Positions 1 to 64,000 of a stretch of DNA of 64,000 nucleotides are shown one piece after another. This stretch comes from Candidatus Omnitrophota bacterium (GTDB lineage: Bacteria > Omnitrophota > Gorgyraeia > Zapsychrales > Zapsychraceae). Numbering within the stretch: position 1 is the stretch's first letter; each line of letters begins with the position of its first letter. The position numbers were made by a program, and so were the translations under genes. Where the stretch lies: NCBI GenBank assembly GCA_029261055.1, contig JAJDCA010000044.1, positions 13,867 to 77,866 of the forward strand. The letters run 5' to 3'. The notes beneath the pieces were generated by a model. The model saw only the letters and a program-made list of their open reading frames with translations, made no database searches and was not told the origin of the DNA.

Positions 1-7
1 GTCATTC

Positions 8-310
8 GTGTATTCGCAATGGCAGAAAGTTTTTGAAGGATGGCAAGAGCAAGAGCGTGCCAGGAGGTTTCAAATTCGTAATGAAGAGGAGGCTATTACG
101 TTACGCATAACTCGTCTCAAATCTCTTCAGAATCAAGCACAAAAAATGAAAAAGTCATATTTATCGCGGCTTCCTATTAAACCTGATAATTCATGGATTG
201 AAAAAAAGCATGGGTTACCAGATGTAATGTATCCTAAGAAATTAAGAAATTTACAAAAAAAGAATGAAAAAGTGATTATGGGTCTTTTTATGAAGGGTGA
301 CTTGTTATGA
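8..310 (+). CDS. Hypothetical protein, possibly the 3' part of a gene that starts upstream of the window
   Basis: ORF in track. Charged, coiled-coil-like sequence with no recognisable motifs. Overlaps the next gene by 4 bp (ATGA), suggesting co-transcription. Confidence 0.3.
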   Translation: MYSQWQKVFEGWQEQERARRFQIRNEEEAITLRITRLKSLQNQAQKMKKSYLSRLPIKPDNSWIEKKHGLPDVMYPKKLRNLQKKNEKVIMGLFMKGDLL

Positions 311-2277
311 AATGTATGTCAAATTTTTCTCCTAAGCAAAAAAAATGGATGTATGGTCTTTTGATTTTTTTACTTCTTTTTTCTCTAGTCCCCATATTAT
401 CGCCGTTTCCTCATGTTTTTGAATACAGCTCCGATGAAGGAACGAATCTTATGAAAGCTGTTCTTTTAGGGCAAGGGGTGCCTCTTTATGAAGATATTAT
501 TAGTGATCAGCCGCCACTGTTTACGGTCATGCTTTCTTTTTGGATAAAAGTATTCAGTCATTCTGTATTTCATGCACGTGTTCTTATTTTAATATTTTCC
601 ATGTTGCTAATTGTAGTTCTTTATCGCCTTGTGAAATATGACTGGGGAAAGCTGGGCGCTTTGAGTGCCTGTGTATTTCTTGTCTTATCAGCCTATTATC
701 TCAGACTTAGTGTATCGATTTTGATTGGATTGCCGGCATTGGCATTAGCGATGCTTTCTCTTTATTTCGTTTTCCTTTACCGTCGCCATTTATCATTATG
801 GATGGTGATACTTTCAGGGATATTATTTGCGATTTCAACACAAACAAAATTTTTTACGATGTTTTTATTACCACTCATTTTGATTAAGCTTTCTAAAAAA
901 CGATTACCTTTAATTACATGGTTTGGGAGTTTTTCAGTTGTGTACGGGTTTATTATGCTTGTGTTCTTTAAGGGGAATTTGAGCGCGATTTCAGAACAGC
1001 TTTTTCAGCCGCACCTGCAAGAATTTAATTTGTCGTGTAATAATTTTGCTGTTATGTGGCAGATGCTTATGACAGATTTTGATATCGCTTTGCTTGCCGT
1101 GGTGGGAATTATTTGTATCATTGCACATAAAAAATGGTCAGCACTGTTTCCTGTAGGTTGGATTATCATTAGTACAATTATTTTATGGAATCATCGTCCG
1201 GTATGGCGTCATCATTATTTATTGATTTCTATCCCGCTTTGCTGGTTGGCCGGAATTGGATTTGCAGGTTTTATGCAGAATAGAAAAAAGGTGTTGCCGG
1301 TGTTTCGATGGTTAATGATTGTCGTGATAGCCATAGTGGTTTTGAGAATGCCTGCAAAATATTTACGCATGAAAAGGAGTGTTGATGTCCCATTAAATTC
1401 TGGAAAGGAAGAAATGCTTAAAGTTATCCAAACATATCAGCCACATGTGAATTGGATGACTACGGACAATTCTATCTTTGCCTTTTACGCGGACATAGGC
1501 ATACCGCCGGAATTGGCTCTTGTCACACGAAAACGAAATTTTCTTAGCGAAACTCAGCAAGAATATTTTATTCAGCAATTAAAGAAATACAAGCCCGAAT
1601 TGATTGTGTGGTCAGATGCACAGCGGAATTGGTCTTTAGGTCCCAAAGGGCTGGCATTCATAGAAGAGAATTACACAAAAATCACCCAACAAACAATTCA
1701 TGAAAAGTGGGTGGATAAAAATTTTGTATTAGTAGATAGCCCGTTGTCCATTTCGAACATAAAAACATATGGTCGAAAAATGTGGTTTCACTTACGCCGA
1801 AAGGAGAATAATAAAAAGTTAGGATATCACGACTTTTTTATCAAAAATATCGATCACTTGAGTGATTTGTATGCACAAGGATTGAAAACAGGAGATGTTC
1901 CTAAAGCGGGTGTTGTGTCCCTGCCGATTAATGTGAATTTATTCGGAGGTGTATCCTTACTTCCGGCTGATAAAGCCAAAACCGTGTGGGCGCGTAGTTT
2001 TACGAATGCCACAGACCGTAAATTATGTGTAGAGATATTTATTAATGTTTTTAATGATTGGATCCAATTAAAAAATGATAAAAGAAGACTTGTCATAAGA
2101 TCCAAAACTGATGCTTTTCATGCTGTCATAAATCAATTGGAATCATTAAAACAACATGTGGTTAATGAGCGTCAAAAGTACACATGGGATTATTTTTTTG
2201 GGACAACAGATAGTGTTCTTGATCTGACAGATAATTATGAAATAATTCTTTATGTCCGTAAGGGGCATAGGCTCTGA
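307..2277 (+). CDS. Integral-membrane glycosyltransferase, GT-C fold (ArnT/PMT-like, GT39/GT83-type), with C-terminal soluble domain
   Basis: 656 aa. The N-terminal ~350 aa carry many predicted TM helices (LLIFLLLFSLVPILSP, VLILIFSMLLIVVLY and others) typical of dolichyl/undecaprenyl-phosphate sugar transferases, followed by a hydrophilic C-terminal domain. Family assignment is from architecture only. Confidence 0.5.
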   Translation: MKCMSNFSPKQKKWMYGLLIFLLLFSLVPILSPFPHVFEYSSDEGTNLMKAVLLGQGVPLYEDIISDQPPLFTVMLSFWIKVFSHSVFHARVLILIFSMLLIVVLYRLVKYDWGKLGALSACVFLVLSAYYLRLSVSILIGLPALALAMLSLYFVFLYRRHLSLWMVILSGILFAISTQTKFFTMFLLPLILIKLSKKRLPLITWFGSFSVVYGFIMLVFFKGNLSAISEQLFQPHLQEFNLSCNNFAVMWQMLMTDFDIALLAVVGIICIIAHKKWSALFPVGWIIISTIILWNHRPVWRHHYLLISIPLCWLAGIGFAGFMQNRKKVLPVFRWLMIVVIAIVVLRMPAKYLRMKRSVDVPLNSGKEEMLKVIQTYQPHVNWMTTDNSIFAFYADIGIPPELALVTRKRNFLSETQQEYFIQQLKKYKPELIVWSDAQRNWSLGPKGLAFIEENYTKITQQTIHEKWVDKNFVLVDSPLSISNIKTYGRKMWFHLRRKENNKKLGYHDFFIKNIDHLSDLYAQGLKTGDVPKAGVVSLPINVNLFGGVSLLPADKAKTVWARSFTNATDRKLCVEIFINVFNDWIQLKNDKRRLVIRSKTDAFHAVINQLESLKQHVVNERQKYTWDYFFGTTDSVLDLTDNYEIILYVRKGHRL

Positions 2278-2354
2278 CATTTACTTTGCCAATACGAGAA
2301 CTTTATTAAAACTCAATATGGACAGCATTCTCTTCCTATGATAGAATTCGCCTT

Positions 2355-3572
2355 ATGTCATCAGAAATGAAATACATTACCATTGTTCCCGACGGTATGG
2401 CGGATGAGCCTTTAGATGAGTTGGGTGGGAAGACTCCGTTGGAAGCAGCGCGTACGCCGAATATGGATTATTTGGCCCAGCATGGATGTACGGGTACAGT
2501 ACAAACGATTCCGCATAAAATGGATCCAGGCTCAGACATCGGGAATATGGCCCTCTTGGGATATGATCCGAAGGCGTGTCATACAGGTCGAGCGCCATTG
2601 GAAGCGGCCAATCTTGGAGTTAATTTAAACGATGATGAAGTAGCTGTTCGTTGTAATTTTATTACAGTGCAAGATGGTGCCATGTCGGATTACAGTGCCG
2701 GGCACATTGCAACGAAAGAGGCAACGCTTTTGATTGATGCCTTAAATGGCTCAATTAATCTAGATGGTGTTAAATTCTTTACCGGTAAAAGTTATCGGCA
2801 TTTGCTTGTTTTAAAAGTGCGGAATCCTCAAGAATATCTTCGAATTAAAACTGTGCCGCCACATGATATTTTGGGTAAATCCATTGAACAGTATCTTCCG
2901 AAAGGTCCAGAAGCTGAGATGCTGTTAAAACTGATGGAAAAGTCCAAAGAAATATTAAAGAGTCACGAAGTCAACAGAGTTAGAATTGATTTGCAAGAAA
3001 ATCCAGCCAATATGATTTGGTTATGGGGGCAAGGGGTTAAACCTAATTTGCCGTCGTTTAATGATAAATTTGGCGTAAAAGGTGGCATTATTTCAGCTGT
3101 GGATTTGGTGAATGGGATTGGGCGATTGGCTGGTTTAGAGGTTATTGATGTTCCAGATATTACAGGATATTATGATACTAATTATTACGGGAAAGCTCAG
3201 TACGCCCTGAAATCTTTACAGACTAAGGATTTTGTGTATGTCCATATCGAGGCGCCGGATGAAGCAGGACATAATGGTGATGTCAAAGCCAAGATTGAAG
3301 CTATTGAAAGAATTGATAAAGACATTATAGGGACTGTGATTAATCATTTTAACGCACATGATGATGTGCGTATTCTTGTATCCCCGGATCATCCAACACC
3401 GATTGCTTTGCGCACACATACATCAGATCCGGTCGGATTTATCGCTTTTGGTAAAGGCATCACACAAGATGATTCATTAGAATACAATGAAAGGTCAGCA
3501 GAAGAAAAAAATCTAAAATTTAAAAGTGGAGAAGCTCTTATTGATTGGTTTATGAGGAAAAATTTAAAATGA
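2355..3572 (+). CDS. apgM: 2,3-bisphosphoglycerate-independent phosphoglycerate mutase, archaeal type (alkaline-phosphatase superfamily)
   Basis: 405 aa. N-terminus MKYITIVPDGMADEPLDELGGKTPLEAARTPNMD and the internal HIEAPDEAGH metal-binding motif are characteristic of the ApgM family. Confidence 0.8.
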   Translation: MSSEMKYITIVPDGMADEPLDELGGKTPLEAARTPNMDYLAQHGCTGTVQTIPHKMDPGSDIGNMALLGYDPKACHTGRAPLEAANLGVNLNDDEVAVRCNFITVQDGAMSDYSAGHIATKEATLLIDALNGSINLDGVKFFTGKSYRHLLVLKVRNPQEYLRIKTVPPHDILGKSIEQYLPKGPEAEMLLKLMEKSKEILKSHEVNRVRIDLQENPANMIWLWGQGVKPNLPSFNDKFGVKGGIISAVDLVNGIGRLAGLEVIDVPDITGYYDTNYYGKAQYALKSLQTKDFVYVHIEAPDEAGHNGDVKAKIEAIERIDKDIIGTVINHFNAHDDVRILVSPDHPTPIALRTHTSDPVGFIAFGKGITQDDSLEYNERSAEEKNLKFKSGEALIDWFMRKNLK

Positions 3573-4789
3573 AAAAGAAAATTATTGTACAAAAATTTGG
3601 AGGTTCTTCGGTTGCCAATGTTGACCGCATAAAAGCTGTAGCCAAGAGGATTGTAGAAAGAAAAACAGCACGTAATCATATCGTGGTGGTTGTCTCTGCC
3701 TTAGGGGATACGACGGATGAGTTGGAAAAACTCGCCTTTCAAATTACCAAAACACCGCCTGAACGGGAAATGGATATGTTGATGTCGACAGGTGAACAAA
3801 TTTCGTGTTCACTTTTGGCCATGGCAATTAAAAAATTAGGAAAAGCCGCCATTTCATTTACCGGTAAACAAGTCGGTATTAAAACCGATAAATCCCATAC
3901 CAAGGCACGCATTGAGACCATTAACGGAAAATGTATTCGTAAGGCTTTTGATGAAAATAAAATCGTTATTGTCGCCGGATATCAAGGCGTGACCGATGAT
4001 AATGATATTACAACCCTTGGTCGAGGGGGGTCAGATTTGACGGCTGTCGCTTTGGCACAAGCCCTTAATGCAGATGTGTGTGAAATTTACACGGACGTCA
4101 AAGGGATTTACACCACAGATCCGCGTATTGTTAAAGAAGCAAAGAAAATTAAAACGATTACGTTTGATGAAATGTTAGAAATGGCCTCGTTAGGTGCACA
4201 AATAATGCAGGCTCGATCAATTGAAGTGGCCAAACGATTTAATATTCCTATTCATGTACGCTCAAGTTTTTCTAAGGAGGAAGGAACCATGATTGTGAAG
4301 CAAAGTCAAAAATTAGAAGAAATTTCTATTCAGGGCGTCACCAGCAGTAAGTCCGATGCCAAAATTACCATATGTGCGGTGCCAAATCAAACAGGTATTG
4401 CCGCGAAAATTTTTAGCGAAATCTCCAAAGCAGATGTCAATGTTGATATTATTGTCCAAAACGTAAGCCATACAAAACATACGGATATTTCATTTACAGT
4501 TCCAAAATCTGATTTTACTAAAGCCATGAAGGCCGCTAATATTATTGCAAAAAGAATTAAGGCGGGTAATGTTACGCAAGATAAAGATATTGCGCGGGTA
4601 TCCATTGTTGGCTCAGGGATGCGTTCACACCATGGCATTGCCGCTAAAATGTTTGAGGCCTTGGCTAAAAATAAAGTCAATATTGACATGATTTCAACAT
4701 CAGAAATCAGTATTTCGTGTATCATTAATTCAAAACAGGCCGACAAAGCAGTGAAAGCCTTGCATACAGCATTTCAATTAGGGAAATAA
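3569..4789 (+). CDS. lysC: Aspartate kinase (monofunctional, with C-terminal ACT domains)
   Basis: Start MKKKIIVQKFGGSSV is the classic aspartokinase N-terminus (KFGGTS(V/L) motif). ATGA overlap with the apgM stop. I moved the start from the track ORF 3545 to the ATG at 3569. Confidence 0.85.
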   Translation: MKKKIIVQKFGGSSVANVDRIKAVAKRIVERKTARNHIVVVVSALGDTTDELEKLAFQITKTPPEREMDMLMSTGEQISCSLLAMAIKKLGKAAISFTGKQVGIKTDKSHTKARIETINGKCIRKAFDENKIVIVAGYQGVTDDNDITTLGRGGSDLTAVALAQALNADVCEIYTDVKGIYTTDPRIVKEAKKIKTITFDEMLEMASLGAQIMQARSIEVAKRFNIPIHVRSSFSKEEGTMIVKQSQKLEEISIQGVTSSKSDAKITICAVPNQTGIAAKIFSEISKADVNVDIIVQNVSHTKHTDISFTVPKSDFTKAMKAANIIAKRIKAGNVTQDKDIARVSIVGSGMRSHHGIAAKMFEALAKNKVNIDMISTSEISISCIINSKQADKAVKALHTAFQLGK

Positions 4790-4839
4790 CCATACACGAA
4801 CCAGTGGTTCGTGTGAGGTTTAAAAAAGGATTTAACATT

Positions 4840-6411
4840 ATGTCACGCATAACAATCTACGACACAACATTACGTGATGGCTCGCAGAGTGAAGGGGTTT
4901 CGTTTACAGTTAATGATAAAGTTAATATCACAGATAAATTAGATCAACTCGGCGTCCATTACATTGAAGGGGGATGGCCGGGATCCAACCCTAAAGATAA
5001 AGAATATTTTAAATTATTTCAAAATCGCCCATTAAAAAATGCTAAGGTTTCGGCTTTTGGTTCAACACGGCGGGCGAAAATTAAATGTTCGGAAGATCTT
5101 AATTTGCGTGAATTGATTAAATCTCAGACCCCTACGATTACCATTTTTGGAAAAACCTGGGATTTGCACGTAAAAGATGTGTTAAAAACGTCCTTGGATG
5201 AAAATTTGAAAATGATCCATGATTCCGTCAAATATCTCAAACAAAAAAAACGTGAGGTGTTTTATGATGCCGAACATTTTTTTGATGGATACAAAAATAA
5301 TCCTGAATATGCCTTAAAAACTCTTTTGGCAGCCCAAGAAGGTGGAGCCGATTGTATTATTTTTTGTGATACCAATGGGGGAACATTACCGGAAGAAGTT
5401 GAAAAAATTATTTTGGAATTGAAGAAAAATTTTTCAATTGATTTAGGTATTCATACGCATAATGACTTAGGTTTAGCTGTGGCCAATAGTATTGTGGCCA
5501 TTAATGCGGGATGTGTGCATGTGCAAGGAACCTTTAATGGTCTAGGTGAGCGTTGTGGTAATGCAGATTTAGCGGCGATCATCGGTATTTTGCATACCAA
5601 GATGGAAACAAAATCAATCCCGGAAAAAAATGTAAAGAAGTTAAAAGAGACGGCGCATTATTTAAGTGAAATGAGCAATGTACGATTGCCGGATAATGTT
5701 GCCTTTGTTGGGCATTCTGCTTTTGCGCATAAGGGTGGGGTGCATATTGATGCAATGTTAAAAAATCCTTTGGCCTATGAGCATATCAAACCTGAAATTG
5801 TCGGCAATCATAGCCGTTTTATTACATCGGAATTAGCCGGAAAAATGCCTATTGTACTTAAAGCGCAAAAGATGGATGTAGCGCTTGATAAAAAATCGCC
5901 GGAAGCTAAGAAAATCATGAAAGTGTTGCAAAAAAAGGAACATGAGGGCTACCAATTTGAGGCGGCCGATGCTTCGTTTGAATTATTTATGAAGCGTTCC
6001 CTAAAAAAGTACAAGCCGTTTTTTAAGCTTGAGAGTTTTCGGACAGCTTCAGAAAAGCGTTTTGATGGACGGGTGTTTGCGGAAGCTTCAATTCGGGTTA
6101 ACGTTAATGGGGAAAGCAAATTTAGCGCTGCTGATGGGCATGGTCCTGTGGATGCTTTGGATCAAGCTTTACGCAATGCTTTAAAAAGGTTTTATCCAAA
6201 ACTTGAAGAAATGCATTTAAGCGATTACAAAGTTCGCGTGTTAGACACCAAAGGCGGAACCGCCGCCAAAGTACGTGTTTTTATCGAATCCCAAGATACC
6301 TCCGATACATGGACAACCGTAGGGGTTCACGAAAACATCATCGAAGCCAGTTGGGAGGCCTTGATTGATAGTATTGAGTACAAATTGTTGAAGGATAAAA
6401 CAAGGTTATGA
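4840..6411 (+). CDS. cimA: LeuA/CimA-family alpha-keto acid + acetyl-CoA synthase (citramalate synthase / 2-isopropylmalate synthase type 2)
   Basis: MSRITIYDTTLRDGSQSEGVSF is the HMGL-like / LeuA_rel N-terminus. ~523 aa with a C-terminal LeuA-dimer-like region. I chose the internal ATG at 4840 rather than 4804 so the protein begins at the conserved motif. Confidence 0.7.
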   Translation: MSRITIYDTTLRDGSQSEGVSFTVNDKVNITDKLDQLGVHYIEGGWPGSNPKDKEYFKLFQNRPLKNAKVSAFGSTRRAKIKCSEDLNLRELIKSQTPTITIFGKTWDLHVKDVLKTSLDENLKMIHDSVKYLKQKKREVFYDAEHFFDGYKNNPEYALKTLLAAQEGGADCIIFCDTNGGTLPEEVEKIILELKKNFSIDLGIHTHNDLGLAVANSIVAINAGCVHVQGTFNGLGERCGNADLAAIIGILHTKMETKSIPEKNVKKLKETAHYLSEMSNVRLPDNVAFVGHSAFAHKGGVHIDAMLKNPLAYEHIKPEIVGNHSRFITSELAGKMPIVLKAQKMDVALDKKSPEAKKIMKVLQKKEHEGYQFEAADASFELFMKRSLKKYKPFFKLESFRTASEKRFDGRVFAEASIRVNVNGESKFSAADGHGPVDALDQALRNALKRFYPKLEEMHLSDYKVRVLDTKGGTAAKVRVFIESQDTSDTWTTVGVHENIIEASWEALIDSIEYKLLKDKTRL

Positions 6412-7013
6412 AAATAAATGTTAAAACATATTATTTTAACATAGCACTTATCATCTGTGGATTAGCTGTTTTCTTTAATGGATGTATTTCAGTAAGGCAT
6501 GCAAAATTTCCGGAAAGCCATAAATTAGTAGGGGAGACATTACAAGGTAATAGTACTTGTATTAATTTAAGTGGTAGATACCAAAATAAAAATTATTTTT
6601 TTAAGGGGATGCATTATCATGCAGATGAAGCTTATCAAGCTATTTATTCGCTGAGTTATTTTATTTTTCCAGGAAGTCACGCATCTAATGAGGGAGAAAT
6701 TGAGATATCAATGGTGAATAATAATGAGTTTAAAATAGCATTATCGTTGAATAATGAAATTATTGAGTCTGTCAATTACTCTTACGAAGATGGAGATTTT
6801 AAATGTTCAGATAATAAAATTATATTTGATGAATCTAGGCCTCCTCACCCCAGAGATTTGGGTATTGCCTATTCAAAAAGAAAATTAGAGTTTAGCAAAA
6901 CAGTTAATTCAGATTTGGCGTTGAGGCATGCATTCAAAATTACAGGGCTGCTTGGGTTAATTCCAGCCCATTTTAATCAATCAGAGGTTTTAGTGTTTAA
7001 GAAACTTGAATAA
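6408..7013 (+). CDS. Hypothetical lipoprotein
   Basis: Signal peptide plus a lipobox-like FFNGC motif near the N-terminus. No recognisable catalytic motifs. Confidence 0.45.
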   Translation: MKINVKTYYFNIALIICGLAVFFNGCISVRHAKFPESHKLVGETLQGNSTCINLSGRYQNKNYFFKGMHYHADEAYQAIYSLSYFIFPGSHASNEGEIEISMVNNNEFKIALSLNNEIIESVNYSYEDGDFKCSDNKIIFDESRPPHPRDLGIAYSKRKLEFSKTVNSDLALRHAFKITGLLGLIPAHFNQSEVLVFKKLE

Positions 7014-7073
7014 GAAATAAATGGAAAATAATTTCTTAATTGTAATGAGTGCAAATTAGTAGAAAATAAAATT

Positions 7074-7376
7074 GTGAAGACAGATGCGCATAATAGCCTT
7101 GATAAGTTAAAAAATTTTCTTTTGGATGAATGTAAAGACATTCAAGTCAAAATAATTTTGTTTGGGTCGCGGGCAAGAGGTGATTATCATACGACTTCTG
7201 ATATCGATATTGGATTTATGCCTCGTCAAGGGTTTGATTCAAAAAAAATTATGTTAATCAAGGAAAAAGTAGAGGATTTAAATATTCCCTACGAAATTGA
7301 TTTTCTTAATTTTAATGAAGTCGATAAATCCCTTCAAAAAGAACTTCTTAAGGATGCAATCATATGGAAAGATTAA
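7074..7376 (+). CDS. Minimal nucleotidyltransferase (Pol-beta superfamily, MNT-like)
   Basis: GSRARGDYHTTSDIDIG matches the GS-x9-13-DxD nucleotidyltransferase motif. 100 aa. No HEPN partner is recognisable next to it. Confidence 0.6.
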   Translation: MKTDAHNSLDKLKNFLLDECKDIQVKIILFGSRARGDYHTTSDIDIGFMPRQGFDSKKIMLIKEKVEDLNIPYEIDFLNFNEVDKSLQKELLKDAIIWKD

Positions 7377-7405
7377 AATTAAAATTTAATATTTGAAAGA
7401 AAAGT

Positions 7406-10075
7406 ATGACAGAATTACCAAAGTGTTTTAATTTTAAAGAAGTTGATGCAAAATGGTCCACGTATTGGGAAGAAAAGAATTGTTTTCACGCCGAAGCTAA
7501 TCCTGAAAAACCTGCGTACACGGTTGTAATCCCTCCACCGAATGTAACTGGAATTTTGCACATGGGGCATGCGCTTAATAATACTTTGCAAGATATTATT
7601 ATTCGCTACAAACGTATGCAAGGATGTGAAGCCTTATGGATGCCAGGGACAGATCATGCCGGTATTGCGACGCAGAATGTTGTGGAGAAGCAGTTAGCCA
7701 AAGAAGGGAAGAAGCGTCAAGACATTGGACGTGAAGCTTTTCTGAAGCGTTTGTGGGATTGGAAAAAAAAGTATGGCGGTACAATTTTTCATCAGCTCAA
7801 GAAATTAGGCGCTTCCTGTGATTGGCCGCGAACACGGTTTACCATGGACGATGGATACAGTGAAGCGGTTAAACATGTTTTTGTTAAGCTCTATAAAAAA
7901 GGGCTGGTTTATCGTGGAGAATACATCATTAATTGGTGCCCACGTTGCCAAACAGCGCTTTCTGATGAAGAGGCAGAACATCAGGATATGCAGGGGCATT
8001 TGTACCATATTCGGTACCCCTTTAAAGAAAATCCAGGACAATACCTTATTGTGGCCACAACTCGACCGGAAACGATGTTGGGTGACACCGCAGTTGCCGT
8101 TAATCCTAAAGATGAACGATACAGTCCATTCATCGGTCAGAAGATTGTCTTACCGTTAATTAATCGTGAAATACCTATTATTGCTGATGATTTTGTCGAT
8201 CCAGAATTCGGAACTGGAGCTGTTAAAGTAACACCGGCGCATGATCCGAATGACTTTGGTATGGGGCAACGGCACAAATTGCCCATGATTAATGTCATGC
8301 ATCCGGATGCGCGGATGAATGAAGAAGCTGGGGATTTCCAGGATATGGATCGTTTTGAAGCGAGAGAAGCGATTACTGAATCCTTACGTGAATTAAAACT
8401 TCTCGAGAAAGTTGAACCGCACAATCACGCGGTGGGCCATTGTTACCGTTGTCATACGGTTGTAGAACCTTATTTATCTAAACAATGGTTTGTTAAAATG
8501 GAACCTTTGGCCAAGCCGGCGGTTGAAGCCGTGAAAACTGGAAAGATCAAATTTCATCCTGAACGATGGACCAAGGTGTATTTAAACTGGATGGAAAATA
8601 TTCGTGATTGGTGTATTTCTCGACAGATTTGGTGGGGACATCAGATTCCGGTATGGTATTGTGTGGGCGATGACAAATGTAAATTAGAATGTCGTGAACC
8701 TATTGTAGCTGAAACAGCCCCGGAAAAATGTCCACATTGCGGTTCAACAAATCTTAGACAGGATGAAGATGTGTTGGATACCTGGTTTTCCTCTTGGTTG
8801 TGGCCGTTTGCCACGCTTGGATGGCCTATTAAGAGAAGCAAGAATCAAGAGGCAAGAAGCAAAGAAGAAGCAGATTTGAAATATTTTTATCCAACAGCGT
8901 CTTTATTCACAGCTCCAGAGATTATCTTCTTTTGGGTGGCGCGTATGGTTATGGCTGGGTATGAGTTCATGGGAGAAGCCCCTTTTTCCGATGTCTATCT
9001 GCACGGAACCGTACGTGATGCGCAAGGGCGTAAGATGTCGAAATCATTAGGCAATGCCCTGGATCCTTTAGAAATTATTGAAGAATACGGGGCCGACGCC
9101 TTACGTTTTAGTTTGATTATGAATTCCGGACAAGACCTATTTATTTCGAAAGATAAGTTTGAAATCGGTCGTAATTTTGCCAATAAAATTTGGAATGCCA
9201 CGCGGTTGATTTTGATGAATACAGATTTAGCGAACCTAAAAGAATTAGACGATGTAAGTCAGCTTGATTTACCATCACGTTGGATCGTATCACGGTTTTA
9301 CACGACTTTAGATAATGTGAGTTCTGCCATTGAAAAATACCGTTATTCTGAGGCGGAAAGCCTGATTTATGATTTCTTTTGGAAGCAGTTCTGCGATTGG
9401 TATTTGGAAATTATTAAAGACCGTTGGGCTGAACCAAGTACACAACAAGTCACTTTAATGATCCTCAATGAATCACTCAAAATGATGCATCCCTTTATGC
9501 CGTTTGTCACCGAAGAAATTTGGCAAAATATTCATCCGGAGAGTGATGCTTTGTGTCAGCAACCTTGGCCGACAATCAAAAAAGACCACAGCGACACCAC
9601 GGTTGAGAATACAATGCAAACTCTTCTTGAAGTGATCAGTGCTATCCGCAATTTACGTGCACAATGGAATATCGCCCCCAAAGAAACAATTTCCTGTCAT
9701 TTTACATCCACTAATCCAGAAGATTTAAAACTCTTAGAAGCAAACAGCCCGATTTTAAAGTCTTTAGCTAAATTAGAGGAAGTCGTGATTGACCCACAAT
9801 TACCCACGATCCCAAATGCGGCTTCTGTGATTGTAGGCAACATTAAAGGCATCATTGCTTTAGGGGATATTATTGATATTGACGAAGAGAAGAAGCGGAT
9901 TGCCCAACAAATCAATGAACAGCAAAAAGCTTTTAACAGTTTATCCAAACGTCTACAAAATGCAAACTTTCTACAAAAAGCCCCAGCGGATGTTGTCGAA
10001 AAAGAAAAAGAACGCTTAGCCACATTTGAAATAAAGTTACAAAAATTAGAACAGGTTCTAGCAGAGCTTAATTGA
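7406..10075 (+). CDS. valS: Valine--tRNA ligase
   Basis: 889 aa. HIGH motif (PPPNVTGILHMGHA), KMSKS motif (GRKMSKSLGN), and the C-terminal coiled-coil typical of ValRS. Confidence 0.95.
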   Translation: MTELPKCFNFKEVDAKWSTYWEEKNCFHAEANPEKPAYTVVIPPPNVTGILHMGHALNNTLQDIIIRYKRMQGCEALWMPGTDHAGIATQNVVEKQLAKEGKKRQDIGREAFLKRLWDWKKKYGGTIFHQLKKLGASCDWPRTRFTMDDGYSEAVKHVFVKLYKKGLVYRGEYIINWCPRCQTALSDEEAEHQDMQGHLYHIRYPFKENPGQYLIVATTRPETMLGDTAVAVNPKDERYSPFIGQKIVLPLINREIPIIADDFVDPEFGTGAVKVTPAHDPNDFGMGQRHKLPMINVMHPDARMNEEAGDFQDMDRFEAREAITESLRELKLLEKVEPHNHAVGHCYRCHTVVEPYLSKQWFVKMEPLAKPAVEAVKTGKIKFHPERWTKVYLNWMENIRDWCISRQIWWGHQIPVWYCVGDDKCKLECREPIVAETAPEKCPHCGSTNLRQDEDVLDTWFSSWLWPFATLGWPIKRSKNQEARSKEEADLKYFYPTASLFTAPEIIFFWVARMVMAGYEFMGEAPFSDVYLHGTVRDAQGRKMSKSLGNALDPLEIIEEYGADALRFSLIMNSGQDLFISKDKFEIGRNFANKIWNATRLILMNTDLANLKELDDVSQLDLPSRWIVSRFYTTLDNVSSAIEKYRYSEAESLIYDFFWKQFCDWYLEIIKDRWAEPSTQQVTLMILNESLKMMHPFMPFVTEEIWQNIHPESDALCQQPWPTIKKDHSDTTVENTMQTLLEVISAIRNLRAQWNIAPKETISCHFTSTNPEDLKLLEANSPILKSLAKLEEVVIDPQLPTIPNAASVIVGNIKGIIALGDIIDIDEEKKRIAQQINEQQKAFNSLSKRLQNANFLQKAPADVVEKEKERLATFEIKLQKLEQVLAELN

Positions 10076-10088
10076 GGAAGGGTAAATT

Positions 10089-10391
10089 ATGCCTAAATTG
10101 TACGAGTATTTTGGATTGATAATATTATTTTATTCAAATGAACATGAACCAATACATGTGCACTGTAAACATCAAGATAAAGAAAGCAAAGCGGAAATAA
10201 TTTTTGAAAATGGCAAGTTTACGAAAATCACTGTGCAAAAGGTAAAAGGTAAAGATCCTTTAAATGTAGCTGACTTAAGAAAATTTAGGAAATTAGTTGA
10301 AATTTATAGAGATGATATTGTACGAAAATGGGTCGATTTCTTTGTTTATAATAAAGAAATATCTTGTGAAAAAATTACGCAAAAATTGTAA
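10089..10391 (+). CDS. DUF4160-family small protein
   Basis: 100 aa. YFGLIILFYSNEHEPIHVHCKH resembles the DUF4160 N-terminal signature. Paired with a DUF2442-like gene downstream. Confidence 0.45.
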   Translation: MPKLYEYFGLIILFYSNEHEPIHVHCKHQDKESKAEIIFENGKFTKITVQKVKGKDPLNVADLRKFRKLVEIYRDDIVRKWVDFFVYNKEISCEKITQKL

Positions 10392-10403
10392 AGAGAGTGA
10401 AAA

Positions 10404-10649
10404 ATGACAATATTTGTAAAAAAAGCTAAATATTTAAAAGAATACAAAATACAAATTTTGTTTTCTGATGAAACTGAACAAATTTTAGATTTTAAAGGTT
10501 TTCTATCGACAGCAAAAAACCCTATGACAAAAAAATATTTAAATACCAATCTTTTTAAGAAATTTCAGATAAAACATGGTGATCTTGAATGGAATGACTT
10601 TGAATTATGTTTTCCAATATGGGATCTTCATGAAGGTAAAATAAATTAA
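10404..10649 (+). CDS. DUF2442-family small protein
   Basis: 81 aa. Small conserved partner commonly found next to DUF4160 genes. Confidence 0.4.
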   Translation: MTIFVKKAKYLKEYKIQILFSDETEQILDFKGFLSTAKNPMTKKYLNTNLFKKFQIKHGDLEWNDFELCFPIWDLHEGKIN

Positions 10650-10658
10650 AAGGATACT

Positions 10659-11198
10659 TTGTTTTCCTCAAAACAAACAATATTAGTCGTCATTGACATG
10701 CAAGAAAAATTGATGCCGGTGATGTGTGAGTACGCGAAGGTAATTAAAAATACACAGGTTTTAATTCAAGCAGCCCGAGCATTAGACATTCCTATCCTTT
10801 ATTCCGAACAAGTTCCTGAAAAAATCGGCCCAACGATTCCTGAAATTCATCAATATTTAAAAGATCAATTACCTATTTCCAAAAAAACCTTCAGCTGTTG
10901 TCGTGAAATTACATTTTTGAATGCTCTCAATGAAATGCATCGTAAACAAATCATTGTGGTGGGTATTGAAGCACACGTCTGTGTGTATCAAACCGTCGCT
11001 GACCTCATTCATTCCGAATTTGAAGTCAATGTCATTGCTGATGCGGTTTCTTCCCGCTCACAAGACAATAAACAGATAGCCTTAAACCGTGCGGCAAAGT
11101 TAGGCGCCGCCGTGAGCAGTACAGAAATGATGGTACTCGAATTAGTAGGGACAGCAGAACATAAAAATTTTAAAGAAATTTTAGAATTGATAAAATAA
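10659..11198 (+). CDS. Isochorismatase-family cysteine hydrolase
   Basis: 179 aa. The VVGIEAHVCVYQT catalytic-Cys region and overall size fit the isochorismatase/YcaC family. Confidence 0.65.
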   Translation: MFSSKQTILVVIDMQEKLMPVMCEYAKVIKNTQVLIQAARALDIPILYSEQVPEKIGPTIPEIHQYLKDQLPISKKTFSCCREITFLNALNEMHRKQIIVVGIEAHVCVYQTVADLIHSEFEVNVIADAVSSRSQDNKQIALNRAAKLGAAVSSTEMMVLELVGTAEHKNFKEILELIK

Positions 11199-11209
11199 AA
11201 ATTTAATTT

Positions 11210-11491
11210 ATGAAAGAACTAAAAAAAATAAATGAGCATGTAACAAATACAAAGGAATCTTGGGATATTTTGTTAGAATCAATTCGAGAAAAACTTATTG
11301 GAAAAACTATTTTTTGTGATGGTTGTAAGAAACAAATTAAAAGGAACAAATTTTCTATTTCTTTTAAGTTACCCAAGAAATATCAAAATTTAAAAAATAT
11401 TCCTTTAGATCTTCTCAAAAATTTACGTTATGTAAAATGCAATCATTTTTCATGTGCAAATAAGATGTTAGAAAAAGCATTTAAAAAATAG
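11210..11491 (+). CDS. Hypothetical Cys-rich (zinc-ribbon-like) protein
   Basis: 93 aa, Lys-rich, with CDGCKK ... CNHFSC pairs. Confidence 0.35.
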   Translation: MKELKKINEHVTNTKESWDILLESIREKLIGKTIFCDGCKKQIKRNKFSISFKLPKKYQNLKNIPLDLLKNLRYVKCNHFSCANKMLEKAFKK

Positions 11492-11501
11492 GAGGTATTA
11501 A

Positions 11502-13469
11502 ATGAGTGATCATACTAAACAAGGCAGCAAAGACACGGTAAAAGCTTTATTAGTTGAAAATCGGGTGTTTCCACCGCGTGCGGAATTTAAAGGGCAGGTG
11601 GATATTAAGGATGCGGCTATTTATGCGGAAGCGGCAAAAGATCGTGAGGCGTTTTGGGCGGGGTGTGCGGCAAAATTGGATTGGTTTAAGAAGTGGGATA
11701 CGGTTTTAGAATGGGAAGCGCCGTTTGCGAAATGGTTTGTCGGGGGAAAGTTGAATGCGAGTTACAATTGTTTGGATCGGCATATTAAGAATGGGCTGGG
11801 GCAGAAAACAGCAATTATTTGGGAGGCGGAATCGGAAGGGGAACAACGTATTCTTTCTTACGATGATGTGTACACGGCCGTTAATAAAATGGCAAATTGT
11901 TTGAAAACACTCGGTGTAGCCAAGGGGGATCGTGTCGCCATTTACATGCCTATGGTGCCGGAAGCTGCTTTTGCGATGCTCGCTTGTGCGCGTATCGGGG
12001 CGATTCACAATGTTGTCTTCGGCGGTTTTAGCGTGGATTCATTACGTGACCGTATCAATGATGCGCAAGCCAAACTGTTGATTACAGCGGACGGTGGATT
12101 TCGCCGTGGCAAAATTGTTCCGCTCAAAGAAACTTCAGATAAAGCCGTAGCAGAATGTCCTTCCATTGAAAAGCTTTTAGTTATTCAGCGGACAAAAAGT
12201 GATGTGAATATGAAGGAAGGTCGAGACCATTGGTATCATGACATGATGGAAAAAGCGGATGAATTTTGTGAACCGGAACCAATGGATGCGGAAGATATTT
12301 TATTCATACTTTACACCTCAGGGACAACGGGTAAACCGAAAGGCATTATTCACACCACAGGTGGATACCTTACCCAAGCAACAGCCACCACTAAGTGGGT
12401 ATTTGATCTTAAATCAGAAGATATCTTTTGGTGCACCGCTGACGTGGGTTGGGTTACCGGACACAGTTACATTGTGTATGGTCCGATGGCCAATGCGGCC
12501 ACACAAGTGATGTATGAAGGAACACCGGATTTCCCAGAACGCGATCGATTTTGGAAAATTATTGAAAAAAATAAAGTATCTATTTTTTACACGGCCCCTA
12601 CTGCAATTCGCGCTTTTATGAAATGGGGAGAAGAATGGGTCAATAAATGTGATGTATCCAGCCTACGTCTTTTAGGTACGGTTGGAGAACCCATTAATCC
12701 AGAAGCGTGGATTTGGTATCATAAACATATCGGTAAGGAAAAATGTCCGATTGTGGATACATGGTGGCAAACAGAAACAGGTAGTATTTTGATTTCACCA
12801 TTACCGGGCGTGATTGATACAAAGCCGGGGTCGGCGACGAAACCTTTACCAGGTATCGAGGCTAAAATTTTGACTGAAGAAGGTTCAGAGGTTGAAAAAG
12901 GTGGCGGTTATTTATCCATCACAAGTCCTTGGCCGTCGATGTTGCGTGGTATTTGGGGAGATGAACAACGTTACAAAGATACATATTGGAGTAAATGGGA
13001 GGGAAAATCATATTTTCCAGGTGATGGCGCAAAAAAAGATCCGGATGGGTATTTTTGGCTTTTAGGTCGCGTTGACGACGTGATGAATGTAGCGGGTCAC
13101 AATATTGGAACAATGGAAGTTGAAAGCGCGCTTGTGGATCATCCAACAGTTGCTGAATCTGCGGTGGTCGGTATTTCGGATGAATTAAAAGGACAAGCGA
13201 TTGCTGCTTTTGTTATTCTTAAGGAAGGGAATGAACCTGGTAAAGAGGAAGAAGATACATTAAAACAACACGTGGCCAATAAAATTGGCGCAATTGCCCG
13301 ACCGAAGAAAATTATCTTTACCGCTGAGTTACCAAAGACACGCAGTGGTAAAATTATGCGTCGACTTTTGAGAGACATTGCCGAAGGCCGTGCGCTTGGC
13401 GATGTAACAACCTTGGCCGATGCCAGCATCGTCGAGAGTTTAAAGACAAAATATTCAGAAGAAGGGTAA
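11502..13469 (+). CDS. acs: Acetyl-coenzyme A synthetase (AMP-forming)
   Basis: 655 aa. [14 protein letters not shown]-binding motif, WWQTETG, and the C-terminal TRSGKIMRR motif are diagnostic of Acs. Confidence 0.9.
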
Positions 13470-13510
13470 AAAAGTTATCACAAGGATAAGTAAATAATGT
13501 GTTTTAAAAT

Positions 13511-14215
13511 TTGCTTAGCTATGTTAGAATTTTTTTCATTATGAATCAAACATCCACCTATCAAAAATCTTCTATTGGTAAAAAACAAATTGTAGCCGTC
13601 ACAGGCCTGATTCTTATTTTATTTGTCTGTGGGCATTTATTAGGAAACCTCTTTATTTTTGTGGGGCCGGAGGCCTTTAATCATTATGCTGCAAAATTAG
13701 CAGGTCTTCGTCCAGGACTTTATGTCGTTGAGGCCGGGCTGACGATTATGTTTGTTGTACATTTGATGCTAACCCTCTCAATAGCCCATGAAAATGCTGC
13801 AGCACGTCCTGTTAAATATCAGGTGAGTAACCCTGGAGCCAGCAAAACACATTCTAGTTGTTTGATGCCGCTATCCGGTAGTGTCCTTTTGATTTTTGTC
13901 TTGTGGCATTTATGGGATTTTACTTTTTCAAATCATGATGGCTTACGCAGCGTTTTATCGGATGGCGTTAACTACGGCCTTTATGGCGTAGTTGTCAATT
14001 CTTTTAAAGATCCGTTACATAGTATTCTCTACATCCTTTCCATGGCTGCCGTGGGATTACATCTTAGTCATGGATTGCAAAGCGTTGTGCAAACCTTTGG
14101 TTTATCCGATGGTAAATTTTTACCCGTAATGAAAAAAATTAGTTTTGTATTTGGTTTTAGTGTGGCCGCCATATTTAGTGCCATACCTATGTATGTATTA
14201 TTTGTATTGAAATAA
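13511..14215 (+). CDS. sdhC: Succinate dehydrogenase / fumarate reductase dihaem cytochrome b membrane subunit (type B, single anchor)
   Basis: ~5 TM helices with conserved His (HLLGNLF, HLMLTLS, HLWDF, HLSHG). Sits directly upstream of sdhA. The real start may be the internal MNQTSTY. Confidence 0.7.
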
Positions 14216-14217
14216 CT

Positions 14218-16128
14218 ATGTTAAATTCTAAAATTCCATCAGGCCCTTTAAAAGACAAATGGGCCAATCATAAAGATCATTTGAAACTCGTCAATCCGGC
14301 GAATAAACGCAAGTACAATGTAATTGTTGTTGGAACAGGGTTGGCCGGAGCTTCTGCCGCTGCTTCATTATCCGAAATGGGTTATCAAGTTGATACATTT
14401 TGCATGCAAGACAGTGCTCGCCGTGCCCATAGTATTTCAGCGCAAGGCGGTATTAATGCCGCCAAAAATTATCCGAATGATGGCGACAGCATTTATCGTT
14501 TATTTTACGACACCGTTAAAGGTGGTGATTTCCGTTCGCGTGAAGCAAATGTGTATCGTCTTGCCGAAGTAAGTAATCAAATTATTGATCAATGCGTTGC
14601 GCAGGGAGTTCCATTTGCACGAGAGTATTCCGGGTATCTGGATAATCGTTCCTTTGGTGGGGCTCAAGTTTCACGTACATTTTATGCCCGCGGACAAACT
14701 GGCCAACAACTTTTATTAGGCGCTTACAGTGCTTTAATGAAAGAGGTTGGGCGTGGTTCAGTCACATTGCATACACGGACTGAAATTTTAGATATTGTGG
14801 TTATTGATGGTGTTGCCCGAGGGGTGATAACACGTAATTTGATTTCCGGTGAAATTGCCAGTTTTGCCGCTGATGCGGTTGTGTTGGCCACCGGCGGTTA
14901 TTCTAATGTATTTTATTTATCGACGAATGCTAAAGCGTGTAACGTAACAGCTGCATGGCGGGCGCATAAGCGTGGTGCTTTTTTTGCTAATCCATGTTAC
15001 ACACAAATTCATCCTACCTGCATTCCAGTTCATGGAGAATATCAATCCAAATTAACTTTAATGAGTGAAAGTTTACGTAATGATGGCCGTGTTTGGGTTC
15101 CAAAGAAAGAAGGAGACCCCCGAAAGGCTCAGGATATCCCTGAAGAAGAACGTGATTATTATTTAGAACGGCGATATCCAAGTTTTGGTAATTTAGTTCC
15201 GCGCGATTTGGCCTCACGTAATGCAAAAATGCAATGTGACGAGGGTAAAGGCGTAGGTCCAACTGGTCAGGCCGTGTATCTTGATTTTGAAGAGGCGATT
15301 GGACGTTTGGGTGAAGATGTTATTCGAGCTCGGTATGGAAATCTTTTTGATATGTACGAAAGTATTACGGCGGAAAATCCTTACAAACAACCCATGCTTA
15401 TTTTTCCAGCCTTGCACTACACGATGGGTGGATTATGGGTGGATTACAATTTAATGAGTAATCTTCCGGGATTATTTGTTTTGGGTGAAGCTAATTTTTC
15501 GGATCATGGGGCTAACCGGTTAGGTGCAAGTGCGCTTATGCAAGGATTAGCTGATGGCTATTTTGTTTTACCGTACACCATTGGAGATTATTTGGCGGGT
15601 GTTCCATCTGGAAGAACGGCCACAGATTCCGATGAATTTCGACAGGCAGAAAAAGAAGCCGAAGAGAAAATAGAGACCTTGCTAGCCATTAAAGGAAACA
15701 AAACGGTTGATGATTTTCATAGAGAGCTTGGAAAATTGTGTTGGGAAAAATGTGGTATGTCACGCGATGAGCAAGGGCTTAAAGAGGCATTGCAAAAAAT
15801 TCCTGAAATTCGTGATGAGTTTTGGAAAAATGTAAATGTTCCTGGATCAGGCCGTGACCTTAATCAATCGTTGGAACGCGCCGGACGCGTAGCCGATTTT
15901 CTTGAATTTGCCGAATTGATGGTTAATGATGCCTTGTACCGTAAAGAATCTTGTGGCGGTCATTTTCGTGAAGAATCCAAAACCGAAGAAGGTGAAGCCC
16001 TGCGGGATGATAAAAATTTTACACATGTAGCTGCTTGGGAATTCCAAGGTTTGAATAAGGAGCCACAACTTCACAAAGAGGCACTTGAGTTTGAAACAGT
16101 CCAGCTGACACAGAGGAGTTACAAGTGA
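14218..16128 (+). CDS. sdhA: Succinate dehydrogenase / fumarate reductase flavoprotein subunit
   Basis: 636 aa. N-terminal FAD-binding fold ([12 protein letters not shown]), the covalent-FAD His region (HSISAQGG) and the active-site HPT region. Confidence 0.9.
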
Positions 16129-16874
16129 AAACGATTAACCTTACACTTCAAATTTGGCGACAAAAAGATGCAAACAGTACAGGCCAATTTGAATCATATC
16201 CCGCCAAAGATATTGACACGGCTATGTCGTTTCTCGAGATGTTAGATGTGGTGAATGAGCGTTTGACGAAAGAAGGCAAAGAACCTGTGGCCTTTGATCA
16301 TGATTGTCGGGAAGGCATTTGCGGGATGTGTGGGGCCGTCGTTAATGGACAACCTCACGGACACATCAAAGCAACCACATTGTGCCAATTGCATATGCGT
16401 CATTTTAATGATGGCGAGACTATTGTAATTGAACCGTGGCGCTCAACGGCTTTTCCTGTGACGAAAGATCTCATTGTAGATCGTACGGCGTTTGATCGGA
16501 TTATTTCAGCGGGTGGTTTTATCTCCGCAAAAACCGGATCAGCTCCGGAAGCCAGTGCTATTTCAATTCAACAAGACAAGGCAGAATTATCTATGGATGC
16601 AGCCTCATGTATCGGTTGTGGTGCTTGTGTTGCATCTTGTCCTAATGCCTCAGCCATGCTTTTTACATCGGCTAAGGTAAGTCATTTAAATTTATTACCG
16701 CAAGGTAGAGTTGAGGCAAAAGACCGTGTCACCAACATGGTCAAACAAATGGACGAAGAAGGGTTTGGTAATTGTTCTAATGAATACCTCTGTGAAGATG
16801 CCTGTCCAAAAGAAATTTCTGTAGTTAATATTGCTCGTATGAATAAAGAATTTCGTACCGCATCCCGATCGTAA
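16125..16874 (+). CDS. sdhB: Succinate dehydrogenase / fumarate reductase iron-sulfur subunit
   Basis: 2Fe-2[11 protein letters not shown] motif, 4Fe-4[13 protein letters not shown] motif, and a 3Fe-4S-type motif. ATGA-type overlap with sdhA. Confidence 0.9.
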
Positions 16875-16883
16875 TATCCTTTC

Positions 16884-18263
16884 ATGTCAATTCTCATCGA
16901 CAAAGATACCATCCTTAAATACGATAAAGCCGGTCCGCGTTACACAAGTTATCCGACAGCCCCAACATGGTCGGATGAAGTCAACGAATCTGTTTACATC
17001 GAAAAATTAAAAAGCTTTGGTCAGACAGATAAGACTTTATCTTTGTACATTCATATCCCTTTTTGTCAGACCTTGTGCACCTATTGCGGATGCAATGTCG
17101 TTATTCGTCCTCAAAAAGAAAAATATGGGGATGTGTATTTGGATCATTTAATCCGTGAAATGGAATTGATTGCTAAGCATATTGGAACAAAAAAAACTGT
17201 TCATCAATATCATTGGGGGGGAGGGACACCGACGTTCTTGACTGAATCACAAATTGAGCGTTTATTTACCAAAACACAAGAATATTTTACGTTGAGCCCT
17301 ACGAGTGAAATTGCTATTGAAGTTGATCCTCGGACAACGGATAAAGCTAAGATACGATCCTTGCGTCGTTTAGGGTTTAATCGAATTTCATTTGGTGTTC
17401 AGGATTTTGATGCGAATGTTCAAGAAAAAGTAAACCGTATTCAGCCTTTGGACCTTGTCGCCGATGTGCATGCCTATTGTCGAGAGCTTAAGTTTAATTC
17501 GATTAATTTTGACCTCATTTACGGGTTGCCTGGACAAACAGCGAAAGGTTTTTCCGAAACCATAAAACAGGTTATTGATTTGCGTCCGGATCGCATTGCC
17601 CTTTACAGTTATGCCCATGTGCCCTGGTTAAAAAAACATCAAAATAAAATGAATACAGCTGATCTTCCTTCGGCGGATCAAAAATTGGATATTTTTCTTT
17701 TGGCGCGTGAGCAATTTTTACAAGCCGGATATCAAGCTATTGCCATGGATCATTTTGCCCTTAATGATGATGAACTGGCTAAGGCCTTTAATCACGGCGA
17801 GCTGTATCGCAATTTTATGGGTTACACCGTTCAACCGGCCGATGAATACATTGGTTTGGGGCTTACTTCAATTGGATTTTTAGAAAATACGTTTGTACAC
17901 AACATTAAAGTGCTTCCGGAATATTACAAAGTTTTGGATGAGGGGAAATTACCCGTGGAAAGAGGAAAAATTCTTACGCACGATGATACAGTCCGTCGAT
18001 GGACGATTAATGTCTTGATGTGTCAGTTTCAATTAGATAAAGTAAATTTTCAAACAATATTTGGGACAAGCTTCGACATTTATTTTGAGAACGAACAAAA
18101 ACACTTGAAACATTGCCAAGAAGAAGGGCTTTTAGAAGAAGTTGGAAGTACTCTAAAAGTTACAGAAATTGGAAAAATATTTATTCGCAATATCTGTATG
18201 GGATTTGATGCGTATTTACAAAAAAAAGCAACACCTCAGCAGCGTTTTTCACGAACTATTTAA
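16884..18263 (+). CDS. hemN: Oxygen-independent coproporphyrinogen III oxidase (radical SAM)
   Basis: 459 aa. CQTLCTYCGC radical-SAM CxxxCxxC motif and an HemN C-terminal domain. Confidence 0.85.
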   Translation: MSILIDKDTILKYDKAGPRYTSYPTAPTWSDEVNESVYIEKLKSFGQTDKTLSLYIHIPFCQTLCTYCGCNVVIRPQKEKYGDVYLDHLIREMELIAKHIGTKKTVHQYHWGGGTPTFLTESQIERLFTKTQEYFTLSPTSEIAIEVDPRTTDKAKIRSLRRLGFNRISFGVQDFDANVQEKVNRIQPLDLVADVHAYCRELKFNSINFDLIYGLPGQTAKGFSETIKQVIDLRPDRIALYSYAHVPWLKKHQNKMNTADLPSADQKLDIFLLAREQFLQAGYQAIAMDHFALNDDELAKAFNHGELYRNFMGYTVQPADEYIGLGLTSIGFLENTFVHNIKVLPEYYKVLDEGKLPVERGKILTHDDTVRRWTINVLMCQFQLDKVNFQTIFGTSFDIYFENEQKHLKHCQEEGLLEEVGSTLKVTEIGKIFIRNICMGFDAYLQKKATPQQRFSRTI

Positions 18264-18298
18264 CCAGCAAACAAGCCTGAAAGGTTTGTTTACTGGTT
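18264..18298 (+). terminator. Candidate hairpin terminator immediately after hemN
   Basis: ACCAGCAAACAAGCC - TGAAA - GGTTTGTTTACTGGT pairs 13 of 15 positions. Only a weak T-tract follows. Confidence 0.35.
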
Positions 18299-18350
18299 AC
18301 TTAAAGTAATATTAATTTACGAATTTGACAAATTAAAATAGAATATCGTC

Positions 18351-18695
18351 ATGGAAATAAAAATAATTAAAGAAAAAATTTTACTGGAAGAATTTAACCG
18401 TCTTGCTCAGGAAAATTATGGCGACATGGTTAAGGGTGTTGTTGATGTCACACAGAAAATTCTAGCTTTAGGTGGTGAACTTCATGCAGATGCAGAGACC
18501 CTTTTACTTGAAAATGGTTCAAAACAGGAAGATTTGTGGGGATTTAATATTTTTAAGGAACGATCTAAAGAAGAAAGAATAGAGTTTGTTTCATTTATTA
18601 ACATACGTCCCGCTCAGAAAAATTTTTCAATGGAAATTGAAAATGACGAGTTACAAAAATTAATACAAAGTATCATTAATACACTAGTTGACTAG
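18351..18695 (+). CDS. Hypothetical protein
   Basis: 114 aa ORF with no recognisable motifs. Overlaps the next ORF by 8 bp. Confidence 0.35.
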   Translation: MEIKIIKEKILLEEFNRLAQENYGDMVKGVVDVTQKILALGGELHADAETLLLENGSKQEDLWGFNIFKERSKEERIEFVSFINIRPAQKNFSMEIENDELQKLIQSIINTLVD

Positions 18696-19017
18696 AATAA
18701 TGGATAAAGATAAATGGTACAAATTATCCTGGGCCCGACAGCTTGGAAATATTGGAAGCGAGCTCACCAGGGCACGCCTTAGTGAAGAAAAAAAGGATGA
18801 GGCGGGTCGAAAAAATTCATTAATACGCGCTTTAGAATTATTGGATTTGACCATATCTGACCAAAGATGGATCAAGAAGTTGAAAGAATTAACGCGTTTT
18901 CGTGAAGTAATTGCGGATTGGTTTTGTCAAACACATGCATACAATATTTCTCACAAAATTCTTGAGAAATATTGTATGCATTTTTATCTCAATGAATTAA
19001 GGATTAAAAAATTATGA
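18688..19017 (+). CDS. Hypothetical protein
   Basis: 109 aa ORF. Overlaps both its upstream partner and the hemE start, so it is probably co-transcribed with hemE. Confidence 0.35.
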   Translation: MTRIMDKDKWYKLSWARQLGNIGSELTRARLSEEKKDEAGRKNSLIRALELLDLTISDQRWIKKLKELTRFREVIADWFCQTHAYNISHKILEKYCMHFYLNELRIKKL

Positions 19018-20009
19018 ATAAACCTTTATTTCTCCAAGCATTTGAAGGGACGAATGAAAAAGTTCCGGTTTGGTTTATGCGTCAGGCAGGTCGCTATTTA
19101 CCGGAATACCAAGCCATTAAAAAAAAGCATTCCCTTGAAAAAATGTTTAAAATGCCTGAGCTTGCCGCTGAAATCACCTGTCAGCCGATTGATATTTTGG
19201 GGGTCGATGCCGCCATTTTGTTTGCAGACATCTTGACGCTGCCTACAGCCATGGGGTTTAATATCCACTTCGACAATAAAAAAGGGCCAATCATTGAAGT
19301 GATGAAAAAGTTTGATGATGTTCATGATTTTGATGATTTGTCGCATGTATCCAAAACTATTGAATTAGTCAAACAGCGCCTCCCGAAAAATATTCCCTTA
19401 ATTGGATTTGCCGGTTCGCCGTTTACGGTGTTAACCTATTTAATCGAAGGGGGATCATCATTAACGTATGCAAAAACGTTTCGATTTGCACGGGAAGAGT
19501 CTGAATTGTTTCATCGCTTGATGCAGATGATTACAACAAATACGATTAATTACCTTAATCTTCAGAAAGCAGCCGGCATTGATGCGTTCCAAATATTCGA
19601 TTCATGGGGCGGAATTTTACGACAGGAAGATTATGCCGAATGGGTTTTGCCGCATGTGTATCAAATTTTTGAACAAGTCGAATTACCGTCCATTTATTAC
19701 CTTAAAAACTGTCGGCATTTACTGCCATTGATGGATCAAACCGAGGCGGATTTTCTCTCGGTGTGCCACACTGTCGAATTAGGGGAGCGACTCTTTAATA
19801 AGACACAAAAAGGCATACAGGGAAATTTGTTTAATGGCCTGTTGTATGCTGATAAAACCACGTTGGAAAAAGAAATTAATACCATCTTAACGGCAGCACA
19901 AAAACATAAAAAATTTATTTTTAATCTAAGTCACGGCGTATTTCCGGATGTTTCGGTTGATCAATGCAAGTTTGTGGTTGATTGTGTGCATGATTTTAAA
20001 TGGAAGTAA
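19014..20009 (+). CDS. hemE: Uroporphyrinogen decarboxylase
   Basis: The PVWFMRQAGRYLPEY N-terminal signature is diagnostic of HemE. Confidence 0.9.
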   Translation: MNKPLFLQAFEGTNEKVPVWFMRQAGRYLPEYQAIKKKHSLEKMFKMPELAAEITCQPIDILGVDAAILFADILTLPTAMGFNIHFDNKKGPIIEVMKKFDDVHDFDDLSHVSKTIELVKQRLPKNIPLIGFAGSPFTVLTYLIEGGSSLTYAKTFRFAREESELFHRLMQMITTNTINYLNLQKAAGIDAFQIFDSWGGILRQEDYAEWVLPHVYQIFEQVELPSIYYLKNCRHLLPLMDQTEADFLSVCHTVELGERLFNKTQKGIQGNLFNGLLYADKTTLEKEINTILTAAQKHKKFIFNLSHGVFPDVSVDQCKFVVDCVHDFKWK

Positions 20010-20010
20010 G

Positions 20011-21354
20011 ATGAAAAAGAATATTGTTATTGTTGGGGGAGGGATTAGCGGTTTGGCTCTCCTGCATTATTTAAACATCCGACATTATTTTGATGATGAA
20101 GTGAGTATTCAGCTTCTGGAAAAAGGTTCACGACCAGGCGGAACGATTCAATCAACGCGTGAAGACGACTATCTTTTTGAAAATGGGCCGAATGGTTTTT
20201 TAGACAATAAACCCAACACGCTCAAATTTATTCAGGAGATTGGCACTGAAGAACATCTTGTTCGTGCCTCCGGTGCCGCCAAAATTCGTTTTATTGCTTA
20301 CCAAAAAGCCCTGCATGCCTTGCCGGCCAGTCCCAAAGACTTTATTTCGTTTAAATTATTAACCCCATTGGATAAATTGCGTATTCTTATGGAGCCACTT
20401 TTACCACGGGGCAAGAAATTAGATGAATCTGTGTACGATTTTGGACGACGACGATTAGGCCGGAAATTTTCTGAGCTCTTTTTAGATCCCATGGTCAGTG
20501 GTATTTACGGCGGGGATGCACACAAAATTTGTTTGAGAGCCGCGTTTCCAAGGATGGCTGAACTTGAATCGAAATACCGTTCGTTGTTTAATGCCATGAT
20601 TCGCCTTAAAAAAAAGGGAGGCATGCCGCAGGGGACGTTGACGTCATTTACTGGGGGTATGGCCCAATTAATGGATGTGGCTGCAAAAAAATATGCCGAT
20701 CAAATTGTGTGTAATACTGAGATTAAAACTATTTCTCGGAACGGGCCGCAATACATCGTTTATTCGCAGGATACACAATACAAGGCGGATGAGCTTTTCA
20801 TGTGTACCCCGGCATACAGGGCCGCTGATTTATTAAAAAGTATGGATGCTTCCGTAAGCGAGTCTCTGTTGCAAATTCCTTATGCGCCGATGGCTGTGAT
20901 TGGTCTTGGATTTGCGAATGAGAGTTTTCAATGTTTACCTCAGGGTTTTGGTTATCTCAATCCTTCATCAGAAAAACGCAAGGCTCTCGGTGTTTTGTTT
21001 GACAGTAATATTTTTCCAGAACGGGCCCCGGAAGGGCATTTGCTGTTCCGCATCATGATCGGAGGAGCTCGCTTTCCGGACATTATTAAAAAATCCAAAG
21101 AAGAAATTATTAATCTTGCGCTAGATGAAATTCAACAGCATTTTCCAACAAAGGCAAGTCCAAAGAAAGTTTTTTACCGTATGTGGCCGAAAGCAATTCC
21201 ACAATATGATCAGACGTATGTTCACGTTAAAGCGAAACTTCAGGATCAGCTTAAACAATTACCTCATGTTCATCTGAATGCCAACTATTGGAATGGAATT
21301 TCTTTTAACGATTGCATCCTGGATGCCCGCAACAATTCCATGGCAATTTCTTAA
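20011..21354 (+). CDS. hemY: FAD-dependent protoporphyrinogen/coproporphyrinogen oxidase (HemY/CgoX family)
   Basis: MKKNIVIVGGGISGLAL dinucleotide-binding motif at the N-terminus. ~448 aa. I set the start at the ATG at 20011, immediately after the hemE stop, rather than track ORF 19948 which overlaps hemE. Confidence 0.75.
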   Translation: MKKNIVIVGGGISGLALLHYLNIRHYFDDEVSIQLLEKGSRPGGTIQSTREDDYLFENGPNGFLDNKPNTLKFIQEIGTEEHLVRASGAAKIRFIAYQKALHALPASPKDFISFKLLTPLDKLRILMEPLLPRGKKLDESVYDFGRRRLGRKFSELFLDPMVSGIYGGDAHKICLRAAFPRMAELESKYRSLFNAMIRLKKKGGMPQGTLTSFTGGMAQLMDVAAKKYADQIVCNTEIKTISRNGPQYIVYSQDTQYKADELFMCTPAYRAADLLKSMDASVSESLLQIPYAPMAVIGLGFANESFQCLPQGFGYLNPSSEKRKALGVLFDSNIFPERAPEGHLLFRIMIGGARFPDIIKKSKEEIINLALDEIQQHFPTKASPKKVFYRMWPKAIPQYDQTYVHVKAKLQDQLKQLPHVHLNANYWNGISFNDCILDARNNSMAIS

Positions 21355-21481
21355 ACTTTGTTTATTTGCAACATGTTACAACAAAGTTGCCCCGCGGAGC
21401 AATTTCACAAGTCGTAAATATTTTAACATTTCTAGCAATATTTTCTTGTGTATTTAATTTAATCGCCTACAATAGCAAAAA

Positions 21482-22129
21482 TTGATAAAAAAAGGAGTAG
21501 ATGAGATGGCTAATTTTATTTTTTTAATAGGGGTCGTGTTACTCATGAGTTCTTGCGGGCAGCGCCCTGAAAAGACTCAATATGAAGAGATTGTTATTTC
21601 GCCTGAACAACCTAAAGCAAAAGGATCAACTACGATGACCGATCCGCATGCTTTTATGAAAAAAGAAGTTGCGGCTACGAAAGCCGAACCCTCAATAAGT
21701 TGGCACGCACCAGAAGGTTGGGAAGAAGTGGAGTCATCAGGTTTTCGCTTAACTACTTTTAAAGCTGGCATTGATGAACAAATCATGGAGTGTTCTATTG
21801 TGTCTTTAGGGCCTGCGGCTGGCGATTTAAAGGCAAATGTTCAGCGTTGGATGGGACAGATTGAATTGCCCATGCCGAATGAAAAAATATTTACCTATTT
21901 TATGAAAAATTTAAAAACCACCCCAACACAAGCCGGCAAGCCGGCAACATTAGTTGATTTTACATTGTTGCAATCTTTTAAGAAACCAATGCAGCCTTCA
22001 ATGATGACAGCCATTATTTCTTTAGATGATCAAACCATTTTTGTCAAAATGACAGGGGCAGGTCATGCTATTGATTTTCATCGCGAACTTTTTATTGAAT
22101 TGGTGCAATCAATTCGGGTCAAGAAATAA
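21482..22129 (+). CDS. Hypothetical lipoprotein
   Basis: Signal peptide with lipobox LLMSSCG. No other motifs. Confidence 0.45.
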   Translation: MIKKGVDEMANFIFLIGVVLLMSSCGQRPEKTQYEEIVISPEQPKAKGSTTMTDPHAFMKKEVAATKAEPSISWHAPEGWEEVESSGFRLTTFKAGIDEQIMECSIVSLGPAAGDLKANVQRWMGQIELPMPNEKIFTYFMKNLKTTPTQAGKPATLVDFTLLQSFKKPMQPSMMTAIISLDDQTIFVKMTGAGHAIDFHRELFIELVQSIRVKK

Positions 22130-22154
22130 TTAATCTCGGTACACTTAATTTCTA

Positions 22155-23270
22155 ATGAAACAATTACGCAAAAACCGCATTCTTAAATCATTATCTTCAA
22201 TAAAAATCACAGTTATTTGTTTATCTTTATTGTTTATCCTTACATTGTGGGGCACTATTGATCAGGTGAATAATGGTCTTTATTTAGCCCAGGAACGTTT
22301 TTTTAATTCACTGATTTTTTTAATTGGAGGGTATGTTCCATTTCCCGGGGCAAGATTGGTGCTTTGGGTGTTGTTTATTAATTTAGTTTCTGCTTCGATC
22401 ACTCGCCTTGTGTACCGGTGGCGTCAGGCCGGTATCATCCTGATTCATTCGGGGCTTTTATTATTTTTTGTAGCGGCCTTTGTGACATTTCATGGCACTG
22501 AAGAATCACAATTAACTTTGTCGGAAGGCGAAGGACGTAATGTTTCAGCCAATTACAATCAATGGGAATTGTCGGTGTGGGAAATAAAGAAATCCAACAA
22601 AAATGTTTTTGCTTATCCAACAAAGAATTTTTCTGTCGGAGATCGGGTGGAATTTACACCCCATGATTTTTCTGTCAGAATTGATGCGTATTACCCTAAT
22701 AGCGAAGCATTTTTAGCTGGCGAAGGGCAGACGTCTGTTTTGGTGAACCCTTCAAATATTCAAGTGGTAAAACCGATTCCTGTGGACAAAGAACCTGAAA
22801 GAAATGTTCCCGGCGGCATATTCTCAGTGTATGGAACTGATCAAAAAGATTTACGCATTCTTCTTTATGGTGGCGAAAATGTACCTGCCATCATTACAAA
22901 AAATAATAAGACGTATGCTATGCAGTTGCGTCATAAACGACATGTGCTGCCATTTATTTTGAAACTCAAAGATTTTCGCATGGAGGTCCACCCAAATACA
23001 GAGATGGCACGCAGCTATGAAAGCTTAGTTGAAGTCATTTCAAATGACACAAGCCGTGAAGTCTTGATTTCCATGAATGAACCTTTACGGTACAAAGATT
23101 TTACCTTTTATCAAGCCTCGTACGCGATGGATCAATTTGGCCGGGAACTCTCAACACTTGCCGTGGTCAAAAATTCCGGACGTTTATTACCCTATGTGGC
23201 CAGTTTAGCCACCTTTGCAGGATTATTACTTCATTTAATTCTCATGGCGTTTGGAGGGAAGAAAAGATGA
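22155..23270 (+). CDS. resB: Cytochrome c biogenesis protein ResB/Ccs1 (system II)
   Basis: N-terminal TM helices, a large periplasmic domain and a C-terminal TM. Sits directly upstream of ccsA. The architecture fits Ccs1/ResB, but 371 aa is short for the family. Confidence 0.7.
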   Translation: MKQLRKNRILKSLSSIKITVICLSLLFILTLWGTIDQVNNGLYLAQERFFNSLIFLIGGYVPFPGARLVLWVLFINLVSASITRLVYRWRQAGIILIHSGLLLFFVAAFVTFHGTEESQLTLSEGEGRNVSANYNQWELSVWEIKKSNKNVFAYPTKNFSVGDRVEFTPHDFSVRIDAYYPNSEAFLAGEGQTSVLVNPSNIQVVKPIPVDKEPERNVPGGIFSVYGTDQKDLRILLYGGENVPAIITKNNKTYAMQLRHKRHVLPFILKLKDFRMEVHPNTEMARSYESLVEVISNDTSREVLISMNEPLRYKDFTFYQASYAMDQFGRELSTLAVVKNSGRLLPYVASLATFAGLLLHLILMAFGGKKR

Positions 23271-23284
23271 AATTTAATTTATTA

Positions 23285-23358
23285 GGGCATGATAAATCAT
23301 GCCCGTACAACGGTAGGGGCATGACCTGCCTGCCGGTAGGCAAGGTTCATCATGCCCG
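23285..23358. repeat. REP-like stacked palindromic element, copy 1 (GGGCATGA-TAAA-TCATGCCC + GTACAACG + GGGCATGA...TCATGCCC)
   Basis: Perfect 8-bp-arm palindrome plus a second nested palindrome. 28 bp are identical to the element at 39424. Lies across the putative ccsA start. Confidence 0.6.
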
Positions 23359-25216
23359 ATATTTGCTTCTCCTTGTATTTTGTTTTAATTTTGGGGGAAT
23401 GTCCGCATCTGCTCAATCCACTGTTAATCTCGATACTTTCAAAAACATCCCTATTTTAGATGAAGGCCGGGTTAAACCTTTGGATACCTACGCGCAAAAT
23501 CTTCTCTTGCGGTTTTCTGGCCGACGCAGCTTTGATCGTAAACCGGCTATTGAATGGCTGGCGCGTCTTTTGCTTGATTCGGATAGTGTAAGGGATGACA
23601 AAATTTTTATGATTAATTCGTTGGATATTCCCATGGCCTTGAAAATTGAACCGGCAAAAAAACGCCGGTACAGTTATGCGCAAATTGAGCCGGAATTTGT
23701 AAAAATTATTCAGCTGGCGGAAGTCGCTGAAACAATCGCGGAAAAAGAACGCTCTATTGTGGAGCAAGAAGTTTTACGTCTGTATTACAATATGATGCAA
23801 TATGCAAAATTAACCCAGGCATTGTCATTTGCCAGGCCGCATGACGATTTTCATGTGCATGACGCAGCATTGCGTAAAAAAATTCATTTGCCTGCAGAGC
23901 AAACCAAATTTAGCTTTTGGGATATTGTTACACGCTCTGAACATCTCTACGCTTTAACGGAAAAATTAGAAGACACAACGCCGGAGTTTTGGTCAGAGGG
24001 GGATAAGGCCTTGATGGGGCTGGTTTCAAATTTGTATCAATGGTCTCTGCTGTACCACAAAATTCCTTTTGCGGTTGTTCCTACGGATATTGCGGAGGAT
24101 GAAACCTGGTTAAGCCCTTGGGATATTTTACGTGAGAATTTTCACAATGAAATAATCCGAAAAGAAATTGGTTTGTTGCATACCATTGCGGTAGGGTATC
24201 GCACAAAAGATCAGAAAATGTTTGATGCGGCCGCCAAAGCCTTTACGGATTCACTTGCGGGACGTGTCATTAAAAAGCAAAGAAAAAATATTGAAAAAAT
24301 CCCTCTTGAATTGCAATACAATAAAAGGCATTTCTTTTTATGGGCTAAATTATTGTATGGATTGGCATTTTTCCTATTTCTTTTTTCATTTTTTAAGTCG
24401 ACACCAATTCTTCGTGCGGCCTCTCTTTGGATTATTGGCGTAGGGTTTGCTTCGCAGCTGACTGGGGTTATCATGCGATGTATTATTATGTCCCGACCGC
24501 CGGTAACGAATCTTTATGAGACATTTGTGTTTGTAGGTTTAATTTGTGTTCTTCTTGGTGTTATTGTGGAATTAGTTAATAAACGATGGCTTGGAATCAT
24601 GGTCGCTAGTCTTTTAGGCCTGCTATTTCTCATGATTTCTGCGAAATTTAGCGCAGAAGGGGATACCATGCGAATGATGGTGGCCGTGTTGGATTCCAAT
24701 TTTTGGTTGGCTACCCATGTTGTCACCATTACAATCGGGTATGCCGGATGTTCCGTGGCGGGTTTAATAGGGCATATGTATTTAATCCAGCGCATGATGC
24801 CATCATGCAATGCGCAAACCTTGCAATCGACCTACCGTAATCTTTTGGGCACGTTAATTTTTGGACTGGCCACGACATTTTTGGGAACTTTTCTTGGAGG
24901 CATTTGGGCGGATCAATCGTGGGGTCGTTTTTGGGGATGGGATCCCAAAGAGAATGGAGCCTTATTGATTGTTTTGTGGTGTAGTATTATTCTTCATGCC
25001 AAAGTTGGGCGTCTCATCGGACAAAAGGGAGTGGCCATTTTTAGCGCCTTAGGTCTGATCGTAGTCATGTGGGCCTGGTTTGGGGTTAATCTTTTGAACG
25101 TTGGCTTGCATTCCTACGGATTTACATCAGGTATTGCGACAGGCCTGATTGTGTATGTCATTGCTGAAATTATTTTTCTTACATTTAGTGGGTTCTATCT
25201 TAGAAAAAAGACATAA
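23321..25216 (+). CDS. ccsA: Cytochrome c-type biogenesis protein CcsA/ResC (haem exporter/lyase, system II)
   Basis: WGRFWGWDPKENGAL is the WWD haem-handling motif, with multiple TM helices. Start is uncertain. The ATG at 23321 gives a plausible signal-like N-terminus. Track ORF start 23267 would read through a REP-like palindrome. Confidence 0.8.
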   Translation: MTCLPVGKVHHARYLLLLVFCFNFGGMSASAQSTVNLDTFKNIPILDEGRVKPLDTYAQNLLLRFSGRRSFDRKPAIEWLARLLLDSDSVRDDKIFMINSLDIPMALKIEPAKKRRYSYAQIEPEFVKIIQLAEVAETIAEKERSIVEQEVLRLYYNMMQYAKLTQALSFARPHDDFHVHDAALRKKIHLPAEQTKFSFWDIVTRSEHLYALTEKLEDTTPEFWSEGDKALMGLVSNLYQWSLLYHKIPFAVVPTDIAEDETWLSPWDILRENFHNEIIRKEIGLLHTIAVGYRTKDQKMFDAAAKAFTDSLAGRVIKKQRKNIEKIPLELQYNKRHFFLWAKLLYGLAFFLFLFSFFKSTPILRAASLWIIGVGFASQLTGVIMRCIIMSRPPVTNLYETFVFVGLICVLLGVIVELVNKRWLGIMVASLLGLLFLMISAKFSAEGDTMRMMVAVLDSNFWLATHVVTITIGYAGCSVAGLIGHMYLIQRMMPSCNAQTLQSTYRNLLGTLIFGLATTFLGTFLGGIWADQSWGRFWGWDPKENGALLIVLWCSIILHAKVGRLIGQKGVAIFSALGLIVVMWAWFGVNLLNVGLHSYGFTSGIATGLIVYVIAEIIFLTFSGFYLRKKT

Positions 25217-25252
25217 CTTTATCATTGTTAATATTAAAACGGAGAAAATAAA

Positions 25253-25417
25253 ATGTTTAAATTAGGTTTCCCGGAATTGATTATTGTTTTTTTGGCTGTG
25301 CTTTTGTTGTTTGGAGCTAAGGCTTTGCCGGAGATTGCCCGTGGATTAGCCAAAGGCATTCGAGGTTTTAAAAAAGGGATGCAGGATATTGTTGAAGATG
25401 AAAAGGATAAAAGTTAG
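25253..25417 (+). CDS. tatA: Sec-independent protein translocase subunit TatA/E
   Basis: 54 aa: MFKLGFPELIIVFLAVLLLFGAKALPEIARGLAKGIRGFKKG is the canonical TatA TM plus amphipathic helix. Missing from the ORF track because it is under 60 aa. I translated it by hand. Confidence 0.8.
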   Translation: MFKLGFPELIIVFLAVLLLFGAKALPEIARGLAKGIRGFKKGMQDIVEDEKDKS

Positions 25418-25419
25418 TC

Positions 25420-26625
25420 ATGGTTTCTGTGCAAGAAGCAGAATTAATTATTTCTCAAAATCTTGAAATTTCTCCAGCCATCAGAGTTCCTTTGAGTGAA
25501 GCCTTTGGATGTATTTTACGACAAGATATTGCCGCTGATCGCGATGTGCCGCCATTCCACAGGGTTGCAATGGATGGGATAGCGATCCTTTTTTCATCTT
25601 GGCAGGATGGGAATTTAAATTTTGTTATCGAAGGTATTCAGAAAGCCGGGAGTCCTGTCCTCACCTTGAAAGATCCAAAAAATTGCTTTGAGGTAACGAC
25701 CGGTGCCATGCTACCCAATGGGTGTGACTGTGTAATCCCTGTTGAAAATATTATTATTGAAGGCGATGTGGCAAAGTTGCGTGAGGGATTTAAATTATCT
25801 CCTATGCAAAATGTTCACAGGAAAGGTTCCGATAATAAGGAAGGAGATGTTCTTCTTTCCAAAGGAGCCGTTCTTTTATCACCACAAATTGCAGCGGCAG
25901 CTTCCGTTGGTCAGCAAAACATTCAAGTTTCCCAATCTCCTAAAATTGCCGTGGTAGGGACAGGTGATGAATTGGTCGATATTAATGAAATGCCGGCGCC
26001 CTATCAAATTCGTCAATCCAATGCATATGCCATCCAATCAGCTCTTATCTTACGGGGATTTCGTCATGTTCATCGATTTCATATTAAGGATGATGAAAAA
26101 GAATTGCATGACGGCTTACATAAAATGCTTGAAGATTTTGATTTTGTGATTTTAAGCGGTGGGGTCTCCATGGGAAAATTTGACTTTGTTCCGCAGGTGT
26201 TAAACGAACTTGGCGTAAAAGTTTTATTTCATAAAGTTAAGCAACGTCCAGGAAAACCTTTTTGGTTTGGTAAAAATATTGAAGGGAAATTAGTTTTTGC
26301 GCTGCCAGGAAATCCTGTTTCGACACAAATTTGTTTTTATCGATATGTCATGCCTCATTTAATCAAATCTTTAGGTATCCCAGAACATCATAAAGAATAT
26401 GCCATCTTAGCCACTGATGTTGAAATTAAAACATCTCTTAGGTATTTTCAATCCGTTAAAATTCAGCACACTCACGACGGCCGCATAATGGCTGAACCGG
26501 TTTACCTTAATGGTTCCGGGGACTATGCTTCTTTAGCGAGGAGTGATGGTTTTGTTGAGTTGGAAGAGTCTACTCACCATTTTCCCAAAGGGACAATAGC
26601 CCCTTTGTACCGCTGGAAAATCTAA
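25420..26625 (+). CDS. moeA: Molybdopterin molybdotransferase
   Basis: 401 aa. MoeA N-terminal region plus the MoCF-biosynthesis domain (ILSGGVSMGKFD) and GNP motif (LPGNPVS). Confidence 0.85.
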   Translation: MVSVQEAELIISQNLEISPAIRVPLSEAFGCILRQDIAADRDVPPFHRVAMDGIAILFSSWQDGNLNFVIEGIQKAGSPVLTLKDPKNCFEVTTGAMLPNGCDCVIPVENIIIEGDVAKLREGFKLSPMQNVHRKGSDNKEGDVLLSKGAVLLSPQIAAAASVGQQNIQVSQSPKIAVVGTGDELVDINEMPAPYQIRQSNAYAIQSALILRGFRHVHRFHIKDDEKELHDGLHKMLEDFDFVILSGGVSMGKFDFVPQVLNELGVKVLFHKVKQRPGKPFWFGKNIEGKLVFALPGNPVSTQICFYRYVMPHLIKSLGIPEHHKEYAILATDVEIKTSLRYFQSVKIQHTHDGRIMAEPVYLNGSGDYASLARSDGFVELEESTHHFPKGTIAPLYRWKI

Positions 26626-26673
26626 CATCGATCGCTGTTAATGCTAATCAAGAAAATTTTTCAAAAGAAGAAA

Positions 26674-27582
26674 TTATGCGTTAGACTTCTTTAGCATCAT
26701 TTCATAAAAAGTTTTTGTGGATTTTGTGAAGGTTTTACCTTTAGGATGGAGAATACCGAGAGGTCTTGTTAAGGTCAAATCTTTAACAGGAATAATTTCT
26801 AAAGTTTTGTTTTTTAATTCTTGAATAATTGTATTCCGTGGCACAATTCCACATCCCATTCCCAATTCAACCGCACTTTTTAAAGTTTCAATATTGTCAT
26901 ATTCATGTATTACATTTGGATAAGTTTTTTTAGTCCTAAATAATTCATGAATGACCTTCCCAGTCGGTGTACTTAAGGCAAAATTAATAAACCGTATTTG
27001 ATTAAGATCTTTTAGGGAAATACTTCTTTTAGATATGATCGGTCGTTCAGGAGATTGGACAAGTACTAATTTATTTGTATCAAAAGTTCTAGATATGAGG
27101 CTCGCTGATTTTTTGGGAAAGGCAACTAGGCCAAAATCAATACTCCTATTTAAAATCATTTCATAAATAGTATTATTGGGATGGTATTCCAAATGGATAT
27201 TGACTTTCGGATATTTTCGCAAAAATCGCCGTACAATGGGTTGTAATTCATGTAAACCAATAGAATAAATCGTGGCAATATGAATAGTTCCGTTAAAATG
27301 GTTAACTGTTTCTTGCATCCGCATTTTTGCTTCCGCATACTGCTTAAGAATGTCTTCAGCATAGGTTAAGAAAATACGACCGGCAGGGGTAAGAGAGATT
27401 CGTTTACCTTGACGCTCAAAAAGAGAGAGCCCAAATTTCTTTTCTAAAATGCGAATATGCTGCGAAACAGCCGGCTGCGTAATAAAGTTTCGTTCGGCTG
27501 TAATACGAAATGACCCAGTCTTAGCAACGGAAACAAAGCTTTTAATAAAGAATAAATCAACCATAATTAGAAATAATACCAT
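26674..27582 (-). CDS. LysR-family transcriptional regulator
   Basis: N-terminal HTH (FITQPAVSQHIRILEKKFGLSLFER) and a LysR substrate-binding domain. Transcribed divergently from the molybdoenzyme operon that starts at 27716. Confidence 0.85.
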   Translation of the reverse strand: MVLFLIMVDLFFIKSFVSVAKTGSFRITAERNFITQPAVSQHIRILEKKFGLSLFERQGKRISLTPAGRIFLTYAEDILKQYAEAKMRMQETVNHFNGTIHIATIYSIGLHELQPIVRRFLRKYPKVNIHLEYHPNNTIYEMILNRSIDFGLVAFPKKSASLISRTFDTNKLVLVQSPERPIISKRSISLKDLNQIRFINFALSTPTGKVIHELFRTKKTYPNVIHEYDNIETLKSAVELGMGCGIVPRNTIIQELKNKTLEIIPVKDLTLTRPLGILHPKGKTFTKSTKTFYEMMLKKSNA

Positions 27583-27715
27583 AAGGGTAACCCATTAGCA
27601 ATGCTTATTAGAACTATTAGATATAAACCGTATGGTTATTTAAAAATTTCATTAGAATAAAAATATATTAAATATTAAATATGGTTCCCAATCCAATAAA
27701 AAAAAGGGGGGCTTT

Positions 27716-28462
27716 ATGAGTAATGATCAGGAAAAACAGCAAAAAGCACGCCGGGGGTTTTTAAAGAAGTCAGCTATGGCTGTGGCAGGGGCCGCAACTA
27801 TGGCAACCTTGGGTGGTGTTGCAACAGCCATCACAGAACCAAAGAAAACAAAAAAGCGGTTAGCCATGCTCATTGATTTAAGGCGCTGCATCGGTTGCGA
27901 TACGTGCTCCGTGTCGTGTAAATCAGAATCCAATGTTAGACTTGGCGCATTTCGATCCCATGTGAATAAAGTAGAAAAAGGGACCTACCCGAATGTAAAA
28001 AGATTTTTCCTGCCAAGGATGTGTAATCACTGCGACAATTCTACTTGTTCTCTTGTCTGCCCTACAAGCGCGACTTATAAGAGAGAAGACGGTGTCGTGA
28101 TGATCGATAAAGACAAGTGCATAGGTTGTCGTGCATGTATAAATTCTTGCCCGTACGGTGCGAGATATTTTAATTGGAGCGATGACAAGTCCGGCAGTAA
28201 ATCACGAACACATGGTACGGTGGATAAATGTGATATGTGTGTTCATAGAGTGGACAAAGGAATCGTACCTTCATGTGTCAATTCTTGCCCAGAAAATGCT
28301 CGTATCTTTGGGGACATGAATGACCCTAATAGTGAAATCAGTCAAGCTCTTGCCAAAAATGCAGTGGATACATTGCTTCCGGACAAAGGGACAAAGCCAC
28401 ATGTTTTTTATATCGGCCTAGAATCGGATGCTGTTAAAGATCTCTTGAAAGGGGGGCGATAA
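27716..28462 (+). CDS. Periplasmic 4x[4Fe-4S] electron-transfer subunit of a complex iron-sulfur molybdoenzyme (TtrB/PsrB/DmsB-like), TAT-exported
   Basis: Twin-arginine signal (ARRGFLKKSAMAVAGAA). Four Cys clusters (CIGCDTCSVSC, CNHCDNSTCSLVCP, CIGCRACINSCP, CDMCVHR ... CVNSCP). Confidence 0.8.
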   Translation: MSNDQEKQQKARRGFLKKSAMAVAGAATMATLGGVATAITEPKKTKKRLAMLIDLRRCIGCDTCSVSCKSESNVRLGAFRSHVNKVEKGTYPNVKRFFLPRMCNHCDNSTCSLVCPTSATYKREDGVVMIDKDKCIGCRACINSCPYGARYFNWSDDKSGSKSRTHGTVDKCDMCVHRVDKGIVPSCVNSCPENARIFGDMNDPNSEISQALAKNAVDTLLPDKGTKPHVFYIGLESDAVKDLLKGGR

Positions 28463-28463
28463 A

Positions 28464-29594
28464 ATGAAAAAAATCTGGTTAGCTGTACTTTCAATCTTGA
28501 TTGTTGTCGGGTTTATTAAAATGGGACACCTGTTAAGTGTCGGTCAAATCACGACCAATGCCAATGATAAAATACCGTGGGGCCTTGATGCGGTTGTTTA
28601 TATGTTTACGGCTGGTCTAGGTGCGGCTGCATTTATCATGGCCACACTGAGCTTATTTGGTATTAATACATTTAAGCCGATCGCCAAGGTCGCCCTTATT
28701 CTTTCTATTGTTTTAGTAGGTATTGCTCCGGTTAATCTGCTTTTAGGCATGGGGCATCCAGGTAAATTTTGGATGATTTTTCTTACACCCAATTTTACCT
28801 CAATCATTGTCCTAGGCGCCTATTTATTACTTGCTTTCACAATAGTGAGTTGTCTATTTGCTTATTTCACTCTACGCCGAGATATGCCGGGAAAATCTTT
28901 ATCACCGGCGGAAATAGCAGGAGACGATAAAAAAATTAAAATTCTGGGTTTAATCGGCCTTCCGATTGCTTTATTTGTTATTGGGTATACCGGCGTATTA
29001 CTTGGGTTATCCCGAGCACGAATTCTTTGGTCAACATCGTTGATGCCGGTTATTTTCTTTGTATCATCGATCATTTCTGCCATCGCATTGCTTATCATTA
29101 TTTCAAAAATTCTTCAAACAAAATGTGGTTTTGATATCAAAGAAACTTTATTTGATCATCTTGGCAAATTAATGCTTGCCGGCATATTGTTTGACGTGCT
29201 TTTTTTGTCAGGAGAAATATTGACTGGGATTTATGGGCGATCCGGCGATCATTATGAAGCCTGGTCTGTTTTATTATTCGGTCAACATGCTTTAAACTTT
29301 TATCTTTTTCAAATTTTTATCGGGGCCATTATTCCGATTTATCTTTTGCTTAAACAGAAGACTTCGCAAAAGATGGTATTAGCGGCCGTTTGTGCTCTGA
29401 TCGGAGTTTTTGCTATGCGTTACAATGTCATCATCGGTGGACAAGTTGTCCAATCATCAGGTGGTCCTTTAGGTCAATATATTCCGAATCTTGATGAATG
29501 GTTAGTATCCATTGGACTATGGGCCGTAAGCGGGTTGTTACTTACTTTTGCAATCAATCGGCTCCCTTTAAAACCTTCCATGGGGAATAATTAG
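28464..29594 (+). CDS. NrfD/PsrC/TtrC-family polytopic quinol-interacting membrane subunit
   Basis: 376 aa with ~8-9 TM helices. Its position between the FeS and catalytic subunits matches ttrBCA gene order. Confidence 0.75.
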   Translation: MKKIWLAVLSILIVVGFIKMGHLLSVGQITTNANDKIPWGLDAVVYMFTAGLGAAAFIMATLSLFGINTFKPIAKVALILSIVLVGIAPVNLLLGMGHPGKFWMIFLTPNFTSIIVLGAYLLLAFTIVSCLFAYFTLRRDMPGKSLSPAEIAGDDKKIKILGLIGLPIALFVIGYTGVLLGLSRARILWSTSLMPVIFFVSSIISAIALLIIISKILQTKCGFDIKETLFDHLGKLMLAGILFDVLFLSGEILTGIYGRSGDHYEAWSVLLFGQHALNFYLFQIFIGAIIPIYLLLKQKTSQKMVLAAVCALIGVFAMRYNVIIGGQVVQSSGGPLGQYIPNLDEWLVSIGLWAVSGLLLTFAINRLPLKPSMGNN

Positions 29595-29606
29595 GAGAAA
29601 GCACAT

Positions 29607-32168
29607 ATGAAAAAAATTAATCGACGTGATTTTTTCAAACTAGCCGGCTCCTCTGCTTTATTAGCCGGTTTATTCCCCGCCACGGGGTTCGGTGCACTAA
29701 GAGGAAATGTTAAGTTTAAACAAGGCGGCGAAGATTTTTCGCCGGACACCAACCGTATTCGAAAAAGCATTCCCTCTGCCTGCTGGCAATGCGTTTCGAG
29801 AGATTCATCTTTGTGTTATGTCGAAGATGATCGCTTAGTAAAAATTGAAGGCAATCCGAAAGCCATCCGCAATCGAGGTAAACTTTGTGCCAAAGGACAG
29901 GCCGGGATTAACCAGGTTTATGACCCTGATCGTGTTCTGTATCCGTTTCGCAGAAAAAAAGGAACGCCTCGCGGTGGTGGACAATGGGAAAGAATTTCTT
30001 GGGAAGAAGCTTATGATGACCTTACCAGCCATTTACAGCCTTTACTTGATAAAGGGGAACCAGAGAAATTTATGTTCCATTACGGACGAATGAAAGGCTC
30101 CGATAGTAAAATTGTTAAAAGCTGTTTTTTGGCGGCCTTTGGAACAAAGACAATTGGCAACCATACCTCTATTTGTGAAGCAGCTAAATGGACAGGTCAA
30201 GAGCTCGTTTGGGGTAAACATTACGATATTAATGATGTGGAGCATACCAAAATGATTCTTAATTTTGGGTGTAATTTTTTTGAAGCCCACACGTCCCATA
30301 TTCAATTATCACAACGCACAACAAATGCCCTTATGAATGGGGCTAAGCTGTACACATTCGATGTGCGCTTGTCTAACACGGCGGCTAAAAGTACGGAATG
30401 GCTTCCGGTGAAACCAGGGACAGATTTACCCATTATTCTGGCCATGAGTAAAGTCATTATGGATGCTGGGTTACAGAATGATGATTTTATTAATAAATGG
30501 ACTAATGTTACGCCGCAACAAATTAAGAAATTTTTGGATGAAGGAAATTATACCCCTAAGTGGGCTGAAGAACTTAGTGGTGTGCCTGCAGAAAAGATCA
30601 AAAGTTTGGCGATTCAATTTGCCAAAACAAGACCGAGTACCCTAGTTACATACAGAGGCGCTGTTGCGCATTTTCATGGCGCTAACGTGGAGCGTGCCGC
30701 AAAAATGTTGGATGCTATCTGTGGAAATATCAATATTAAGGGTGGAACAAATCAAGCCGTTGGGGCCTCATGGAAATATCCGAAACCAAAACATCCCCCC
30801 AAAGCGCATAAATTAAAAATTATTGATGGTGTTGGAATTAGTTTACCTACCCATCATGCCAGTCACATGGTGTTGCGCATGATTAAGGAAGCTCCGGCCA
30901 ATAAACGACCAGCAATTTATATGCATTATTGTTATGAACCGGTTTATGCAAATGGGAATGTGCAAGAAAGCATTGATATTCTCAAAGATGAAAGTATTAT
31001 TCCTTATGTCGTATCTGTAAATCCGTTTTATTCCGAAAGTGCCTCTTTGGCTGACCTGATCATACCAGATGTGACCTATCTTGAACGTTGGTCTTGGGAT
31101 GATATGGTTTCTTACGAATTGATTCCGGAATATTATCTTCGTCAACCTGTTGTTAAACCGTTAGGTGAAAGTCGACAGTTTCAAGATGTGTGTATTGAGT
31201 TAGCCAAACGGCTTAGGCTAAACGGGAAACCGTTGGATATGGGGGGATACACCTCGACGCTTGATTTTATTAAAAAATCTTGTGTCAAGACCAGTAAAAA
31301 ATTAGGTCAAACATTAGATTTCAATCAATTAGCTAAAGATGGTGTTTGGGTGCCTCAAGGATTAAAACCTAAATATCATGCTCATGCCAAAGCCCTTTCT
31401 TTAGAAGAAAAAGGCAGCATCATTCTTGATGAAAAGACAGGCACATTTTGGGATTGGAAAAAATCCAAAGCCAAGTCTGTTGAAGAGGCGAAAGCAAAAG
31501 GTTATTCAAAAACAAAAAATAGTTATAAAGGATACAAAGGGCAAAAATTCGACCATGGTATTTTTCAAGGGTTTAAACCGGACAAAGTGAATAAATCCGG
31601 AAAATTTGAAATTTATTCAGAAATTATGAAGGATAAAGGATTTAATCCTTGGCCAGTATGGGAAGCTATTCCTGAACATAAAAAAATGGCGGCCAACGAA
31701 TTAATTTTGACTTCATTCAAAGTGGCGGTGCAAGCACACTCCCGTACACAAAACTGTAAATGGTTAACCGAATTATATCATGATAACCCTGCCTGGTTAA
31801 ATACGGTTACGGCTAATCGTTTGGGTTTGAAAGATGGCGATGCTATTGAAGTAAGTCAAGTTAAAAAGTCGTCAGGCAAATCAAATTACACGCAGCCTGT
31901 TAAAAAATCCATTCAAACCAAGGTTCGTGTTACAGAAGGTATTCACCCCGGGACAATAAGTATTTCTCACCATATGGGACATTGGCAGTATGGTTTGATG
32001 GCTTCCGGTAAAAAAGCCGCCACGGGGCATGTGGCGGATGAAGATCGAAAACATAAATGGTGGAAAGAAAAAGGAGTGCATGTGAATTGGATTATCCCTA
32101 ACGCTCCGGATCCCATCAGCGGACAAATTCGCATGAGCGACACGGTCGTAACAGTGAGTAAAGTTTAA
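29607..32168 (+). CDS. Periplasmic bis-MGD molybdoenzyme catalytic subunit (Psr/Phs/Ttr/Arr clade; substrate unassigned)
   Basis: 853 aa. TAT signal (RRDFFKLAGSSALLAG). N-terminal Cys cluster CWQCVSRDSSLC ... C. Candidate Mo-ligand Cys in TSICEAAKW. C-terminal molybdopterin-binding barrel. Confidence 0.85.
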   Translation: MKKINRRDFFKLAGSSALLAGLFPATGFGALRGNVKFKQGGEDFSPDTNRIRKSIPSACWQCVSRDSSLCYVEDDRLVKIEGNPKAIRNRGKLCAKGQAGINQVYDPDRVLYPFRRKKGTPRGGGQWERISWEEAYDDLTSHLQPLLDKGEPEKFMFHYGRMKGSDSKIVKSCFLAAFGTKTIGNHTSICEAAKWTGQELVWGKHYDINDVEHTKMILNFGCNFFEAHTSHIQLSQRTTNALMNGAKLYTFDVRLSNTAAKSTEWLPVKPGTDLPIILAMSKVIMDAGLQNDDFINKWTNVTPQQIKKFLDEGNYTPKWAEELSGVPAEKIKSLAIQFAKTRPSTLVTYRGAVAHFHGANVERAAKMLDAICGNINIKGGTNQAVGASWKYPKPKHPPKAHKLKIIDGVGISLPTHHASHMVLRMIKEAPANKRPAIYMHYCYEPVYANGNVQESIDILKDESIIPYVVSVNPFYSESASLADLIIPDVTYLERWSWDDMVSYELIPEYYLRQPVVKPLGESRQFQDVCIELAKRLRLNGKPLDMGGYTSTLDFIKKSCVKTSKKLGQTLDFNQLAKDGVWVPQGLKPKYHAHAKALSLEEKGSIILDEKTGTFWDWKKSKAKSVEEAKAKGYSKTKNSYKGYKGQKFDHGIFQGFKPDKVNKSGKFEIYSEIMKDKGFNPWPVWEAIPEHKKMAANELILTSFKVAVQAHSRTQNCKWLTELYHDNPAWLNTVTANRLGLKDGDAIEVSQVKKSSGKSNYTQPVKKSIQTKVRVTEGIHPGTISISHHMGHWQYGLMASGKKAATGHVADEDRKHKWWKEKGVHVNWIIPNAPDPISGQIRMSDTVVTVSKV

Positions 32169-32788
32169 TGATTCAAATGACAGACATATCCATCCAGGAA
32201 CAAGCCGGTATTTATGCTTTTTTAAAAATGGTTTTTGCCACGGAACCATCATCGGCTTTACTGGCATACCTGCAAACGCCTGCGGTCTTAGAAAGTTTTA
32301 AGGTCGCAGGCGTCTGTATTGAAAAAAAAGAACTCGATGTATCAGAATTGTCAAAATTGCAAGCAGATTACACCCAATTATTCATTGGTCCCAAAAAGCA
32401 CATTGCCCTCAATGAAGCAATTTACATCGAACAAACACCACAGTTTTGGGGAGAGGCGACTGTTCAACTTAATAAACTTATTAAATATCTTGGCCTGGAA
32501 TTAGATGAACATTGGACAAGGATGCCTGATCATATTGCTATTGAGTTTGAACTCATGCAAAAATTGTTGGAAGCAAAAATTAAAGCCGTGGATTCAAATG
32601 ATCAGTCAAGTGTTGAGCAATGTACCAAAGCGATAAACAATCTATTTAAAGATCACATTATTAAATGGGTCCCCCAAGTTTGCACCCAAGTGATTGATCG
32701 TGCTCAGACAAATACATACAAAGCTATCGGCACGTGGACAAAAATGTTTATAGAATTTTCACAAGAAATTCATAAAAATTTCACATAA
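32168..32788 (+). CDS. TorD/DmsD-family redox-enzyme maturation chaperone
   Basis: 206 aa cytoplasmic protein. TAATG overlap with the catalytic subunit. All-helical TorD-like composition. Confidence 0.65.
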   Translation: MIQMTDISIQEQAGIYAFLKMVFATEPSSALLAYLQTPAVLESFKVAGVCIEKKELDVSELSKLQADYTQLFIGPKKHIALNEAIYIEQTPQFWGEATVQLNKLIKYLGLELDEHWTRMPDHIAIEFELMQKLLEAKIKAVDSNDQSSVEQCTKAINNLFKDHIIKWVPQVCTQVIDRAQTNTYKAIGTWTKMFIEFSQEIHKNFT

Positions 32789-32837
32789 TTAAACTATACT
32801 TATCCAAAAAAAATCAACAAAATACAAAGGAGGGAAA

Positions 32838-34088
32838 ATGAATTCAAAAAAATGGCCCATATTGGGGTTATGCCTTGGGGTAGCATTATTAGTCGCTTCC
32901 TCAACATCATTTGCAGGGGAGATTGATATCTTGGTCGATAAATTAGTCGAAAAAGGAATCCTTACGCGAAGTGATGCGACTGAAATTCTATCGGAAACAC
33001 GACAAGAAGCAGCTCGCCAGGCAAAACAAGTAGCACCTTCTGACGTGCCCAAATGGGTGAATAAAATAAAACTCAAAGGGGATTTAAGGTTACGTTATGA
33101 GCATAAAGAAAAGAGAGGCGTTAATGACATTGAACGTGGAAGAGTCAGATATCGTCTTGGGATTGAATCAAAAATTGTGGATAAGGTGACTGTTGGTGCT
33201 GGATTGGCTTCCGGCAGTGATAGTAGTACAAGCGCACGTTCAACTAATCAAGACCTACAAGACGTGTTTAGTACAAAATCAATTAATTTAGATTATGCTT
33301 ATTTTGAATATGAGCCATATGAATGGATGAGTATGGTAGGGGGTAAATTCAAACGAAAGAAATATCTTTGGGCTCCAAGTGATTTACTTTGGGATGGAGA
33401 TATTAATCCTGAAGGGGTGTCCTTTCAATTTAAACATGAACTGGTGGATAATGTCCAAGGTTTTGCCAATACTGGTTTTTGGATTTTGGACGAATCAACA
33501 GGCGACACCTCCGATCCATATCTCGCGTATATTCAACCCGGGGTCAAAGCTAAATTTAGCGATTTAGGTGCGGATGCTAAAGTAGCTGTAACCTATTATG
33601 ATTTTGGTAATGTTAAAGGGGCTACGTTAGATGGCGCATTGGGAGACAACAGTACCGATAGTGGTGGAGGATTAGCTTTCAGATATAATCCTATTGCGGT
33701 AGCTGCTGAGGTAGGGATTGAAGAGCCTTTTGATTTACCTGTCCCAAGAGTTGCTGCCTTCGGTGAATTTGTTCATAACCCTGATCCAGATGATGAAAAT
33801 AATGGATGGTTACTGGGGCTTAAATTGGGCGATAAAAAAGTCAAAGATAAAAACCAATGGCAATTAAAATATATATTTGCCAGACTCGAAAAAGATGCCT
33901 TTCTTGATGTTCTTCCAGATGCTGACCGTTACAGTGGGGGAACAGATATCGTCAGTCATGAAGGTATTATACAATTCGGATTAAATAAAAATATTATGGT
34001 AGAGTTTGATTATTACCATAGCAATAGAGTTAATGCGGCATCAGCACCTGAAAATGTATTTCAAACAAGTGCTAATTTTAAATTCTAA
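32838..34088 (+). CDS. Outer-membrane beta-barrel protein (putative porin)
   Basis: Signal peptide. An N-terminal coiled segment is followed by alternating amphipathic beta-strands and a C-terminal ...ANFKF aromatic terminus. Shares an (L/I)RLRYEH motif with the ORF at 50918. Confidence 0.6.
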   Translation: MNSKKWPILGLCLGVALLVASSTSFAGEIDILVDKLVEKGILTRSDATEILSETRQEAARQAKQVAPSDVPKWVNKIKLKGDLRLRYEHKEKRGVNDIERGRVRYRLGIESKIVDKVTVGAGLASGSDSSTSARSTNQDLQDVFSTKSINLDYAYFEYEPYEWMSMVGGKFKRKKYLWAPSDLLWDGDINPEGVSFQFKHELVDNVQGFANTGFWILDESTGDTSDPYLAYIQPGVKAKFSDLGADAKVAVTYYDFGNVKGATLDGALGDNSTDSGGGLAFRYNPIAVAAEVGIEEPFDLPVPRVAAFGEFVHNPDPDDENNGWLLGLKLGDKKVKDKNQWQLKYIFARLEKDAFLDVLPDADRYSGGTDIVSHEGIIQFGLNKNIMVEFDYYHSNRVNAASAPENVFQTSANFKF

Positions 34089-34111
34089 TTAATACGACTA
34101 ATTTTTTGGTC

Positions 34112-34148
34112 ATAAGGGGGCATTATTAATTTAATAATGCCCCCTTAT
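34112..34148. repeat. Perfect 18-bp-arm inverted repeat (ATAAGGGGGCATTATTAA / TTAATAATGCCCCCTTAT), related to the GGGCAT..ATGCCC family
   Basis: Read directly from the sequence between the two OMP genes. No flanking U-run in either orientation. Confidence 0.6.
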
Positions 34149-34164
34149 AAAGAGAGGACCGTGT

Positions 34165-34821
34165 ATGTTTAAAAAATTATTGGGTTCTTTGGCTTTAACC
34201 ATGGTTATTGTTCAGACATGTTGGGCTTCACCCACAGGCTTAAATAATATACCGACCGCTGATGTTGTTCCAAAGAAAGTTTTAGTCTTGCAGGCTTACA
34301 CGGAAGTAGGCGATAATAATAAACCAGATTATTTTACAGGATTTAAATATTCTCCATTAGAAAATCTGGAAGTCGGTTTAGATGGGCGTATTTTTCCAGA
34401 AGCTTCTTTGGAAGAGCAGCTTAAAGGGCAAATCAAGTACCGATTTAAATTTGGTGAACAGACCGCCGTTGCTTTTGGGGTTGCAAATTTGGGTGACCGG
34501 GCCAAATTAGGTTGGGAAGATTATTATGCTGTATTCACGCATGACTTTGGTTTTATTCGAGCTCATTTAGGCGGTACGCTGCAGCGCGATAATGAAGGAG
34601 GGTTTGCCGGACTTGATAAAACTCTTGAATTATTCGAAAAAGATTTAACTCTTAGAGCCGATATTATTGAAACAAATGATAGTCATAACATAACAAGCAG
34701 CGTCGGGTTTATCTATGATTTAGGTTATAATTTTTTATTAGAAAATTGGGTATCTTTTCCAACGCAGTCAGAAAAAGAAGATTTTTTTACCATAAAGATT
34801 GATTATGTGATAAAATTTTAA
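34165..34821 (+). CDS. Small outer-membrane beta-barrel protein
   Basis: Signal peptide (LALTMVIVQTCWA). 218 aa. Alternating hydrophobic pattern and a C-terminal ...VIKF terminus. Confidence 0.5.
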   Translation: MFKKLLGSLALTMVIVQTCWASPTGLNNIPTADVVPKKVLVLQAYTEVGDNNKPDYFTGFKYSPLENLEVGLDGRIFPEASLEEQLKGQIKYRFKFGEQTAVAFGVANLGDRAKLGWEDYYAVFTHDFGFIRAHLGGTLQRDNEGGFAGLDKTLELFEKDLTLRADIIETNDSHNITSSVGFIYDLGYNFLLENWVSFPTQSEKEDFFTIKIDYVIKF

Positions 34822-34934
34822 TTAAATTAATTCCCTAATCCCGGGCGACCTAAAATAAAAAATGTCATGGTTCCGGGGCGATACGGCAATGTTGGAAACG
34901 ACATTGTTTCCCGACAATTGGAAAGGAATTAGAC

Positions 34935-35894
34935 GTGAATAATGCTAATACATCATCATCCATAATTGATCCCCATGGGCGCTGCATTCATAAAATGCGC
35001 GTCCAATTGACCGATGCCTGCAATTTTCGTTGTTTTTACTGCATGCCAGCCCAAGTCAAATTCCTACCTTCCAAACAATTATTGTCTGCGACTGAAATTA
35101 TTGATATCTGTTCCGAGCTTACAAATGTAGGTATAAATGAAATGCGTGTTTCAGGTGGGGAACCAACATTACGCAAAGATTTTCGTCAAATAATTGAAGG
35201 CTTAGACGAATTAAATCTTCTCAAATTGGGCCTAACATCCAATGCATATTTTTTAGATAAAGAATTGCCCTTTTTAAAAAATACAAATTGTCAGCACATT
35301 AACATTAGTTTAGATAGCCTTAATAAACAGTCTTTTGCTCAAATAACAAAAACTAATTATTTTGATACAGTGTTCCAGACTATTTTGCAAACAAAAGCGA
35401 TGGGGTTCCACGTTAAAGTTAATGTTGTGCTATTAAAAGGTGTTAATGATGCAGAAGTTTTTGATTTTATTGAATTTTCAGCACGACATAAAATTGAGGT
35501 TAGGTTTTTAGAATTAATGAAAATAGGGCCACAAAATGCAAAGCATGAACACTTATTTATTTCCGCAAGAGAAATTATTCAAAAGATAGAAGGTTCTGAA
35601 AAATTAACGCCTCAATCAGTTAATTGTGATTCAACATCTTTTAACTTTACAACTTCCGCAGGAGCGCATATAGGTTTTATCGCTTCTGAATCCCAACCAT
35701 TCTGCCAATTTTGTTCAAGATTGCGTTTAACAGCAACCGGAATATTACGCGCATGCCTTATGTCTGAGGATGGCATAAACCTCCGTTATCGTAATAAAGC
35801 AGAATATGCCGCTATCCTCCACGATGTTGTTTCTATGAAACCCAACTACCGTATTGATCATATTGAGCAACCGATGTATCAAATCGGAGGATAA
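34935..35894 (+). CDS. moaA: GTP 3',8-cyclase (molybdenum cofactor biosynthesis protein A, radical SAM)
   Basis: CNFRCFYCMP radical-SAM motif. C-terminal Cys triad CQFCSRLRLTATGILRAC for the second 4Fe-4S cluster. Confidence 0.9.
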   Translation: MNNANTSSSIIDPHGRCIHKMRVQLTDACNFRCFYCMPAQVKFLPSKQLLSATEIIDICSELTNVGINEMRVSGGEPTLRKDFRQIIEGLDELNLLKLGLTSNAYFLDKELPFLKNTNCQHINISLDSLNKQSFAQITKTNYFDTVFQTILQTKAMGFHVKVNVVLLKGVNDAEVFDFIEFSARHKIEVRFLELMKIGPQNAKHEHLFISAREIIQKIEGSEKLTPQSVNCDSTSFNFTTSAGAHIGFIASESQPFCQFCSRLRLTATGILRACLMSEDGINLRYRNKAEYAAILHDVVSMKPNYRIDHIEQPMYQIGG

Positions 35895-35899
35895 TCAAA

Positions 35900-37033
35900 T
35901 TGCACAAACAAAAACAAAATTATACATACCACCCTTTTGAATTAGCTTTCTGCGGTTATTCCAATTCCGGAAAAACCACACTGATCACACAACTTATTAA
36001 GACTCTTTCCAAGAAATATAAAATTGGATACATCAAACACGACGTCCATAAATTTTGCATGGATCACGAAGGCAAGGATACTTATCAGGTTCGAAAGAGT
36101 GGTGCGCATACTGTTTTTATCAGTGATTCCGAACATAGTGCGTGTATTCATGGATCGAGCCAGAATTTATTCGCACATCAACCTATTTTTCTGGAATCGG
36201 ATATTGTTTTAGTAGAAGGATATAAATCATCCGATATACCAAAAATTGTGTTGCTGGATAAGGATAAAACCATCTTAGAAGATTTAAAGAATCAGAAATT
36301 TACGAATATTGTGGCCGTTGTTGGGCCGATGGATGTGGAGGATGATATTTCAGAAAAATACCCTTATTTCCATCGCGATGATATTGAGGGAATAAAGCAA
36401 TGTGTTCTCAGACATATATCTGATAAAATTAAAGAAACACCTCTTTACGGTCTTGTTTTAGCGGGAGGGCGCAGTACACGCATGAAAAAAGATAAATCTT
36501 TACTTAATTATCATGGCAAACCTCAAATTCAACATGCAAGCGAATTTCTTACAAAATTCTGCACCAAAGTCTTTATTTCAAATAGAGACGAGCAATCAGA
36601 AATCGCAAATCACAGTAAATCCCCTCAAATTCACGATACATTTCTAAATATCGGCCCTTTAGGCGGAATCCTTTCAGCCATGACCACGCATCCAAACGCC
36701 GCCTGGCTTGTATTGGCCTGTGATTTACCTTTTATCACGGATCAGACAATCGAATATTTGATCAAAAATCGACATCCATTTAAGTTTGGCTCAGCCTATA
36801 AAAGCGCACAAAATGACCTTCCCGAACCCTTATGCGCTATTTATGAACCAAAATTCAGACCACGCCTGTTCCAATTTCTAGGCCAAGGCCTTCAATGCCC
36901 TCGAAAAATCCTCATAAACTCCGATATTGCCCTTTTTGACCTTCCAGAAAAATCCGCCTTGAATAATGTTAATCATCCTGAAGAATATGTTGAAACCAAA
37001 AATATTCTATCAACAAACCGCGCAAAATTTTAG
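35900..37033 (+). CDS. mobBA: Fused MobB (GTP-binding) - MobA (molybdenum cofactor guanylyltransferase)
   Basis: N-terminal Walker A (GYSNSGKTTLI, MobB-like). C-terminal LAGGRSTRM and LACDLPF motifs of MobA. Confidence 0.8.
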   Translation: MHKQKQNYTYHPFELAFCGYSNSGKTTLITQLIKTLSKKYKIGYIKHDVHKFCMDHEGKDTYQVRKSGAHTVFISDSEHSACIHGSSQNLFAHQPIFLESDIVLVEGYKSSDIPKIVLLDKDKTILEDLKNQKFTNIVAVVGPMDVEDDISEKYPYFHRDDIEGIKQCVLRHISDKIKETPLYGLVLAGGRSTRMKKDKSLLNYHGKPQIQHASEFLTKFCTKVFISNRDEQSEIANHSKSPQIHDTFLNIGPLGGILSAMTTHPNAAWLVLACDLPFITDQTIEYLIKNRHPFKFGSAYKSAQNDLPEPLCAIYEPKFRPRLFQFLGQGLQCPRKILINSDIALFDLPEKSALNNVNHPEEYVETKNILSTNRAKF

Positions 37034-37077
37034 AATGATTCACTTGACGAAATTAAATCGTGCAGTAGAATATTTTT

Positions 37078-38952
37078 ATGCCGCTCAAAGTCCGCATTCC
37101 GGATGACAATTATTGGAAAGAACAAATTAAATGTCAATATGCCTGCCCGGTACACACCGATGCACGTGGATACGTGCGTGCGGTTGCAGACGGAGATTTT
37201 GACAAGGCTTATCTCATTGCACGTGCACCAAATCCGTTAGCCTCGATTTGCGGGCGGATTTGCGGGGCACCGTGTGAAGCGGCTTGTCGACGTGGCAGCG
37301 TGGATAAAAGTATTTCGATTCGTGCGCTTAAACGTTCCGCTGTTGACCATCATCAATACCAAGACAACCAGCCGCTTAATCTCATCCAAAAAATAAAAAC
37401 ATCCTTACAAAATCGTGATTGTTCCGACCTTGAAGATTTAGGTGGGTTATTCCAGAATTTTGATAATCAAAAAATGCCTAAAACAGAGGGGCAAAGCATT
37501 GGCATTATCGGCTCCGGCCCGGCGGGATTAGCTGCCGCGCATGATTTGGCCCTGATGGGATTTTCTGTCATCATTTATGAAATGGAATCGGTCCCGGCAG
37601 GGATGTTGTATTTAGGGGTGCCGGCCTACCGTCTTCCGCGTGAACTCATCGAGGCGGAGGTAGATGTCATTAAAGCTTTAGGTGTTGAAATCAAAACGAA
37701 TTGTACTATTGGTAAAGATATTACTTTTGATGCTTTACGCAAAAAACATCAAGCGGTTATTATTGCGGTCGGATGCAAGAAGTCTCGTTCAATTCCGTTG
37801 CCAGGAATTGACGCCGAAGGGGTGATTGGTGGTGTCGAATTTTTAAGAGATGTTTCTCTGAATTTACCGCATACCATCGGGAATAAAGTCGTCGTGATCG
37901 GTGGTGGTAACGTGGCCTATGATGTGGCCCGTTCGGCTCTTCGACAACAACAAATGGATGTGGCCGCCACGGCCTTGCATGAACGCGAAGGGATTAAGGT
38001 TACTTTGTCTTGTTTAGAACGGGAAGATGAAATGTTGGCGGATGAAATTGAAATCTTAGAAGGGGAAGAAGAAGGGGTCACTCGACAAAATGGGTATGGT
38101 CCTCAGGAAGTTTTAACAAAAAATAATAAAGTAACCGGTGTGGTATTCCATAAAGTGATTTCTATTTTTGATGAAAATAAACAATTTAATCCAAAATATG
38201 ATCCCAATCAATCCATCACAATTGAAGCGGACACAGTTTTATTGTCCGTGGGGCAACGTTCTGATATTTCTTTTGTAGATCCCAAAAAAGACGGCGTAAC
38301 GATTAATGATAGGGGGATTATGACGTGTGACCCTGACACTCTGGAAACGACGGCGTCGGGTGTTTTTCTTGCGGGTGATTTGGCGCATGGACCGCGACTC
38401 ATGATTGATGCGATTGCCAGCGGTAAAAAAGTAGCCCGTTCAATTTATCAAAAATTAATAGGCACAGCCTTTTCGTTTGACAGCAAACAAACGCATGTTC
38501 CTATTGAAAATTATTCGCGCGAGGCCGGTTACGAAAAAATTCGCAGACAAGTCTTGCAATCCGTAGAAGTTACCGATAGAATTTATAATCATACAACGGT
38601 GGTTGAAAAAGGTTTCACCTGTGGCCAGGCCAAGGTGGAAGGGGCCCGTTGTTTTGATTGCAGTGTCAACACGATCTTTGACGGTAATAAATGTATTCTT
38701 TGCGGTGGGTGTGTGGATGTGTGTCCTGAATTATGCCTTAAACTTGTTCCGATCGATGAACTCGATGGCGATAAAACATTTTCCGAATTAACAAATATTG
38801 TTAAAGAACAAAAATCCACTGATGAGTTAACTGCTATTATTAAAGATGAAGAAAAATGTATTCGGTGTTCCTTATGTGCCATTCGTTGTCCGGTTGATGC
38901 CATTACGATGGAACGATTTTCGTTTACAACAGCTACGTGTCAAAAAAAATAA
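37078..38952 (+). CDS. GltD-like NAD(P)H/FAD oxidoreductase with N- and C-terminal iron-sulfur domains
   Basis: 624 aa. N-terminal Cys clusters (CQYACPVHTDARG, CGRICGAPCEAAC) as in the glutamate synthase small subunit. Two Rossmann motifs (IGIIGSGPAGLAAA, VVVIGGGNVAYD). C-terminal 2x[4Fe-4S] (CILCGGCVDVCP, CIRCSLCAIRCP). Confidence 0.8.
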   Translation: MPLKVRIPDDNYWKEQIKCQYACPVHTDARGYVRAVADGDFDKAYLIARAPNPLASICGRICGAPCEAACRRGSVDKSISIRALKRSAVDHHQYQDNQPLNLIQKIKTSLQNRDCSDLEDLGGLFQNFDNQKMPKTEGQSIGIIGSGPAGLAAAHDLALMGFSVIIYEMESVPAGMLYLGVPAYRLPRELIEAEVDVIKALGVEIKTNCTIGKDITFDALRKKHQAVIIAVGCKKSRSIPLPGIDAEGVIGGVEFLRDVSLNLPHTIGNKVVVIGGGNVAYDVARSALRQQQMDVAATALHEREGIKVTLSCLEREDEMLADEIEILEGEEEGVTRQNGYGPQEVLTKNNKVTGVVFHKVISIFDENKQFNPKYDPNQSITIEADTVLLSVGQRSDISFVDPKKDGVTINDRGIMTCDPDTLETTASGVFLAGDLAHGPRLMIDAIASGKKVARSIYQKLIGTAFSFDSKQTHVPIENYSREAGYEKIRRQVLQSVEVTDRIYNHTTVVEKGFTCGQAKVEGARCFDCSVNTIFDGNKCILCGGCVDVCPELCLKLVPIDELDGDKTFSELTNIVKEQKSTDELTAIIKDEEKCIRCSLCAIRCPVDAITMERFSFTTATCQKK

Positions 38953-38955
38953 TTT

Positions 38956-39417
38956 ATGTCAAATTCTAACAAAAAAATAACCCGGAGAGATTTCTTAGGG
39001 TTATCTGCTTTGTGGACATGCCTTGCCGCATGGTTTTTCACATTTCTCGGTCTTCTTAAATTCCCCAAACCTGCATTATTACCTGATGTATCTAATGTCT
39101 TTAAAATTGGCCGTCCTGACGATATTCCAATAGATAGCGAAAAAATTTATGATGATAAAAAAGTCCTTATTGTACGCGACAATGAAGGGGTTTCTGCTGT
39201 TTCGTTGATTTGTACGCATTTAGGATGTATTGTTTCGAAAAGCAAAGATGGATTTTCATGTCCCTGTCATGGATCAAAATTTGATACCAATGGGGATGTG
39301 ATTGCAGGACCAGCCCCTCGGGGATTAAGCTGGCTTGAAGTAAGTCAACTTCCCAGTGGAAAATTAGTTGTGAATGCCGGGAAACGTGTGCCGGAGGGGA
39401 CGAAGTTTGTAGTTTAA
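38956..39417 (+). CDS. petA: Rieske [2Fe-2S] protein, TAT-targeted and membrane-anchored
   Basis: RRDFLGLSALW twin-arginine signal/TM. CTHLGC ... CPCHGS Rieske boxes. Confidence 0.85.
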   Translation: MSNSNKKITRRDFLGLSALWTCLAAWFFTFLGLLKFPKPALLPDVSNVFKIGRPDDIPIDSEKIYDDKKVLIVRDNEGVSAVSLICTHLGCIVSKSKDGFSCPCHGSKFDTNGDVIAGPAPRGLSWLEVSQLPSGKLVVNAGKRVPEGTKFVV

Positions 39418-39423
39418 AATTAT

Positions 39424-39490
39424 GGGCATGATAAATCATGCCCGTACAACGAGGTCGTGTTGTCCGTAGGGGCATAATTTATTATGCCCA
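39424..39490. repeat. REP-like stacked palindromic element, copy 2
   Basis: GGGCATGATAAATCATGCCCGTACAACG is identical to copy 1. It is followed by ACAAC..GTTGT and GGGGCATAAT-TT-ATTATGCCC palindromes. Sits in the Rieske-cytochrome b intergenic region. Confidence 0.6.
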
Positions 39491-39526
39491 ATATAAAATT
39501 ATCTTATCGATATCTGGAAATAATTA

Positions 39527-41065
39527 ATGCCTATCAAAAAATTTTACCAAAATCTTAAACAATTACCTCAAACGTTTATCGAATCCATTATTCGCAATGA
39601 TAAACCTACGTCTGATCGAGCGCGTAGCCAGGCGGTGTTTGGAAACATGTTCCTTCATATTTTCAGCACACGTATTCATCGTTATTCGTTAAAAAAGACA
39701 TTCACCTTTGGATTAGGTATCATATCTGCTTTTTCCTTTATAATCCTTATTGTCACAGGCATTCTTTTAATGATTTATTACAAGCCATCAGTCGAATTGG
39801 CCTATGATTCTATCAAAGACATTCAATACATTGTCCCTGGTGGTCGATTTATTCGTAATGTGCATCGCTGTGCTACCAATGTTATGATCGTGGCTGTTTT
39901 TCTTCACATGGCAAGAGTCTTTTATACGGCGGCTTACAAACGCACGCGTTCTTTTAATTGGGTTTTAGGCATTGGACTTCTTGCCTTAACGCTGATGATG
40001 AGTTTTACAGGTTATTTGCTTCCCTGGGATCAGTTAGCCTATTGGGCAGTTACGATTGCGACGAATATTGCGGCTTCAACCAGTGAATTAACGGATGCAT
40101 TAAATATTACGGCTTATTTTGATCCAGGACATGTCATTAAGGTTCTTTTGTTAGGATCAGAAAATATTGGGCAGGATGCCCTAACGCGTTTTTATTGGCT
40201 GCATTGTATTATTCTTCCAGTGGCCTTGGTGATGGTTTTGGCCGTGCATGTATGGCGTGTGCGCAAAGATGGAGGATTGGCCAGGCCGGATACACTTACA
40301 GAAGAAGATTTGAAAGGTACGCCGAAAGATCCGCTTTCTGATAAGGTTTTTAATCATGCGCCGCAGAAAACATACGGTTTAATGTGCCTGGTTAAAGGGA
40401 AGTCCAATGCTGTCAGCAGAGGACCGGAACAAACCGTTTCGAGCTGGCCTCATATGATGATTCGTTTAGTAGGGTTGTTTATGCTGACATTTGCACTATG
40501 TTGTATTTATGCCTATTTTGTTGAAGCTCCGCTTAAAGAAATGGCTAATCCCGCCGTACCAGAAAATCCTGCCAAGGCACCATGGTATTTTCTAGGTTTG
40601 CAAGAATTAGTTTCTTATTCTGCTTTTATGGGAGGCGTCGGCATTCCAACCTTAGCCCTTTTAGGATTAGCTTTAATTCCGTATTTGGACAGAGAAAATC
40701 AAGAAATTGGGCGTTGGTTTGATGATAAAAAAGGGAAGAAAGTCGCCATACAATCTTTCATTTATGCCTCCGTTGTTGTGATCGGTATGCTTATTTTTAC
40801 GGTGAGTTTTGGATGGTTACGCAATTGGTTTCCTGCCATTCCTCAGCTGGCGATTACATTTATTAATCCGGGAACCATATTAGTTGGATTTTATGTCGGG
40901 TGGTCTTTATATTGTATGGCCAAATATAAATCAACACGCATGTCGGCGATTGCTTTATTTACATGTTTTCTTGTTGGCTTTTTAGTTTTAACGTATTTTG
41001 CAACCTTTCACCGTGGACCAAATTGGGATTTTTATTGGCTAAAGAGCCAGTGGCCTATTCATTAA
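39527..41065 (+). CDS. petB: Cytochrome b (fused cytochrome b6 / subunit IV-like, long form)
   Basis: 512 aa with ~9 TM helices. The His pairs on helices (HRCATNVMIVAVFLHMARV ... HCIILPVALVMVLAVHVWRV) have the spacing of the bL/bH haem ligands. Follows the Rieske gene. Confidence 0.85.
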   Translation: MPIKKFYQNLKQLPQTFIESIIRNDKPTSDRARSQAVFGNMFLHIFSTRIHRYSLKKTFTFGLGIISAFSFIILIVTGILLMIYYKPSVELAYDSIKDIQYIVPGGRFIRNVHRCATNVMIVAVFLHMARVFYTAAYKRTRSFNWVLGIGLLALTLMMSFTGYLLPWDQLAYWAVTIATNIAASTSELTDALNITAYFDPGHVIKVLLLGSENIGQDALTRFYWLHCIILPVALVMVLAVHVWRVRKDGGLARPDTLTEEDLKGTPKDPLSDKVFNHAPQKTYGLMCLVKGKSNAVSRGPEQTVSSWPHMMIRLVGLFMLTFALCCIYAYFVEAPLKEMANPAVPENPAKAPWYFLGLQELVSYSAFMGGVGIPTLALLGLALIPYLDRENQEIGRWFDDKKGKKVAIQSFIYASVVVIGMLIFTVSFGWLRNWFPAIPQLAITFINPGTILVGFYVGWSLYCMAKYKSTRMSAIALFTCFLVGFLVLTYFATFHRGPNWDFYWLKSQWPIH

Positions 41066-41118
41066 TGAGCACATAATTTATGGAGCGTAAGCGAACATAA
41101 ATTATCTGTGCGAATTAA

Positions 41119-41159
41119 CCCTGCGAAGCTCAACGCGAAAGCAATTGAGCGAAGCAGGG
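41119..41159 (+). promoter_or_regulatory. Structured 5' leader hairpin upstream of the decahaem cytochrome gene
   Basis: CCCTGC-GAA-GCTCAA-C-GC[GAAA]GC-AA-TTGAGC-GAA-GCAGGG forms a two-tier stem with symmetric GAA/GAA internal loops and a GNRA tetraloop. GC-rich in an AT-rich region. Confidence 0.4.
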
Positions 41160-41168
41160 TAAAATAAT

Positions 41169-43745
41169 ATGAAAAAACTCATTATATTTTCCAGTCTTGT
41201 CATCATCCTCGTTCTTCTTGCCGAAGCCAAGCGCGAAAATTTGAGCATGGATTGGCAAAAATATCAGAAGCAATACCGCAGTGAATTACTTCAATTAGCT
41301 GAAACACCTCAAGAAAAACAAATCGCCAAACAATATGCAATTCAAATGCGTCAGATTGTTCTTCCGGAACAAAATAAAGTGGATCGCTGTACGATTTGCC
41401 ATGTCGGTGTAGAAGACGGACGTATGGCCGATAAACCTAATCCACTTAAAACACATCCGGGCAATTATTTGGAAGTTCATGAAGTAGAAAAAACTGGATG
41501 TACCATTTGTCATGACGGACAGGGACGGGCGATTACCTTTGCTGAATCCAAAGCCCATGCTGAAGATAAATTTTGGGAAAAACCTGTTTTAAATAAACCC
41601 TTTGTGGAAGCAAATTGTTACCGTTGTCATCAAAATACGCTGGCCGCCACGCCGAATTATAATCACGGAAAAGAGTTGTTTGACACGAACGGATGTTTAG
41701 GGTGCCATCAAATTAATGGGAAAGGCGGCATCAAAGGACCGGATCTTTCTAATTTAGGTAATGCCAATTTTCACGTCAAAATGCCGACAGATCATAACCG
41801 TCATGACCTTTTACACAAATTCGACGAAAATGTTAATTTGGCCTATATTTATGAAGCCGTAAAAGATCCGCATGCCCAGCCGCTTGATTCCGCCATGGTC
41901 GATTATAAATTTACAGATGAAGATTCAATTGCTTTAACGGTGTATTTAAAAAGTTTATTAGATGATAGCGTACCTAAAGATTTATTAGCCACACGTAAAC
42001 CCCAAACACCTCTGACACCTTTACAACATGGCCAGCAATTATATGGCATGTATTGCATAGCCTGTCACGGGGAGGAAGGTAAAGGCACACATTTAAACGA
42101 ACTTAGTAAAATCGGACCGGCGATCGGTAACACCGAATTTTTGGCGATTGCAGATGATAAGTTAATCAATCATGTCATCAGTTTTTCAAGGGGTGGTGAA
42201 ATGCCGCCATTTAAAAAGAGTGGAGGACTGACAACCGAAGAAATTGCTCATATTACGGAATACATTTTATCTTTGAAAAAAACGCCGCCTTCGTTTGAAG
42301 AAGTCAGCACCGTTGAAGGAAATGCAAAATACGGCGCAGCTTTTTTTGCTACCAATTGTGCCAGCTGTCACGGTGCCGATGCCAATTTTGAACAAGACCT
42401 TGTTGGTCCCACATTAAATAATCCAACCCTTTTAGGTTTAGCCACGAAAGAATTTTGGTATGACACTATTGTCAACGGTCGCCTCGGCACCGCCATGCCT
42501 TCATGGCATTTTTTAAATAAAACCCAAATTGCCGATGCGATTGCTTACCTTGAATCTCTCAAGCCTGAGCCACTTGATACAAAGAAGGTATTGGCCTTAA
42601 TACAAAAAGGGGCTTCACTGGAAAACGGGGAAAAACTTTACAAAGGAAATTGTTCAAGTTGTCACGGTTTATCCGGTGAAGGCGGTTTAGCCCCAAGCCT
42701 TAACAATAAAGAATTCCACCAAATTACCGATGCGAAATTTATTTTAAAGGTCTTAATCGAAGGCCGCGAAGGTACAGCCATGCCGAGCTGGAACCATTTA
42801 CCCGAAGAAAATGTGGCTGACCTGATTGCTTACATTAAATCATGGCAGGTGGGTGATTCTGTTGAATTGTCGAACGAGCGTATCATCAGCTCGGAGATAC
42901 AAGGAAAAGCCTTGTTTCAAGAATCGTGTCAAAAGTGTCACATGGTGGGGCGGGGTAGTGTAGTGGCACCGGCTATTTTTTCCAAAGGATTTCTCCGACA
43001 GGCGAGCGATCAGTACATAAAGCACAGCATCATGTATGGACGCGGGCACACCGCCATGCCGCCGGCCTTAGTCGGTACAAGCGGTGTGGTTGAGTTAACA
43101 GATGAAGAAATCAATTCCATGGTGGCCTACATCCGTTCATTTGAAAAATTCCCGGTTGAACTTAAAGGGATGTCCATGTACTACGGTAACAATGCTGAAG
43201 GAAAAGAATTGTTCGGTCGCAGTTGTGCGCAATGTCACGGAGATCATGGTGAAGGCGGCGTTGGTCCGGCGATTGGGAAAAAAGGATTTTTGGATAGTGT
43301 TTCCGACGGATTTATTTATGCGATGTTGCGCATAGGACGTCCAGGATCTGAAATGAAACCATTCCCGCCTCACGGAGATGGTTTTAGTAATTTAAGTGAT
43401 ACTGAAGCTTCCGATATTATCAGCTTTTTGCGATCTAATATTTCTAACGCCGAGAAACATACGAAAAAGGTTAGAGGTTATGCCCAGAGAGGTAAAGAAT
43501 TTTTTGCTGCGTATTGTGCGCAATGTCATGGAATAAATGGACAAGGTGGCATCGCTCCTGATTTGAATAATAAGAATTTTATGGACTCTGTGTCCGATAG
43601 TTATTTACAAGCAACGATGTCATTGGGACGACACGGCACTCAAATGAAACCCATGATGAAAGGTGGAAGCGGGGTTGTTGAACTTTCATCACAGGAAGTT
43701 AATAATATTATTAGTTATTTGCGATCATTGATCGAAATAGAATAG
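41169..43745 (+). CDS. Multihaem c-type cytochrome (about 10 CxxCH), N-terminal multihaem region plus tandem class-I monohaem domains
   Basis: Signal/anchor MKKLIIFSSLVIILVLLA. CxxCH motifs: CTICHV, CTICHD, CYRCHQ, CLGCHQ, CIACHG, CASCHG, CSSCHG, CQKCHM, CAQCHGDHG, CAQCHGING. The last six are each followed by a Met-containing GTAMP / GxxM motif typical of His/Met monohaem domains. Confidence 0.85.
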   Translation: MKKLIIFSSLVIILVLLAEAKRENLSMDWQKYQKQYRSELLQLAETPQEKQIAKQYAIQMRQIVLPEQNKVDRCTICHVGVEDGRMADKPNPLKTHPGNYLEVHEVEKTGCTICHDGQGRAITFAESKAHAEDKFWEKPVLNKPFVEANCYRCHQNTLAATPNYNHGKELFDTNGCLGCHQINGKGGIKGPDLSNLGNANFHVKMPTDHNRHDLLHKFDENVNLAYIYEAVKDPHAQPLDSAMVDYKFTDEDSIALTVYLKSLLDDSVPKDLLATRKPQTPLTPLQHGQQLYGMYCIACHGEEGKGTHLNELSKIGPAIGNTEFLAIADDKLINHVISFSRGGEMPPFKKSGGLTTEEIAHITEYILSLKKTPPSFEEVSTVEGNAKYGAAFFATNCASCHGADANFEQDLVGPTLNNPTLLGLATKEFWYDTIVNGRLGTAMPSWHFLNKTQIADAIAYLESLKPEPLDTKKVLALIQKGASLENGEKLYKGNCSSCHGLSGEGGLAPSLNNKEFHQITDAKFILKVLIEGREGTAMPSWNHLPEENVADLIAYIKSWQVGDSVELSNERIISSEIQGKALFQESCQKCHMVGRGSVVAPAIFSKGFLRQASDQYIKHSIMYGRGHTAMPPALVGTSGVVELTDEEINSMVAYIRSFEKFPVELKGMSMYYGNNAEGKELFGRSCAQCHGDHGEGGVGPAIGKKGFLDSVSDGFIYAMLRIGRPGSEMKPFPPHGDGFSNLSDTEASDIISFLRSNISNAEKHTKKVRGYAQRGKEFFAAYCAQCHGINGQGGIAPDLNNKNFMDSVSDSYLQATMSLGRHGTQMKPMMKGGSGVVELSSQEVNNIISYLRSLIEIE

Positions 43746-43754
43746 GAGATTATT

Positions 43755-46421
43755 ATGCCAAAATCTAAGGGATCTATAACACGAAGAAATTTTTTGAAAG
43801 GAACTGTCGCTGGCGCAGCCGCGTTAGGCATGTCGGATACATTGTTTAGCCCGACTAAGGTCATGGCCGAGGAATTAGGCCTTGTTAATAAAGTTATCGA
43901 GATGCCGGCACAATGTCCCTATTGTGGCGTCGGGTGTGGCTCCATTATTAAATTTGATCAAAAATCTGCAAAGATTATCGGCGTTGTCCCGGATAAACAA
44001 CATCCAACCAATAAAGGCGTGCAATGCATTAAAGGATTAAATGCCGACGAACCAACTTATGTTGATCGACTTAAAAAAGTCTTAGTACGAAAAGATATGA
44101 GTGATCCTTTAAGAGGGTATGTATCTAAATCTAAAGGTAGCTTTGATGACAAAGATTTTCATGAAGTTTCTTTTGAAGAAGCCGAAGAATTGGTCGCCCA
44201 TAAAATGGGGGAAATTTACAAAGCACATGGTGGCAACAGTATTGGATTATACGGTTCAGGCCAATTGACCGTTGAAGCGCAGTGGATCGAAAACAAACTC
44301 GTTAAAGGTGTTTTAGGTTCCAACTCCATTGAAGCGAATGCCCGTATGTGTATGACGTCGGCTGTAACGGGCTATTTTGCAACCTTAGGCAGTGACACCC
44401 CACCACTTTCGTATGACGATATTGAAATGTCGGATATGATTACCTTCTGGGGGCACAATCCTCGAGGAGCTCACCCGATTGTCTTTTGGCGTGTGGCAGA
44501 TCATAAAAAATCTAAAGACATCCCAACCGTTGTGTCTGATCCCAGAAGAACAGGATCTGTGCAAGCTTTAGAAGGCATTAATCCACGGAATAGTTTTCAT
44601 TTTCAAAGTATCAACGGTGATATTTCGATTTTAAACGCCATCGGCCATGTTCTCATTAAAGATCATGAAGATATTATTGATTATCCTTTCTTAAAAGAAC
44701 ATGTAACAGGTTGGCAAAAATACGTGAAGATGGTCACAGAAGAATACTCTCCGGAACAAGTACAAGATCGTTCAATGGTAGATCCGCAGCTTATACGCAC
44801 GGTCGCCGCTCAATGGGCAGATGCGACGCGTAAACGCAAACGCCGTGGAACTGGTGGCGTCATTTCTTTCTGGGGTATTGGTTATAATCAACATCTGCAT
44901 GGACAGCATAATGTCATTAGCCTTATTAATCTCCATGCCTTAACAGGCAATATTGCTAAGCCGGGATGTGGTCCATTCTCCATGACAGGACAACCAAATG
45001 CCATGGGTGAACGACTTATGGGGGGATTAACAGGACGCCTTCCTTTTAATATCGGCATAGAGAATGAAAAACATCGTGATTGGATTGGAAAAATTTGGAA
45101 TGTTCCCAAAGAACGTATGGACAAAATGGCGATGGAGAAAAATCCTGGAATGATGATCGGTTTATTTGAACGAGCAATGAAAGGTGATGTAAAGGGTATG
45201 TTTTATATGTACACAACCCATATTCATCAACCGGATCTGAATACATTGATTCGACCTGCTCTTTCTAAATTATTTCTTGTTGTCCAAGATATTTACCGGC
45301 ATGCCCCGAATAACCTTTATGGCGATGTCATCTTTCCAGCTTTGACCTGGGGTGAATGGCAGGGGGGAACATACATTAGTTCAGAAAGACGATTTAACGT
45401 CGTTGACGGTATTGGAAAAGGTGCACCCGGACTTGAAAATTGTGTTCCTGATCTTGATTTGGCCATTGATAAAGGAAAAAAATTGGCCAATATAGTCGGT
45501 TTAGACGGCGATAAAATTTTCCCTTATAAAAAGAAAAAATTTCATCCAGATGGGCCCATGCTTTATGATTCTGAAGAAGTGTTTGAAGAAATCATACGAG
45601 GTTCTAAGGGAACGGATGCTGATTTAACAGGTATGTTAGAAGTGCGCGATCGTGACGGTATCGGCCTTTATGAGCAACTTCGTCGTTTAAGAGGCATGCA
45701 ATGGCCGGCGCCAACCTATGAAATAGCCAAACAAGGCGGCGTTAAACGACGCTATATGGGGCAAGAAGGATGGAAAGATAAAACATATGGTATGTTTCGG
45801 CATAAGGACGGTAAGTTGCATATGAAAGCTTGCCAACAGGATTATTCTAAAAGAAAAGAAGTTACGGCTGAATTAGAAAAATTTGGAACAGTAGAAGGTT
45901 ATTATACCATTGATCATCCGGAAGTATTAACCAAGGCGCGCGATATGGCCCTCACACCGGAGATGCCGGATTCTGAAGATCTTGGAAAACATTGGAAAGA
46001 AATCCCGAAAAATAAATACCCGTTCTGGCTTGGTTTAGGAATCGTGTATGAACATTTTCATACAGCCAAAACGATTCGCGGCGCAACCACTCGACGTTTG
46101 GTACCGGAACAGTATGTAGAAATGCATCCGGATGACGCCGAAGAAAATGGTCTGCGTGATGGAGATCAAATAAAGGTTATTACACGACGGGGCGAATATC
46201 AAGGGCGTGTCAGTGTCGGGGGGTATCGTAGTAAAGTCAAGCCGGCACGAAATGAAGTGCCGAAAGGATACATTTTTTCTCCATGGAATTTATCTGTGGC
46301 GGATTCGGCAGATCCGAAAAAAAATAAATGGTTAGTTAATGCCGTTTCTCACAGAGCCTATGATCCTGTTTCCGGTCAAGCTGACTTCAAAAAACTTGCG
46401 GCTCGGATTGAAAAGATTTAA
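43755..46421 (+). CDS. Divergent periplasmic NapA-like bis-MGD molybdoenzyme (nitrate-reductase-like; substrate not proven)
   Basis: 888 aa. TAT signal (ITRRNFLKGTVAGAAALG). N-terminal 4Fe-4S box CPYCGVGCG ... C-x-KG aligned to NapA. NARMCMTSAV aligns to the NapA Mo-ligand cysteine region (NARLCMASAV in the canonical NapA at 61197). Confidence 0.85.
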   Translation: MPKSKGSITRRNFLKGTVAGAAALGMSDTLFSPTKVMAEELGLVNKVIEMPAQCPYCGVGCGSIIKFDQKSAKIIGVVPDKQHPTNKGVQCIKGLNADEPTYVDRLKKVLVRKDMSDPLRGYVSKSKGSFDDKDFHEVSFEEAEELVAHKMGEIYKAHGGNSIGLYGSGQLTVEAQWIENKLVKGVLGSNSIEANARMCMTSAVTGYFATLGSDTPPLSYDDIEMSDMITFWGHNPRGAHPIVFWRVADHKKSKDIPTVVSDPRRTGSVQALEGINPRNSFHFQSINGDISILNAIGHVLIKDHEDIIDYPFLKEHVTGWQKYVKMVTEEYSPEQVQDRSMVDPQLIRTVAAQWADATRKRKRRGTGGVISFWGIGYNQHLHGQHNVISLINLHALTGNIAKPGCGPFSMTGQPNAMGERLMGGLTGRLPFNIGIENEKHRDWIGKIWNVPKERMDKMAMEKNPGMMIGLFERAMKGDVKGMFYMYTTHIHQPDLNTLIRPALSKLFLVVQDIYRHAPNNLYGDVIFPALTWGEWQGGTYISSERRFNVVDGIGKGAPGLENCVPDLDLAIDKGKKLANIVGLDGDKIFPYKKKKFHPDGPMLYDSEEVFEEIIRGSKGTDADLTGMLEVRDRDGIGLYEQLRRLRGMQWPAPTYEIAKQGGVKRRYMGQEGWKDKTYGMFRHKDGKLHMKACQQDYSKRKEVTAELEKFGTVEGYYTIDHPEVLTKARDMALTPEMPDSEDLGKHWKEIPKNKYPFWLGLGIVYEHFHTAKTIRGATTRRLVPEQYVEMHPDDAEENGLRDGDQIKVITRRGEYQGRVSVGGYRSKVKPARNEVPKGYIFSPWNLSVADSADPKKNKWLVNAVSHRAYDPVSGQADFKKLAARIEKI

Positions 46422-46455
46422 AATACAAAACTAAAGACCGTAAAGCTCAGACTTT

Positions 46456-46490
46456 AGACCAAGGATTAATTTAAAATCTTTGGTCTTTTG
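46456..46490 (+). terminator. Candidate rho-independent terminator after the NapA-like gene
   Basis: AGACCAAGG - 13-nt loop - CTTTGGTCT gives a 9-bp stem with one G-U pair, followed by TTTT. Confidence 0.5.
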
Positions 46491-46583
46491 TCTATGCAAG
46501 AAAATCGCCTTTGTCGATAACCTGAAGGCGTATTTTTGGTGCCGATAGGAAAGTTTTATACTTTCCTATACGGGCAAAAAATT

Positions 46584-47171
46584 ATGATCAGAAGAAATTT
46601 TATTAAACGCACCTTAATATTTTTTGCCGCGAGTACTCTTTATTCACTCATGGGAAACCATGTGGTCTTTGGAAAAACCAGAAAAATATTCAAGAAATAT
46701 TTACGCCCCCCCGGAGCTCTTCCTGAAAAAGATTTTTTAGCGACGTGTATTAATTGTCATCGTTGCGGACAAGCCTGCCCCAGCGATTGTATTCAGTACA
46801 TTAATGATCCATTAAATCCTTCAATGCACGACACGCCCTACATTAATCCACGACAGAAGGCTTGTATTCTTTGCATGAAATGCACACAAGCCTGCCCGTC
46901 AGGATCTTTACAACGTATTGATAATGATGATTCCGATTCTATTCACAAACACGTAAAAATGGGAATTGCGGTTGTGGATACAAATATTTGCAATTCTTAC
47001 AATGGATATTCCTGCGGCGTATGTATCCGGGCTTGTCCTTTAGGAGAAGAAACTTTAAAAACAGGCAACTGGGAACGTCCAATCGTTAACCCTGATAACT
47101 GTGTTGGCTGCGGGCTTTGTGAACAAAGCTGTATTCACTATCCACAGGCGATAAGGGTAGAACCGATATGA
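46584..47171 (+). CDS. napG: NapG/MauM-like periplasmic 4x[4Fe-4S] ferredoxin, TAT-exported
   Basis: MIRRNFIKRTLIFFAAS TAT-like signal. Four ferredoxin boxes (CINCHRCGQACP, CILCMKCTQACP, CGVCIRACP, CVGCGLCEQSC). I set the start at the internal ATG rather than track ORF 46536. Confidence 0.75.
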   Translation: MIRRNFIKRTLIFFAASTLYSLMGNHVVFGKTRKIFKKYLRPPGALPEKDFLATCINCHRCGQACPSDCIQYINDPLNPSMHDTPYINPRQKACILCMKCTQACPSGSLQRIDNDDSDSIHKHVKMGIAVVDTNICNSYNGYSCGVCIRACPLGEETLKTGNWERPIVNPDNCVGCGLCEQSCIHYPQAIRVEPI

Positions 47172-48598
47172 TCACAAAATTTCGACGACTAATTCAATGG
47201 AGTATTTTCTTAGGCATCATCCTCATTACTGTCTTAAATTATTACGAAAACCAAAAAGTAAAATATGGAGGAGAGTTGGTTATTCAAGAATCACCCATTT
47301 TACGGACTGTAGATAAAATTTTTGGGCAGCTTGAAAACCGCACAAAAATTGTCACTTTTTTACAAGGGGATGTTTGGTCGTTTCAAATAGGCTCTATTAA
47401 AATTACGGATCCATTGGCCTTTATTGGCAATATCAGTCGCACCAAAGCTATCTATTGGCCACTTTTTTTAGCCGCTTTAATCCCGATCATTCTGACAATT
47501 CTTTTAGGAAAAGTGTTTTGTAGTTGGATTTGTCCGATGGGACTTTTGTTTGAATTAAATGCAAAATTACGCACCGTGTTACAAAAATTCGCTTTACCGT
47601 TAGGTAATTTTACATTGCCTCCTTGGTGCAAATATATTGTATTAGGCGGTGGAATTTTTACAGGGCTTGTTTGGGGTGCCCATTATTTCTTTCTGATTTA
47701 TCCCCCCAAAATTATTTCCGGTGAAATTTATTTTAGTGTCATTAAATCTTCATTAGGATATGGCGTTGCATTTCTTTTTCTGCTTTTAGCGATTGAATTA
47801 TTTCTTGCCCCACGATTTTGGTGTCGTTCGCTTTGTCCCGGAGGGGCATTGTACACCTTATTGAGTCAATTTCGCTTTTTACGCATTAAAAACGATTTAA
47901 ATCGCTGCACAAACTGCGGCATTTGCGATACCTTGTGCCCATATGACATCACCCCGTCCAAAGGAAAATTATCATTGGAATGTGATCATTGTTCTCTATG
48001 TATTACTAAATGCCCAGTCAAAAGCCTTTCTTTTAAGATGCCCAACCGTACACACACCCCCGGGGTGTGTATATGGTTAATCTTAACCATGTGTCTTTTT
48101 TTCAATGCGACAACGGCATCAGCGCATCATATCCGCGGATTACCACATTATGGATATTCTGAAAATTATCCGCAGACGCCAACGTATGAAGAAATTCGTG
48201 TGGTTGATGATTGGAAAGTTAATTTTTCATATATAAAAATTTTTGAAACCAAAAATTGTGATTTAGCTGTTTATTTAAAAAATACAAAAACCGGGAAACC
48301 ATATGCTGGAAAAATTCGGTTTAAAGTTTTTGGCGAAAGGGAAGACCCTGAAGCTTCGCCTTATTATGATACGCATTTTGATCCAACCAATACGTTCCGC
48401 GTAGGATGGGCTTATGAATTGGATGGTGTTTACATTGTGAGAGCCCAATTTTTTGATGAAGGCAAAGAGTATATTGAAGATTTTCGTATGCAAATAGGCA
48501 AAGTTGGATTTAATCCGTTATGGTGGGCTATTCCAGGAATATTTGTTTTAATTTTAATCATATTAATTGCTGTGAAACAACGGAGGAGCTCTAAATGA
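47168..48598 (+). CDS. napH: NapH/MauN/CcoG(RdxA)-family membrane polyferredoxin with C-terminal periplasmic beta-domain and terminal TM
   Basis: TM helices with CSWICPMG and CRSLCPGG (CxxCP) motifs. Two ferredoxin boxes (CTNCGICDTLCP, CDHCSLCITKCP). ~170-aa C-terminal extension ending in a TM helix, as in CcoG/FixG. ATGA overlap with napG. Confidence 0.75.
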   Translation: MITKFRRLIQWSIFLGIILITVLNYYENQKVKYGGELVIQESPILRTVDKIFGQLENRTKIVTFLQGDVWSFQIGSIKITDPLAFIGNISRTKAIYWPLFLAALIPIILTILLGKVFCSWICPMGLLFELNAKLRTVLQKFALPLGNFTLPPWCKYIVLGGGIFTGLVWGAHYFFLIYPPKIISGEIYFSVIKSSLGYGVAFLFLLLAIELFLAPRFWCRSLCPGGALYTLLSQFRFLRIKNDLNRCTNCGICDTLCPYDITPSKGKLSLECDHCSLCITKCPVKSLSFKMPNRTHTPGVCIWLILTMCLFFNATTASAHHIRGLPHYGYSENYPQTPTYEEIRVVDDWKVNFSYIKIFETKNCDLAVYLKNTKTGKPYAGKIRFKVFGEREDPEASPYYDTHFDPTNTFRVGWAYELDGVYIVRAQFFDEGKEYIEDFRMQIGKVGFNPLWWAIPGIFVLILIILIAVKQRRSSK

Positions 48599-50121
48599 TT
48601 ATGTCGGGTTTACCAAAGTGGTTATTTTTTACAAGTATTGCGCTTGTGTTGATGATTTCATTTATCCTGGTAGAGTGGTTAAACCGATCCAATCGTAAGG
48701 CCAAGCCCTATCCTAAGTTTAACATTCTTTCCATTCCCGGCGTCAAGGCTTGTGTGAAGGCCCCATTTTTTAAATTCCTTTTTCAATTTCCTGTATTTTT
48801 AATTTTCTGCCTTATTATTTATGCCGGTATTTACGGACATGCCGTGATTAATATTGCCCCTGTATTGACTTGGACCATATGGTGGGCAGGACTCATTTTT
48901 CTAATTTTATTTTTTGGTAAGGCCTGGTGTTTTGTGTGTCCCTGGGATTTTGTCGCGACTCTTTTTCAATATTTAAAACCATTCGGTGTCAGCAAAAAAC
49001 CTTTTACATTGGGATATAAATGGCCAAGGTGGCTGAAGAATATTTATTTGGCTATTGGATTATTCGTTCTCTTAACATGGTTTGAGCTAGGATATCATGT
49101 GACGGCCTCACCACGCTTTACAGCAATATTAGCGATTGTCATTGTTTTTCTCTCCGTCATTCCGGCTTTAATTTTCGAAAAACGTTCTTTTTGTAAATAC
49201 GGGTGCCTCATTGGACGCATTTCAGGATTGTATGCCATGTTTTCACCTGTGGAAGTGCGCAGTGCAGACTTGGATGTATGTACAAAATGCAAGACAAAAG
49301 ATTGTTATACCGGAAATGATAAAGGTAATGCTTGCCCAACATCACTTGTGATTCCTCAAATCAAAGAAAATACCTATTGTATTTTATGTACAGAATGTGT
49401 CAAAAGTTGTCCGCACGATAATGTCGCCATTAATGTACGCCCCTTTGCAACGGATTTGAAAAATTTTACAAAAGTAAAAAGTGATGAAGCCATACTGGCC
49501 ATTATTCTTTTGGCCTTAACATCCTTTCATGGACTCACCATGACCCCACTGTGGGATTCACCGACAGGTAATTCAATAATCCATTCTATACGTTCCATCA
49601 CAGGATTTGGACCATTAGGGGCCTTTACATTAGGCATGTTTTGTGTGAATGCAGCGTTAGGTTTATTTTATTATCTAATCGCCTTAATTACACAACGATT
49701 TGTCGGAGAGCCGCAGGTTTCAACTAAAAAAGTTTTTTTGTATTACGCCTATTCTTTGCTACCCATTGCTTTGTTTTATCACTTAGCGCATAATGCCATG
49801 CATGTATTCATGGAGGGGCAAGTTGTCGTCCCCTTAATTTCGGATCCATTAGGGCAGGGTAATAATTTCTTTGGCACGGCGCAATGGTATTTGGCACCGC
49901 TGTTATCACACAGCAGCATTTGGTATCTGCAGGTGGGACTTGTCCTCATCGGACATATTTTTGGTATTATTATCGCGCATCATGTTTCACGAAAACTTTA
50001 TTCTGATCGCAGGGCCGCCATACGATCATTAGTTCCTATGCTCATCGGCATGATTTTTTACTCATTTCTTTCCTTATGGATTATGCATTTGGATATGAAT
50101 ATGCGGAGTAGTTTGATGTGA
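48595..50121 (+). CDS. Second NapH/MauN-family membrane polyferredoxin with extra C-terminal His-rich TM helices
   Basis: CFVCPWD and CKYGCLIG CxxCP-type motifs in TM context. Ferredoxin box CILCTECVKSCP. The C-terminal ~200 aa have 4 additional TM helices carrying conserved His (HLAHNAMH, GHIFGIIIAHH). Confidence 0.7.
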   Translation: MIMSGLPKWLFFTSIALVLMISFILVEWLNRSNRKAKPYPKFNILSIPGVKACVKAPFFKFLFQFPVFLIFCLIIYAGIYGHAVINIAPVLTWTIWWAGLIFLILFFGKAWCFVCPWDFVATLFQYLKPFGVSKKPFTLGYKWPRWLKNIYLAIGLFVLLTWFELGYHVTASPRFTAILAIVIVFLSVIPALIFEKRSFCKYGCLIGRISGLYAMFSPVEVRSADLDVCTKCKTKDCYTGNDKGNACPTSLVIPQIKENTYCILCTECVKSCPHDNVAINVRPFATDLKNFTKVKSDEAILAIILLALTSFHGLTMTPLWDSPTGNSIIHSIRSITGFGPLGAFTLGMFCVNAALGLFYYLIALITQRFVGEPQVSTKKVFLYYAYSLLPIALFYHLAHNAMHVFMEGQVVVPLISDPLGQGNNFFGTAQWYLAPLLSHSSIWYLQVGLVLIGHIFGIIIAHHVSRKLYSDRRAAIRSLVPMLIGMIFYSFLSLWIMHLDMNMRSSLM

Positions 50122-50705
50122 CCAAAGAAAACCTTTCCCGACGAGATTTTTTTAAAAAAGGATTAAAGTCGTTGGCTCAAGGCGCCAAGGAAACCGCCAC
50201 GATTTTATATTCATCGGAAGAACCCATTACGCCCAGCCGAACTCTTGTACGCCCTCCCGGAGCATTACCTGAAAAAGAATTTCTTGAAAAATGCACACGA
50301 TGTAATGAATGTGTGAAAGTCTGTCCTGAAGAATCCATTATGAAATTTGTCGGCGAAGAATCGCCCCTGCATTTAACACCCATGCTTTCCGTGCGTAAAT
50401 CACCGTGTGTGCTTTGTGAAGATTTTCCGTGTATCAAAGTATGCGAACCCGAAGCCTTAGTGATGCCGGCTGCACGTGAAGAAGTAAAAATGGGCATAGC
50501 GGTGATTAATGAAAAACTTTGTTATGCCTGGCAAGGGGGCCAAGATTGTGATTACTGTATTAAAGAATGCCCCATAGGAGAAAAAGCTATTTATTTTGAT
50601 GAAGTACGCCGGCCGCATGTATCGTCGGAACATTGTACTGGCTGCGGATGCTGTGAATATATTTGTCCCAGTCGTCAACCGGCGATTGTTGTCGGCACGC
50701 GTTAA
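50118..50705 (+). CDS. Second NapG/MauM-like periplasmic 4x[4Fe-4S] ferredoxin, TAT-exported
   Basis: SRRDFFKKGLKSLA TAT signal. Boxes CTRCNECVKVCP, CVLCEDFPCIKVC, CDYCIKECP, CTGCGCCEYICP. Confidence 0.75.
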   Translation: MTKENLSRRDFFKKGLKSLAQGAKETATILYSSEEPITPSRTLVRPPGALPEKEFLEKCTRCNECVKVCPEESIMKFVGEESPLHLTPMLSVRKSPCVLCEDFPCIKVCEPEALVMPAAREEVKMGIAVINEKLCYAWQGGQDCDYCIKECPIGEKAIYFDEVRRPHVSSEHCTGCGCCEYICPSRQPAIVVGTR

Positions 50706-50789
50706 AAAATTTATTATATTTTTCTTGTATTGCTATAAAACTATGGCACCATACGAATATTCAATTAACTAATATCCAATCAAGGGTAT

Positions 50790-50880
50790 GAACCTCAGGG
50801 CAAGCCCTGGACCCTATCAGTCGCAGCGAGCTGCGGGGTATTAAACCCGTTTGGAATTTCGTTAAAGCATCGAAATTCCT
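50790..50880 (+). other. GC-rich structured intergenic segment (three consecutive short palindromes), candidate cis-regulatory RNA or small RNA
   Basis: CAGGGCAAGCCCTG (50796-50809), CGCAGCGAGCTGCG (50822-50835), and GGAATTTCG-N9-CGAAATTCC (50853-50879). Lies between the second napG-like gene and the OMP gene. Confidence 0.35.
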
Positions 50881-50917
50881 CAATAAATTTTAAACCTTGA
50901 AAAGGGGAGGGAATTAG

Positions 50918-52147
50918 ATGAAACGTTTAATAGCTTTACTGCTTTTAACATTAATTTTTTGCATAAGTGAAGGGTATGCAGCGGAGTCTCTTAAAGAGGT
51001 TTTTACAGAAGGAACGCCTTATATTGATATTCGATTGCGCTATGAACATGTCGAACAAGATGGTTTGATAAATGCAAATTCAAAAACAGCGCGAACACGT
51101 TTAGGTTTTAAATCCGATAAGTTTTATAATTTTGTTGGTGTTATTGAAGGAGAAGGTGTTTTTTATTTAGGAAATGATGATTATAACGACACGGTTAATG
51201 GTCGTACTGATCATGCCACGGTCGCTGATCCTGAGAATGTACAAGTCAATCAAGCTTATGGAGAATATACAGGAATTCCTGATACAGCGATCAAAGCAGG
51301 TCGGCAGGTTATTACGCTGGATGGCCACCGTTTTATTGGCCATGTTGGATGGCGACAAAATAATCAGGTCTTTGATGCCGCGATGATCACGAACTCGTCT
51401 ATTCCAGACACAACAGCAAAATATGGTTATATCTATAATGTAAACCGTATTTTTGGTGAACAATCCACGGGAGGCGACTGGGGTTCCAAAAGTCATTTCT
51501 ACCATATTGCCAACACAAGTCTACCCTTTGCTAAAGTTGCCGCGCATGGATACATTCTTGATTTTGGGAGTGATTCCGCCGCAAATTCTAACAAAACATT
51601 TGCTGTTAATTTTTCAGGAAAAAAAGAATTAAATGATGATTTTACTTTTAAATATTATGGCGAATATGCCCATCAAACTGATAATGCAGATAACACAACT
51701 GATTATGATGCGAGTTATTACCATATAGCTCCAGCCATCGCCTGGAAAAGTCTAACAGCAACAGTAGGTTTTGAAGTCTTAGGCAGTGATGATGGTAAAT
51801 TTGCTTTTAGGACACCTTTAGCGACTCTGCATAAATGGAATGGTTGGTCAGATAAATTTTTAACAACACCGGCTAACGGGCTTCAAGATTTTTATGTTGA
51901 TTTAACCTATAAAGTAAAAGATTTAGATGGAAATTTAGAATTTCTTAATGGATTGTTAGCTAAGGTTCAATACCATGATTTTGATGCAGATAATGGAGGT
52001 TTGGATCATGGAAAAGAATTCGGCGTATTTCTTAAAAAACCCATTAATAAGAACCTTGTTGTCAGCACAAAATATTCAAATTATATGGCTGATAAGACAT
52101 CAACTGATACACAAAAAATAACTTTTGATATTGGTATTAAATTTTAA
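50918..52147 (+). CDS. Outer-membrane beta-barrel protein (putative porin), paralogue of the ORF at 32838
   Basis: Signal peptide (LLLLTLIFCISEGYAAE). IRLRYEH motif near the N-terminus shared with ORF 32838. C-terminal ...GIKF aromatic terminus. Confidence 0.6.
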   Translation: MKRLIALLLLTLIFCISEGYAAESLKEVFTEGTPYIDIRLRYEHVEQDGLINANSKTARTRLGFKSDKFYNFVGVIEGEGVFYLGNDDYNDTVNGRTDHATVADPENVQVNQAYGEYTGIPDTAIKAGRQVITLDGHRFIGHVGWRQNNQVFDAAMITNSSIPDTTAKYGYIYNVNRIFGEQSTGGDWGSKSHFYHIANTSLPFAKVAAHGYILDFGSDSAANSNKTFAVNFSGKKELNDDFTFKYYGEYAHQTDNADNTTDYDASYYHIAPAIAWKSLTATVGFEVLGSDDGKFAFRTPLATLHKWNGWSDKFLTTPANGLQDFYVDLTYKVKDLDGNLEFLNGLLAKVQYHDFDADNGGLDHGKEFGVFLKKPINKNLVVSTKYSNYMADKTSTDTQKITFDIGIKF

Positions 52148-52238
52148 TGGTGGAAACGCTCCATCTAAAGTATAGTATTCGCAATACAAATCAAAACTTT
52201 TTCAAACTTTAACTTGAGACGAGAGGGGTTCTCTCAAA

Positions 52239-52487
52239 ATGTCTAAATTTGTTGTGCGAATACTATATTACGCTATTTTAAAAGAAAAACGGGGATTATC
52301 GGAAGAAAGCATTAACACTCAAGCAGTTACTGCGTTAGATCTTTATCAAGAACTCAAAGATCGACATTCGTTTGATTTATCCTCCAAATCATTAAAAGTA
52401 GCGATCAATGATGAATTTACCTCTTGGGATACGCGTTTACAGGCAGAGGATACTGTCATTTTCATCCCGCCGGTAGCTGGAGGCTAG
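52239..52487 (+). CDS. moaD: MoaD/ThiS-family sulfur-carrier protein (molybdopterin synthase small subunit)
   Basis: 82 aa ending in ...PPVAGG (C-terminal Gly-Gly), the hallmark of MoaD/ThiS. Confidence 0.65.
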   Translation: MSKFVVRILYYAILKEKRGLSEESINTQAVTALDLYQELKDRHSFDLSSKSLKVAINDEFTSWDTRLQAEDTVIFIPPVAGG

Positions 52488-52493
52488 CACTTC

Positions 52494-53159
52494 ATGTTCA
52501 ATCTCAAAAGTTTACTTAGGAAACCCTGTATGCGTAAATTTATTTTTATTTCTTTAATACTAGTTCTATCAACTTCTTTTGCACAGGCTCAAACCGAGCC
52601 AGGCTTATCTGTAGGGGCTGAAGCTCCTAATTTTGAAACAGTGAATTTTAAGGGCGATCCTATTCAACTGGATGATATTACCCAGAAAGGGCCGGTTGTT
52701 TTACTTTTTTATCGAGGGAGTTGGTGCCGATTTTGTAATCTTCAACTTCAAGCCTTTCAATCCCGTTTAACGGATTTTGAAAAACGAGGTGTTTCAATTA
52801 TTGCGATCAGCGTTGATAAACCCGAAAAATCAGCAGAAATGGTGCAAACTAAAGAATTTGGTTTTGAAGTTATAAGTAATCCTGAAGCAGATTTATTAGA
52901 ACAATATGCTGTCATGTTTCATGTTCCTGAAAAAACCGCCAAGATGTACAAAGAAAAATACCATATTGACCTCGTGGCTGCATCGGGACGCACGGATTAT
53001 TTGATTGCCGTTCCAGCTGTTTATGTCGTTGATCAAACGGGGACCATTGTTTTTGCCTATGCTAATGAAGACTACAAAGTCCGTAAGAGTCCTGATGAAA
53101 TTCTTGAAGTGCTAGATAATTTAAGTCTGGCTAACGCTTGGCAAAAGTTGCATGAATAA
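52494..53159 (+). CDS. Secreted thioredoxin-fold redoxin (AhpC/TSA - TlpA-like family)
   Basis: Signal peptide. The WCRFC CxxC motif follows a GPVVLLFYRGSW beta-strand typical of peroxiredoxin/TlpA proteins. Confidence 0.65.
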   Translation: MFNLKSLLRKPCMRKFIFISLILVLSTSFAQAQTEPGLSVGAEAPNFETVNFKGDPIQLDDITQKGPVVLLFYRGSWCRFCNLQLQAFQSRLTDFEKRGVSIIAISVDKPEKSAEMVQTKEFGFEVISNPEADLLEQYAVMFHVPEKTAKMYKEKYHIDLVAASGRTDYLIAVPAVYVVDQTGTIVFAYANEDYKVRKSPDEILEVLDNLSLANAWQKLHE

Positions 53160-55113
53160 AGAATTTGAGATCCTTTCCAATCTAAATCCCCAACAGTCCG
53201 AAGCTGTGCGTTATGCCGGTGGACCTTTGCTTGTTTTGGCTGGAGCCGGTTCCGGCAAAACACGGATTATTACTTCGCGTATTGTCCACATGATCAATCA
53301 AGGTGTTTCTCCGTCAGCCATTTTAGCCGTGACTTTTACGAATAAAGCGGCTAGTGAAATGAAATCACGTGTTTTTGAACATGTTCAATCCCCCGTGTCC
53401 ATCGGTACATTCCATTCGATTTGTCTAAGAATTTTGCGCAGAAATGCGGAGAGTATTTCACGAAAATCAGATTTTACGATTTACGACGACCAAGATCAAC
53501 TTGCTGTAATCAAAACATGCATGAAAGAATTAAACATAAATCCAAAGGAGGTTCATCCAAAACACATTCGTGAAGGCATCAGCCGCTGCAAAGATCAACT
53601 ACAATTTGCTGGGGATCTGGAAGACAAATACGTGGAATATGCAGATCAAATGCTGAATACAATTTATAAATTGTATGAAGAAAAACTCCAAAAATTTAAT
53701 GGATTAGATTTCGGTGACCTCATAGCTAAAACCGTCCGTTTATTTTCTCGCCGGTCAGATATTTTGGAATACTATCAAAAACGATTTCGGTATATTCTCA
53801 TTGATGAGTATCAAGATACAAATTATGCGCAGTATATGTGGATAAAACTATTGGCACAAAAGTACAATGATATCACGGTTGTAGGCGATCCTGATCAATC
53901 CATTTATGAATGGAGGGGAGCTGATGTCGAAAATATTATGAAATTTGAGTCAGAATTTAAAGGGACAAAAACAATCCGTCTCGAACAAAATTACCGTTCT
54001 ACGAATACTATCCTGAAGGCGGCGAATGCCGTTATTTCCAATAATTTCCACCGACAACCCAAAGAACTTTGGTCCGATAAAGGTGATGGCCATTTGGTTG
54101 AAGTGTGTGATCATGAAGATGAACGGGAAGAGGCTCAGTATTTTGTGCAACAAACTTTAAAATTAAGAAAACAAGGCCATGCCCTAAACGATATGGCATG
54201 TTTTTACCGGACGCATGCACAATCGCGCGTATTTGAAGAAGAGCTTATGCGACAGAATATTCCCTACAAAATCGTCGGCGGCGTCAAATTTTATGCCCGT
54301 CGTGAAATTAAAGACTTAATGGCTTACTTGCGCGTTGTTCATAACCCTGATGATGAGGTGAGTGTTTTAAGGATTATTAATATCCCAAAACGCGGCATTG
54401 GTAAAACTTCCCTGGAGAAGATTAGTAAAGTTAGTCGCGATCAAAACATATCCTTTTTTACAGCTATGACGTATTACATGGAAACAGCTAAAGTTTCAAC
54501 AAAATTAAGAAATGGACTGACGCAGTTTGTGCAAATGATTCAAAAATTCCGGCAAGCCACGTATAATATTAACTTAAGCCAGCTATTAACCATGATTATG
54601 GACGAAACAGGATACGTCACTGAACTAAAAAGTGAAAACACTGTAGAAGCCAAAGTCCGCATGGATAATATTCGTGAGTTTCGCGGCGCCATTGTAGAGT
54701 TTCAAGAGTCATTGGATGAAGGCATTACCGGACCCGAAGCCCTGCGCACCTATTTAGAATTGATCAGCCTGCAAACAAGTATTGATAATTGGGATACCAC
54801 CGAACAAGTCTTAACCTTGATGACCTTACACAGTGCCAAAGGATTAGAATTTCCGATCGTTTTCATGCCGGGTATGGAAGAAGGCCTCTTACCGCATATG
54901 AATGCCCTGCAAGCCTCATCCAAAGAAATAGAAGAAGAGCGTCGCTTATGTTATGTCGGTTTCACCCGAGCTCAGGAAAAATTATTCCTCAGCTACGCCA
55001 ATTACCGCACCTTATTTGGCTACGAACGCACCCAAACCCCCTCAAGATTCCTCAACGAAATCCCCGAACATCTCCTCACCTGTGCCATGAATGATTGTGG
55101 TATTGGGCTGTAA
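53152..55113 (+). CDS. uvrD: ATP-dependent DNA helicase, UvrD/PcrA/Rep family (SF1)
   Basis: N-terminal LNPQQSEAVRYAGGPLLVLAGAGSGKT (motifs Q and I) plus downstream SF1 helicase motifs. 653 aa. 8-bp overlap with the redoxin gene. Confidence 0.9.
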   Translation: MNKEFEILSNLNPQQSEAVRYAGGPLLVLAGAGSGKTRIITSRIVHMINQGVSPSAILAVTFTNKAASEMKSRVFEHVQSPVSIGTFHSICLRILRRNAESISRKSDFTIYDDQDQLAVIKTCMKELNINPKEVHPKHIREGISRCKDQLQFAGDLEDKYVEYADQMLNTIYKLYEEKLQKFNGLDFGDLIAKTVRLFSRRSDILEYYQKRFRYILIDEYQDTNYAQYMWIKLLAQKYNDITVVGDPDQSIYEWRGADVENIMKFESEFKGTKTIRLEQNYRSTNTILKAANAVISNNFHRQPKELWSDKGDGHLVEVCDHEDEREEAQYFVQQTLKLRKQGHALNDMACFYRTHAQSRVFEEELMRQNIPYKIVGGVKFYARREIKDLMAYLRVVHNPDDEVSVLRIINIPKRGIGKTSLEKISKVSRDQNISFFTAMTYYMETAKVSTKLRNGLTQFVQMIQKFRQATYNINLSQLLTMIMDETGYVTELKSENTVEAKVRMDNIREFRGAIVEFQESLDEGITGPEALRTYLELISLQTSIDNWDTTEQVLTLMTLHSAKGLEFPIVFMPGMEEGLLPHMNALQASSKEIEEERRLCYVGFTRAQEKLFLSYANYRTLFGYERTQTPSRFLNEIPEHLLTCAMNDCGIGL

Positions 55114-55204
55114 TAGTGCCCATACGGGTGAAGATTTAAGTTTGAATACGTATCACAATAAATATTGTTGAATGGATGAATTAATACCTATTTGAAACTC
55201 TATT

Positions 55205-56194
55205 TTATGAACTTTTTTTCAATCGATGCAGCGTAATTTCTGGGCGGCAGTTGAAGCGGACGCAGAGGCCGGATGTGCCGGCGCCGCGGGAGGTGTAGCC
55301 TTGCAGGGTTTTGTATTGCCATGGGCCGGCGATAAAAGAACTGAACGGTTTGTGCGGAGTATTTTTAATCATGGCGATGCCGCCGGGAAGGCAGACTTGT
55401 CCGCCGTGGGTATGTCCACACAAATATAGAGAAATACCGGCCGCCTCAGCGGATTTGATTAATTCCTGCGAATGCGCCAGAAGGATTTTAATGTCGCAGG
55501 TGTTGATGTCATTCATGGCTTTTAATAAATCTGCCGATTCATAAAAATGCTCGTCATCAACCCCGGCTAATCCAATCGTTGATTCATCTCGCTGAAGGGG
55601 GATAGCTTCATTCACCAGCATCTTCATGCCCGTCGATTCCAATTCCGGCACCATTTCAATAAAATCATGATTACCCAAAATACCGTATACAGGGGCTTTA
55701 AGTTTCAACGTATTCACCAGACGCTTAGTGTAAGCAAAAGATTCATGCGTTTGCCCGTACGTTAAAAAACGAAAGTCCCCCGTAATGACACAGACATCGT
55801 AATTTAATTGACTTACCTTATTGACTAATGCTCGGCCGCAATCAAACATACCATCGATATGCAAATCTGAGAGATGAAGAATAGTAAACCCGTCAAAGGC
55901 GGGAGGCAAGTGCGAGATCGCGACATCGTTTTCCACAATCTCAAAATTAATCGAATTTATAAAACCTCTTCGGAGAAATCGCGTTGTCTTAAGCAAAAAC
56001 TGAAGGAGCGGCACGAGAAAATGCATGTTTTCCCAGTACACATGGAACCCACCACGAAACTGAAAGGCCTGATGCTGTTGCTGTCGTTTTATACGCTTTT
56101 CTAAATGCGCAGCATCAAATCGTTCTTTTAATTGTTTTAAAATGTATTCATCCATAACCACTACAAGTATACCCTTCTTAAAAATAAAATCCAA
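55205..56194 (-). CDS. Calcineurin-like metallophosphoesterase
   Basis: GDxHID (HLSDLHIDG), GDF, GNHD and GHTH motifs in canonical order. Confidence 0.75.
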   Translation of the reverse strand: MDFIFKKGILVVVMDEYILKQLKERFDAAHLEKRIKRQQQHQAFQFRGGFHVYWENMHFLVPLLQFLLKTTRFLRRGFINSINFEIVENDVAISHLPPAFDGFTILHLSDLHIDGMFDCGRALVNKVSQLNYDVCVITGDFRFLTYGQTHESFAYTKRLVNTLKLKAPVYGILGNHDFIEMVPELESTGMKMLVNEAIPLQRDESTIGLAGVDDEHFYESADLLKAMNDINTCDIKILLAHSQELIKSAEAAGISLYLCGHTHGGQVCLPGGIAMIKNTPHKPFSSFIAGPWQYKTLQGYTSRGAGTSGLCVRFNCRPEITLHRLKKSS

Positions 56195-56368
56195 ATTTTT
56201 TATGAATGTTTACAAAACAATTACATAACTATTTGTTATCAAACGAATAAGTAAAAAATATGTAACTATTTATTTACATAATACTTATGCCATAGTACGA
56301 TTAATTTACTTTTTTAAGCCTTCTTTATAAATATAAACTTCGTTAAATATTAGATAGACAACGTTTTA

Positions 56369-56938
56369 ATGAACTCATCAAAAAAATATTACTGGCCAAT
56401 TATCATCGTTTTTGTATTACTGGCATTGAGTTTTGTTCTTGATATGTGGGGAAAACCTATCAAAATTAAACAAAATCCAACCGTTGATTCAAAATTTTTA
56501 TCCCACGATACTGTACGTGATCCGTTAGTCCATGGCGCAAAAATTGAGCAAGCAGGATTTAAATACAATTGTAATGAGTGTCATGCTTATCTACAACCTC
56601 CCGAGACCCCTAAAAAATTAATCGGTGCGCATCAGCACATTGTTCTTAAACATGGTATCAATGATAATTGCTTCAAGTGTCATCATCGTACAAAACGGGA
56701 ATCATTAGTCGACATTTATGGCACAGAAGTGCCGTTTAAACAAAGTGCTCAATTGTGTCAAAAATGCCATGGACCAAAATACCGAGATTGGAAGGCTGGT
56801 GTCCATGGACGGCCAAGTGGCTATTGGGATAAGACTAAAGGGGAGACAATAAAACCGACCTGTGCCGCCTGTCACAATCCTCATGCACCAAAATTTCAAC
56901 CAATTGAGCCGGCACCAGCACCGGCAGGAAATCATTAA
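56369..56938 (+). CDS. Membrane-anchored tetrahaem c-type cytochrome (NrfB/NrfH/NapC-like electron-transfer subunit)
   Basis: N-terminal TM (YWPIIIVFVLLALSFVL). Four CxxCH motifs (CNECHA, CFKCHH, CQKCHG, CAACHN) within 189 aa. Confidence 0.8.
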   Translation: MNSSKKYYWPIIIVFVLLALSFVLDMWGKPIKIKQNPTVDSKFLSHDTVRDPLVHGAKIEQAGFKYNCNECHAYLQPPETPKKLIGAHQHIVLKHGINDNCFKCHHRTKRESLVDIYGTEVPFKQSAQLCQKCHGPKYRDWKAGVHGRPSGYWDKTKGETIKPTCAACHNPHAPKFQPIEPAPAPAGNH

Positions 56939-56942
56939 GAAT

Positions 56943-57893
56943 ATGAGCGAAGAAAATAAAGAAAACAATGACAATCCTTTAAATACTGGACCGATAAGCC
57001 GTAGAGATTTCCTTAAGCGCGGGGCTGTTTTAACCTCCGGTATTACAGCTATGGTGGCCGCCCTTTCGCCATTGAAACAGCTTGAAGATACATTTGATAT
57101 GGAGGAGTTTGTTCAGAAACATTACAAAGAATTAACCCCAAAAGAAATGGAAGGGGTTTTAAAACGCATTGCTAAAAAAGTCGAAAAGAAATATGGAACA
57201 ACCCCAAACGTCCAAGATATCAAACCACAAGAAGGGGTGGAATTTTCCTATGCCTTAAATCTTTCCCGTTGTATTGGATGCCGTCGTTGCGTGCATGCCT
57301 GTGTTGATGAAAACAATCAATCACGCAGTCCTGAAGTCCAGTACATCCGTGTCTTAAAAATGCCACAGGGAACCATGGATATGGAAAAGGGTGACCATCA
57401 TTACAATGTAAAGAAAGTACCCGAAGAAGGACATTTTTATATGCCGGTTCAATGTCATCAATGCGAAAAACCACCCTGTGTTAAAGTTTGTCCCGTTGAA
57501 GCGACTTGGCAAGAACCAGATGGCATCACGGTTATCGATTACGACTGGTGTATCGGTTGCCGGTATTGTGAAGCAGCCTGTCCTTATTGGGCCAGACGAT
57601 TTAATTTTTCCGAGCCTTCCATTCCTAAAGAAAAGATAAATCCAAACATGAATTATTTATCTAATCGTCCCCGATCTAAAGGGGTTATGGAAAAATGTCA
57701 TTTTTGTTTACAACGGACACGCGAAGGAAAACTTCCCGCGTGTTTAGAAGTTTGCCCAACAGGGTCGCGAACATTCGGTAATATTTTGGATCCTGAAAGT
57801 GAAATTTCCTATATATTGAAAAACAAACGTGTGTTTGTTTTAAAAGAAGAGGCAGGGACTCTGCCGAGATTTTTTTATTACTTTGATAAATAA
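56943..57893 (+). CDS. NrfC/HybA-like periplasmic 4x[4Fe-4S] subunit, TAT-exported
   Basis: TAT signal (ISRRDFLKRGAVLTSG). Boxes CIGCRRCVHAC, CHQCEKPPCVKVCP, CIGCRYCEAACP, CHFCLQR ... CLEVCPTG. I set the start at the ATG at 56943, after the stop of the cytochrome gene, rather than track ORF 56862. Confidence 0.85.
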   Translation: MSEENKENNDNPLNTGPISRRDFLKRGAVLTSGITAMVAALSPLKQLEDTFDMEEFVQKHYKELTPKEMEGVLKRIAKKVEKKYGTTPNVQDIKPQEGVEFSYALNLSRCIGCRRCVHACVDENNQSRSPEVQYIRVLKMPQGTMDMEKGDHHYNVKKVPEEGHFYMPVQCHQCEKPPCVKVCPVEATWQEPDGITVIDYDWCIGCRYCEAACPYWARRFNFSEPSIPKEKINPNMNYLSNRPRSKGVMEKCHFCLQRTREGKLPACLEVCPTGSRTFGNILDPESEISYILKNKRVFVLKEEAGTLPRFFYYFDK

Positions 57894-59125
57894 TGGCTAA
57901 AGCACTCCTAAATTATATCTCTTTTCTTTGCCGATGCGTTGCCATCAGCTTTAAAGGTTCAACTAGGTTTTATGCCTGGATGACATTCTTAACGGTTTTA
58001 ACGCTTATTGGATTGAATGCCTACTGTAAACAACTTGTGCATGGTTTGCATATGACGGGGATGACGGATCAAGTTTCTTGGGGCGCTTACATTGCCAATT
58101 TTACATATTTAGTCGGTATGGCTGCTGCAGCCGTCATGCTTGTGATTCCGGTATATTTATACAAAAATAAAGAGTTAGAAGACGTTGTCATTATTGGTGA
58201 ACTTTTTGCCATTGCCGCCATTATTATGGCTCTTTTATTTGTAGTGGTGGATTTAGGTCGTCCAGACCGATTTTGGCATTTAATTCCGTTTATTGGAAAA
58301 TTTAACTGGCCAATTTCCATGCTGAGTTGGGATGTTGTTGTTCTTAATATTTATCTTCTTTTAAATATGCATGTATGCGGTTATTTGCTTTACATGCGCT
58401 ACTTAAGACGTAAGCCGACCAAAGCATTCTATTTACCCTTTGTGTTTATTTCCATTATTTGGGCTGTTAGCATTCATACGGTGACCGCATTTTTATTTGC
58501 CGGATTAGGAGGGCGTCCATTTTGGAATACGGCTATTTTGGGACCACGCTTTATTGCGTCAGCCTTTGTTTCCGGTCCGGCTTTTATTGTCTTGTCGTTA
58601 CAGTTTATTCGACGTTTTAGCGATTACAAAATTGCAGACCAAGCTTTATTTACATTGCGTAAATTAATGCAAGTGGCTATGCTCATCAGCTTTTTTCTAT
58701 TCTTAAATGAATTTTTTGTTGAACTTTACACCGATTCTTTGCATGTAGCGTCCATGCAATATTTATTTTTTGGTTTGCATGGCCACAATGCATTAGTGCC
58801 CTGGATTTGGACAGCGATTGCATTTAATTTTACGGCTTTAATTTTATTTGTTTTACCAGCTTCGCGGAGTATTAAATGGCTTAACTTAGCTTGTATTTTA
58901 TCGGTAGTCGGCATATGGATTGAAAAAGGGATGGGGCTTATTATCCCGGGATTTATTCCAACACCTTTGGGAGAAATTGTGGAATACACGCCTTCATGGA
59001 ATGAAATATTGATTTGTGTCGGTATTTGGGCTTTTGGATTTTTGATTTATACAATTTTATTAAAAACATCGATTCCTGTATTACTAGGTAAGTTGCATAT
59101 TAAACATAAAGAGGCAAAGAAGTAA
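57893..59125 (+). CDS. NrfD-family polytopic membrane quinol dehydrogenase subunit
   Basis: 410 aa with ~10 TM helices. TAATG overlap with the FeS subunit, the same gene order as E. coli nrfC-nrfD. Confidence 0.8.
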   Translation: MAKALLNYISFLCRCVAISFKGSTRFYAWMTFLTVLTLIGLNAYCKQLVHGLHMTGMTDQVSWGAYIANFTYLVGMAAAAVMLVIPVYLYKNKELEDVVIIGELFAIAAIIMALLFVVVDLGRPDRFWHLIPFIGKFNWPISMLSWDVVVLNIYLLLNMHVCGYLLYMRYLRRKPTKAFYLPFVFISIIWAVSIHTVTAFLFAGLGGRPFWNTAILGPRFIASAFVSGPAFIVLSLQFIRRFSDYKIADQALFTLRKLMQVAMLISFFLFLNEFFVELYTDSLHVASMQYLFFGLHGHNALVPWIWTAIAFNFTALILFVLPASRSIKWLNLACILSVVGIWIEKGMGLIIPGFIPTPLGEIVEYTPSWNEILICVGIWAFGFLIYTILLKTSIPVLLGKLHIKHKEAKK

Positions 59126-59216
59126 GAGGCAAGAGGCAGAGAAAAAAACTATAAAATAAAAAAATTCTTTAATTTTTTTATCTTTGCTTCTTATCTCTTT
59201 GATTTTTACTTCTCTT
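59108..59216. repeat. Purine-arm / pyrimidine-arm inverted-repeat element, copy A (overlaps the 3' end of the NrfD-like gene and the intergenic region)
   Basis: AAAGAGGCAAAGAAGTAAGAGGCAAGAGGCAGAGAAAAAAA, then an AT-rich spacer, then TCTTTGCTTCTTATCTCTTTGATTTTTACTTCTCTT. Related to copies B and C. Confidence 0.55.
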
Positions 59217-59232
59217 AAAAAAGGAGGATGGC

Positions 59233-60678
59233 ATGAAGCAAAAAATTTTAACATTTATTATCGGAACGGTTTTTGTTCTATGCGTTTCACAAGCCCAAGC
59301 CGGCATGTTCGGGCCAAGTGAAAAAACTGCTCAGACAAAAAAATGTCTGGACTGTCACAAAACAGAAACCCCGGTTATTACCCAACAATGGGGTGCCAGC
59401 AAACATTATCGAGGTAATGTTGGATGTTTTGAATGTCACAACGCAGAAAAAAATGACAAGGATGCATTCAAGCATTATGGAGAGTATATTTCAACAATTG
59501 TTTCTCCTAAAGATTGTGCCCGTTGTCATCAAAAGGAAGTTTCTGAGTTTGAAGATTCTCACCATTCTAAGGGCGCACGAATTCTTGGTTCCTTAGACAA
59601 TCGTTTGGCCGAGGTGGTCGAAGGAAATAATCAGTTTGTGACCCCTGGTTTTCCTGAAGGGAATTCATCGGCTGCAGTTAATGGCTGTTGGCAGTGTCAT
59701 GGGTCAGAAGTAAAAGTACTTTCTGGAGGAAAACTAGATCCTGCAACATGGCCAAACTCCGGTATTGGACGGATTAACCCGGATGGTTCTGAAGGTTCTT
59801 GCTCAGCCTGCCATTCTCGTCATCGATTTTCTGTTGAACAAGCCCGTAATCCAGAAAATTGTGGTAAATGCCATATGGGACCGGATCATCCACAAATTGA
59901 AATTTATGAAGAGTCAAAGCACGGCATTGCATTTCATGCCAATAAAGACAAAATGAATATGGCCAATGAAAAATGGGTTCTAGGAGAAGATTACAATGCT
60001 GCTCCGACGTGTGCCACATGCCATATGAGTGCAACGCCTGATCAAGACGTCACACACGATGTAGGGTTACGTATCAGCTGGAATAACCGCCCAATTACAT
60101 CAATCCGTCCTGAAGTATCTGATGCTAAAATGGGATTGCCTGGAAAAGATATTTTATGGGAAGAACGCCGGGCTAATATGAAAAATGTATGTTTAAATTG
60201 TCACAATCAATCTTATGTAGATAATTTTTACACTCAATATGACAGCTTAATTGAACTCTACAATGAAAAATTTGCTAAACCTGGGAAAGCGTTAATGGCT
60301 TTAGCTAAACCTTTGCTTAAACCAGTTGTGTTTGGAAACAAACTTGATTTTATCTGGTTTGAAATTTGGCACCATGAAGGCCGTCGAGCTCGTCACGGGG
60401 CTTCAATGATGGGCCCAGATTATACACATTGGCATGGAACTTATGAAGTTGCCAAAAACTTCTACACTGAATTAATTCCAGAACTAGAAGAGCTTGCCGA
60501 AAAATACCTTCATTCTAACATTGAAGAAAAAAAGGCTCAGGCTAAAAAATTACAATCAAAAATTAATGAAGTTCTAAACTCTGATGATCATAAATGGTAT
60601 ATTAATAAAATGGATCCTGCAGAGATGCAAAAACGGAAAGCTGCACAGAAAGAGTTTAAGGAAAGATATTCAAAATAA
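59233..60678 (+). CDS. Periplasmic octahaem c-type cytochrome (HAO/epsilon-Hao / octahaem nitrite- or tetrathionate-reductase superfamily; subfamily not resolved)
   Basis: Signal peptide. Eight CxxCH motifs (CLDCHK, CFECHN, CARCHQ, CWQCHG, CSACHS, CGKCHM, CATCHM, CLNCHN) in 481 aa. Confidence 0.85.
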   Translation: MKQKILTFIIGTVFVLCVSQAQAGMFGPSEKTAQTKKCLDCHKTETPVITQQWGASKHYRGNVGCFECHNAEKNDKDAFKHYGEYISTIVSPKDCARCHQKEVSEFEDSHHSKGARILGSLDNRLAEVVEGNNQFVTPGFPEGNSSAAVNGCWQCHGSEVKVLSGGKLDPATWPNSGIGRINPDGSEGSCSACHSRHRFSVEQARNPENCGKCHMGPDHPQIEIYEESKHGIAFHANKDKMNMANEKWVLGEDYNAAPTCATCHMSATPDQDVTHDVGLRISWNNRPITSIRPEVSDAKMGLPGKDILWEERRANMKNVCLNCHNQSYVDNFYTQYDSLIELYNEKFAKPGKALMALAKPLLKPVVFGNKLDFIWFEIWHHEGRRARHGASMMGPDYTHWHGTYEVAKNFYTELIPELEELAEKYLHSNIEEKKAQAKKLQSKINEVLNSDDHKWYINKMDPAEMQKRKAAQKEFKERYSK

Positions 60679-60848
60679 GAGAATCAGAGAGGTAAAGAGG
60701 TAAGAAGCAGAGATAAAAAACAGAGAATAACTTACTCTAAAAAAAGCAGTAAAATATAGAAACAAGCCTCAGAGAAATAATAAGGTCAATTAATTTAATT
60801 TTGTTTTTTCTCTGCACCTTTGTTTCTTACACCTCTGCTTCTTTAAAA
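60677..60848. repeat. Purine-arm / pyrimidine-arm inverted-repeat element, copy B (entire octahaem-napD intergenic region)
   Basis: Purine arm AGAGGTAAAGAGGTAAGAAGCAGAGATAAAAAAC. Downstream pyrimidine arm TTTTGTTTTTTCTCTGCACCTTTGTTTCTTACACCTCTGCTTCTTT is its imperfect reverse complement. Confidence 0.6.
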
Positions 60849-60852
60849 AACA

Positions 60853-61125
60853 ATGCCAATATCCAGTCTAATCATAAAAACACAAAAACAAGAAATCCAA
60901 AAGGTGGCCGATGAATTGCGCCGACTTAAAGGAACGATTGTTTCTGATGTACTAGATGAAAATATTGTGGTGGTAACCGAAACTGAAGATCGTAAAGAAG
61001 ATAAATCGCTTTGGGACCAAATGGAAAAAATCTCTGGCGTTATGCAAGTCGATTTGATTTACCATAACTTTGAAGATGCTGAAGAGAATCAAGAGGCAAA
61101 GATACAAGAAGCAGAGATAAAATAA
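60853..61125 (+). CDS. napD: NapD-like TAT-signal-binding chaperone for NapA
   Basis: 90 aa. Lies immediately upstream of napA. Small ferredoxin-like alpha/beta pattern (IVSDVLDENIVVVTE ... GVMQVDLIYHNFED). Assigned by position and size, so confidence is moderate. Confidence 0.55.
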   Translation: MPISSLIIKTQKQEIQKVADELRRLKGTIVSDVLDENIVVVTETEDRKEDKSLWDQMEKISGVMQVDLIYHNFEDAEENQEAKIQEAEIK

Positions 61126-61180
61126 TATTATTTTTTTGTTTTTTCTCTGCTTCTTGCTTCTATACAACTTGCTTCTTGTT
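61081..61180. repeat. Purine-arm / pyrimidine-arm inverted-repeat element, copy C (3' end of napD to the napA leader)
   Basis: CAAGAAGCAGAG (61104-61115) and CTCTGCTTCTTG form a perfect 12-bp inverted repeat around an AT loop. TTTTGTTTTTTCTCTGC is shared verbatim with copy B. Confidence 0.6.
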
Positions 61181-61196
61181 AGAGAGGAGTTAACAA

Positions 61197-63545
61197 ATGA
61201 CTAATTTTACCCGTCGAGAATTTCTTAAAATGTCCGCACAGATGGCCGCATTGGCGGCATTAGGGTTAAGTACTCTAAACTCTACTGTTGCCGAGGCTGA
61301 AGAAGTGGCTGATGGTTTAACCTGGCAAAAAGCACCTTGCCGTTTCTGTGGAACAGGATGTGGTGTCATGGTAGGTGTTAAAAAAGGGCGTGTTGTAGCT
61401 GTTCAAGGTGATCGCGAAAATCCTGTTAACCGCGGTTTATTATGTGCCAAAGGATATCATGTTGGTGCGGCCTTGTATGGAGCCGATCGTTTAAAACGGC
61501 CTATGCTGCGCAAAGGTGGAAAACTCCAACCGGTTTCATGGGATCTAGCCATTAACACAATAGCTGATAAAATCGTCGAAGACCCCACACGCTTTGCCAT
61601 TTATGGTTCCGGTCAATGGACCATTCCCGAAGGCTTTACCGCCATGAAATTTCTTAAAGGTGGGTTAGGAAGTAATCACATTGATCCTAATGCCCGACTG
61701 TGTATGGCCAGTGCCGTGGTTGGATTCATCAAGACCTTTGGCGTAGATGAACCTTCCGGATGTTACGATGATTTAGATAGTTGTGATACGGTCATCTGTT
61801 GGGGGAATAACTGGGCGGAAATGCATCCGATTTTATATTCCCGTTTTATCGACCGCAAAAATAAATTTGAGAAAGTTACTATGGTCGATATGGCCACACG
61901 CCGAACACGCACAACGGAAGCCGCAGACCATTACATTGAATTCCGCCCCCAATCTGATCTCGCTATTGCCAACGGTATTTGTTATCTGCTTCTTAAAAAT
62001 AAAACTTACGATGCAAAATTTGTAGCCGAACGGGCACGATTTAAATCGAACGATGGAAAAGATATTACTTTAGATCAATACTTCGAATTTCTGAAAGATT
62101 ACACCCCGGAAAAAGTGTCCAAAATATCGAATGTGCCTGTCGGGCAGATTAAAATGTTGGCGGATATTTTTGCTGATCCCAAACGCAAAGTTGTATCTTT
62201 GTGGTGCATGGGCATGAATCAGCACACACGGGGAACGTGGATTAATAATCTTGTTTATAATGTCCATCTTCTAGCTGGAAAAATCGGAAAACCAGGCAGC
62301 ACGCCATTTTCCTTAACGGGTCAACCCAGTGCCTGTGGCACATGTCGAGAAGTCGGAACATTGGCACATGCCTTACCCGGTGGCCGTGTGGTTAAAAATG
62401 AAGGACACCGCAAAGAGGCCGAAGAATTATGGAATCTCAAGCCTGGCACGATCAATCCAAAACCCGGATTTCATACGGTTAAAATGTTTAAGGCCTTGGC
62501 CTCAGGGGACATTACCGGTATGTGGGTTCAAGTGACTAATCCAGGCCAGTCCATGCCGAATTTAAATTTGACCCTTCAAAAGGCAAATGATCGTTTTTTT
62601 GTGGTCTCAGAGATCTATCCAACGGCTACTACAAAATATGCCGATGTTGTTTTACCGTCATCTACCTGGGTTGAAAAAAATGGTCTTTTTGGCAATACAG
62701 AGCGTCGTACACAGCAATGGTTCAAGATGATTGAACCTCCAGGTGAAGCGCGGGATGATGTCTGGCAGATGTTAGCCGTAGCCCGTAAGTTGTACGAAAA
62801 AGGCTTTGAAGGCATGAAAAATAAAGACGGTGAATTTTTATTTACCATGCGTGATGAAAAGGGTAAAGAAATTCACCATTGGAAATGGGATGTTTACAAA
62901 AAACATAATATCGATAAAATCCTTTTTGAAGAATATCGCCCTTTTACAACTAAGAAACATAAAGATATTGCCCCGTACGATGTATATGTTGAAAATCGTG
63001 GTTTACGATGGCCCGTGGTTCAAAATGGCAACGGTCAATGGAAAGAAACCAAACGACGCTTTGTGGAAGGCGAAGATCCTTTTGTAGAAAAAGGGGACGG
63101 CATTTCTTTTTACATGGCCAAGGCTGGCGACAAAAAAGCTATTATTTGGGCACGCCCGTATGAAGCCCCACCCGAGGTGCCCGATGAACAATATCCATTT
63201 TGGTTGTGTACAGGACGCGTCCTTGAACATTGGCATACCGGTACAATGACCGGCCGTGTTAAAGAATTAAAAAATGCCATGCCGCATGCCTTTGTGGATA
63301 TTCATCCAGCGGATGCCGAAAATCTCGGTGTCTACAATGGAGACCGTGTACGCATTAAATCCCGACGAGGATCCATAACACTTCCGGTGTCAGTCAACGG
63401 TCGTTCCGTGCCACAAAAAGGTTTAGTTTTTGTTCCATTTTTCGATGAAGCCAAATTGATTAACCAAGTGACCTTAGAAGCCTATTGTCCTTTGTCTAAA
63501 GAGCCAGATTATAAAAAATGTGCGGTTTTAATTGAGAAAGTTTAA
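61197..63545 (+). CDS. napA: Periplasmic nitrate reductase catalytic subunit
   Basis: TAT signal (TRREFLKMSAQMAALAALG). CRFCGTGCGV ... LLCAKG FeS box. HIDPNARLCMASAVVGF Mo-Cys region. TGRVLEHWHTG C-terminal motif. All are classic NapA signatures. Confidence 0.95.
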   Translation: MTNFTRREFLKMSAQMAALAALGLSTLNSTVAEAEEVADGLTWQKAPCRFCGTGCGVMVGVKKGRVVAVQGDRENPVNRGLLCAKGYHVGAALYGADRLKRPMLRKGGKLQPVSWDLAINTIADKIVEDPTRFAIYGSGQWTIPEGFTAMKFLKGGLGSNHIDPNARLCMASAVVGFIKTFGVDEPSGCYDDLDSCDTVICWGNNWAEMHPILYSRFIDRKNKFEKVTMVDMATRRTRTTEAADHYIEFRPQSDLAIANGICYLLLKNKTYDAKFVAERARFKSNDGKDITLDQYFEFLKDYTPEKVSKISNVPVGQIKMLADIFADPKRKVVSLWCMGMNQHTRGTWINNLVYNVHLLAGKIGKPGSTPFSLTGQPSACGTCREVGTLAHALPGGRVVKNEGHRKEAEELWNLKPGTINPKPGFHTVKMFKALASGDITGMWVQVTNPGQSMPNLNLTLQKANDRFFVVSEIYPTATTKYADVVLPSSTWVEKNGLFGNTERRTQQWFKMIEPPGEARDDVWQMLAVARKLYEKGFEGMKNKDGEFLFTMRDEKGKEIHHWKWDVYKKHNIDKILFEEYRPFTTKKHKDIAPYDVYVENRGLRWPVVQNGNGQWKETKRRFVEGEDPFVEKGDGISFYMAKAGDKKAIIWARPYEAPPEVPDEQYPFWLCTGRVLEHWHTGTMTGRVKELKNAMPHAFVDIHPADAENLGVYNGDRVRIKSRRGSITLPVSVNGRSVPQKGLVFVPFFDEAKLINQVTLEAYCPLSKEPDYKKCAVLIEKV

Positions 63546-63548
63546 CAT

Positions 63549-64000
63549 ATGAAAAAATATAAAAACGTATTTCTCACCCTATTCTTACTTGCGGCTGCAA
63601 TAGTTGTATTAGTAAAACCATCTGTCGTAACGGCTAAAAAACAATTAACGCCGGTTAAAGAACTTTCGAAACGGGAAGACCTACGTGCGTTTTACACGGC
63701 CCCACCCGTCATTCCTCATGAAGTAACAGATAACCGGGGGAATAAAGAATGTTTGTATTGCCATAACGAGGTTCTTAAAATTGAAAATCGTTTTTCTGTT
63801 AAAACACCTCATCCGCAATTTACAAATTGCCAACAATGTCATGTGCAAAGGCTGAAGCCGGAGACACCTGTTGCTTCTACATGGCAAGGCTTAAAAGAAC
63901 CAAAACAAGGGACAAGGGCTCATGAAGTTGCACCACCAACGATTCCACACCGTATTTTTTTAAGAGAAAATTGCAACACATGCCACGGCGCAAAAAATCC
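63549..64000 (+). CDS. napB: NapB-like periplasmic c-type cytochrome, 5' partial (runs off the window end)
   Basis: I translated it by hand. Signal peptide MKKYKNVFLTLFLLAAAIVV. Two NapB-type APP(V/T)IPH ... CxxCH units (APPVIPHEV..CLYCHN and APPTIPHRIF..CNTCHG) plus CQQCHV. Starts 3 bp after the napA stop. Confidence 0.7.
   Translation, partial: MKKYKNVFLTLFLLAAAIVVLVKPSVVTAKKQLTPVKELSKREDLRAFYTAPPVIPHEVTDNRGNKECLYCHNEVLKIENRFSVKTPHPQFTNCQQCHVQRLKPETPVASTWQGLKEPKQGTRAHEVAPPTIPHRIFLRENCNTCHGAKN

Follow-up and report, generated by a model that had tools for sequence, protein, structure and literature searches.

The analysed window, a 64,000-nucleotide stretch of DNA from Candidatus Omnitrophota bacterium, contains two NapG-like ferredoxin genes (G1, G2) and two NapH-like membrane polyferredoxin genes (H1, H2), and each H protein carries a conserved C-terminal extension (H1C, H2C). 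The data suggest that two anciently diverged NapG/NapH modules are constant members of a widespread respiratory gene cluster, and that the G and H genes may encode a NapH-wired periplasmic unit for metal redox chemistry or acquisition, with the metal being probably copper and possibly iron. The probability of this reading is estimated at about 0.5. Both extension domains are kept in hundreds of uncultured bacteria.

Gene organisation and family assignment

The open reading frames lie at the coordinates given in a preliminary description of this DNA (Table 1). All three gene junctions overlap by 4 bp, as described there; the overlap reads ATGA at 47168 and 48595, but GTGA at the H2/G2 junction, because the start codon of G2 is GTG. 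A TTG codon at 46536 is an alternative start of G1. The G-H-H-G order, originally taken as a mirrored duplication, is present in the window and limited to this lineage, while other lineages have G-(G)-H1-H1C-(G)-H2-(G). With 33% identity between G1 and G2 and 25% between the H1 and H2 cores, the two pairs appear to be ancient paralogues and not a recent mirrored duplication.

Table 1. Features of the G/H region and its surroundings (positions within the window)
Feature	Position	Strand	Evidence or context
GltD-like NAD(P)-binding Fe-S flavoprotein	37078-38952	+	upstream partner in conserved cluster
Rieske protein	38956-39417	+	upstream partner in conserved cluster
Cytochrome b	39527-41065	+	upstream partner in conserved cluster
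Multihaem cytochrome c, 858 aa	41169-43745	+	upstream partner in conserved cluster
NapA-like Mo enzyme, Tat-exported	43755-46421	+	upstream partner in conserved cluster
Terminator-like hairpin, 12-bp stem and T-rich tail	46456..46486	+	between NapA-like gene and G1
G1, NapG-like Tat-exported ferredoxin, four [4Fe-4S] motifs	46584..47171	+	NapG match 134 bits, Tat motif RRNFIK
H1, NapH-like, 476 aa	47168-48598	+	ORF
H1 core (residues 1-297), NapH-like membrane polyferredoxin	47168..48058	+	family match, model, motifs
Internal signal-peptide-like TM helix of H1, ending in ASA	48059..48124	+	AxA common to fused and stand-alone homologues
H1C periplasmic domain	48125..48595	+	invariant motif, beta-sandwich 339-443, C-terminal TM anchor 451-475
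H2, NapH-like, 508 aa	48595-50121	+	ORF
H2 core (residues 1-285), divergent NapH-like polyferredoxin	48595..49449	+	family match, conservation, model
H2C (residues 286-508), five-TM domain	49450..50118	+	conservation, model, profile comparison
G2, second Tat-exported NapG-like ferredoxin, 195 aa, four cluster motifs, GTG start	50118-50705	+	NapG match, Tat motif SRRDFF
Opr/alginate-export-like outer-membrane porin	50918-52147	+	downstream gene
MoaD/ThiS	52239-52487	+	downstream gene

Comparison with family HMMs upheld the NapG/NapH-type assignment: NapG was the best family for G1 and G2 (134 and 137 bits, against a curated cut-off of 269) and NapH/MauN for H1 and H2 (117 and 41 bits), with all four scores under the curated family cut-offs. 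H1 had been considered nearer to CcoG/FixG/RdxA than to NapH, which holds for its architecture only. The CcoG NCBIfam model and FixG_C gave no match in H1, Fer4_18 stopped at 22 bits, short of its cut-off of 27, and membership of H1 in that family was rejected. The NosR model, proposed earlier for comparison, scored 27 bits, where the cut-off is 1000. Neither H1C nor H2C is represented in domain databases.

The cluster order of Rieske/cytochrome b, multihaem cytochrome c, NapA-like enzyme and G/H genes is common to at least 10 phyla. The NapA-like neighbour was correctly recognised in the preliminary description, since its active site shows the Cys-Met and Arg signature typical of Nap/Nas enzymes; with 350 bits, where the NapA cut-off is 904, it belongs to a divergent clade. 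Among 51 loci with enough upstream DNA, the NapA-like gene is located upstream in 43, and occurs together with H1 and H1C in 40. The hairpin preceding G1 may be an attenuator setting a lower dosage of the four downstream genes. A porin is also present in two other loci (L001 and L035), and the only recurrent genes among 75 neighbouring ORFs are those for molybdenum cofactor biosynthesis and porins.

The extension domains of H1 and H2

The H1 core includes two CX3CP motifs (C118/C122 and C219/C223) and two CxxCxxCxxxC boxes facing the cytoplasm. In the AlphaFold2 model (pLDDT 85) this NapH-like core is followed by a TM helix (298-312), a beta-sandwich (339-443) and the terminal TM helix proposed earlier (451-475). 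The motif HHxxGxPHYxYxxNYPQxP stands at the N-terminus of H1C, directly after an AxA signal-peptidase site. In the window and 66 related loci its HH, G, Y, YP and P are kept in at least 90%, and upstream of it is a signal-peptide-like segment ending in a small residue, mostly as AxA. The ASA of H1 is thus a probable signal peptidase I site, cut between residues 319 and 320, and the cleaved H1C would start with His-His. The pLDDT of this His-rich arm is below 50, which fits the expectation for a ligand-dependent segment. Among solved structures, the sandwich is best matched by the copper proteins CrdA (E 7e-4, TM-score 0.68-0.73), PmoD (TM-score 0.60) and FetP; these matches are all borderline (E about 7e-4 to 1e-2) and interspersed with generic Ig/FN3 domains.

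H1C is fused to H1 in the window, but 26 of the 40 loci that are complete encode it as an ORF of its own; the extension of H1 is, by this comparison, apparently a fused independent periplasmic protein and not an elaboration of NapH. The fusion recurs in independent assemblies (P0122-P0126, 58-61% identity) and in remote lineages, among them the isolate Deferrisoma camini, as its genome shows. Natural triple fusions H1-H1C-H2 (P0250, 1085 aa; P0258, 1206 aa) argue for a single physical unit.

The H2 core differs in having an extra first TM helix, a periplasmic N-terminal MxM ahead of TM1, CX2CP (C112/C115) and CX3C (C200/C204) motifs, and one atypical and one canonical Fe-S box; every cysteine of these motifs is invariant. 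The AlphaFold2 model (pLDDT 92, pTM 0.91) contains 10 TM helices, five of them from H2C, instead of the four initially assigned to the extension. The conserved histidines noted in H2C are present, with H312, H396, H399 and H403 invariant and H454 kept in at least 90%, but those of the originally quoted 'AHH' vary. Conserved residues facing the periplasm are H312, H396, H399, N400, H403, E407, W443 and Q446, accompanied by the periplasmic loop S416-D417-P418-x-G...FGT; H454 is mid-membrane, and the C-terminus is MxMR. The histidines are arranged as HxxHxxxH on one helix by the periplasmic face and as a single His on each of two further helices. Cytoplasmic loops of H2 contain 27 Lys and Arg, compared with 2 in periplasmic loops, so that by the positive-inside rule both termini and the His cluster are periplasmic.

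H2 has more than 1239 full-length homologues, with relatives in no fewer than 385 species genomes, and H2C was full-length in all homologues examined. The N-terminal tails of 120 homologues comprise 24 with a signal peptide and CxxCGMxxCxMxC knuckles, 23 that are His/Met-rich, others that are Met-rich, and 10 that are multihaem. Several homologues, including that of the cultured D. camini, possess YHS/TRASH domains; the YHS module probably serves as a copper sensor (PMC4626032).

A profile search with H2C, of the kind proposed earlier, revealed a superfamily of 2860 clusters without annotation, including a Cys-poor branch. In 51 of 53 members of this branch H[GA]FGxxYxLPxP starts right after AxA, which means that the H2C domain is found repeatedly in combination with an N-terminal-His arm. 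Comparison of H2C by hhalign with members in cultured organisms gave probabilities of 99.4% and 98.7%. On two mycobacterial plasmids the genes for these members follow sigC and have copper monooxygenase genes as neighbours; SigC guards M. tuberculosis against copper starvation (PMC7924339). Other relatives adjoin the PCuAC copper chaperone or heavy-metal P-type ATPases, or P19-type or Dyp-type iron-uptake genes, and haloarchaeal relatives adjoin P19-type genes. The superfamily core is limited to H399, H454, D/H312 (Asp in the Cys-poor branch) and the SDP loop.

Metal handling and alternative functions

In the proposed mechanism, each module would consist of a periplasmic Tat-exported four-[4Fe-4S] ferredoxin docked onto a membrane polyferredoxin. 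H1C, as a membrane-anchored periplasmic beta-sandwich, and H2C, as a five-helix domain with a periplasm-facing His/Asp/Met cluster, would jointly make a metal site in the periplasm, with copper as the likeliest ion and iron as a possible one. The NapH-type cysteine motifs and Fe-S clusters would wire this site to the quinone pool or the cytoplasm, while its connection to the periplasmic redox chain would run through the NapG-like proteins. With electrons flowing in one direction or the other, the unit would reduce, oxidise or acquire a metal ion while attached to a Nap-like respiratory complex, in a mode like that of CcoG, a cupric reductase, or of FtrD and P19 within FtrABCD; FtrD is a membrane polyferredoxin already known to take part in metal uptake (PMC7415376). 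The metal-handling idea of the preliminary description is retained in flavour, but not as CcoG membership.

Several observations count against the metal reading. The tail of H2 in the window is minimal (MIMSG only). H396, H403, E407 and the C-terminal MxM are confined to the H2 branch, and about one third of the contexts examined for the Cys-poor family are uninformative. No copper enzyme is found in the cluster or recurs downstream, which leaves the purpose of a metal module here unexplained. Canonical NapGH, generally described as a quinol dehydrogenase, can do without a metal site.

A less likely but serious alternative is pure electron transfer, in line with the two quinol-oxidising entry points first suggested, with two NapGH-type quinol dehydrogenases feeding the NapA-like enzyme in parallel to Rieske/cytochrome b, H2C being a quinol-binding or proton-release domain, H1C a docking domain for periplasmic partners, and no metal being handled. 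[quoted passage not shown] NapGH of Epsilonproteobacteria is a proposed quinol dehydrogenase (PMC6195509), but this role is itself doubtful where Qcr feeds Nap, and in its Rieske/cytochrome b complex the cluster already has a complete quinol oxidase. Electron transfer also leaves unaccounted for the Met/His-rich tails, Cys knuckles and YHS/TRASH fusions of H2 and the invariant N-terminal His arm of H1C, and H2C relatives adjoin copper and iron acquisition genes with no respiratory reductase nearby.

The reading of H2C as a b-type cytochrome domain, in line with the earlier haem b idea, in which one or two b haems pass electrons from cytoplasmic Fe-S clusters to periplasmic acceptors, is improbable. 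Five conserved histidines do lie within TM helices, H454 being mid-membrane beside a conserved glycine, and a cytoplasmic Fe-S domain with periplasmic partners (G2, fused multihaem domains) needs a transmembrane route. However, H396, H399 and H403, spaced by 3 and 4 residues at equal depth on one helix, follow a metal-ladder pattern unlike that of di-haem bundles, where His pairs about 13 residues apart are placed on two helices. Only H399 and H454 persist across the superfamily, H312 being replaced as noted above, and comparison of H2C with solved cytochrome b, NarI, cytochrome b561 and FRD-type proteins detected no fold or sequence similarity. The His pattern of H2C appears more suitable for a metal site than for two b haems, although it may accommodate a single haem.

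That the extensions are artefacts (a frameshift, or mis-assembly joining ORFs) or non-functional tails could be imagined from the stand-alone H1C of most other genomes, but is effectively ruled out by the fused H1 in independent assemblies and the D. camini isolate, full-length H2C in every H2 homologue examined, and the strongly conserved motifs and confident models of both domains, which are genuine, as first proposed.

Comparison with known systems

The closest parallel is NapG/NapH of E. coli, Wolinella succinogenes and Campylobacter jejuni, where a Tat-exported four-cluster ferredoxin is likewise paired with a CX3CP membrane protein containing two cytoplasmic [4Fe-4S] boxes, and the genes adjoin one for a NapA-type enzyme. 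A Rieske/cytochrome b complex also co-occurs, and Nap respiration of Epsilonproteobacteria depends on this complex (PMC6195509). Unlike these systems, the window has two diverged pairs scoring well under the NapG/NapH cut-offs, H2 has CX2CP and CX3C variants and an additional N-terminal TM helix, and both H proteins carry extra domains, absent from canonical NapH. NapB, NapC, NapD, NapF and NapL were not found with the G/H and NapA-like genes.

CcoG/FixG/RdxA is reportedly a cupric reductase for cbb3 oxidase assembly (Marckmann et al. 2019). The CcoG cupric reductase is also mentioned in PMC8475189. Fused H1 shares with it the order of membrane polyferredoxin, TM helix and periplasmic beta-sandwich and, as proposed here, Fe-S-driven redox chemistry on copper, but H1 is outside the family by sequence, no cco genes are adjacent, and H1C is set apart by an N-terminal His motif and a C-terminal anchor of its own.

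In the iron-uptake system FtrABCD/FtrAPBCD, redox-coupled handling of the metal relies on the polyferredoxin FtrD together with FtrA (P19/FetP family) and the cupredoxin FtrB, which are small metal proteins of the periplasm with a beta-sandwich fold (PMC7415376, PMC11966278). The shared elements are a membrane polyferredoxin plus a periplasmic beta-sandwich, FetP being among the fold matches of H1C. The differences are that H2C lacks REXXE motifs, the window gave no match to an FTR1-type permease or to P19 and cupredoxin HMMs, and its genes are linked to a nitrate-reductase-like respiratory cluster instead of a Fur-type iron-uptake operon. The unit is best described, by analogy, as similar to CcoG and FtrD and a member of neither.

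YcnI of B. subtilis is a periplasmic beta-sandwich with a mature N-terminal His and a C-terminal TM anchor, and CopD is a His-rich multi-TM protein. H1C and H2C may therefore be compared with YcnI and CopD of CopC/YcnI and CopD copper uptake (B. subtilis YcnJ/YcnI), but this likeness is analogy only, since the CopC, CopD and DUF1775 HMMs have no match in H1C or H2C, and both domains here are attached to Fe-S proteins.

In N2O reductase systems, NosR and NosG/NosH are likewise NapH-family membrane Fe-S proteins serving a periplasmic reductase. In clade II systems such proteins work with a Rieske/cytochrome bc complex, according to Hein et al. 2017 as cited in PMC6195509. Unlike NosR, the H proteins have no periplasmic FMN-binding domain, and nosZ and nosDFYL are absent from the window.

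The periplasmic copper proteins PmoD and CrdA are the top structural matches of the H1C sandwich, and PmoD also has a C-terminal TM helix. They differ from H1C in sequence (11-12% identity, E only 7e-4 to 5e-3) and in their ligand sets, H1C having no conserved Cys or Met. In the present system the NapH-like proteins carry real, conserved add-on domains, missing from domain databases, that appear to resemble copper (or iron) handling modules.

Four NapG/NapH-like genes and their C-terminal extensions

The preliminary description of this locus had identified four overlapping genes, and the positions of all of them were confirmed: G1 and G2, encoding NapG-like ferredoxins, and H1 and H2, encoding NapH-like membrane polyferredoxins. 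The 4-bp overlaps do occur at every junction, but only two are ATGA as had been claimed, the third being GTGA because of the start codon of G2. G1 and G2 each contain a Tat motif and four [4Fe-4S] motifs. In an HMM comparison with the NapH, MauN, CcoG/FixG_C and NosR families, NapH/MauN was the best match of H1 (117 bits) and H2 (41 bits), and the CcoG, FixG_C and NosR models gave no qualifying match. NapG is the best family for G1 (134 bits) and G2 (137 bits), against a cut-off of 269 bits for NF007012. The NapH cut-offs were not reached for TIGR02163 (213 bits; H1 117, H2 41) or NF007013 (234 bits; H1 111, H2 39). Since all four scores lie under the curated cut-offs, the proteins are regarded as NapG/NapH-like and not as equivalogs. 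G1 and G2 share 33% identity and the cores of H1 and H2 share 25%, which rules out a recent duplication; the proposed mirrored duplication therefore gives way to a set of old paralogues, and the mirrored G-H-H-G order, although present in the window, is confined to its lineage.

The four-TM NapH core of H1 contains the CX3CP motifs C118/C122 and C219/C223 as well as two canonical cytoplasmic CxxCxxCxxxC boxes, all invariant among 56 homologues. Its AlphaFold2 model (pLDDT 85) and the positive-inside rule bear out the expected beta-rich periplasmic domain and terminal TM helix, the domain, termed H1C, being a beta-sandwich on the periplasmic side. When H1C of the window was aligned with its counterparts from 66 related loci, the motif HHxxG[LI]PHYxYxxNYPQxP emerged, in which HH, G, Y, YP and P are kept in at least 90%. 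In fused forms too, this motif directly follows a signal-peptide-like segment with a small final residue, mostly AxA, which in H1 of the window ends NATTASA immediately before HH. From this sequence pattern, H1C is probably cleaved by signal peptidase to give an N-terminal histidine, the hallmark of histidine-brace copper sites; in the window this residue would be His320, followed by His321.

No Pfam or NCBIfam match to H1C was found at E ≤ 10, and PDB sequence searches with the single sequence and with a profile gave nothing. A profile search retrieved 251 relatives, stand-alone 'hypothetical' proteins of about 190-230 aa without a Pfam domain. The best solved-structure match of the sandwich is CrdA of Helicobacter pylori (E 7e-4, TM 0.68-0.73), followed by the soluble domain of PmoD (TM 0.60) and FetP, all three of them copper proteins; these matches are borderline and intermixed with generic Ig/FN3 folds.

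The AlphaFold2 model of H2 (pLDDT 92, pTM 0.91) contains 10 TM helices, arranged as one extra N-terminal helix, a NapH-like core and the C-terminal domain H2C. A C-terminal TM extension had been predicted and is present, with five helices, not four. The core carries the variant motifs CX2CP (C112/C115) and CX3C (C200/C204; CX3C-L), together with one atypical and one canonical Fe-S box, and the cysteines of these motifs are all invariant. By the distribution of loop Lys and Arg residues (27 inside vs 2 outside), the N- and C-terminus are periplasmic and the Fe-S domain is cytoplasmic. Invariant or near-invariant residues of H2C include H312, Y395-H396-x-A-H399-N400-x-x-H403-x-x-x-E407, S416-D417-P418-x-G, F426-G427-T428, W443, Q446, G453-H454 and the C-terminal M501-x-M503-R504, while the histidines of an 'AHH' motif cited earlier are not conserved. 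H2C has no Pfam or NCBIfam match at E ≤ 10; PDB sequence searches with H2 and H2C, by single sequence and profile, gave nothing, and a Foldseek search of the PDB with the H2 model gave a best E of 0.077, which is not meaningful. H1C and H2C thus represent two conserved domain families without Pfam, NCBIfam or PDB sequence counterpart.

The N-terminal periplasmic tails were classified for the best 120 H2 homologues. In 24 of them the tail comprises a signal peptide and one to three CxxCGMxxCxMxC knuckles, 23 are His/Met-rich (for example MDHSxMxH and MNESIHEHHMHQHHM), 10 have multihaem domains, and others are Met-rich. The conserved MxM before the first TM helix of H2 and the MxMR at its C-terminus both lie on the periplasmic face; Met/His motifs of this type are a usual feature of Cu(I)/Cu(II) capture, as in Ctr1, CusF and PcoC. 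Several H2 homologues carry YHS/TRASH domains, YHS being a probable copper-sensor module (PMC4626032).

Conserved cluster, its surroundings and the H2C superfamily

More than 1239 full-length homologues of H2 were found, and a relative is present in at least 385 species-representative genomes of phyla including Planctomycetota, Omnitrophota, Verrucomicrobiota/Kiritimatiellia/Lentisphaerae, Zixibacteria, Latescibacterota and Poribacteria, and of Calditrichota, Myxococcota, Gemmatimonadota, Binatia, Nitrospinae and Alphaproteobacteria. Comparison of the window proteins with the ORFs of 80 H2-homologue loci revealed the conserved order Rieske, cytochrome b, multihaem c, NapA-like enzyme, G, (G), H1, H1C, (G), H2, (G). 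Among the 51 loci with at least 6.5 kb upstream of H2, a NapA-like gene precedes H2 in 43, together with H1 and H1C in 40; in 26 of these 40, H1C has an ORF of its own, and in the other 14 it forms part of H1. The arrangement of the window is also that of Deferrisoma camini, where the cluster lies at about 3,291,381-3,312,916 of JAFN01000001.1. Orphan H2 genes, carrying N-terminal multihaem or Cys-knuckle domains, also exist and have no conserved neighbours. No description of the cluster, H1C or H2C was found in the searchable literature.

The NapA-like neighbour of G1 is an 888-aa protein with a Tat signal. Its NARMCMTSAV aligns with E. coli NARHCMASAV, containing the Mo-ligand Cys-Met, and its GQP...R motif retains the conserved active-site Arg. 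It scores 350 bits against a NapA cut-off of 904, with about 200 residues unaligned, and is a divergent clade. Some H1 homologues are already named 'ferredoxin-type protein NapH' by JGI and NapA is the best family of the catalytic subunit, so that metagenome surveys likely count the cluster genes as ordinary napAGH, which could give a wrong picture of what the genes do and of how far these lineages can reduce nitrate. The NapA-like gene and G1 are 162 bp apart, and a terminator-like hairpin in this gap could reduce expression of the four Fe-S genes compared with that of the reductase.

Further upstream in the cluster are genes for an NAD(P)-binding Fe-S flavoprotein resembling GltD, the Rieske protein, cytochrome b and a multihaem cytochrome c of 858 aa, and the cluster is flanked by Moco-biosynthesis genes and porins. 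The GltD-like protein has an extra 2x[4Fe-4S] domain, and its gene lies directly upstream of the Rieske gene in both the window and D. camini. It is reminiscent of NAD(P)-oxidoreductase subunits that have been proposed to belong to the Rieske/cytochrome b complexes of anammox. One possible meaning is that quinol oxidation drives NAD(P) reduction, the Nap-like enzyme serving as high-potential arm.

The window also contains a second molybdoenzyme cluster (table). Each of the two ends in its own outer-membrane porin, the two being of different families, and a porin is found in related loci L001 and L035 as well, an arrangement that suggests a dedicated route for substrates through the outer membrane. 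Genes for haem biosynthesis and System II cytochrome c biogenesis fit a region dedicated to periplasmic respiratory enzymes. The 218-aa ORF between porin and MoaA has no Pfam or NCBIfam match.

Coordinates of genes, protein segments and other features in the window and in related loci (L numbers)
Feature	Position	Details
G1	46584-47171	alternative TTG start possible at 46536
H1	47168-48598	476 aa
H1, TM helix	residues 298-312	AlphaFold2
H1C, low-confidence arm	residues 319-335	AlphaFold2
H1C, beta-sandwich	residues 339-443	AlphaFold2
H1, terminal TM helix	residues 451-475	AlphaFold2
H2	48595-50121	508 aa
G2	50118-50705	195 aa; GTG start
Terminator-like hairpin	46456-46486	12-bp stem, T-rich tail
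GltD-like flavoprotein	37078-38952; L082 1-951
Porin after G2	50918-52147
Haem biosynthesis (HemE, HemY-like amine oxidase) and System II cytochrome c biogenesis	19014-25216	upstream
ResB-like	22155-23270
CcsA-like	23267-25216
Moco genes MoeA, MoaA, MobB-MobA fusion, MoaD/ThiS	25420-26625, 34935-37033, 52239-52487	around both Mo clusters
Second molybdoenzyme cluster	26674-34088
LysR regulator	26674-27582	divergent; minus strand
PsrB-like four-cluster ferredoxin	27716-28462
NrfD/PsrC-like membrane subunit	28464-29594
Phs/Psr-like catalytic subunit	29607-32168	PhsA model 321 bits, cut-off 694
TorD/NarJ-like chaperone	32168-32788
Porin_5 porin	32838-34088
218-aa ORF	34165-34821
Cys-poor H2C-branch members	L087 5965-7380; L096 5980-7341; L098 4695-6104; L088 5629-7038
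Nicotinate-catabolism clusters	L086 6662-9031; L098 248-6104	Neorhizobium and Sulfitobacter plasmids

The His-rich TM extension was also sought as an independent domain: screening 1.84 billion cluster representatives with a profile (E ≤ 1e-3) returned 2860 members of an H2C superfamily. Besides H2-type proteins, these include a large Cys-poor branch, about 460-530 aa long, in which the N-terminal membrane domain is a different one. Alignment of H2C by hhalign with members from cultured organisms gave probabilities of 99.4% and 98.7%. The Cys-poor proteins are all annotated as 'hypothetical protein', and Pfam and NCBIfam scans of them gave nothing. In 51 of 53 the mature N-terminus after AxA reads H[GA]FGxxYxLPxP, which indicates that H2C is repeatedly accompanied by an N-terminal-His arm, carried on the same polypeptide or, as with H1C and H2, on another one.

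In two hydrocarbon degraders, Mycobacterium dioxanotrophicus PH-06 and Mycolicibacterium chubuense NBB4, the Cys-poor gene is plasmid-borne; it follows GAF and sigC genes and lies beside genes for a copper membrane monooxygenase, and its product in NBB4 is WP_014805753.1. In M. tuberculosis, SigC prevents copper starvation (PMC7924339). In Sulfitobacter the Cys-poor gene is divergent from a PCuAC copper chaperone gene, in Haloferax and Halolamina it lies beside P-type metal ATPases, and in four other haloarchaea its neighbours are EfeUOB/Ftr-like iron-uptake genes of the P19/Iron_transport type and/or the Dyp type; roughly one context in three in the family is uninformative. The contexts of the cultured members point to metal acquisition, and the Cys-poor branch looks like an undescribed metal-acquisition membrane protein. 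With its repeated occurrence beside copper and iron acquisition genes, the superfamily is a candidate for a missing metal-uptake component. On Neorhizobium and Sulfitobacter plasmids, a Cys-poor member is located inside nicotinate-catabolism clusters encoding Mo-hydroxylases, followed in Neorhizobium by a ferredoxin-NADP reductase gene; this is another association of the family with a molybdoenzyme.

Possible function of the extended NapG/NapH module

The reading preferred here, to which a probability of about 0.5 is given, is that H1C and H2C form a NapG/NapH-wired, periplasm-facing metal site that is part of a Nap-like respiratory complex. Two NapG/NapH-type Fe-S modules would connect the membrane and the cytoplasmic side to the periplasm, and the metal held by H1C and H2C, with copper favoured and iron possible, would be reduced or oxidised through this Fe-S wiring. 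Single-chain H1-H1C-H2 fusions (P0250 and P0258) argue that the parts function as one unit. The main weakness of the metal site is that the purpose of the metal in the cluster goes without explanation: there is no copper enzyme in the cluster and none consistently near, and a search of 75 downstream ORFs of related loci for such an enzyme or a steady partner found only Moco-biosynthesis genes and porins to recur.

By architecture and motifs the G and H proteins belong to the NapH/NapG superfamily, and they might be plain dual quinol dehydrogenases whose extensions serve for docking or quinol binding, an explanation that is unlikely, though it deserves serious consideration. A haem b domain in H2C, as had been suggested from its histidines, is improbable. 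Di-haem membrane b cytochromes have two pairs of haem-ligating His about 13 residues apart on two helices, whereas H2C differs from the NarI, cytochrome b561 and FRD types in having H396, H399 and H403 on one helix together with a single H312 and H454. This HxxHxxxH pattern counts against haem b, as does the absence of any PDB cytochrome b match to H2 in sequence or fold; the test concerns the di-haem type, and a single haem might be bound. The notion that the extensions are artefacts can practically be discarded, a frameshift being ruled out by true H1-H1C fusions that recur in independent assemblies, at 58-61% identity, and also in D. camini, whose genome comes from an isolate.

H1C and H2C might also be a periplasmic metal oxidoreductase wired directly into a nitrate-reductase-like respiratory complex; this unit would pass electrons from Fe(II) or Cu(I) through the Fe-S chain to nitrate, or carry out respiratory Cu(II) reduction for uptake. 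This proposal is a speculative one with a low chance of being right, and could make the unit an anaerobic counterpart of oxidase-dependent metal transport. Were it true, it would reveal a widespread and previously unrecognised enzymatic link from nitrate respiration to iron/copper redox cycling; nitrate-dependent Fe(II) oxidation, or the anaerobic oxidation of Cu(I), would gain a candidate enzyme.

Comparison with known systems

The view that H1 is closer to CcoG/FixG/RdxA than to NapH was not upheld: Fer4_18 scored 22.1 bits against a cut-off of 27, FixG_C was absent at E ≤ 10, and no CcoG NCBIfam model matched. The succession of polyferredoxin, TM helix and periplasmic beta-sandwich, seen in the AlphaFold2 model and with the positive-inside rule, is a likeness to these proteins in resemblance only, and no cbb3 oxidase or cco assembly genes were found in the cluster or in 75 downstream ORFs of related loci. 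H1 and H2 also differ from NosR (NF046105, 26.8 bits against a cut-off of 1000; no FMN_bind Pfam match). Neither H1C nor H2C matches the CopC, DUF1775 or CopD HMMs at E ≤ 10, although the predicted mature start of H1C, a His right after the signal-peptidase site, is as in the histidine brace of CopC/YcnI. Membership in CcoG, NosR, CopD and FTR1 is ruled out on the HMM results.

Unlike the FtrD-containing system FtrABCD, the window cluster has no FTR1, P19 or cupredoxin matches, and P19-type neighbours are found only beside distant H2C relatives. Membrane polyferredoxins do serve metal-uptake systems, as FtrD shows (PMC7415376), and the unit proposed here would act like CcoG or the FtrD/P19 part of FtrABCD, but within a Nap-like respiratory complex.

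In Epsilonproteobacteria, Nap respiration depends on a Rieske/cytochrome bc complex, and what the essential NapGH proteins do has been called unclear (PMC6195509). The same triad of Rieske/cytochrome b, NapA-like reductase and NapGH-type proteins is here genetically hard-wired in one cluster, in at least 10 mostly uncultured phyla and with elaborated NapH proteins, which offer testable handles on the role of NapGH where a bc complex supplies the electrons.

Follow-up and report, generated by a model that had tools for sequence, protein, structure and literature searches.

Four consecutive genes in the window (the whole 64,000-nt stretch of DNA analyzed here) encode a membrane-anchored tetrahaem cytochrome c (cyt4), an exported iron–sulfur (FeS) protein, an NrfD-family membrane protein, and an octahaem cytochrome c that we assign to the HAO family. 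We lean toward the interpretation that they form a quinol-fed, periplasm-facing respiratory complex that reduces nitrite, most likely to ammonium.

Organization and recurrence of the four-gene unit

The four ORFs were confirmed on the forward strand (Table 1), and the order given for them in the preliminary description (a tetrahaem cytochrome, a TAT-exported FeS protein, an NrfD-family protein coupled through TAATG, and a cytochrome with eight CxxCH motifs) was borne out by the ORFs, motifs, and Pfam matches. The start of the NrfD-like gene overlaps the stop of the FeS gene by 1 nt within this TAATG, the FeS gene more likely starts at the ATG at 56943 than at an overlapping GTG at 56862, and a strong AGGAGG ribosome-binding site precedes the octahaem gene. 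The gaps between the genes of the unit contained nothing resembling an intrinsic terminator. The hairpin in the 107-nt gap upstream of the octahaem gene (RNA fold, −27.2 kcal/mol; z = −3.2) could, with its U-tract, partly uncouple the transcription of that gene. Related inverted repeats also occur in the next two gaps, and the hairpin is missing from a close relative (L083), in which the NrfD-like and octahaem genes overlap.

Table 1. Features of the four-gene unit and neighboring genes in the window
Feature	Position	Strand	Description
Outer-membrane porin-like protein	50918–52147	+	Matched by the HMM of a porin family recurring at octahaem/Nap loci
Membrane-anchored tetrahaem cytochrome c (cyt4)	56369–56938	+	189 aa; 4 CxxCH and one N-terminal TM helix
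TAT-exported ferredoxin-like subunit, four [4Fe-4S] motifs	56943–57893	+	316 aa; DsrO/ActB-C-terminal/PsrB type
NrfD-family integral membrane subunit	57893–59125	+	410 aa; PF03916, ~10 TM helices; presumed quinol-oxidizing
Purine/pyrimidine-rich hairpin, then U-rich tract	59126–59197	+	Between the NrfD-like and octahaem genes
Periplasmic octahaem cytochrome c, HAO family, reductive type	59233–60678	+	481 aa; presumed terminal reductase for nitrite (and hydroxylamine or NO)
napD (NapA chaperone)	60853–61125	+	PF03927, 56 bits
napA, periplasmic nitrate reductase catalytic subunit, TAT signal	61197–63545	+	NCBIfam NapA; N-terminal RREFLK
NapB-like multihaem cytochrome	63549–64000	+	3′ end beyond the window; PF03892

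Because the same order recurs in 63 of the 68 judgeable loci of other species, where the module adjoins the octahaem gene, these genes constitute a genuine unit whose order is not due to chance. The loci span Planctomycetota, Verrucomicrobiota, Hydrogenedentota, Myxococcota, Bdellovibrionota, and anammox lineages. The octahaem subfamily, within which identity is 64–82%, was found in at least 597 species genomes from many phyla; most carriers are Planctomycetota and Verrucomicrobiota, and the closest matches to the window are Omnitrophota. The pairing of module and octahaem, initially described as uncommon, is thus the rule for the subfamily. The partnership is not obligatory, because five octahaem genes (two from Omnitrophota) were solitary, flanked on either side by 3.5 kb or more that lacked the module, and a module at one locus (L085) had no octahaem gene in the adjoining DNA examined. 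Desulfobacterales occurred among the octahaem representatives at 40–50% identity, and HAO-like lineages 40–45% identical to the window octahaem had a PF03264 partner instead of the module (L086, L091). This NapC/NrfH-type partner in the more distant HAO-like lineages parallels the split between NrfH and NrfBCD.

The implied novelty of the locus was also overstated. A locus of like composition (Hao homologue/NrfD/4Fe-4S/transmembrane cytochrome c), lying beside nap within a larger cluster, had been reported in 2017 from Thermosulfurimonas dismutans (TDIS_0606-0609) and Dissulfuribacter thermophilus (DBT_2326-2329); its authors regarded it as a hypothetical system for reducing nitrite and proposed that it performs the NrfA-independent, nitrite-reducing step of DNRA (PMC5276818). 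Judged by their described composition, these loci contain all four component types of the window unit, and their gene order agrees with it once read in reverse; their hosts are thermophilic, Desulfobacterota-related bacteria, whereas the closest matches to the window are Omnitrophota. The arrangement is therefore widespread and already noted, and its function is hypothetical in those hosts, as it is here.

Family and active site of the octahaem cytochrome

The octahaem protein has a signal peptide ending in AQA, indicating Sec export, and eight CxxCH motifs, all invariant across 12 relatives, so the full set of eight haem motifs is genuine. It matched PF13447 with 88 bits (cut-off, 21.9) and, in the PDB, IhOCC of Ignicoccus hospitalis (4qo5; E = 1.8e−54, improving to 1.7e−63 with the family profile), NeHAO (4e−21), and Kustc0458 (3e−19), as well as the HOX and HDH structures. 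These matches uphold the assignment to the HAO superfamily and point to IhOCC as the closest solved relative, which likewise has eight haems and a C-terminal helical region; the match is nevertheless distant relative to the identity inside the window subfamily. The anammox HAO5A has also been reported to cluster with Ignicoccus (PMC12758564).

Orthology to MccA or OTR, which the preliminary description had raised, was looked for, and no OTR or MccA chain was retrieved in the PDB search at E ≤ 0.01; the match to ONR was marginal (E = 0.007) and covered residues 31–113 only. The active-site haem of OTR is Lys-ligated, ONR has a CxxCK motif, and MccA has a long CX15CH-type haem motif. A motif scan of the octahaem sequence found none of CxxCK, CxxxCH, or CxxxxCH; with no signature motif and at most the marginal ONR match, we rejected its identification as OTR, MccA, or ONR.

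In the hhalign alignment, the invariant D218-H219 pair (GPDH) lies opposite D267-H268 (GVDH) of NeHAO, the residue numbering of which was checked against 4fas, and the position of the distal Tyr334 is occupied by an invariant Arg (R286) in a WNNRP segment. Local and global MAFFT alignments of the C-terminal regions placed W400 in the column of Tyr467, the cross-linking residue of oxidative, P460-type HAOs (NeHAO, KsHOX, HDH) that reaches haem 4 of the adjacent subunit; IhOCC has Phe in this column, and the window protein thus has no Tyr there. This assignment comes from a weak C-terminal alignment, in that the hhalign and HMMER alignments end at haem 8, Y397 and Y404 (the latter common to IhOCC) lie nearby, and an alternative register by eye gives H399. 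Enzymes of the HAO family form homotrimeric rings of 24 haems; the AF2 monomer model of the window protein was poor (pLDDT, 49.9). Because the Asp-His pair is kept and no Tyr occupies the cross-link position, the protein reads as a reductive HAO; with Arg also replacing Tyr334, it should work reductively. HAOs without the cross-link, namely four epsilon-Hao enzymes and Kustc0458, are listed as reductases in vitro in PMC8042395, which cites Haase 2017.

It is highly improbable that electrons run in the opposite direction, so that the octahaem would oxidize a donor such as hydroxylamine or hydrazine while the module reduced quinone as a HURM-like input. NrfD-type modules are bidirectional, as exemplified by Qrc, which reduces menaquinone (PMC8076601), and the enzyme is itself an HAO-family member; however, HAOs without the cross-link oxidize negligibly (PMC8042395), and no Tyr is aligned at that position here. 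Moreover, the locus adjoins a nitrate reductase, and no amo or hzs genes were present among the window ORFs scanned.

The cyt4/FeS/NrfD module

The FeS protein carries a twin-arginine motif (SRRDFLKRG) and 16 Cys arranged in four cluster motifs, and it matched Fer4_11 in Pfam. Its best NCBIfam match was DsrO, at 172.6 bits (cut-off, 200; homologues, 172–194 bits), and NrfC (TIGR03149) scored 110.5 bits (cut-off, 377.6); its best PDB matches were ActB of ACIII, PsrB, and ArrB. The NrfD-like subunit matched PF03916 (150 bits) and has approximately 10 hydrophobic segments. It exceeded the NCBIfam cut-off for DsrP (420 bits; cut-off, 350) and fell far below that for NrfD (TIGR03148, 30.1 bits; cut-off, 347.6), and the outcome was the same for five homologues drawn from other loci across several phyla (DsrP, 393–424 bits). 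Its best solved relative was ActC of ACIII (6f0k_C; E = 6e−15). NCBIfam-based annotation would probably mislabel this subunit as DsrP.

The N-terminal hydrophobic helix of cyt4 (residues 10–28) is apparently uncleaved. Exactly four CxxCH motifs are present, and comparison with homologues identified four further invariant His residues (H88, H95, H146, and H172), which would fit four bis-His haems. Homologues hold the same position in 62 loci, and all 62 have four haem motifs. Pfam gave generic multihaem matches only, with NapC/NirT (PF03264) at 18.8 bits, below the cut-off of 24.1, and NrfH (TIGR03153) scored 16 bits (cut-off, 134). Neither phmmer nor profile searches of the PDB found a specific relative, and no model or structure of NrfB, NrfH, DsrJ, or ActA was matched in the Pfam, NCBIfam, and PDB searches. 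Judged by sequence, cyt4 is a family of its own, and we propose that it serves as the electron wire from the FeS subunit to the octahaem and possibly also to NapB.

The module has the features of NrfD-type modular quinol dehydrogenases (PMC8076601): a PF03916 subunit, a TAT-exported four-cluster FeS protein, and a co-encoded redox partner. Its sequence relationships indicate a DsrOP/ActBC type that is not orthologous to E. coli NrfBCD. The earlier picture of a CISM-type module that mirrors nrfB-nrfC-nrfD and is joined to an octahaem near nap therefore stands as regards architecture, but neither orthology to NrfBCD (NrfD, 30 vs. 348 bits; NrfC, 110 vs. 378 bits; no NrfB match) nor rarity could be retained. 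E. coli NrfABCD does share the donor-side order (cytochrome c, TAT 4×[4Fe-4S] protein, and NrfD-family protein) and feeds a periplasmic multihaem enzyme. In contrast, its terminal enzyme is the pentahaem NrfA with a CxxCK haem, rather than an HAO-type octahaem; NrfB is a soluble pentahaem, whereas cyt4 is a membrane-anchored tetrahaem; and NrfD is predicted to have 8 helices (PMC8076601), compared with ~10 in the window subunit.

The closest relative by score is the DsrJOP half of DsrMKJOP, which has the same order (cytochrome c, FeS, and NrfD-type) and a 10-helix membrane subunit; however, DsrJ is a trihaem, unlike the predicted four bis-His haems of cyt4, and the partners in the window are an HAO-type octahaem and Nap. 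That the NrfD-like subunit is closest to DsrP and the FeS subunit to DsrO, both proteins of sulfur metabolism, counts against a nitrogen role. The best solved-structure template is ACIII, in which a membrane-anchored multihaem (ActA) similarly sits atop the FeS subunit, and its ActC and the FeS-bearing C-terminal portion of its ActB were the top PDB matches. The ActB chains are 930–1,040 aa long, whereas the window FeS protein corresponds to the C-terminal part only; none of ActD, ActE, and ActF is adjacent in the window, and similarity between cyt4 and ActA is undetectable.

We consider it quite unlikely that the complex uses this DsrOP-like module to reduce a sulfur compound (sulfite, polysulfide, tetrathionate, or thiosulfate). 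The DsrP and DsrO scores fit such a role, the discussion in PMC13510729 describes multihaem enzymes as promiscuous toward N and S substrates, and Slobodkina et al. left this alternative open (PMC5276818). However, window ORFs of ≥120 aa had no DsrM-, DsrK-, or DsrAB-type Pfam matches, and the recurrent neighbors of related loci are NapA, NapB-like proteins, NapD, and a porin, none of them sulfur-related. Similarly, the octahaem has neither a PDB-level match to OTR or MccA nor the CxxCK or extended MccA-type haem motif; cyt4, with its four apparent bis-His haems, had no DsrJ match in the NCBIfam scan; and the carriers are mostly Planctomycetota and Verrucomicrobiota.

Linkage to the nap genes and a porin

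The claimed placement directly upstream of nap was confirmed: downstream of the octahaem gene lie napD, napA, and then a NapB-like gene, and this link recurs, with a NapA or NapA-like gene within 9 kb in 17 of the 80 related loci. The window NapA scored 940 bits against the NCBIfam model (PRK13532; cut-off, 904). The NapB-like ORF matched PF03892 with 34.5 bits and has two APPxIPH and three CxxCH motifs before the window ends; its full-length relatives (e.g., L003 5280–5855 and the representative of cluster 8) are tetrahaem proteins with two NapB-like halves. Bona fide NapA was encoded within 9 kb in 11 loci, 10 of which had the NapB-like tetrahaem, and the genes run contiguously as cyt4-FeS-NrfD-OCC-NapA-NapB in L083. 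Because no NapC, NapG, or NapH was found nearby in these 11 loci, the module may also feed NapAB via the tetrahaem NapB-like protein. The co-location of nap and hao is established in several phyla (PMC5317091, PMC6896113). Upstream, the porin-like ORF was matched at E = 1.2e−105 by the HMM of a neighbor family from 21 loci, the representative of which matched Pfam Alginate_exp with 284 bits, and it also had a weak NCBIfam Opr-porin match; it offers a possible entry route for nitrate/nitrite.

A purely detoxifying role, in which the complex would scavenge periplasmic NO, hydroxylamine, or nitrite released by NapAB or by neighbors and would not be a main respiratory branch, seems unlikely to us. 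Reductases of the HAO family act on NH2OH and NO as well (PMC8042395), nap is absent within 9 kb in ~80% of the loci, and the family occurs in many aerobic or facultative bacteria of the PVC group. Conversely, a dedicated NrfD-type quinol dehydrogenase is typical of respiratory branches (PMC8076601), and coupling to NapDAB is tight in the window and its closest relatives.

Proposed function

From these features, we infer the electron path, the quinol donor, the nitrite substrate, the ammonium product, and any proton translocation. In the favored respiratory scheme, the cofactor-free NrfD-family subunit would oxidize (mena)quinol and pass electrons to the four [4Fe-4S] clusters of the TAT-exported subunit, then to the apparently all-bis-His haems of membrane-anchored cyt4, and finally to the HAO-family octahaem, where haem 4 would be five-coordinate. 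NapAB, encoded directly downstream, would turn nitrate into nitrite in the same compartment. By analogy, the proposed path has counterparts in the solved structure of ACIII and in the scheme accepted for NrfABCD, both of which run from an NrfD-type subunit through an FeS protein to a cytochrome (PMC8076601).

Ammonium would be the likeliest product, in line with the epsilon-Hao enzymes and with what has been reported for IhOCC. Epsilon-Hao (HaoA) occurs in Campylobacterota, Deferribacterota, and Caldithrix, where its partner is of the NapC/NrfH type or a Rieske/cytochrome b (PMC5317091, PMC6896113), and its reduction of nitrite and hydroxylamine has been demonstrated in vitro, by the account of Haase 2017 given in PMC8042395. 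Compared by features, it resembles the window octahaem in being an HAO without the cross-link that is often encoded beside nap. The donor side differs: epsilon-Hao has the NapC/NrfH-type tetrahaem HaoC/CycB, and the window has a three-subunit module whose cyt4 fails both PF03264 and TIGR03153.

Kustc0458, a reductive HAO that lacks the cross-link, makes NO from nitrite with a mild donor, not ammonium (PMC8042395); therefore, the fold does not reveal which product is formed. We regard as a minor though real possibility that the same complex and path yield NO, in a one-electron reduction, or free hydroxylamine, feeding denitrification or anammox hydrazine synthesis. The four-gene unit is found in Brocadiaceae and Scalindua genomes (L030, L054), some such anammox organisms are missing NirS and NirK (PMC7814187), and, in Nautilia and Deferribacter, a route that releases hydroxylamine has been put forward (PMC6896113). 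However, the octahaem is far nearer to IhOCC than to Kustc0458 by PDB E-value, its pocket is unlike that of Kustc0458 at the WNNRP segment, and nor or hcp is not recurrent among the neighbor genes of related loci; a 20-centre electron wire would also exceed a one-electron need, although this is a weak argument. If the favored reading, respiratory nitrite reduction to ammonium, is true, the unit would be a functional analogue of NrfABCD assembled from different parts.

Organization of the gene cluster and its surroundings

Four tightly packed genes at positions 56369-60678 of the window encode a tetrahaem cytochrome (cyt4), an iron-sulfur (FeS) protein, an NrfD-family membrane protein, and an octahaem cytochrome c, and are followed by nap genes (see the table). 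The preliminary description was correct in all structural details of this arrangement. The FeS protein carries the twin-arginine motif SRRDFLKRG and 16 cysteines in four ferredoxin-type motifs, and matches Pfam Fer4_11; its stop codon overlaps the start of the NrfD-family gene (TAATG). The octahaem gene is preceded by a 107-nt gap and a strong AGGAGG ribosome-binding site, and its product has neither CxxCK nor extended haem motifs.

Mutually related inverted repeats, purine-rich/pyrimidine-rich, fill three intercistronic gaps. Their core, TTTTTTCTCTGC, occurs six times in 64 kb (1.0 expected), and five of the six copies lie inside 59136-61150. The RNA fold of the first repeat reaches -27.2 kcal/mol (z = -3.2), with a U-rich tract behind it; this repeat is missing from a closely related vent-metagenome locus (L083, with a cyt4 58% identical to that of the window), where the NrfD and octahaem genes overlap. 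No intrinsic-terminator-like sites were found in the gaps of the cluster, and promoter and terminator scans did no better than with shuffled sequence. Because a stable hairpin with a U-rich tail stands ahead of the octahaem gene, a single transcript for the electron-donor module (cyt4-FeS-NrfD) and the octahaem gene is plausible but unproven, despite the terminator-free gaps.

The 64-kb window as a whole is a respiratory neighbourhood. In the CISM-type set, whose order is TtrBCA-like, the Fer4_11 FeS protein has 248 aa, the NrfD-family protein 376 aa, the molybdopterin oxidoreductase 853 aa, and the NarJ/TorD-type chaperone 206 aa; a Porin_5 outer-membrane protein comes after it. Two NapG-like and two NapH-like genes flank a divergent NapA-like molybdoenzyme (888 aa; 350 bits on the NapA model, cut-off 904), and this region, which begins with the Rieske protein, may be a second, unusual periplasmic molybdoenzyme system. 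Between a ThiS/MoaD-like gene and cyt4, the window holds genes for a peroxiredoxin, a UvrD helicase, and a divergently oriented metallophosphoesterase; in L083, the ThiS/MoaD-like gene directly precedes cyt4, and the difference looks like a local rearrangement or insertion.

Coordinates of the features discussed; L-numbers are loci from other genomes, each with its own coordinates
Feature	Locus	Position	Strand	Details
Succinate dehydrogenase/fumarate reductase	window	13.5-16.9 kb		
Haem biosynthesis and system II cytochrome c maturation	window	19-25.2 kb		
CISM-type set, TtrBCA-like order	window	27716-34088		separate from the octahaem module
MoeA, Moco riboswitch, moaA, mobBA	window	34.8-37 kb		
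Moco riboswitch	window	34820-34943		Rfam RF01055, 44.5 bits; immediately upstream of moaA
moaA	window	34935-35894		
mobB-mobA fusion	window	35900-37033		
Rieske protein, cytochrome b, 858-aa multi-domain cytochrome c, then NapA-like molybdoenzyme	window	38956-50705		
Alginate_exp-type porin	window	50918-52147		E = 1e-105
Alginate_exp-type porin	L023	11097-12554		and 20 other loci
Alginate_exp-type porin	L091	2123-3346		
Genes between ThiS/MoaD-like gene and cyt4	window	52239-56194		
ThiS/MoaD-like gene directly before cyt4	L083	830-1795		
cyt4	window	56369-56938	+	189 aa; single N-terminal hydrophobic helix (residues 10-28); four CxxCH
FeS protein	window	56943-57893	+	most plausible start; 316 aa; ATG five bases past cyt4 stop
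NrfD-family protein	window	57893-59125	+	410 aa; PF03916, 150 bits; about ten hydrophobic segments; above DsrP cut-off
Octahaem	window	59233-60678	+	481 aa; signal peptide ending AQA; eight CxxCH
napD	window	60853-61125		downstream of octahaem
napA	window	61197-63545		NCBIfam NapA 940 bits, cut-off 904
NapB-like gene (doubled NapB)	window	63549-64000		incomplete, reaches window end
Doubled NapB	L003	5280-5855		
Doubled NapB	L026	361-1071		
Inverted repeats	window	59126-59197; ~60700-60830; 61085-61176		the first precedes the octahaem gene
NrfD-like subunit above DsrP cut-off	L001	6736-8004		
NrfD-like subunit above DsrP cut-off	L010	7721-8947		
NrfD-like subunit above DsrP cut-off	L030	7421-8737		
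NrfD-like subunit above DsrP cut-off	L069	12353-13603		
NrfD-like subunit above DsrP cut-off	L083	2773-4023		
Unrelated ORFs between FeS and NrfD genes	L030	4638-7421		
Multihaem cytochrome gene, then cyt4-FeS-NrfD	L085	80-3747		
Unannotated ORF just past NrfD gene	L085	3835-4293		
Acidic ~150-160-aa protein	L041	10446-10928		
Acidic ~150-160-aa protein	L001	10518-10961		
Acidic ~150-160-aa protein	L002	9543-10010		and ~25 other loci

The octahaem cytochrome as a member of the HAO superfamily

The octahaem protein matches Pfam PF13447, and its best match among solved structures was the octahaem cytochrome of Ignicoccus hospitalis (IhOCC; 4qo5, E = 1.8e-54), followed by Nitrosomonas HAO (NeHAO; 4e-21), the reductive Kuenenia HAO Kustc0458 (3e-19), HDH, and HOX. 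The ONR match was marginal (E = 0.007), and OTR and MccA, the relatives that the preliminary description had asked to be set against it, were absent from the solved-structure matches. With all eight CxxCH motifs present, these matches place the protein in the HAO superfamily, as had been proposed. An exact look-up of its sequence returned no record, and an AF2 model from alignment A1 was of poor quality (pLDDT 49.9).

Profile-profile alignment placed an invariant D218-H219 opposite the catalytic Asp267-His268 of NeHAO, and an invariant R286 opposite Tyr334 of its distal pocket (NeHAO numbering was checked on the 4fas chain, and its C-terminus was reconstructed from PDB alignments). The distal pocket of NrfA also has an Arg, of which R286 appears reminiscent.

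At the position of the NeHAO cross-linking residue Tyr467, both local and global MAFFT alignments placed an invariant W400 (Phe in IhOCC), and an alternative by-eye register placed H399, which would agree with the His that reductive HAOs are said to carry at a key site (PMC12758564). The region lies outside the HMMER and hhalign alignments, and because hhalign of the family profile against NeHAO 235-503 ends at haem 8, this comparison rests on MAFFT. The cross-linking Tyr thus seems to be missing in either register, a result that is good but not final because Y397 and Y404 are nearby. HAOs that lack the cross-link act as reductases in vitro (PMC8042395), and operation of the octahaem and its module in reverse is the less likely direction.

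Identity of the electron-donor module

On NCBIfam models, the NrfD-like subunit scored 420 bits against the DsrP equivalog (cut-off 350), with 54 bits for QrcD, 30 for NrfD, and 24 for TtrC. For the FeS subunit, DsrO was nearest (173 bits, cut-off 200), followed by QrcC, TtrB, and ArrB, and the NrfC model gave 110 bits (cut-off 378). The same model preferences were seen in five homologues, drawn from Planctomycetota, Verrucomicrobiota, Brocadiaceae, Bdellovibrionales, and a vent metagenome. Among solved structures, the closest were two components of alternative complex III, ActC and the C-terminal FeS segment of ActB, with PsrB and ArrB next. The likeness to E. coli nrfB-nrfC-nrfD noted earlier therefore holds for architecture but not for descent; judged by its model scores, the module is of the DsrOP type. 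This creates an annotation trap: all tested NrfD-like subunits passed the DsrP cut-off (393-424 bits versus 350), no Dsr genes were found near them in the DNA examined, and annotation resting on the DsrP model would probably name them, in error, as that sulfate-reduction subunit.

The Pfam matches of cyt4 were to generic multihaem families only, with NapC/NirT and NrfH below threshold, and neither phmmer nor a 37-sequence profile found a specific PDB relative. A Foldseek search of the PDB with its AF2 model (21-sequence alignment, pLDDT 68.6) yielded nothing at E < 5. By these comparisons, cyt4 falls in no described family. Outside the haem motifs it has four invariant histidines, which point to four bis-His haems for electron transfer; together with the sub-threshold NNT score, these distal ligands led us to reject an NrfH-like role, and the wrong haem number and lack of a model match led us to reject a DsrJ identity. 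The cyt4 homologues have a proline-rich C-terminal tail (P-x-P-x-P) with a nearly invariant terminal His (residues 171-189 and H189 in the window), which could serve to dock a partner or to provide it with a ligand.

Abundance and synteny

The pairing of such a module with an octahaem cytochrome had been called uncommon, and this proved wrong, given its synteny and the breadth of its carriers. Among GTDB species, each scanned through a single genome, at least 597 loci of the octahaem subfamily were found. In a sample of 80 loci, in which ORFs were called and searched with the window proteins, the module lay directly upstream of the octahaem gene in 57 and directly downstream in 6; the octahaem gene stood alone in 5 (with at least 3.5 kb of flank on either side), and 12 were too short to judge, so that the module was present in 63 of the 68 judgeable loci. 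Carriers include Planctomycetota, Verrucomicrobiota, Hydrogenedentota, Myxococcota, Bdellovibrionota, Brocadiaceae, and Scalindua. The best 120 of at least 8000 candidates in a word-indexed search were 61-100% identical to the octahaem, and the best matches to both the octahaem and cyt4 came from Candidatus Omnitrophota, the phylum to which the window probably belongs. An exhaustive search gave P0140 as the nearest 50%-identity representative (68% identical); HAO-like proteins overall amounted to 1912 representatives of this set at E ≤ 0.001.

Two loci showed variations on the unit. In the Brocadiaceae locus L030, about 2.8 kb of unrelated ORFs split the FeS gene from the NrfD gene, the four-gene unit being otherwise intact. 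In L085, an Omnitrophica WOR_2 contig that begins just upstream of the set, a gene for a 186-aa multihaem cytochrome precedes cyt4-FeS-NrfD, and no octahaem gene lies downstream of NrfD.

Distant HAO-like lineages (40-50% identical) were arranged differently from the window subfamily. A NapC/NirT-type tetrahaem gene lies immediately upstream of the HAO-like gene in L086 (Desulfobacterales) and L091; the gene in L088 lies near napD and napA without a NapC/NirT-type or module partner, that in L089 is an orphan, and L090 holds a tandem pair. Set against the cyt4-FeS-NrfD module, the NapC/NirT-type partners point to two kinds of dehydrogenase in the HAO family: to judge from gene neighbourhoods, the quinol dehydrogenase paired with HAO-type reductases, as with NrfA, is of the NrfH type in some cases and of the NrfD type in others.

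Linkage to Nap and recurrent neighbours

A bona fide NapA (at least 900 bits against the window NapA) was encoded within 9 kb in 11 of the 80 loci, and a weaker NapA-like gene in 6 more. A NapB-like protein accompanied 10 of the 11 (with four haems where checked), and NapC, NapG, and NapH were absent from their flanks; the module could therefore also feed NapAB. In L083, the genes for ThiS/MoaD, cyt4, FeS, NrfD, octahaem, NapA, and NapB are contiguous. In the clusters of the window, L003, and L026, the NapB partner is doubled, its two APPxIPH motifs and four haems setting it apart from the usual dihaem form.

An Alginate_exp-type porin family recurs by HAO-like octahaem loci (21 of 82), one copy sitting by the distant NapC-partnered lineage of L091, and may serve for nitrate/nitrite entry. 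Directly downstream of the octahaem gene, 28 loci encode a conserved acidic protein of some 150-160 aa that is missing from the window; the two members scanned had no Pfam match, and it may be an assembly or maturation factor. The unannotated ORF past the NrfD gene of L085 is of similar size.

A four-gene locus of this type next to nap, in which a Hao homologue is joined by NrfD-family and 4Fe-4S proteins and a transmembrane cytochrome c, has been described in Thermosulfurimonas dismutans and Dissulfuribacter thermophilus; it was proposed to carry out the nitrite reduction of DNRA or, alternatively, to act on sulfur compounds (PMC5276818). No sulfur-metabolism genes were recurrent among the neighbours here, and we regard reduction of sulfur compounds as the less likely role. 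In Campylobacterota, Deferribacterota, and Caldithrix, nap and hao are known to lie together, with other electron donors (PMC5317091, PMC6896113); a 2021 review of NrfD-type complexes has no HAO-linked member (PMC8076601), and a paper on Thiovulum treats NrfD and epsilon-Hao separately (PMC9938260). Weak NCBIfam matches to a "UshA-like selenoprotein" led to MccSep, an unrelated pentahaem enzyme (PMC13510729). Full-text searches on hydroxylamine oxidoreductase together with NrfD yielded nothing more specific. Given the earlier description, the window locus is a further instance of a locus type already noted and never characterized, to which we add how widely it occurs, its near-obligatory synteny, the assignment of the module to the DsrOP type, and the dichotomy of NrfH-type versus NrfD-type partners in the HAO family.

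Proposed function and implications

In the mechanism that we propose, quinol would be oxidized at the NrfD-type subunit, and electrons would pass through the four [4Fe-4S] clusters and the four bis-His haems of cyt4 to haem 4 of the octahaem, where nitrite made by NapAB would be reduced. The epsilon-Hao enzymes reduce nitrite and hydroxylamine, and so does IhOCC. On this ground, and by analogy with NrfABCD, ammonium is the favoured product; NO, the demonstrated product of Kustc0458, is a serious alternative.

A wider reading, improbable when taken as a whole, would make the complex of DsrOP-type module and HAO-type octahaem the chief quinol:nitrite reductase independent of NrfA in PVC-group bacteria, Omnitrophota, Hydrogenedentota, and predatory or myxobacterial lineages. 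Nitrite reduction might then be coupled to proton translocation via the 10-helix NrfD-type subunit, and one quinol dehydrogenase might serve NapAB and the nitrite reductase alike. Brocadia-type anammox bacteria lack NirS and NirK, and there the complex could supply the missing quinol-linked reduction of nitrite, with NO or hydroxylamine as its product.

"Hydroxylamine oxidoreductase" genes without the cross-linking Tyr are among the most abundant nitrogen-cycle genes of some metagenomes (PMC8940962), yet they usually go unexplained or are tallied under nitrification. A very large subfamily of them, present in at least 597 species genomes, nearly always occurs with a dedicated quinol-oxidizing module and often with Nap; a detoxification system is a less likely role for it than nitrite reduction to ammonium or NO. 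These observations overturn nothing, and the design will not surprise a specialist; the system is abundant, misannotated, and directly testable. The use of interchangeable NrfH-type and NrfD-type quinol dehydrogenases by terminal multihaem reductases is extended from NrfA to the HAO family, and the subfamily with its module offers a concrete, testable route of nitrate/nitrite respiration for organisms without NrfA.

Follow-up and report, generated by a model that had tools for sequence, protein, structure and literature searches.

Three hairpin-forming repeats of ~90-160 bases each, designated A, B and C, lie in successive intergenic regions of a nitrate/nitrite respiration cluster. All coordinates are positions in the window, that is, the whole 64-kb stretch of the source genome that was analysed. 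The features concerned are as follows.

8834-8867, plus strand: orphan purine heptamer array (AGAAGCA x4.7; Tandem Repeats Finder, period 7), in frame within valS
57893-59125, plus strand: gene for an NrfD-like membrane subunit (Pfam NrfD, 1.6e-43)
59110-59213, minus strand: element A, an imperfect palindrome between the nrfD-like and octahaem genes, inverted relative to B and C (purine arm ~59109-59148, AT-rich centre 59149-59172, pyrimidine arm ~59173-59216)
59233-60678, plus strand: octahaem (hydroxylamine-oxidoreductase-like) cytochrome c gene, flanked by A and B (Pfam Multi-haem_cyto, 7.8e-25)
60686-60844: hairpin B, a composite of a solo purine arm and a full element
60686-60727, plus strand: the solo purine arm (half element), directly 3' of the octahaem stop codon (60676-60678) and a member of the direct-repeat family described below
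60758-60845, plus strand: element B proper, a full palindrome oriented as C (purine arm 60758-60780, pyrimidine arm 60799-60845)
60853-61125, plus strand: napD (Pfam NapD over residues 2-75 of 90)
61090-61178, plus strand: element C, between napD and napA (purine arm 61090-61122, within the napD reading frame; pyrimidine arm 61135-61178)
61197-63545, plus strand: napA (Pfam Molybdopterin, 7.8e-65)

Repeat units, folding and relationship of the copies

The 5' arms of A, B and C are purine-rich and are made up of degenerate AAGARGC heptamers, and the 3' arms are pyrimidine-rich and complementary to them. The units of the purine arm, 7-8 nt long, are arranged in tandem and end in GCAGAGA(A/T)AAAA; an AT-rich centre and then the pyrimidine array follow. 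Tandem Repeats Finder detects head-to-tail units of period 7 in the arms, as in STRR-type heptameric arrays (AAGAGGC x4.1 at 59109-59138 in A, TTCTTGC x4.9 at 61143-61178 in C), and scores some stretches as period 8, 13 or 15. The arms are ~35-40% G+C, the stems measure 25-45 bp, and the palindromy continues through the AT-rich centre, which in C is a perfect 16-nt palindrome (61119-61134).

The initial annotation, made from the sequence, had described a purine/pyrimidine inverted repeat recurring at three gene ends, and this description is borne out. The purine motif at the three gene ends constitutes a 31-nt direct-repeat family of 71-87% identity, and the pyrimidine tracts a 36-nt family of 61-78% identity. 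The core motif AAGAAGCAGAGA, allowing at most one mismatch, has 9 matches in the window against 0.18 expected (maximum of 2 in 100 shuffles), an enrichment of ~50-fold. The long hairpin supposed for each copy is also recovered, all three folding far better than shuffled sequence (200 shuffles each): A at -31.0 kcal/mol (z -3.0; 2/200 shuffles equally good), B at -43.9 kcal/mol (z -4.5; 0/200 as good) and C at -39.6 kcal/mol (z -5.6; 0/200 as good). In the fold of 60670-60855, the solo purine arm forms the outer stem of hairpin B by pairing with 60823-60844, and the inner hairpin of element B proper spans 60770-60814. Element C is the longest inverted repeat of the whole window and contains a perfect stem (61105-61117 with 61144-61156) of 13 bp, where 12 bp had been claimed.

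The three copies can be aligned over their full length, non-repeat parts included, in a defined orientation in which A is inverted. The alignment of C with A scores 64 when reverse-complemented and 43 forward, and that of C with B scores 63 forward and 40 reversed; nhmmer scores A at 66.5 bits on the minus strand vs 22.2 on the plus strand, and B proper at 56.6 bits on the plus strand. B and C have two identical 17-mers in common, including TTTTGTTTTTTCTCTGC. Such full-length alignment argues for the descent of A, B and C from one asymmetric master palindrome, with copies in both orientations.

Two of the elements extend into coding sequence. Element A supplies the last ~5 codons (KEAKK) and the stop codon of the NrfD-like gene; this stop codon (59123-59125) falls within the purine arm, and the NrfD C-terminus departs from those of four orthologues after ...LLGKL.I, exactly at the start of the arm. 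Likewise, the last 10 codons of napD (EAKIQEAEIK) and its stop codon (61123-61125) derive from element C, and the NapD tail departs from the orthologue in locus L125, which ends in ...FEDLEETQP, exactly where the arm of C begins. The annotation had the motif shape the C-terminal codons of three genes; this holds for NrfD and NapD, but ...KERYSK is the native C-terminus of the octahaem protein and recurs, conserved, among seven orthologues. The homologues of this cytochrome are 64-82% identical. The Shine-Dalgarno sequence of napA, GAGAGGAG (61184-61191), lies just beyond the pyrimidine arm of C. The flanks of C have a weak 13-column similarity (9 matches; GAAGAGAATCAA vs GAGGAGTTAACAA), both being Shine-Dalgarno-like purine runs.

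Orthologous loci and the rest of the window

The comparison set consisted of 87 orthologous octahaem/nap loci (517,284 nt). None of them contains a purine/pyrimidine hairpin, and the nhmmer profile of A, B and C has no match within them; a conserved operon-specific RNA would be expected at the orthologous position, with covariation, but the element is present in 0/87 loci, and the junctions there are too short for it. The NrfD/octahaem junction is 107 nt here, vs a 4-nt overlap in L125 and 15-19 nt in L001, L118 and L119. The napD/napA junction is 71 nt here, and in L125 the stop codon of napD overlaps the beginning of the sequence coding for the Tat signal peptide of NapA. Since the junctions overlap or are shorter than 20 nt in the relatives, all three copies are shown by this comparison to be lineage-specific insertions, which rewrote the C-termini of NrfD and NapD. 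A shows no evident target-site duplication and, judging from L001, L118 and L119, ~17 nt appear to have been replaced there. Near the copies no transposase was seen, and the ten window ORFs of 114-221 residues that were scanned included no RAYT (IS200/IS605-like Y1 transposase).

Within the window, the element is found in no other intergenic region. The three junctions that hold the copies are consecutive and belong to a single cluster, and 0/41 of the other window junctions hold one (p ~0.003), a distribution that is compatible with local spread and also with a function at the level of the locus. Three other respiratory/molybdoenzyme loci of the window do not contain the element. One purine array lies inside a gene, valS; it encodes a loop insertion of 11-12 residues (IKRSKNQEARS...) relative to Thermus thermophilus ValRS and to 9/10 aligned homologues, and has the 14-mer GAATCAAGAGGCAA in common with the purine arm of C. 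In Rfam 15 no family matches the elements at the gathering threshold, the sole window match at threshold being a Moco riboswitch elsewhere; when the cutoff is relaxed to E 1, all that the elements match are hairpins of eukaryotic miRNA precursors, with scores of 18-26 bits vs thresholds of 62-184.

The repeat family in other genomes

With the nhmmer profile built from A, B and C, in which a full-length match covers model positions ~2-94, full-length elements are matched in L025 (E 1.8e-8), L058 (2.3e-8) and L048 (4.7e-8), and further matches occur in L111, L035, L010, L006, L087, L032, L065, L049, L041, L013 and L117. Because the arms are of low complexity, these E-values, and the homology between genomes, are softer than they appear. 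The hosts include other Omnitrophota, one Planctomycetales MAG and one Melainabacteria MAG, a patchy distribution across phyla; in the Omnitrophota UBA10147, at least 8 members lie within ~40 kb. These members lie in housekeeping operons, and their flanking genes include priA, fmt, pyrF, pyrB, pyrR, nrdR, acrB, the gene for an opp solute-binding protein, rplT and recG.

Some regularities may be seen among these members. The neighbouring genes are co-directional in 15 of the 16 elements for which both neighbours are defined and convergent in none (0/16), and the elements often overlap the upstream stop codon. The purine arm comes first in all elements not chosen by the search pattern (8/8), and no pyrimidine-first element occurs in any locus examined. 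The loop-proximal GCAGAGA(A/T)AAAA recurs in the elements of other genomes, although its A-run is not demanded by the search pattern. The arrays may be of unequal length (a 95-nt pyrimidine vs a 23-nt purine array in L049). When translated, the purine arms have a mean hydropathy of -2.95 vs +2.01 for the pyrimidine arms, and 3.1 vs 0.1 stop codons per 100 codons. Folding is better in the sense than in the antisense strand in 12 of 19 elements (p 0.37); the two strands fold equally well, and there is therefore no positive sign of selection on an RNA hairpin.

Interpretation and comparison with known systems

The three copies, the solo arm and the in-frame valS array are probably instances of one small, non-coding, imperfect palindrome that belongs to a scattered repeat family and has a generic effect, or none, rather than one specific to nitrate/nitrite respiration. 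A miniature palindromic repeat colonising the locus had been only the fallback of the annotation; it is now favoured by the insertions, the common descent of the copies and the presence of the family in unrelated operons.

The element may have spread by copy-and-paste, local recombination or gene conversion, and its arrays would afterwards lengthen or shorten by slippage. Reading through a purine arm in either orientation would append a short hydrophilic tail of K, E, R, Q, A and S, with either the arm or the AT-rich centre providing the stop codon; from a pyrimidine arm the tail would be hydrophobic and without stops. Purine-first palindromes may survive at gene ends because of such short, stopped hydrophilic tails. 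The stop codons of nrfD and napD fall within the 5' arm or at its margin, so that on a polycistronic mRNA the long hairpin would form only when the upstream cistron is not translated through the element. Its formation would break the translational coupling present in the relatives, and the hairpin might also block 3' exonucleases, be cut by RNase III or cause leaky termination. REP-type hairpins near a stop codon can depress the translation of the upstream gene, as in the E. coli malEFG and REP/tmRNA work. A generic RNA-level role, be it as decay barrier, RNase III substrate, leaky terminator or modulator of translational coupling, may be played by the present elements. Stabilisation of upstream mRNA by REP-type hairpins is known, as are cases of small repeats lengthening the 3' ends of genes or being fused to them in frame (PMC3184786).

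Polymerase slippage may be considered first among the other explanations: the arrays would have been born in place, independently at each junction, and have become palindromic by template switching, no mobile or copied element being involved. The 7-nt period, the palindromy through the centre at 61119-61134, the widely varying array lengths and the over-representation of heptamer repeats in bacterial intergenic DNA (PMC4692102) are in keeping with this. Moreover, L125/L126 have another array directly after the same stop codon (GAATCGTG-like GAATGCTG x4.5), as does L138 (GAAATCC x4.6), and in L118 CGTGAAR units make up the same architecture; such different 7-8-mer arrays at the same junction indicate that slippage alone is able to create arrays in place. 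However, the alignment of A, B and C through their non-repeat parts, the 17-mers common to B and C, the recurrence of GCAGAGA(A/T)AAAA in other genomes and the full-length profile matches argue against independent origins, and this explanation is rather unlikely.

The annotation had preferred an element dedicated to coordinating the nitrate/nitrite module, be it an attenuator, a processing site or a binding site. Acting as a cis-regulatory RNA, the three hairpins and the alternative pairings of their arms would set the relative expression of the quinol-dehydrogenase, octahaem and Nap modules. The copies do stand exactly at the boundaries of these functional modules, at three consecutive junctions, and A, B and C each fold 2.8-4.7 kcal/mol better in the sense strand. 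The complementarity proposed between the arms of different copies is real (59174-59200, in the pyrimidine arm of A, with 60694-60720 of the solo purine arm, 27 nt, 93%; 59125-59147 of A with 61139-61161 of C, 23 nt, 91%). When the whole 2.1 kb is folded, arms of different copies pair with one another and enclose single cistrons, with A_R:C_Y at -48.7 and B_R:A_Y at -44.2 kcal/mol vs -31.5 and -35.9 within copies. Such pairing arises, however, because A is an inverted copy of an asymmetric palindrome, and in other genomes it is not systematically favoured. Neither the 87 orthologous loci nor the three other respiratory loci of the window contain the element, and it matches no Rfam family; elsewhere the family occurs in pyr, opp, priA-fmt, nrdR, acrAB and rplT contexts, and its presence between unrelated genes argues against a switch dedicated to the nitrate/nitrite pathway. 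The dedicated RNA is accordingly improbable.

Equally doubtful is the view that these are ordinary Rho-independent terminators or attenuators, similar in sequence by chance. The hairpins are stable, their 3' arms are U-rich, and A is followed by UUGAUUUUUAC, a partial U-tract. Many single-copy matches of the search pattern in Firmicutes are plain terminators (A-tract, hairpin, T-tract), and a bidirectional A-tract/U-tract terminator would also show purine-first polarity. In contrast to the short G+C-rich stem, 3-8-nt loop and U-tract of such terminators, the stems here are long, of low G+C content and palindromic through the centre, and no U-tract follows the stem in B and C. A consensus terminator scan did not call A, B or C, whereas other gene-end hairpins of the window look conventional (e.g. 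34112-34148). The elements also lie between genes that overlap, and are therefore co-translated, in the relatives, and none of the 16 family members is between convergent genes.

The NarL heptamer is TACYYMT, to which the AAGARGC unit bears no likeness, and enterobacterial nitrate regulation uses 7-2-7 pairs. That the arrays are DNA-level binding sites for a heptamer-recognising regulator (iteron-like or NarL 7-2-7-like) or a nucleoid protein is very improbable, for while the heptamer periodicity, the inverted layout, the nitrate-related locus, the lack of a sense-strand folding bias and the binding of IHF and gyrase by REP/BIME elements (PMC3184786) are consistent with it, the arrays lie at gene 3' ends or in coding sequence and not in the promoter region of the cluster (56195-56368), and the same family occurs in unrelated operons.

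Among known systems, the scattered palindrome is best read as an undescribed REP/MITE-like relative of intergenic heptamer-repeat arrays. Such arrays include GGGAATC in Xanthomonas (inverted, convergent pairs), GGGGAYT in Nostoc (e.g. between pecE and pecF), the STRR heptamers of Calothrix/Nostoc and TAACTGA of Beggiatoaceae, Cyanobacteria and Bacteroidetes (PMC4692102, PMC4679880); in Xanthomonas, there are 70-75 convergent array pairs with the potential for a stem-loop, the purine-rich array coming first (PMC4692102). The present elements have in common with them the tandem 7-nt units, the intergenic position, often inside operons, unit numbers that vary from element to element, and the patchy occurrence across phyla without a known vector, and, with the Xanthomonas pairs, two close convergent arrays with stem-loop potential and the purine-rich array first. 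They differ in that the AAGARGC unit does not form G-quadruplexes, the arrays are always paired in a compact palindrome with a conserved loop-proximal motif and full-length alignable copies, the elements overlap upstream stop codons, and the hosts (Omnitrophota, Planctomycetota, Melainabacteria) are not among the phyla reported.

The REP/BIME/REPIN elements of Proteobacteria are likewise short, imperfectly palindromic sequences; they are situated at the 3' ends of genes or separate co-transcribed genes, occur in both orientations and may be clustered, and the position of the present elements, at gene 3' ends or between co-directional genes, agrees with theirs (3 copies counted per 64 kb). REPs, in contrast, are 20-40 nt long and G+C-rich, carry a conserved 5' GTAG/GTGG-type tetranucleotide and are linked to RAYTs; the arms described here are A+G-rich, low-complexity 7-8-mer arrays without such a conserved head.

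Intercistronic stem-loops of processing and stabilisation are known from the Rhodobacter puf operon. Those of selective RNA processing and stabilisation in the Clostridium cip-cel operon are specific to their locus, with energies that are correlated with the abundance of the transcripts (PMC4423207, PMC8219983). The present hairpins are likewise stable and placed at the 3' ends of single cistrons of one operon, the position needed for subunit stoichiometry, but they belong to a dispersed repeat that the orthologous operons lack, and are seen here at the level of DNA sequence.

Finally, MITEs and other palindromic elements (the Rickettsia palindromic elements, the Neisseria Correia elements, and pneumococcal BOX/RUP/SPRITE) are comparable in being ~90-160 nt long, non-coding, hairpin-forming and multi-copy. 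Terminal inverted repeats are present here only trivially, because the whole element is an imperfect palindrome, and are not discrete from its body; a target-site duplication is not evident at A, with only the weak similarity noted above at C, no related insertion sequence was seen near the copies, and the arms, unlike those of MITEs, are simple-sequence arrays that seem expandable. Palindromic elements that enter coding regions are found fused in frame within genes or lengthening their 3' ends (PMC3184786), and the tails of NrfD and NapD and the inserted loop of valS follow this pattern.

Structure and common origin of the palindromic elements

The three elements are found at successive junctions of a cluster of co-directional genes. 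Positions are those of the window.

56369-56938, small multihaem cytochrome c
56862-57893, FeS protein
57893-59125, NrfD-like membrane subunit
59110-59213, element A, nrfD-like/octahaem junction, inverted relative to B and C
59233-60678, octahaem hydroxylamine-oxidoreductase-like cytochrome
60686-60727, element B, solo purine arm, octahaem/napD junction
60758-60845, element B, complete element
60853-61125, napD
61090-61178, element C, napD/napA junction
61197-63545, napA, followed by a napB-like ORF

Each junction has the same layout, namely a purine-rich tract and, beyond an AT-rich centre, its pyrimidine-rich complement; B is a composite of a solo purine arm and a complete element. The purine tracts form one 31-nt repeat family (71-87% identity) and the pyrimidine tracts one 36-nt family, as delimited by the repeat finder. 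The arms have a period of 7 (Tandem Repeats Finder) and are thus short arrays of degenerate heptamers, AAGARGC / GCYTCTT. The centres are also palindromic, e.g. the perfect 16-nt palindrome at 61119-61134.

The 12-mer AAGAAGCAGAGA, with at most one mismatch, occurs 9 times in the window versus 0.18 expected. Folding yields stable predicted hairpins in all three intergenic regions, with energies of -31.0 (A), -43.9 (B) and -39.6 kcal/mol (C) and z values of -3.0, -4.5 and -5.6, respectively, against dinucleotide shuffles; C is the longest inverted repeat of the 64-kb window. The repeats and hairpins reported in the initial annotation are therefore real and non-random. The consensus fold of the three copies, with no more than 16 pairs and a covariation term of +0.45 kcal/mol, carries no information in the case of three sequences of such low complexity.

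Full-length alignment of C scores 64 with the reverse complement of A versus 43 with A forward, and 63 with the inner part of B forward versus 40 reversed. B and C also have identical 17-mers in common, AAGAAGCAGAGATAAAA and TTTTGTTTTTTCTCTGC, which include non-repeat sequence. These scores and common 17-mers indicate that the master sequence is an asymmetric palindrome, of which A is an inverted copy. The inversion explains why the arm duplexes between copies are stronger than those within copies in the window, and why arms of different copies pair when the 2.1-kb stretch is folded as a whole. The arms flanking the octahaem gene (pyrimidine arm first) are 93% complementary over 27 bp, and those flanking octahaem plus napD (purine arm first) are 91% complementary over 23 bp. 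In other genomes the two kinds of energies are comparable, and cross-copy pairing, being accounted for by copy orientation and not systematic elsewhere, is not regarded as special to the window.

Other assignments were dropped: a PyrR-binding loop, which AUCAGAGAGGU in B resembles, because the Rfam PyrR family gave no match; CRISPR, because the units are contiguous without spacers; and an assembly artefact, because the flanking reading frames are unbroken. A, B and C match no Rfam family.

An in-frame purine heptamer array (AGAAGCA, 4.7 units, 8834-8867) is present inside valS (7406-10075), and it has a 14-mer in common with the purine arm of C. It encodes a loop insertion of 11-12 residues that is missing in the T. 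thermophilus ValRS and in nine of ten aligned homologues; the homologue P0122 has a different insertion at this site.

No similar element was found in the other intergenic regions of the window, and three other respiratory or molybdoenzyme loci in it (27716-32788, 38956-46421 and 46536-50705) are without one. Several 'intergenic' stretches (7014-7405, 10076-10658, 11199-11501, 18696-19013, 25217-25419 and 52148-52493) contain ORFs below the 110-residue cut-off and are unannotated small genes, not true spacers; they include a nucleotidyltransferase-like peptide (about 7075-7390), two short ORFs (10089-10400 and 10403-10645) and a TatA-like peptide (25253-25414). A Moco riboswitch (Rfam RF01055, 44.5 bits) is located at 34820-34943, directly 5' of a moaA-like radical-SAM gene (34935-35894).

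Comparison with orthologous loci

Orthologous loci were compared, 7 obtained by exact protein look-up and 80 from metagenomes. The tract detector found no purine/pyrimidine inverted tracts of either polarity in these 87 loci (517,284 nt), nor did a profile of A, B and C match any of them. The NrfD/octahaem junction is a 4-nt overlap in the relative L125 and a gap of 15-19 nt in L001, L118 and L119; in L125 the stop codon of napD and the ATG of the Tat signal peptide of napA also overlap.

The initial annotation held that the motif shapes the C-termini of the three upstream genes. This applies to NrfD, which ends in ...LLGKLHIKHKEAKK in the window versus ...LLGKLNIELKYAKRNI in relatives, and to NapD, which has ten additional residues (EAKIQEAEIK) past the end of its orthologue, both tails being translations of a purine arm; it does not apply to the octahaem protein, the C-terminus of which is native. 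As judged by comparison with the orthologues, the elements are shown to be insertions and not conserved features.

The gene order around B differs between the window genome and its relatives. The order is cytc-FeS-nrfD-octahaem-napD-napA-napB in the window (56369-63545), napD-napA-napB-cytc-FeS-nrfD-octahaem in L125 (52-7440), and octahaem-napA-napB, without napD, in L120 (1387-5855); the octahaem/napD junction that carries B is lineage-specific. In L125 a stop codon occurs in the napA frame directly after the twin-arginine signal peptide (about 294-365), the gene caller placing the start 165 nt downstream; the probable cause is a frameshift or faulty assembly.

The window has a G+C content of 39.5%, and the nearest matches of its proteins are in Omnitrophota MAGs; the octahaem protein shares 82% identity with its counterpart in Omnitrophica WOR_2 GWA2_45_18. 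The composition of the locus carries no signature of recent transfer (gene G+C 0.36-0.44 versus a window mean of 0.395).

Several relatives have tandem arrays of different 7-8-nt units directly after the stop codon of the octahaem gene: GAATGCTG in 4.5 units in L125 (7441-7476) and also in L126, GAAATCC in 4.6 units in L138 (1743-1774), and GGATTGGAAGATTGGAA in L127 (about 1520-1535). The octahaem 3' junction seems to be prone to such arrays.

Related elements in other genomes and their polarity

A pattern scan with AAGARGCARAGA-N10-40-TCTYTGCYTCTT, using one genome per species, returned at least 116 stretches. Many of these are ordinary single-copy terminators, partly of Firmicutes, and others belong to a different, GCAAAGA-type palindrome family. 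Several genomes have multiple matches with flanks that continue as heptamer arrays; among the matches listed, these are Omnitrophota UBA10147 (five loci), Omnitrophota STB_166, a third Omnitrophota MAG, a Planctomycetales MAG, Melainabacteria RIFCSPHIGHO2_02_FULL_34_12 and a few unclassified MAGs. Their loci also contain further elements not selected by the scan pattern. The nhmmer profile of A, B and C matches the heptamer-array elements elsewhere over nearly its full length (E 1e-8 to 1e-3) and none of the plain terminators from the scan.

The neighbours of these elements are housekeeping genes (priA/fmt/galT-like, pyrF/pyrD/pyrK/pyrB/pyrR, nrdR, RND adaptor/acrB, the opp operon, rplT and recG), and the flanking genes are co-directional in 15 of the 16 elements with both neighbours defined. 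The elements occupy nearly the entire gap and often overlap the upstream stop codon, which gives rise to tails such as KEARDKDAEKKK, SRSKETKK and LKKEKK. The AGAGAGT-array arms of one element in the Planctomycetales MAG (L010, 5425-5517) and one in UBA10147 (L049, 1572-1660) are near-identical with unrelated loops, a likeness that could be due to convergence, horizontal spread or a binning problem.

The initial annotation favoured pathway-specific regulation of the nitrate/nitrite module, which is not supported, given the absence of the element from all 87 orthologous loci and the housekeeping contexts elsewhere. Its fallback, colonisation of the locus by a small palindromic repeat, is the best-supported reading of the 64 kb of source genome examined, given the insertions and the occurrence of the family in unrelated contexts, and is ordinary in category. 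Neither a clear target-site duplication at the elements examined nor a mobilising gene among the scanned window ORFs was found. The viral-contig pattern scan gave one match, and BLAST of A against plasmids gave none.

The purine array comes first in every member of the family, an arrangement that is identical when read on either strand. It holds for all eight elements not selected by the scan pattern, and no pyrimidine-first element occurs in the approximately 1.4 Mb of sequence examined. Translations of the purine arms are hydrophilic, with a mean hydropathy of -2.95 and 3.1 stops per 100 codons, versus +2.01 and 0.1 for the pyrimidine arms, the peptides of which are hydrophobic and almost free of stops. 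Therefore, it is plausible that the polarity has been selected, since only a purine-first element would be harmless when it overlaps the upstream stop codon.

Among the 44 junctions of the window, the three copies lie on three that directly follow one another, for which the probability is 42/13,244 (about 0.003) by our own arithmetic. Consecutive runs are also seen in the UBA10147 pyr operon and in the loci L006 and L010, but constitute weaker evidence of clustering, because these loci were selected for having a copy.

Possible effects and relation to known repeats

In A the 5' arm includes the nrfD stop codon, and in C it is wholly within napD. Since these arms are translated, the ribosome would have to melt both hairpins, which could form on untranslated stretches only. 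A gap of 7-17 nt separates each 3' arm from the start codon that follows, and the octahaem gene and napA would keep their Shine-Dalgarno sequences free. The structured block would replace the overlapping, coupled junction of the relatives. The likely consequences are generic: translational coupling would be lost, the hairpins would stop 3' exonucleases or be a target for RNase III, and termination might be leaky, A having a partial U-tract. The two strands fold equally well, with no sense-strand bias indicative of RNA-level selection (sense better in 12 of 19 elements, p 0.37), and the elements may therefore be tolerated passengers.

A far more ambitious proposal, to which we assign little likelihood, is that purine-first palindromes are an uncharacterised, cross-phylum class of self-propagating element that targets stop/start junctions in transcribed operons and spreads from each junction to the next, with the arm pairs serving as RNase III stalks or recombination sites. 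Insertion in either orientation makes the arms at adjacent junctions nearly perfect complements that bracket single cistrons. On mRNA such pairs might form long-range stalks like those used by RNase III to excise 16S and 23S rRNA, and excision there would divide operons into separately stable cistrons; on DNA they might act as recombination sites that reshuffle respiratory modules.

The nearest described phenomenon is that of intergenic heptameric repeat arrays. Xanthomonas has 70-75 convergent, stem-loop-capable pairs of heptamer arrays, Nostoc has intergenic arrays within operons, and TAACTGA arrays are patchily distributed over phyla, the roles of all these being unresolved (PMC4692102, PMC4679880). 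The convergent Xanthomonas arrays are purine-first like A, B and C. In function and position A, B and C resemble REP/BIME elements and bacterial MITEs, for which in-frame fusion and the extension of gene 3' ends are likewise documented (PMC3184786). They lack the sequence features by which REPs and intrinsic terminators are defined, and the MITE hallmark seen in them is palindromy. No description of the motif, or of such elements in Omnitrophota, was found in the searchable literature; motif strings, searched in titles and abstracts, matched only eukaryotic papers unrelated to bacterial repeats.

In annotation, the three hairpins should not be taken for a riboswitch or attenuator specific to the pathway, and the odd NrfD and NapD C-termini are by-products of repeat insertion. 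The family is a clean example, from the poorly studied phylum Omnitrophota, of small palindromic repeats colonising the tightest operon junctions and rewriting gene ends. It raises the questions of why the order is always purine-first, why copies lie on consecutive junctions of one operon, and how near-identical low-complexity palindromes come to be in several phyla without a known mobilising enzyme. An effect of the elements on mRNA decay or translational coupling, if there is one, would make them a widespread, so far overlooked cause of variable operon stoichiometry in uncultured bacteria.

Other palindromes were also encountered. Hairpins of the type GGGCAT...ATGCCC (e.g. AAGGGGGCATTATTAA/TTAATAATGCCCCCTT), unrelated to A, B and C, occur in the window at 23285-23357, 34112-34148 and 39418-39526, and may be another small repeat family or the usual terminator form of the genome. 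In L118, from a relative of the window organism with a 79% identical octahaem protein, eight CGTGAAR heptamers in tandem and then their inverted complement (2668-2765) lie 5' of the cytochrome c gene; they share the architecture and purine-first polarity of A, B and C but consist of a different unit. L118 (4535-4739) and the related metagenome contig L124 (1-125) have in common a composite palindrome, GTCATTCCCGC..GCGGGAATC..GATCCCCGA..TCGGGGATGAC, which looks like another MITE-like repeat.

The second palindromic family consists of GCAAAGA-type octamers, CACGCAAAG-N-GCAAAGA...TCTTTGC-N-CTTTGCGTG. It is found in a Promineifilum MAG (L036, L038, L064, L077, L091, L107 and L116), Blastocatellia (L004, L068 and L040), Chlamydiae (L014/L095/L113 and L012/L066) and Chitinophaga (L081 and L100), and in L069/L073. 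It is multi-copy in several distant phyla, with the purine-rich array first and its complement second, as in A, B and C.
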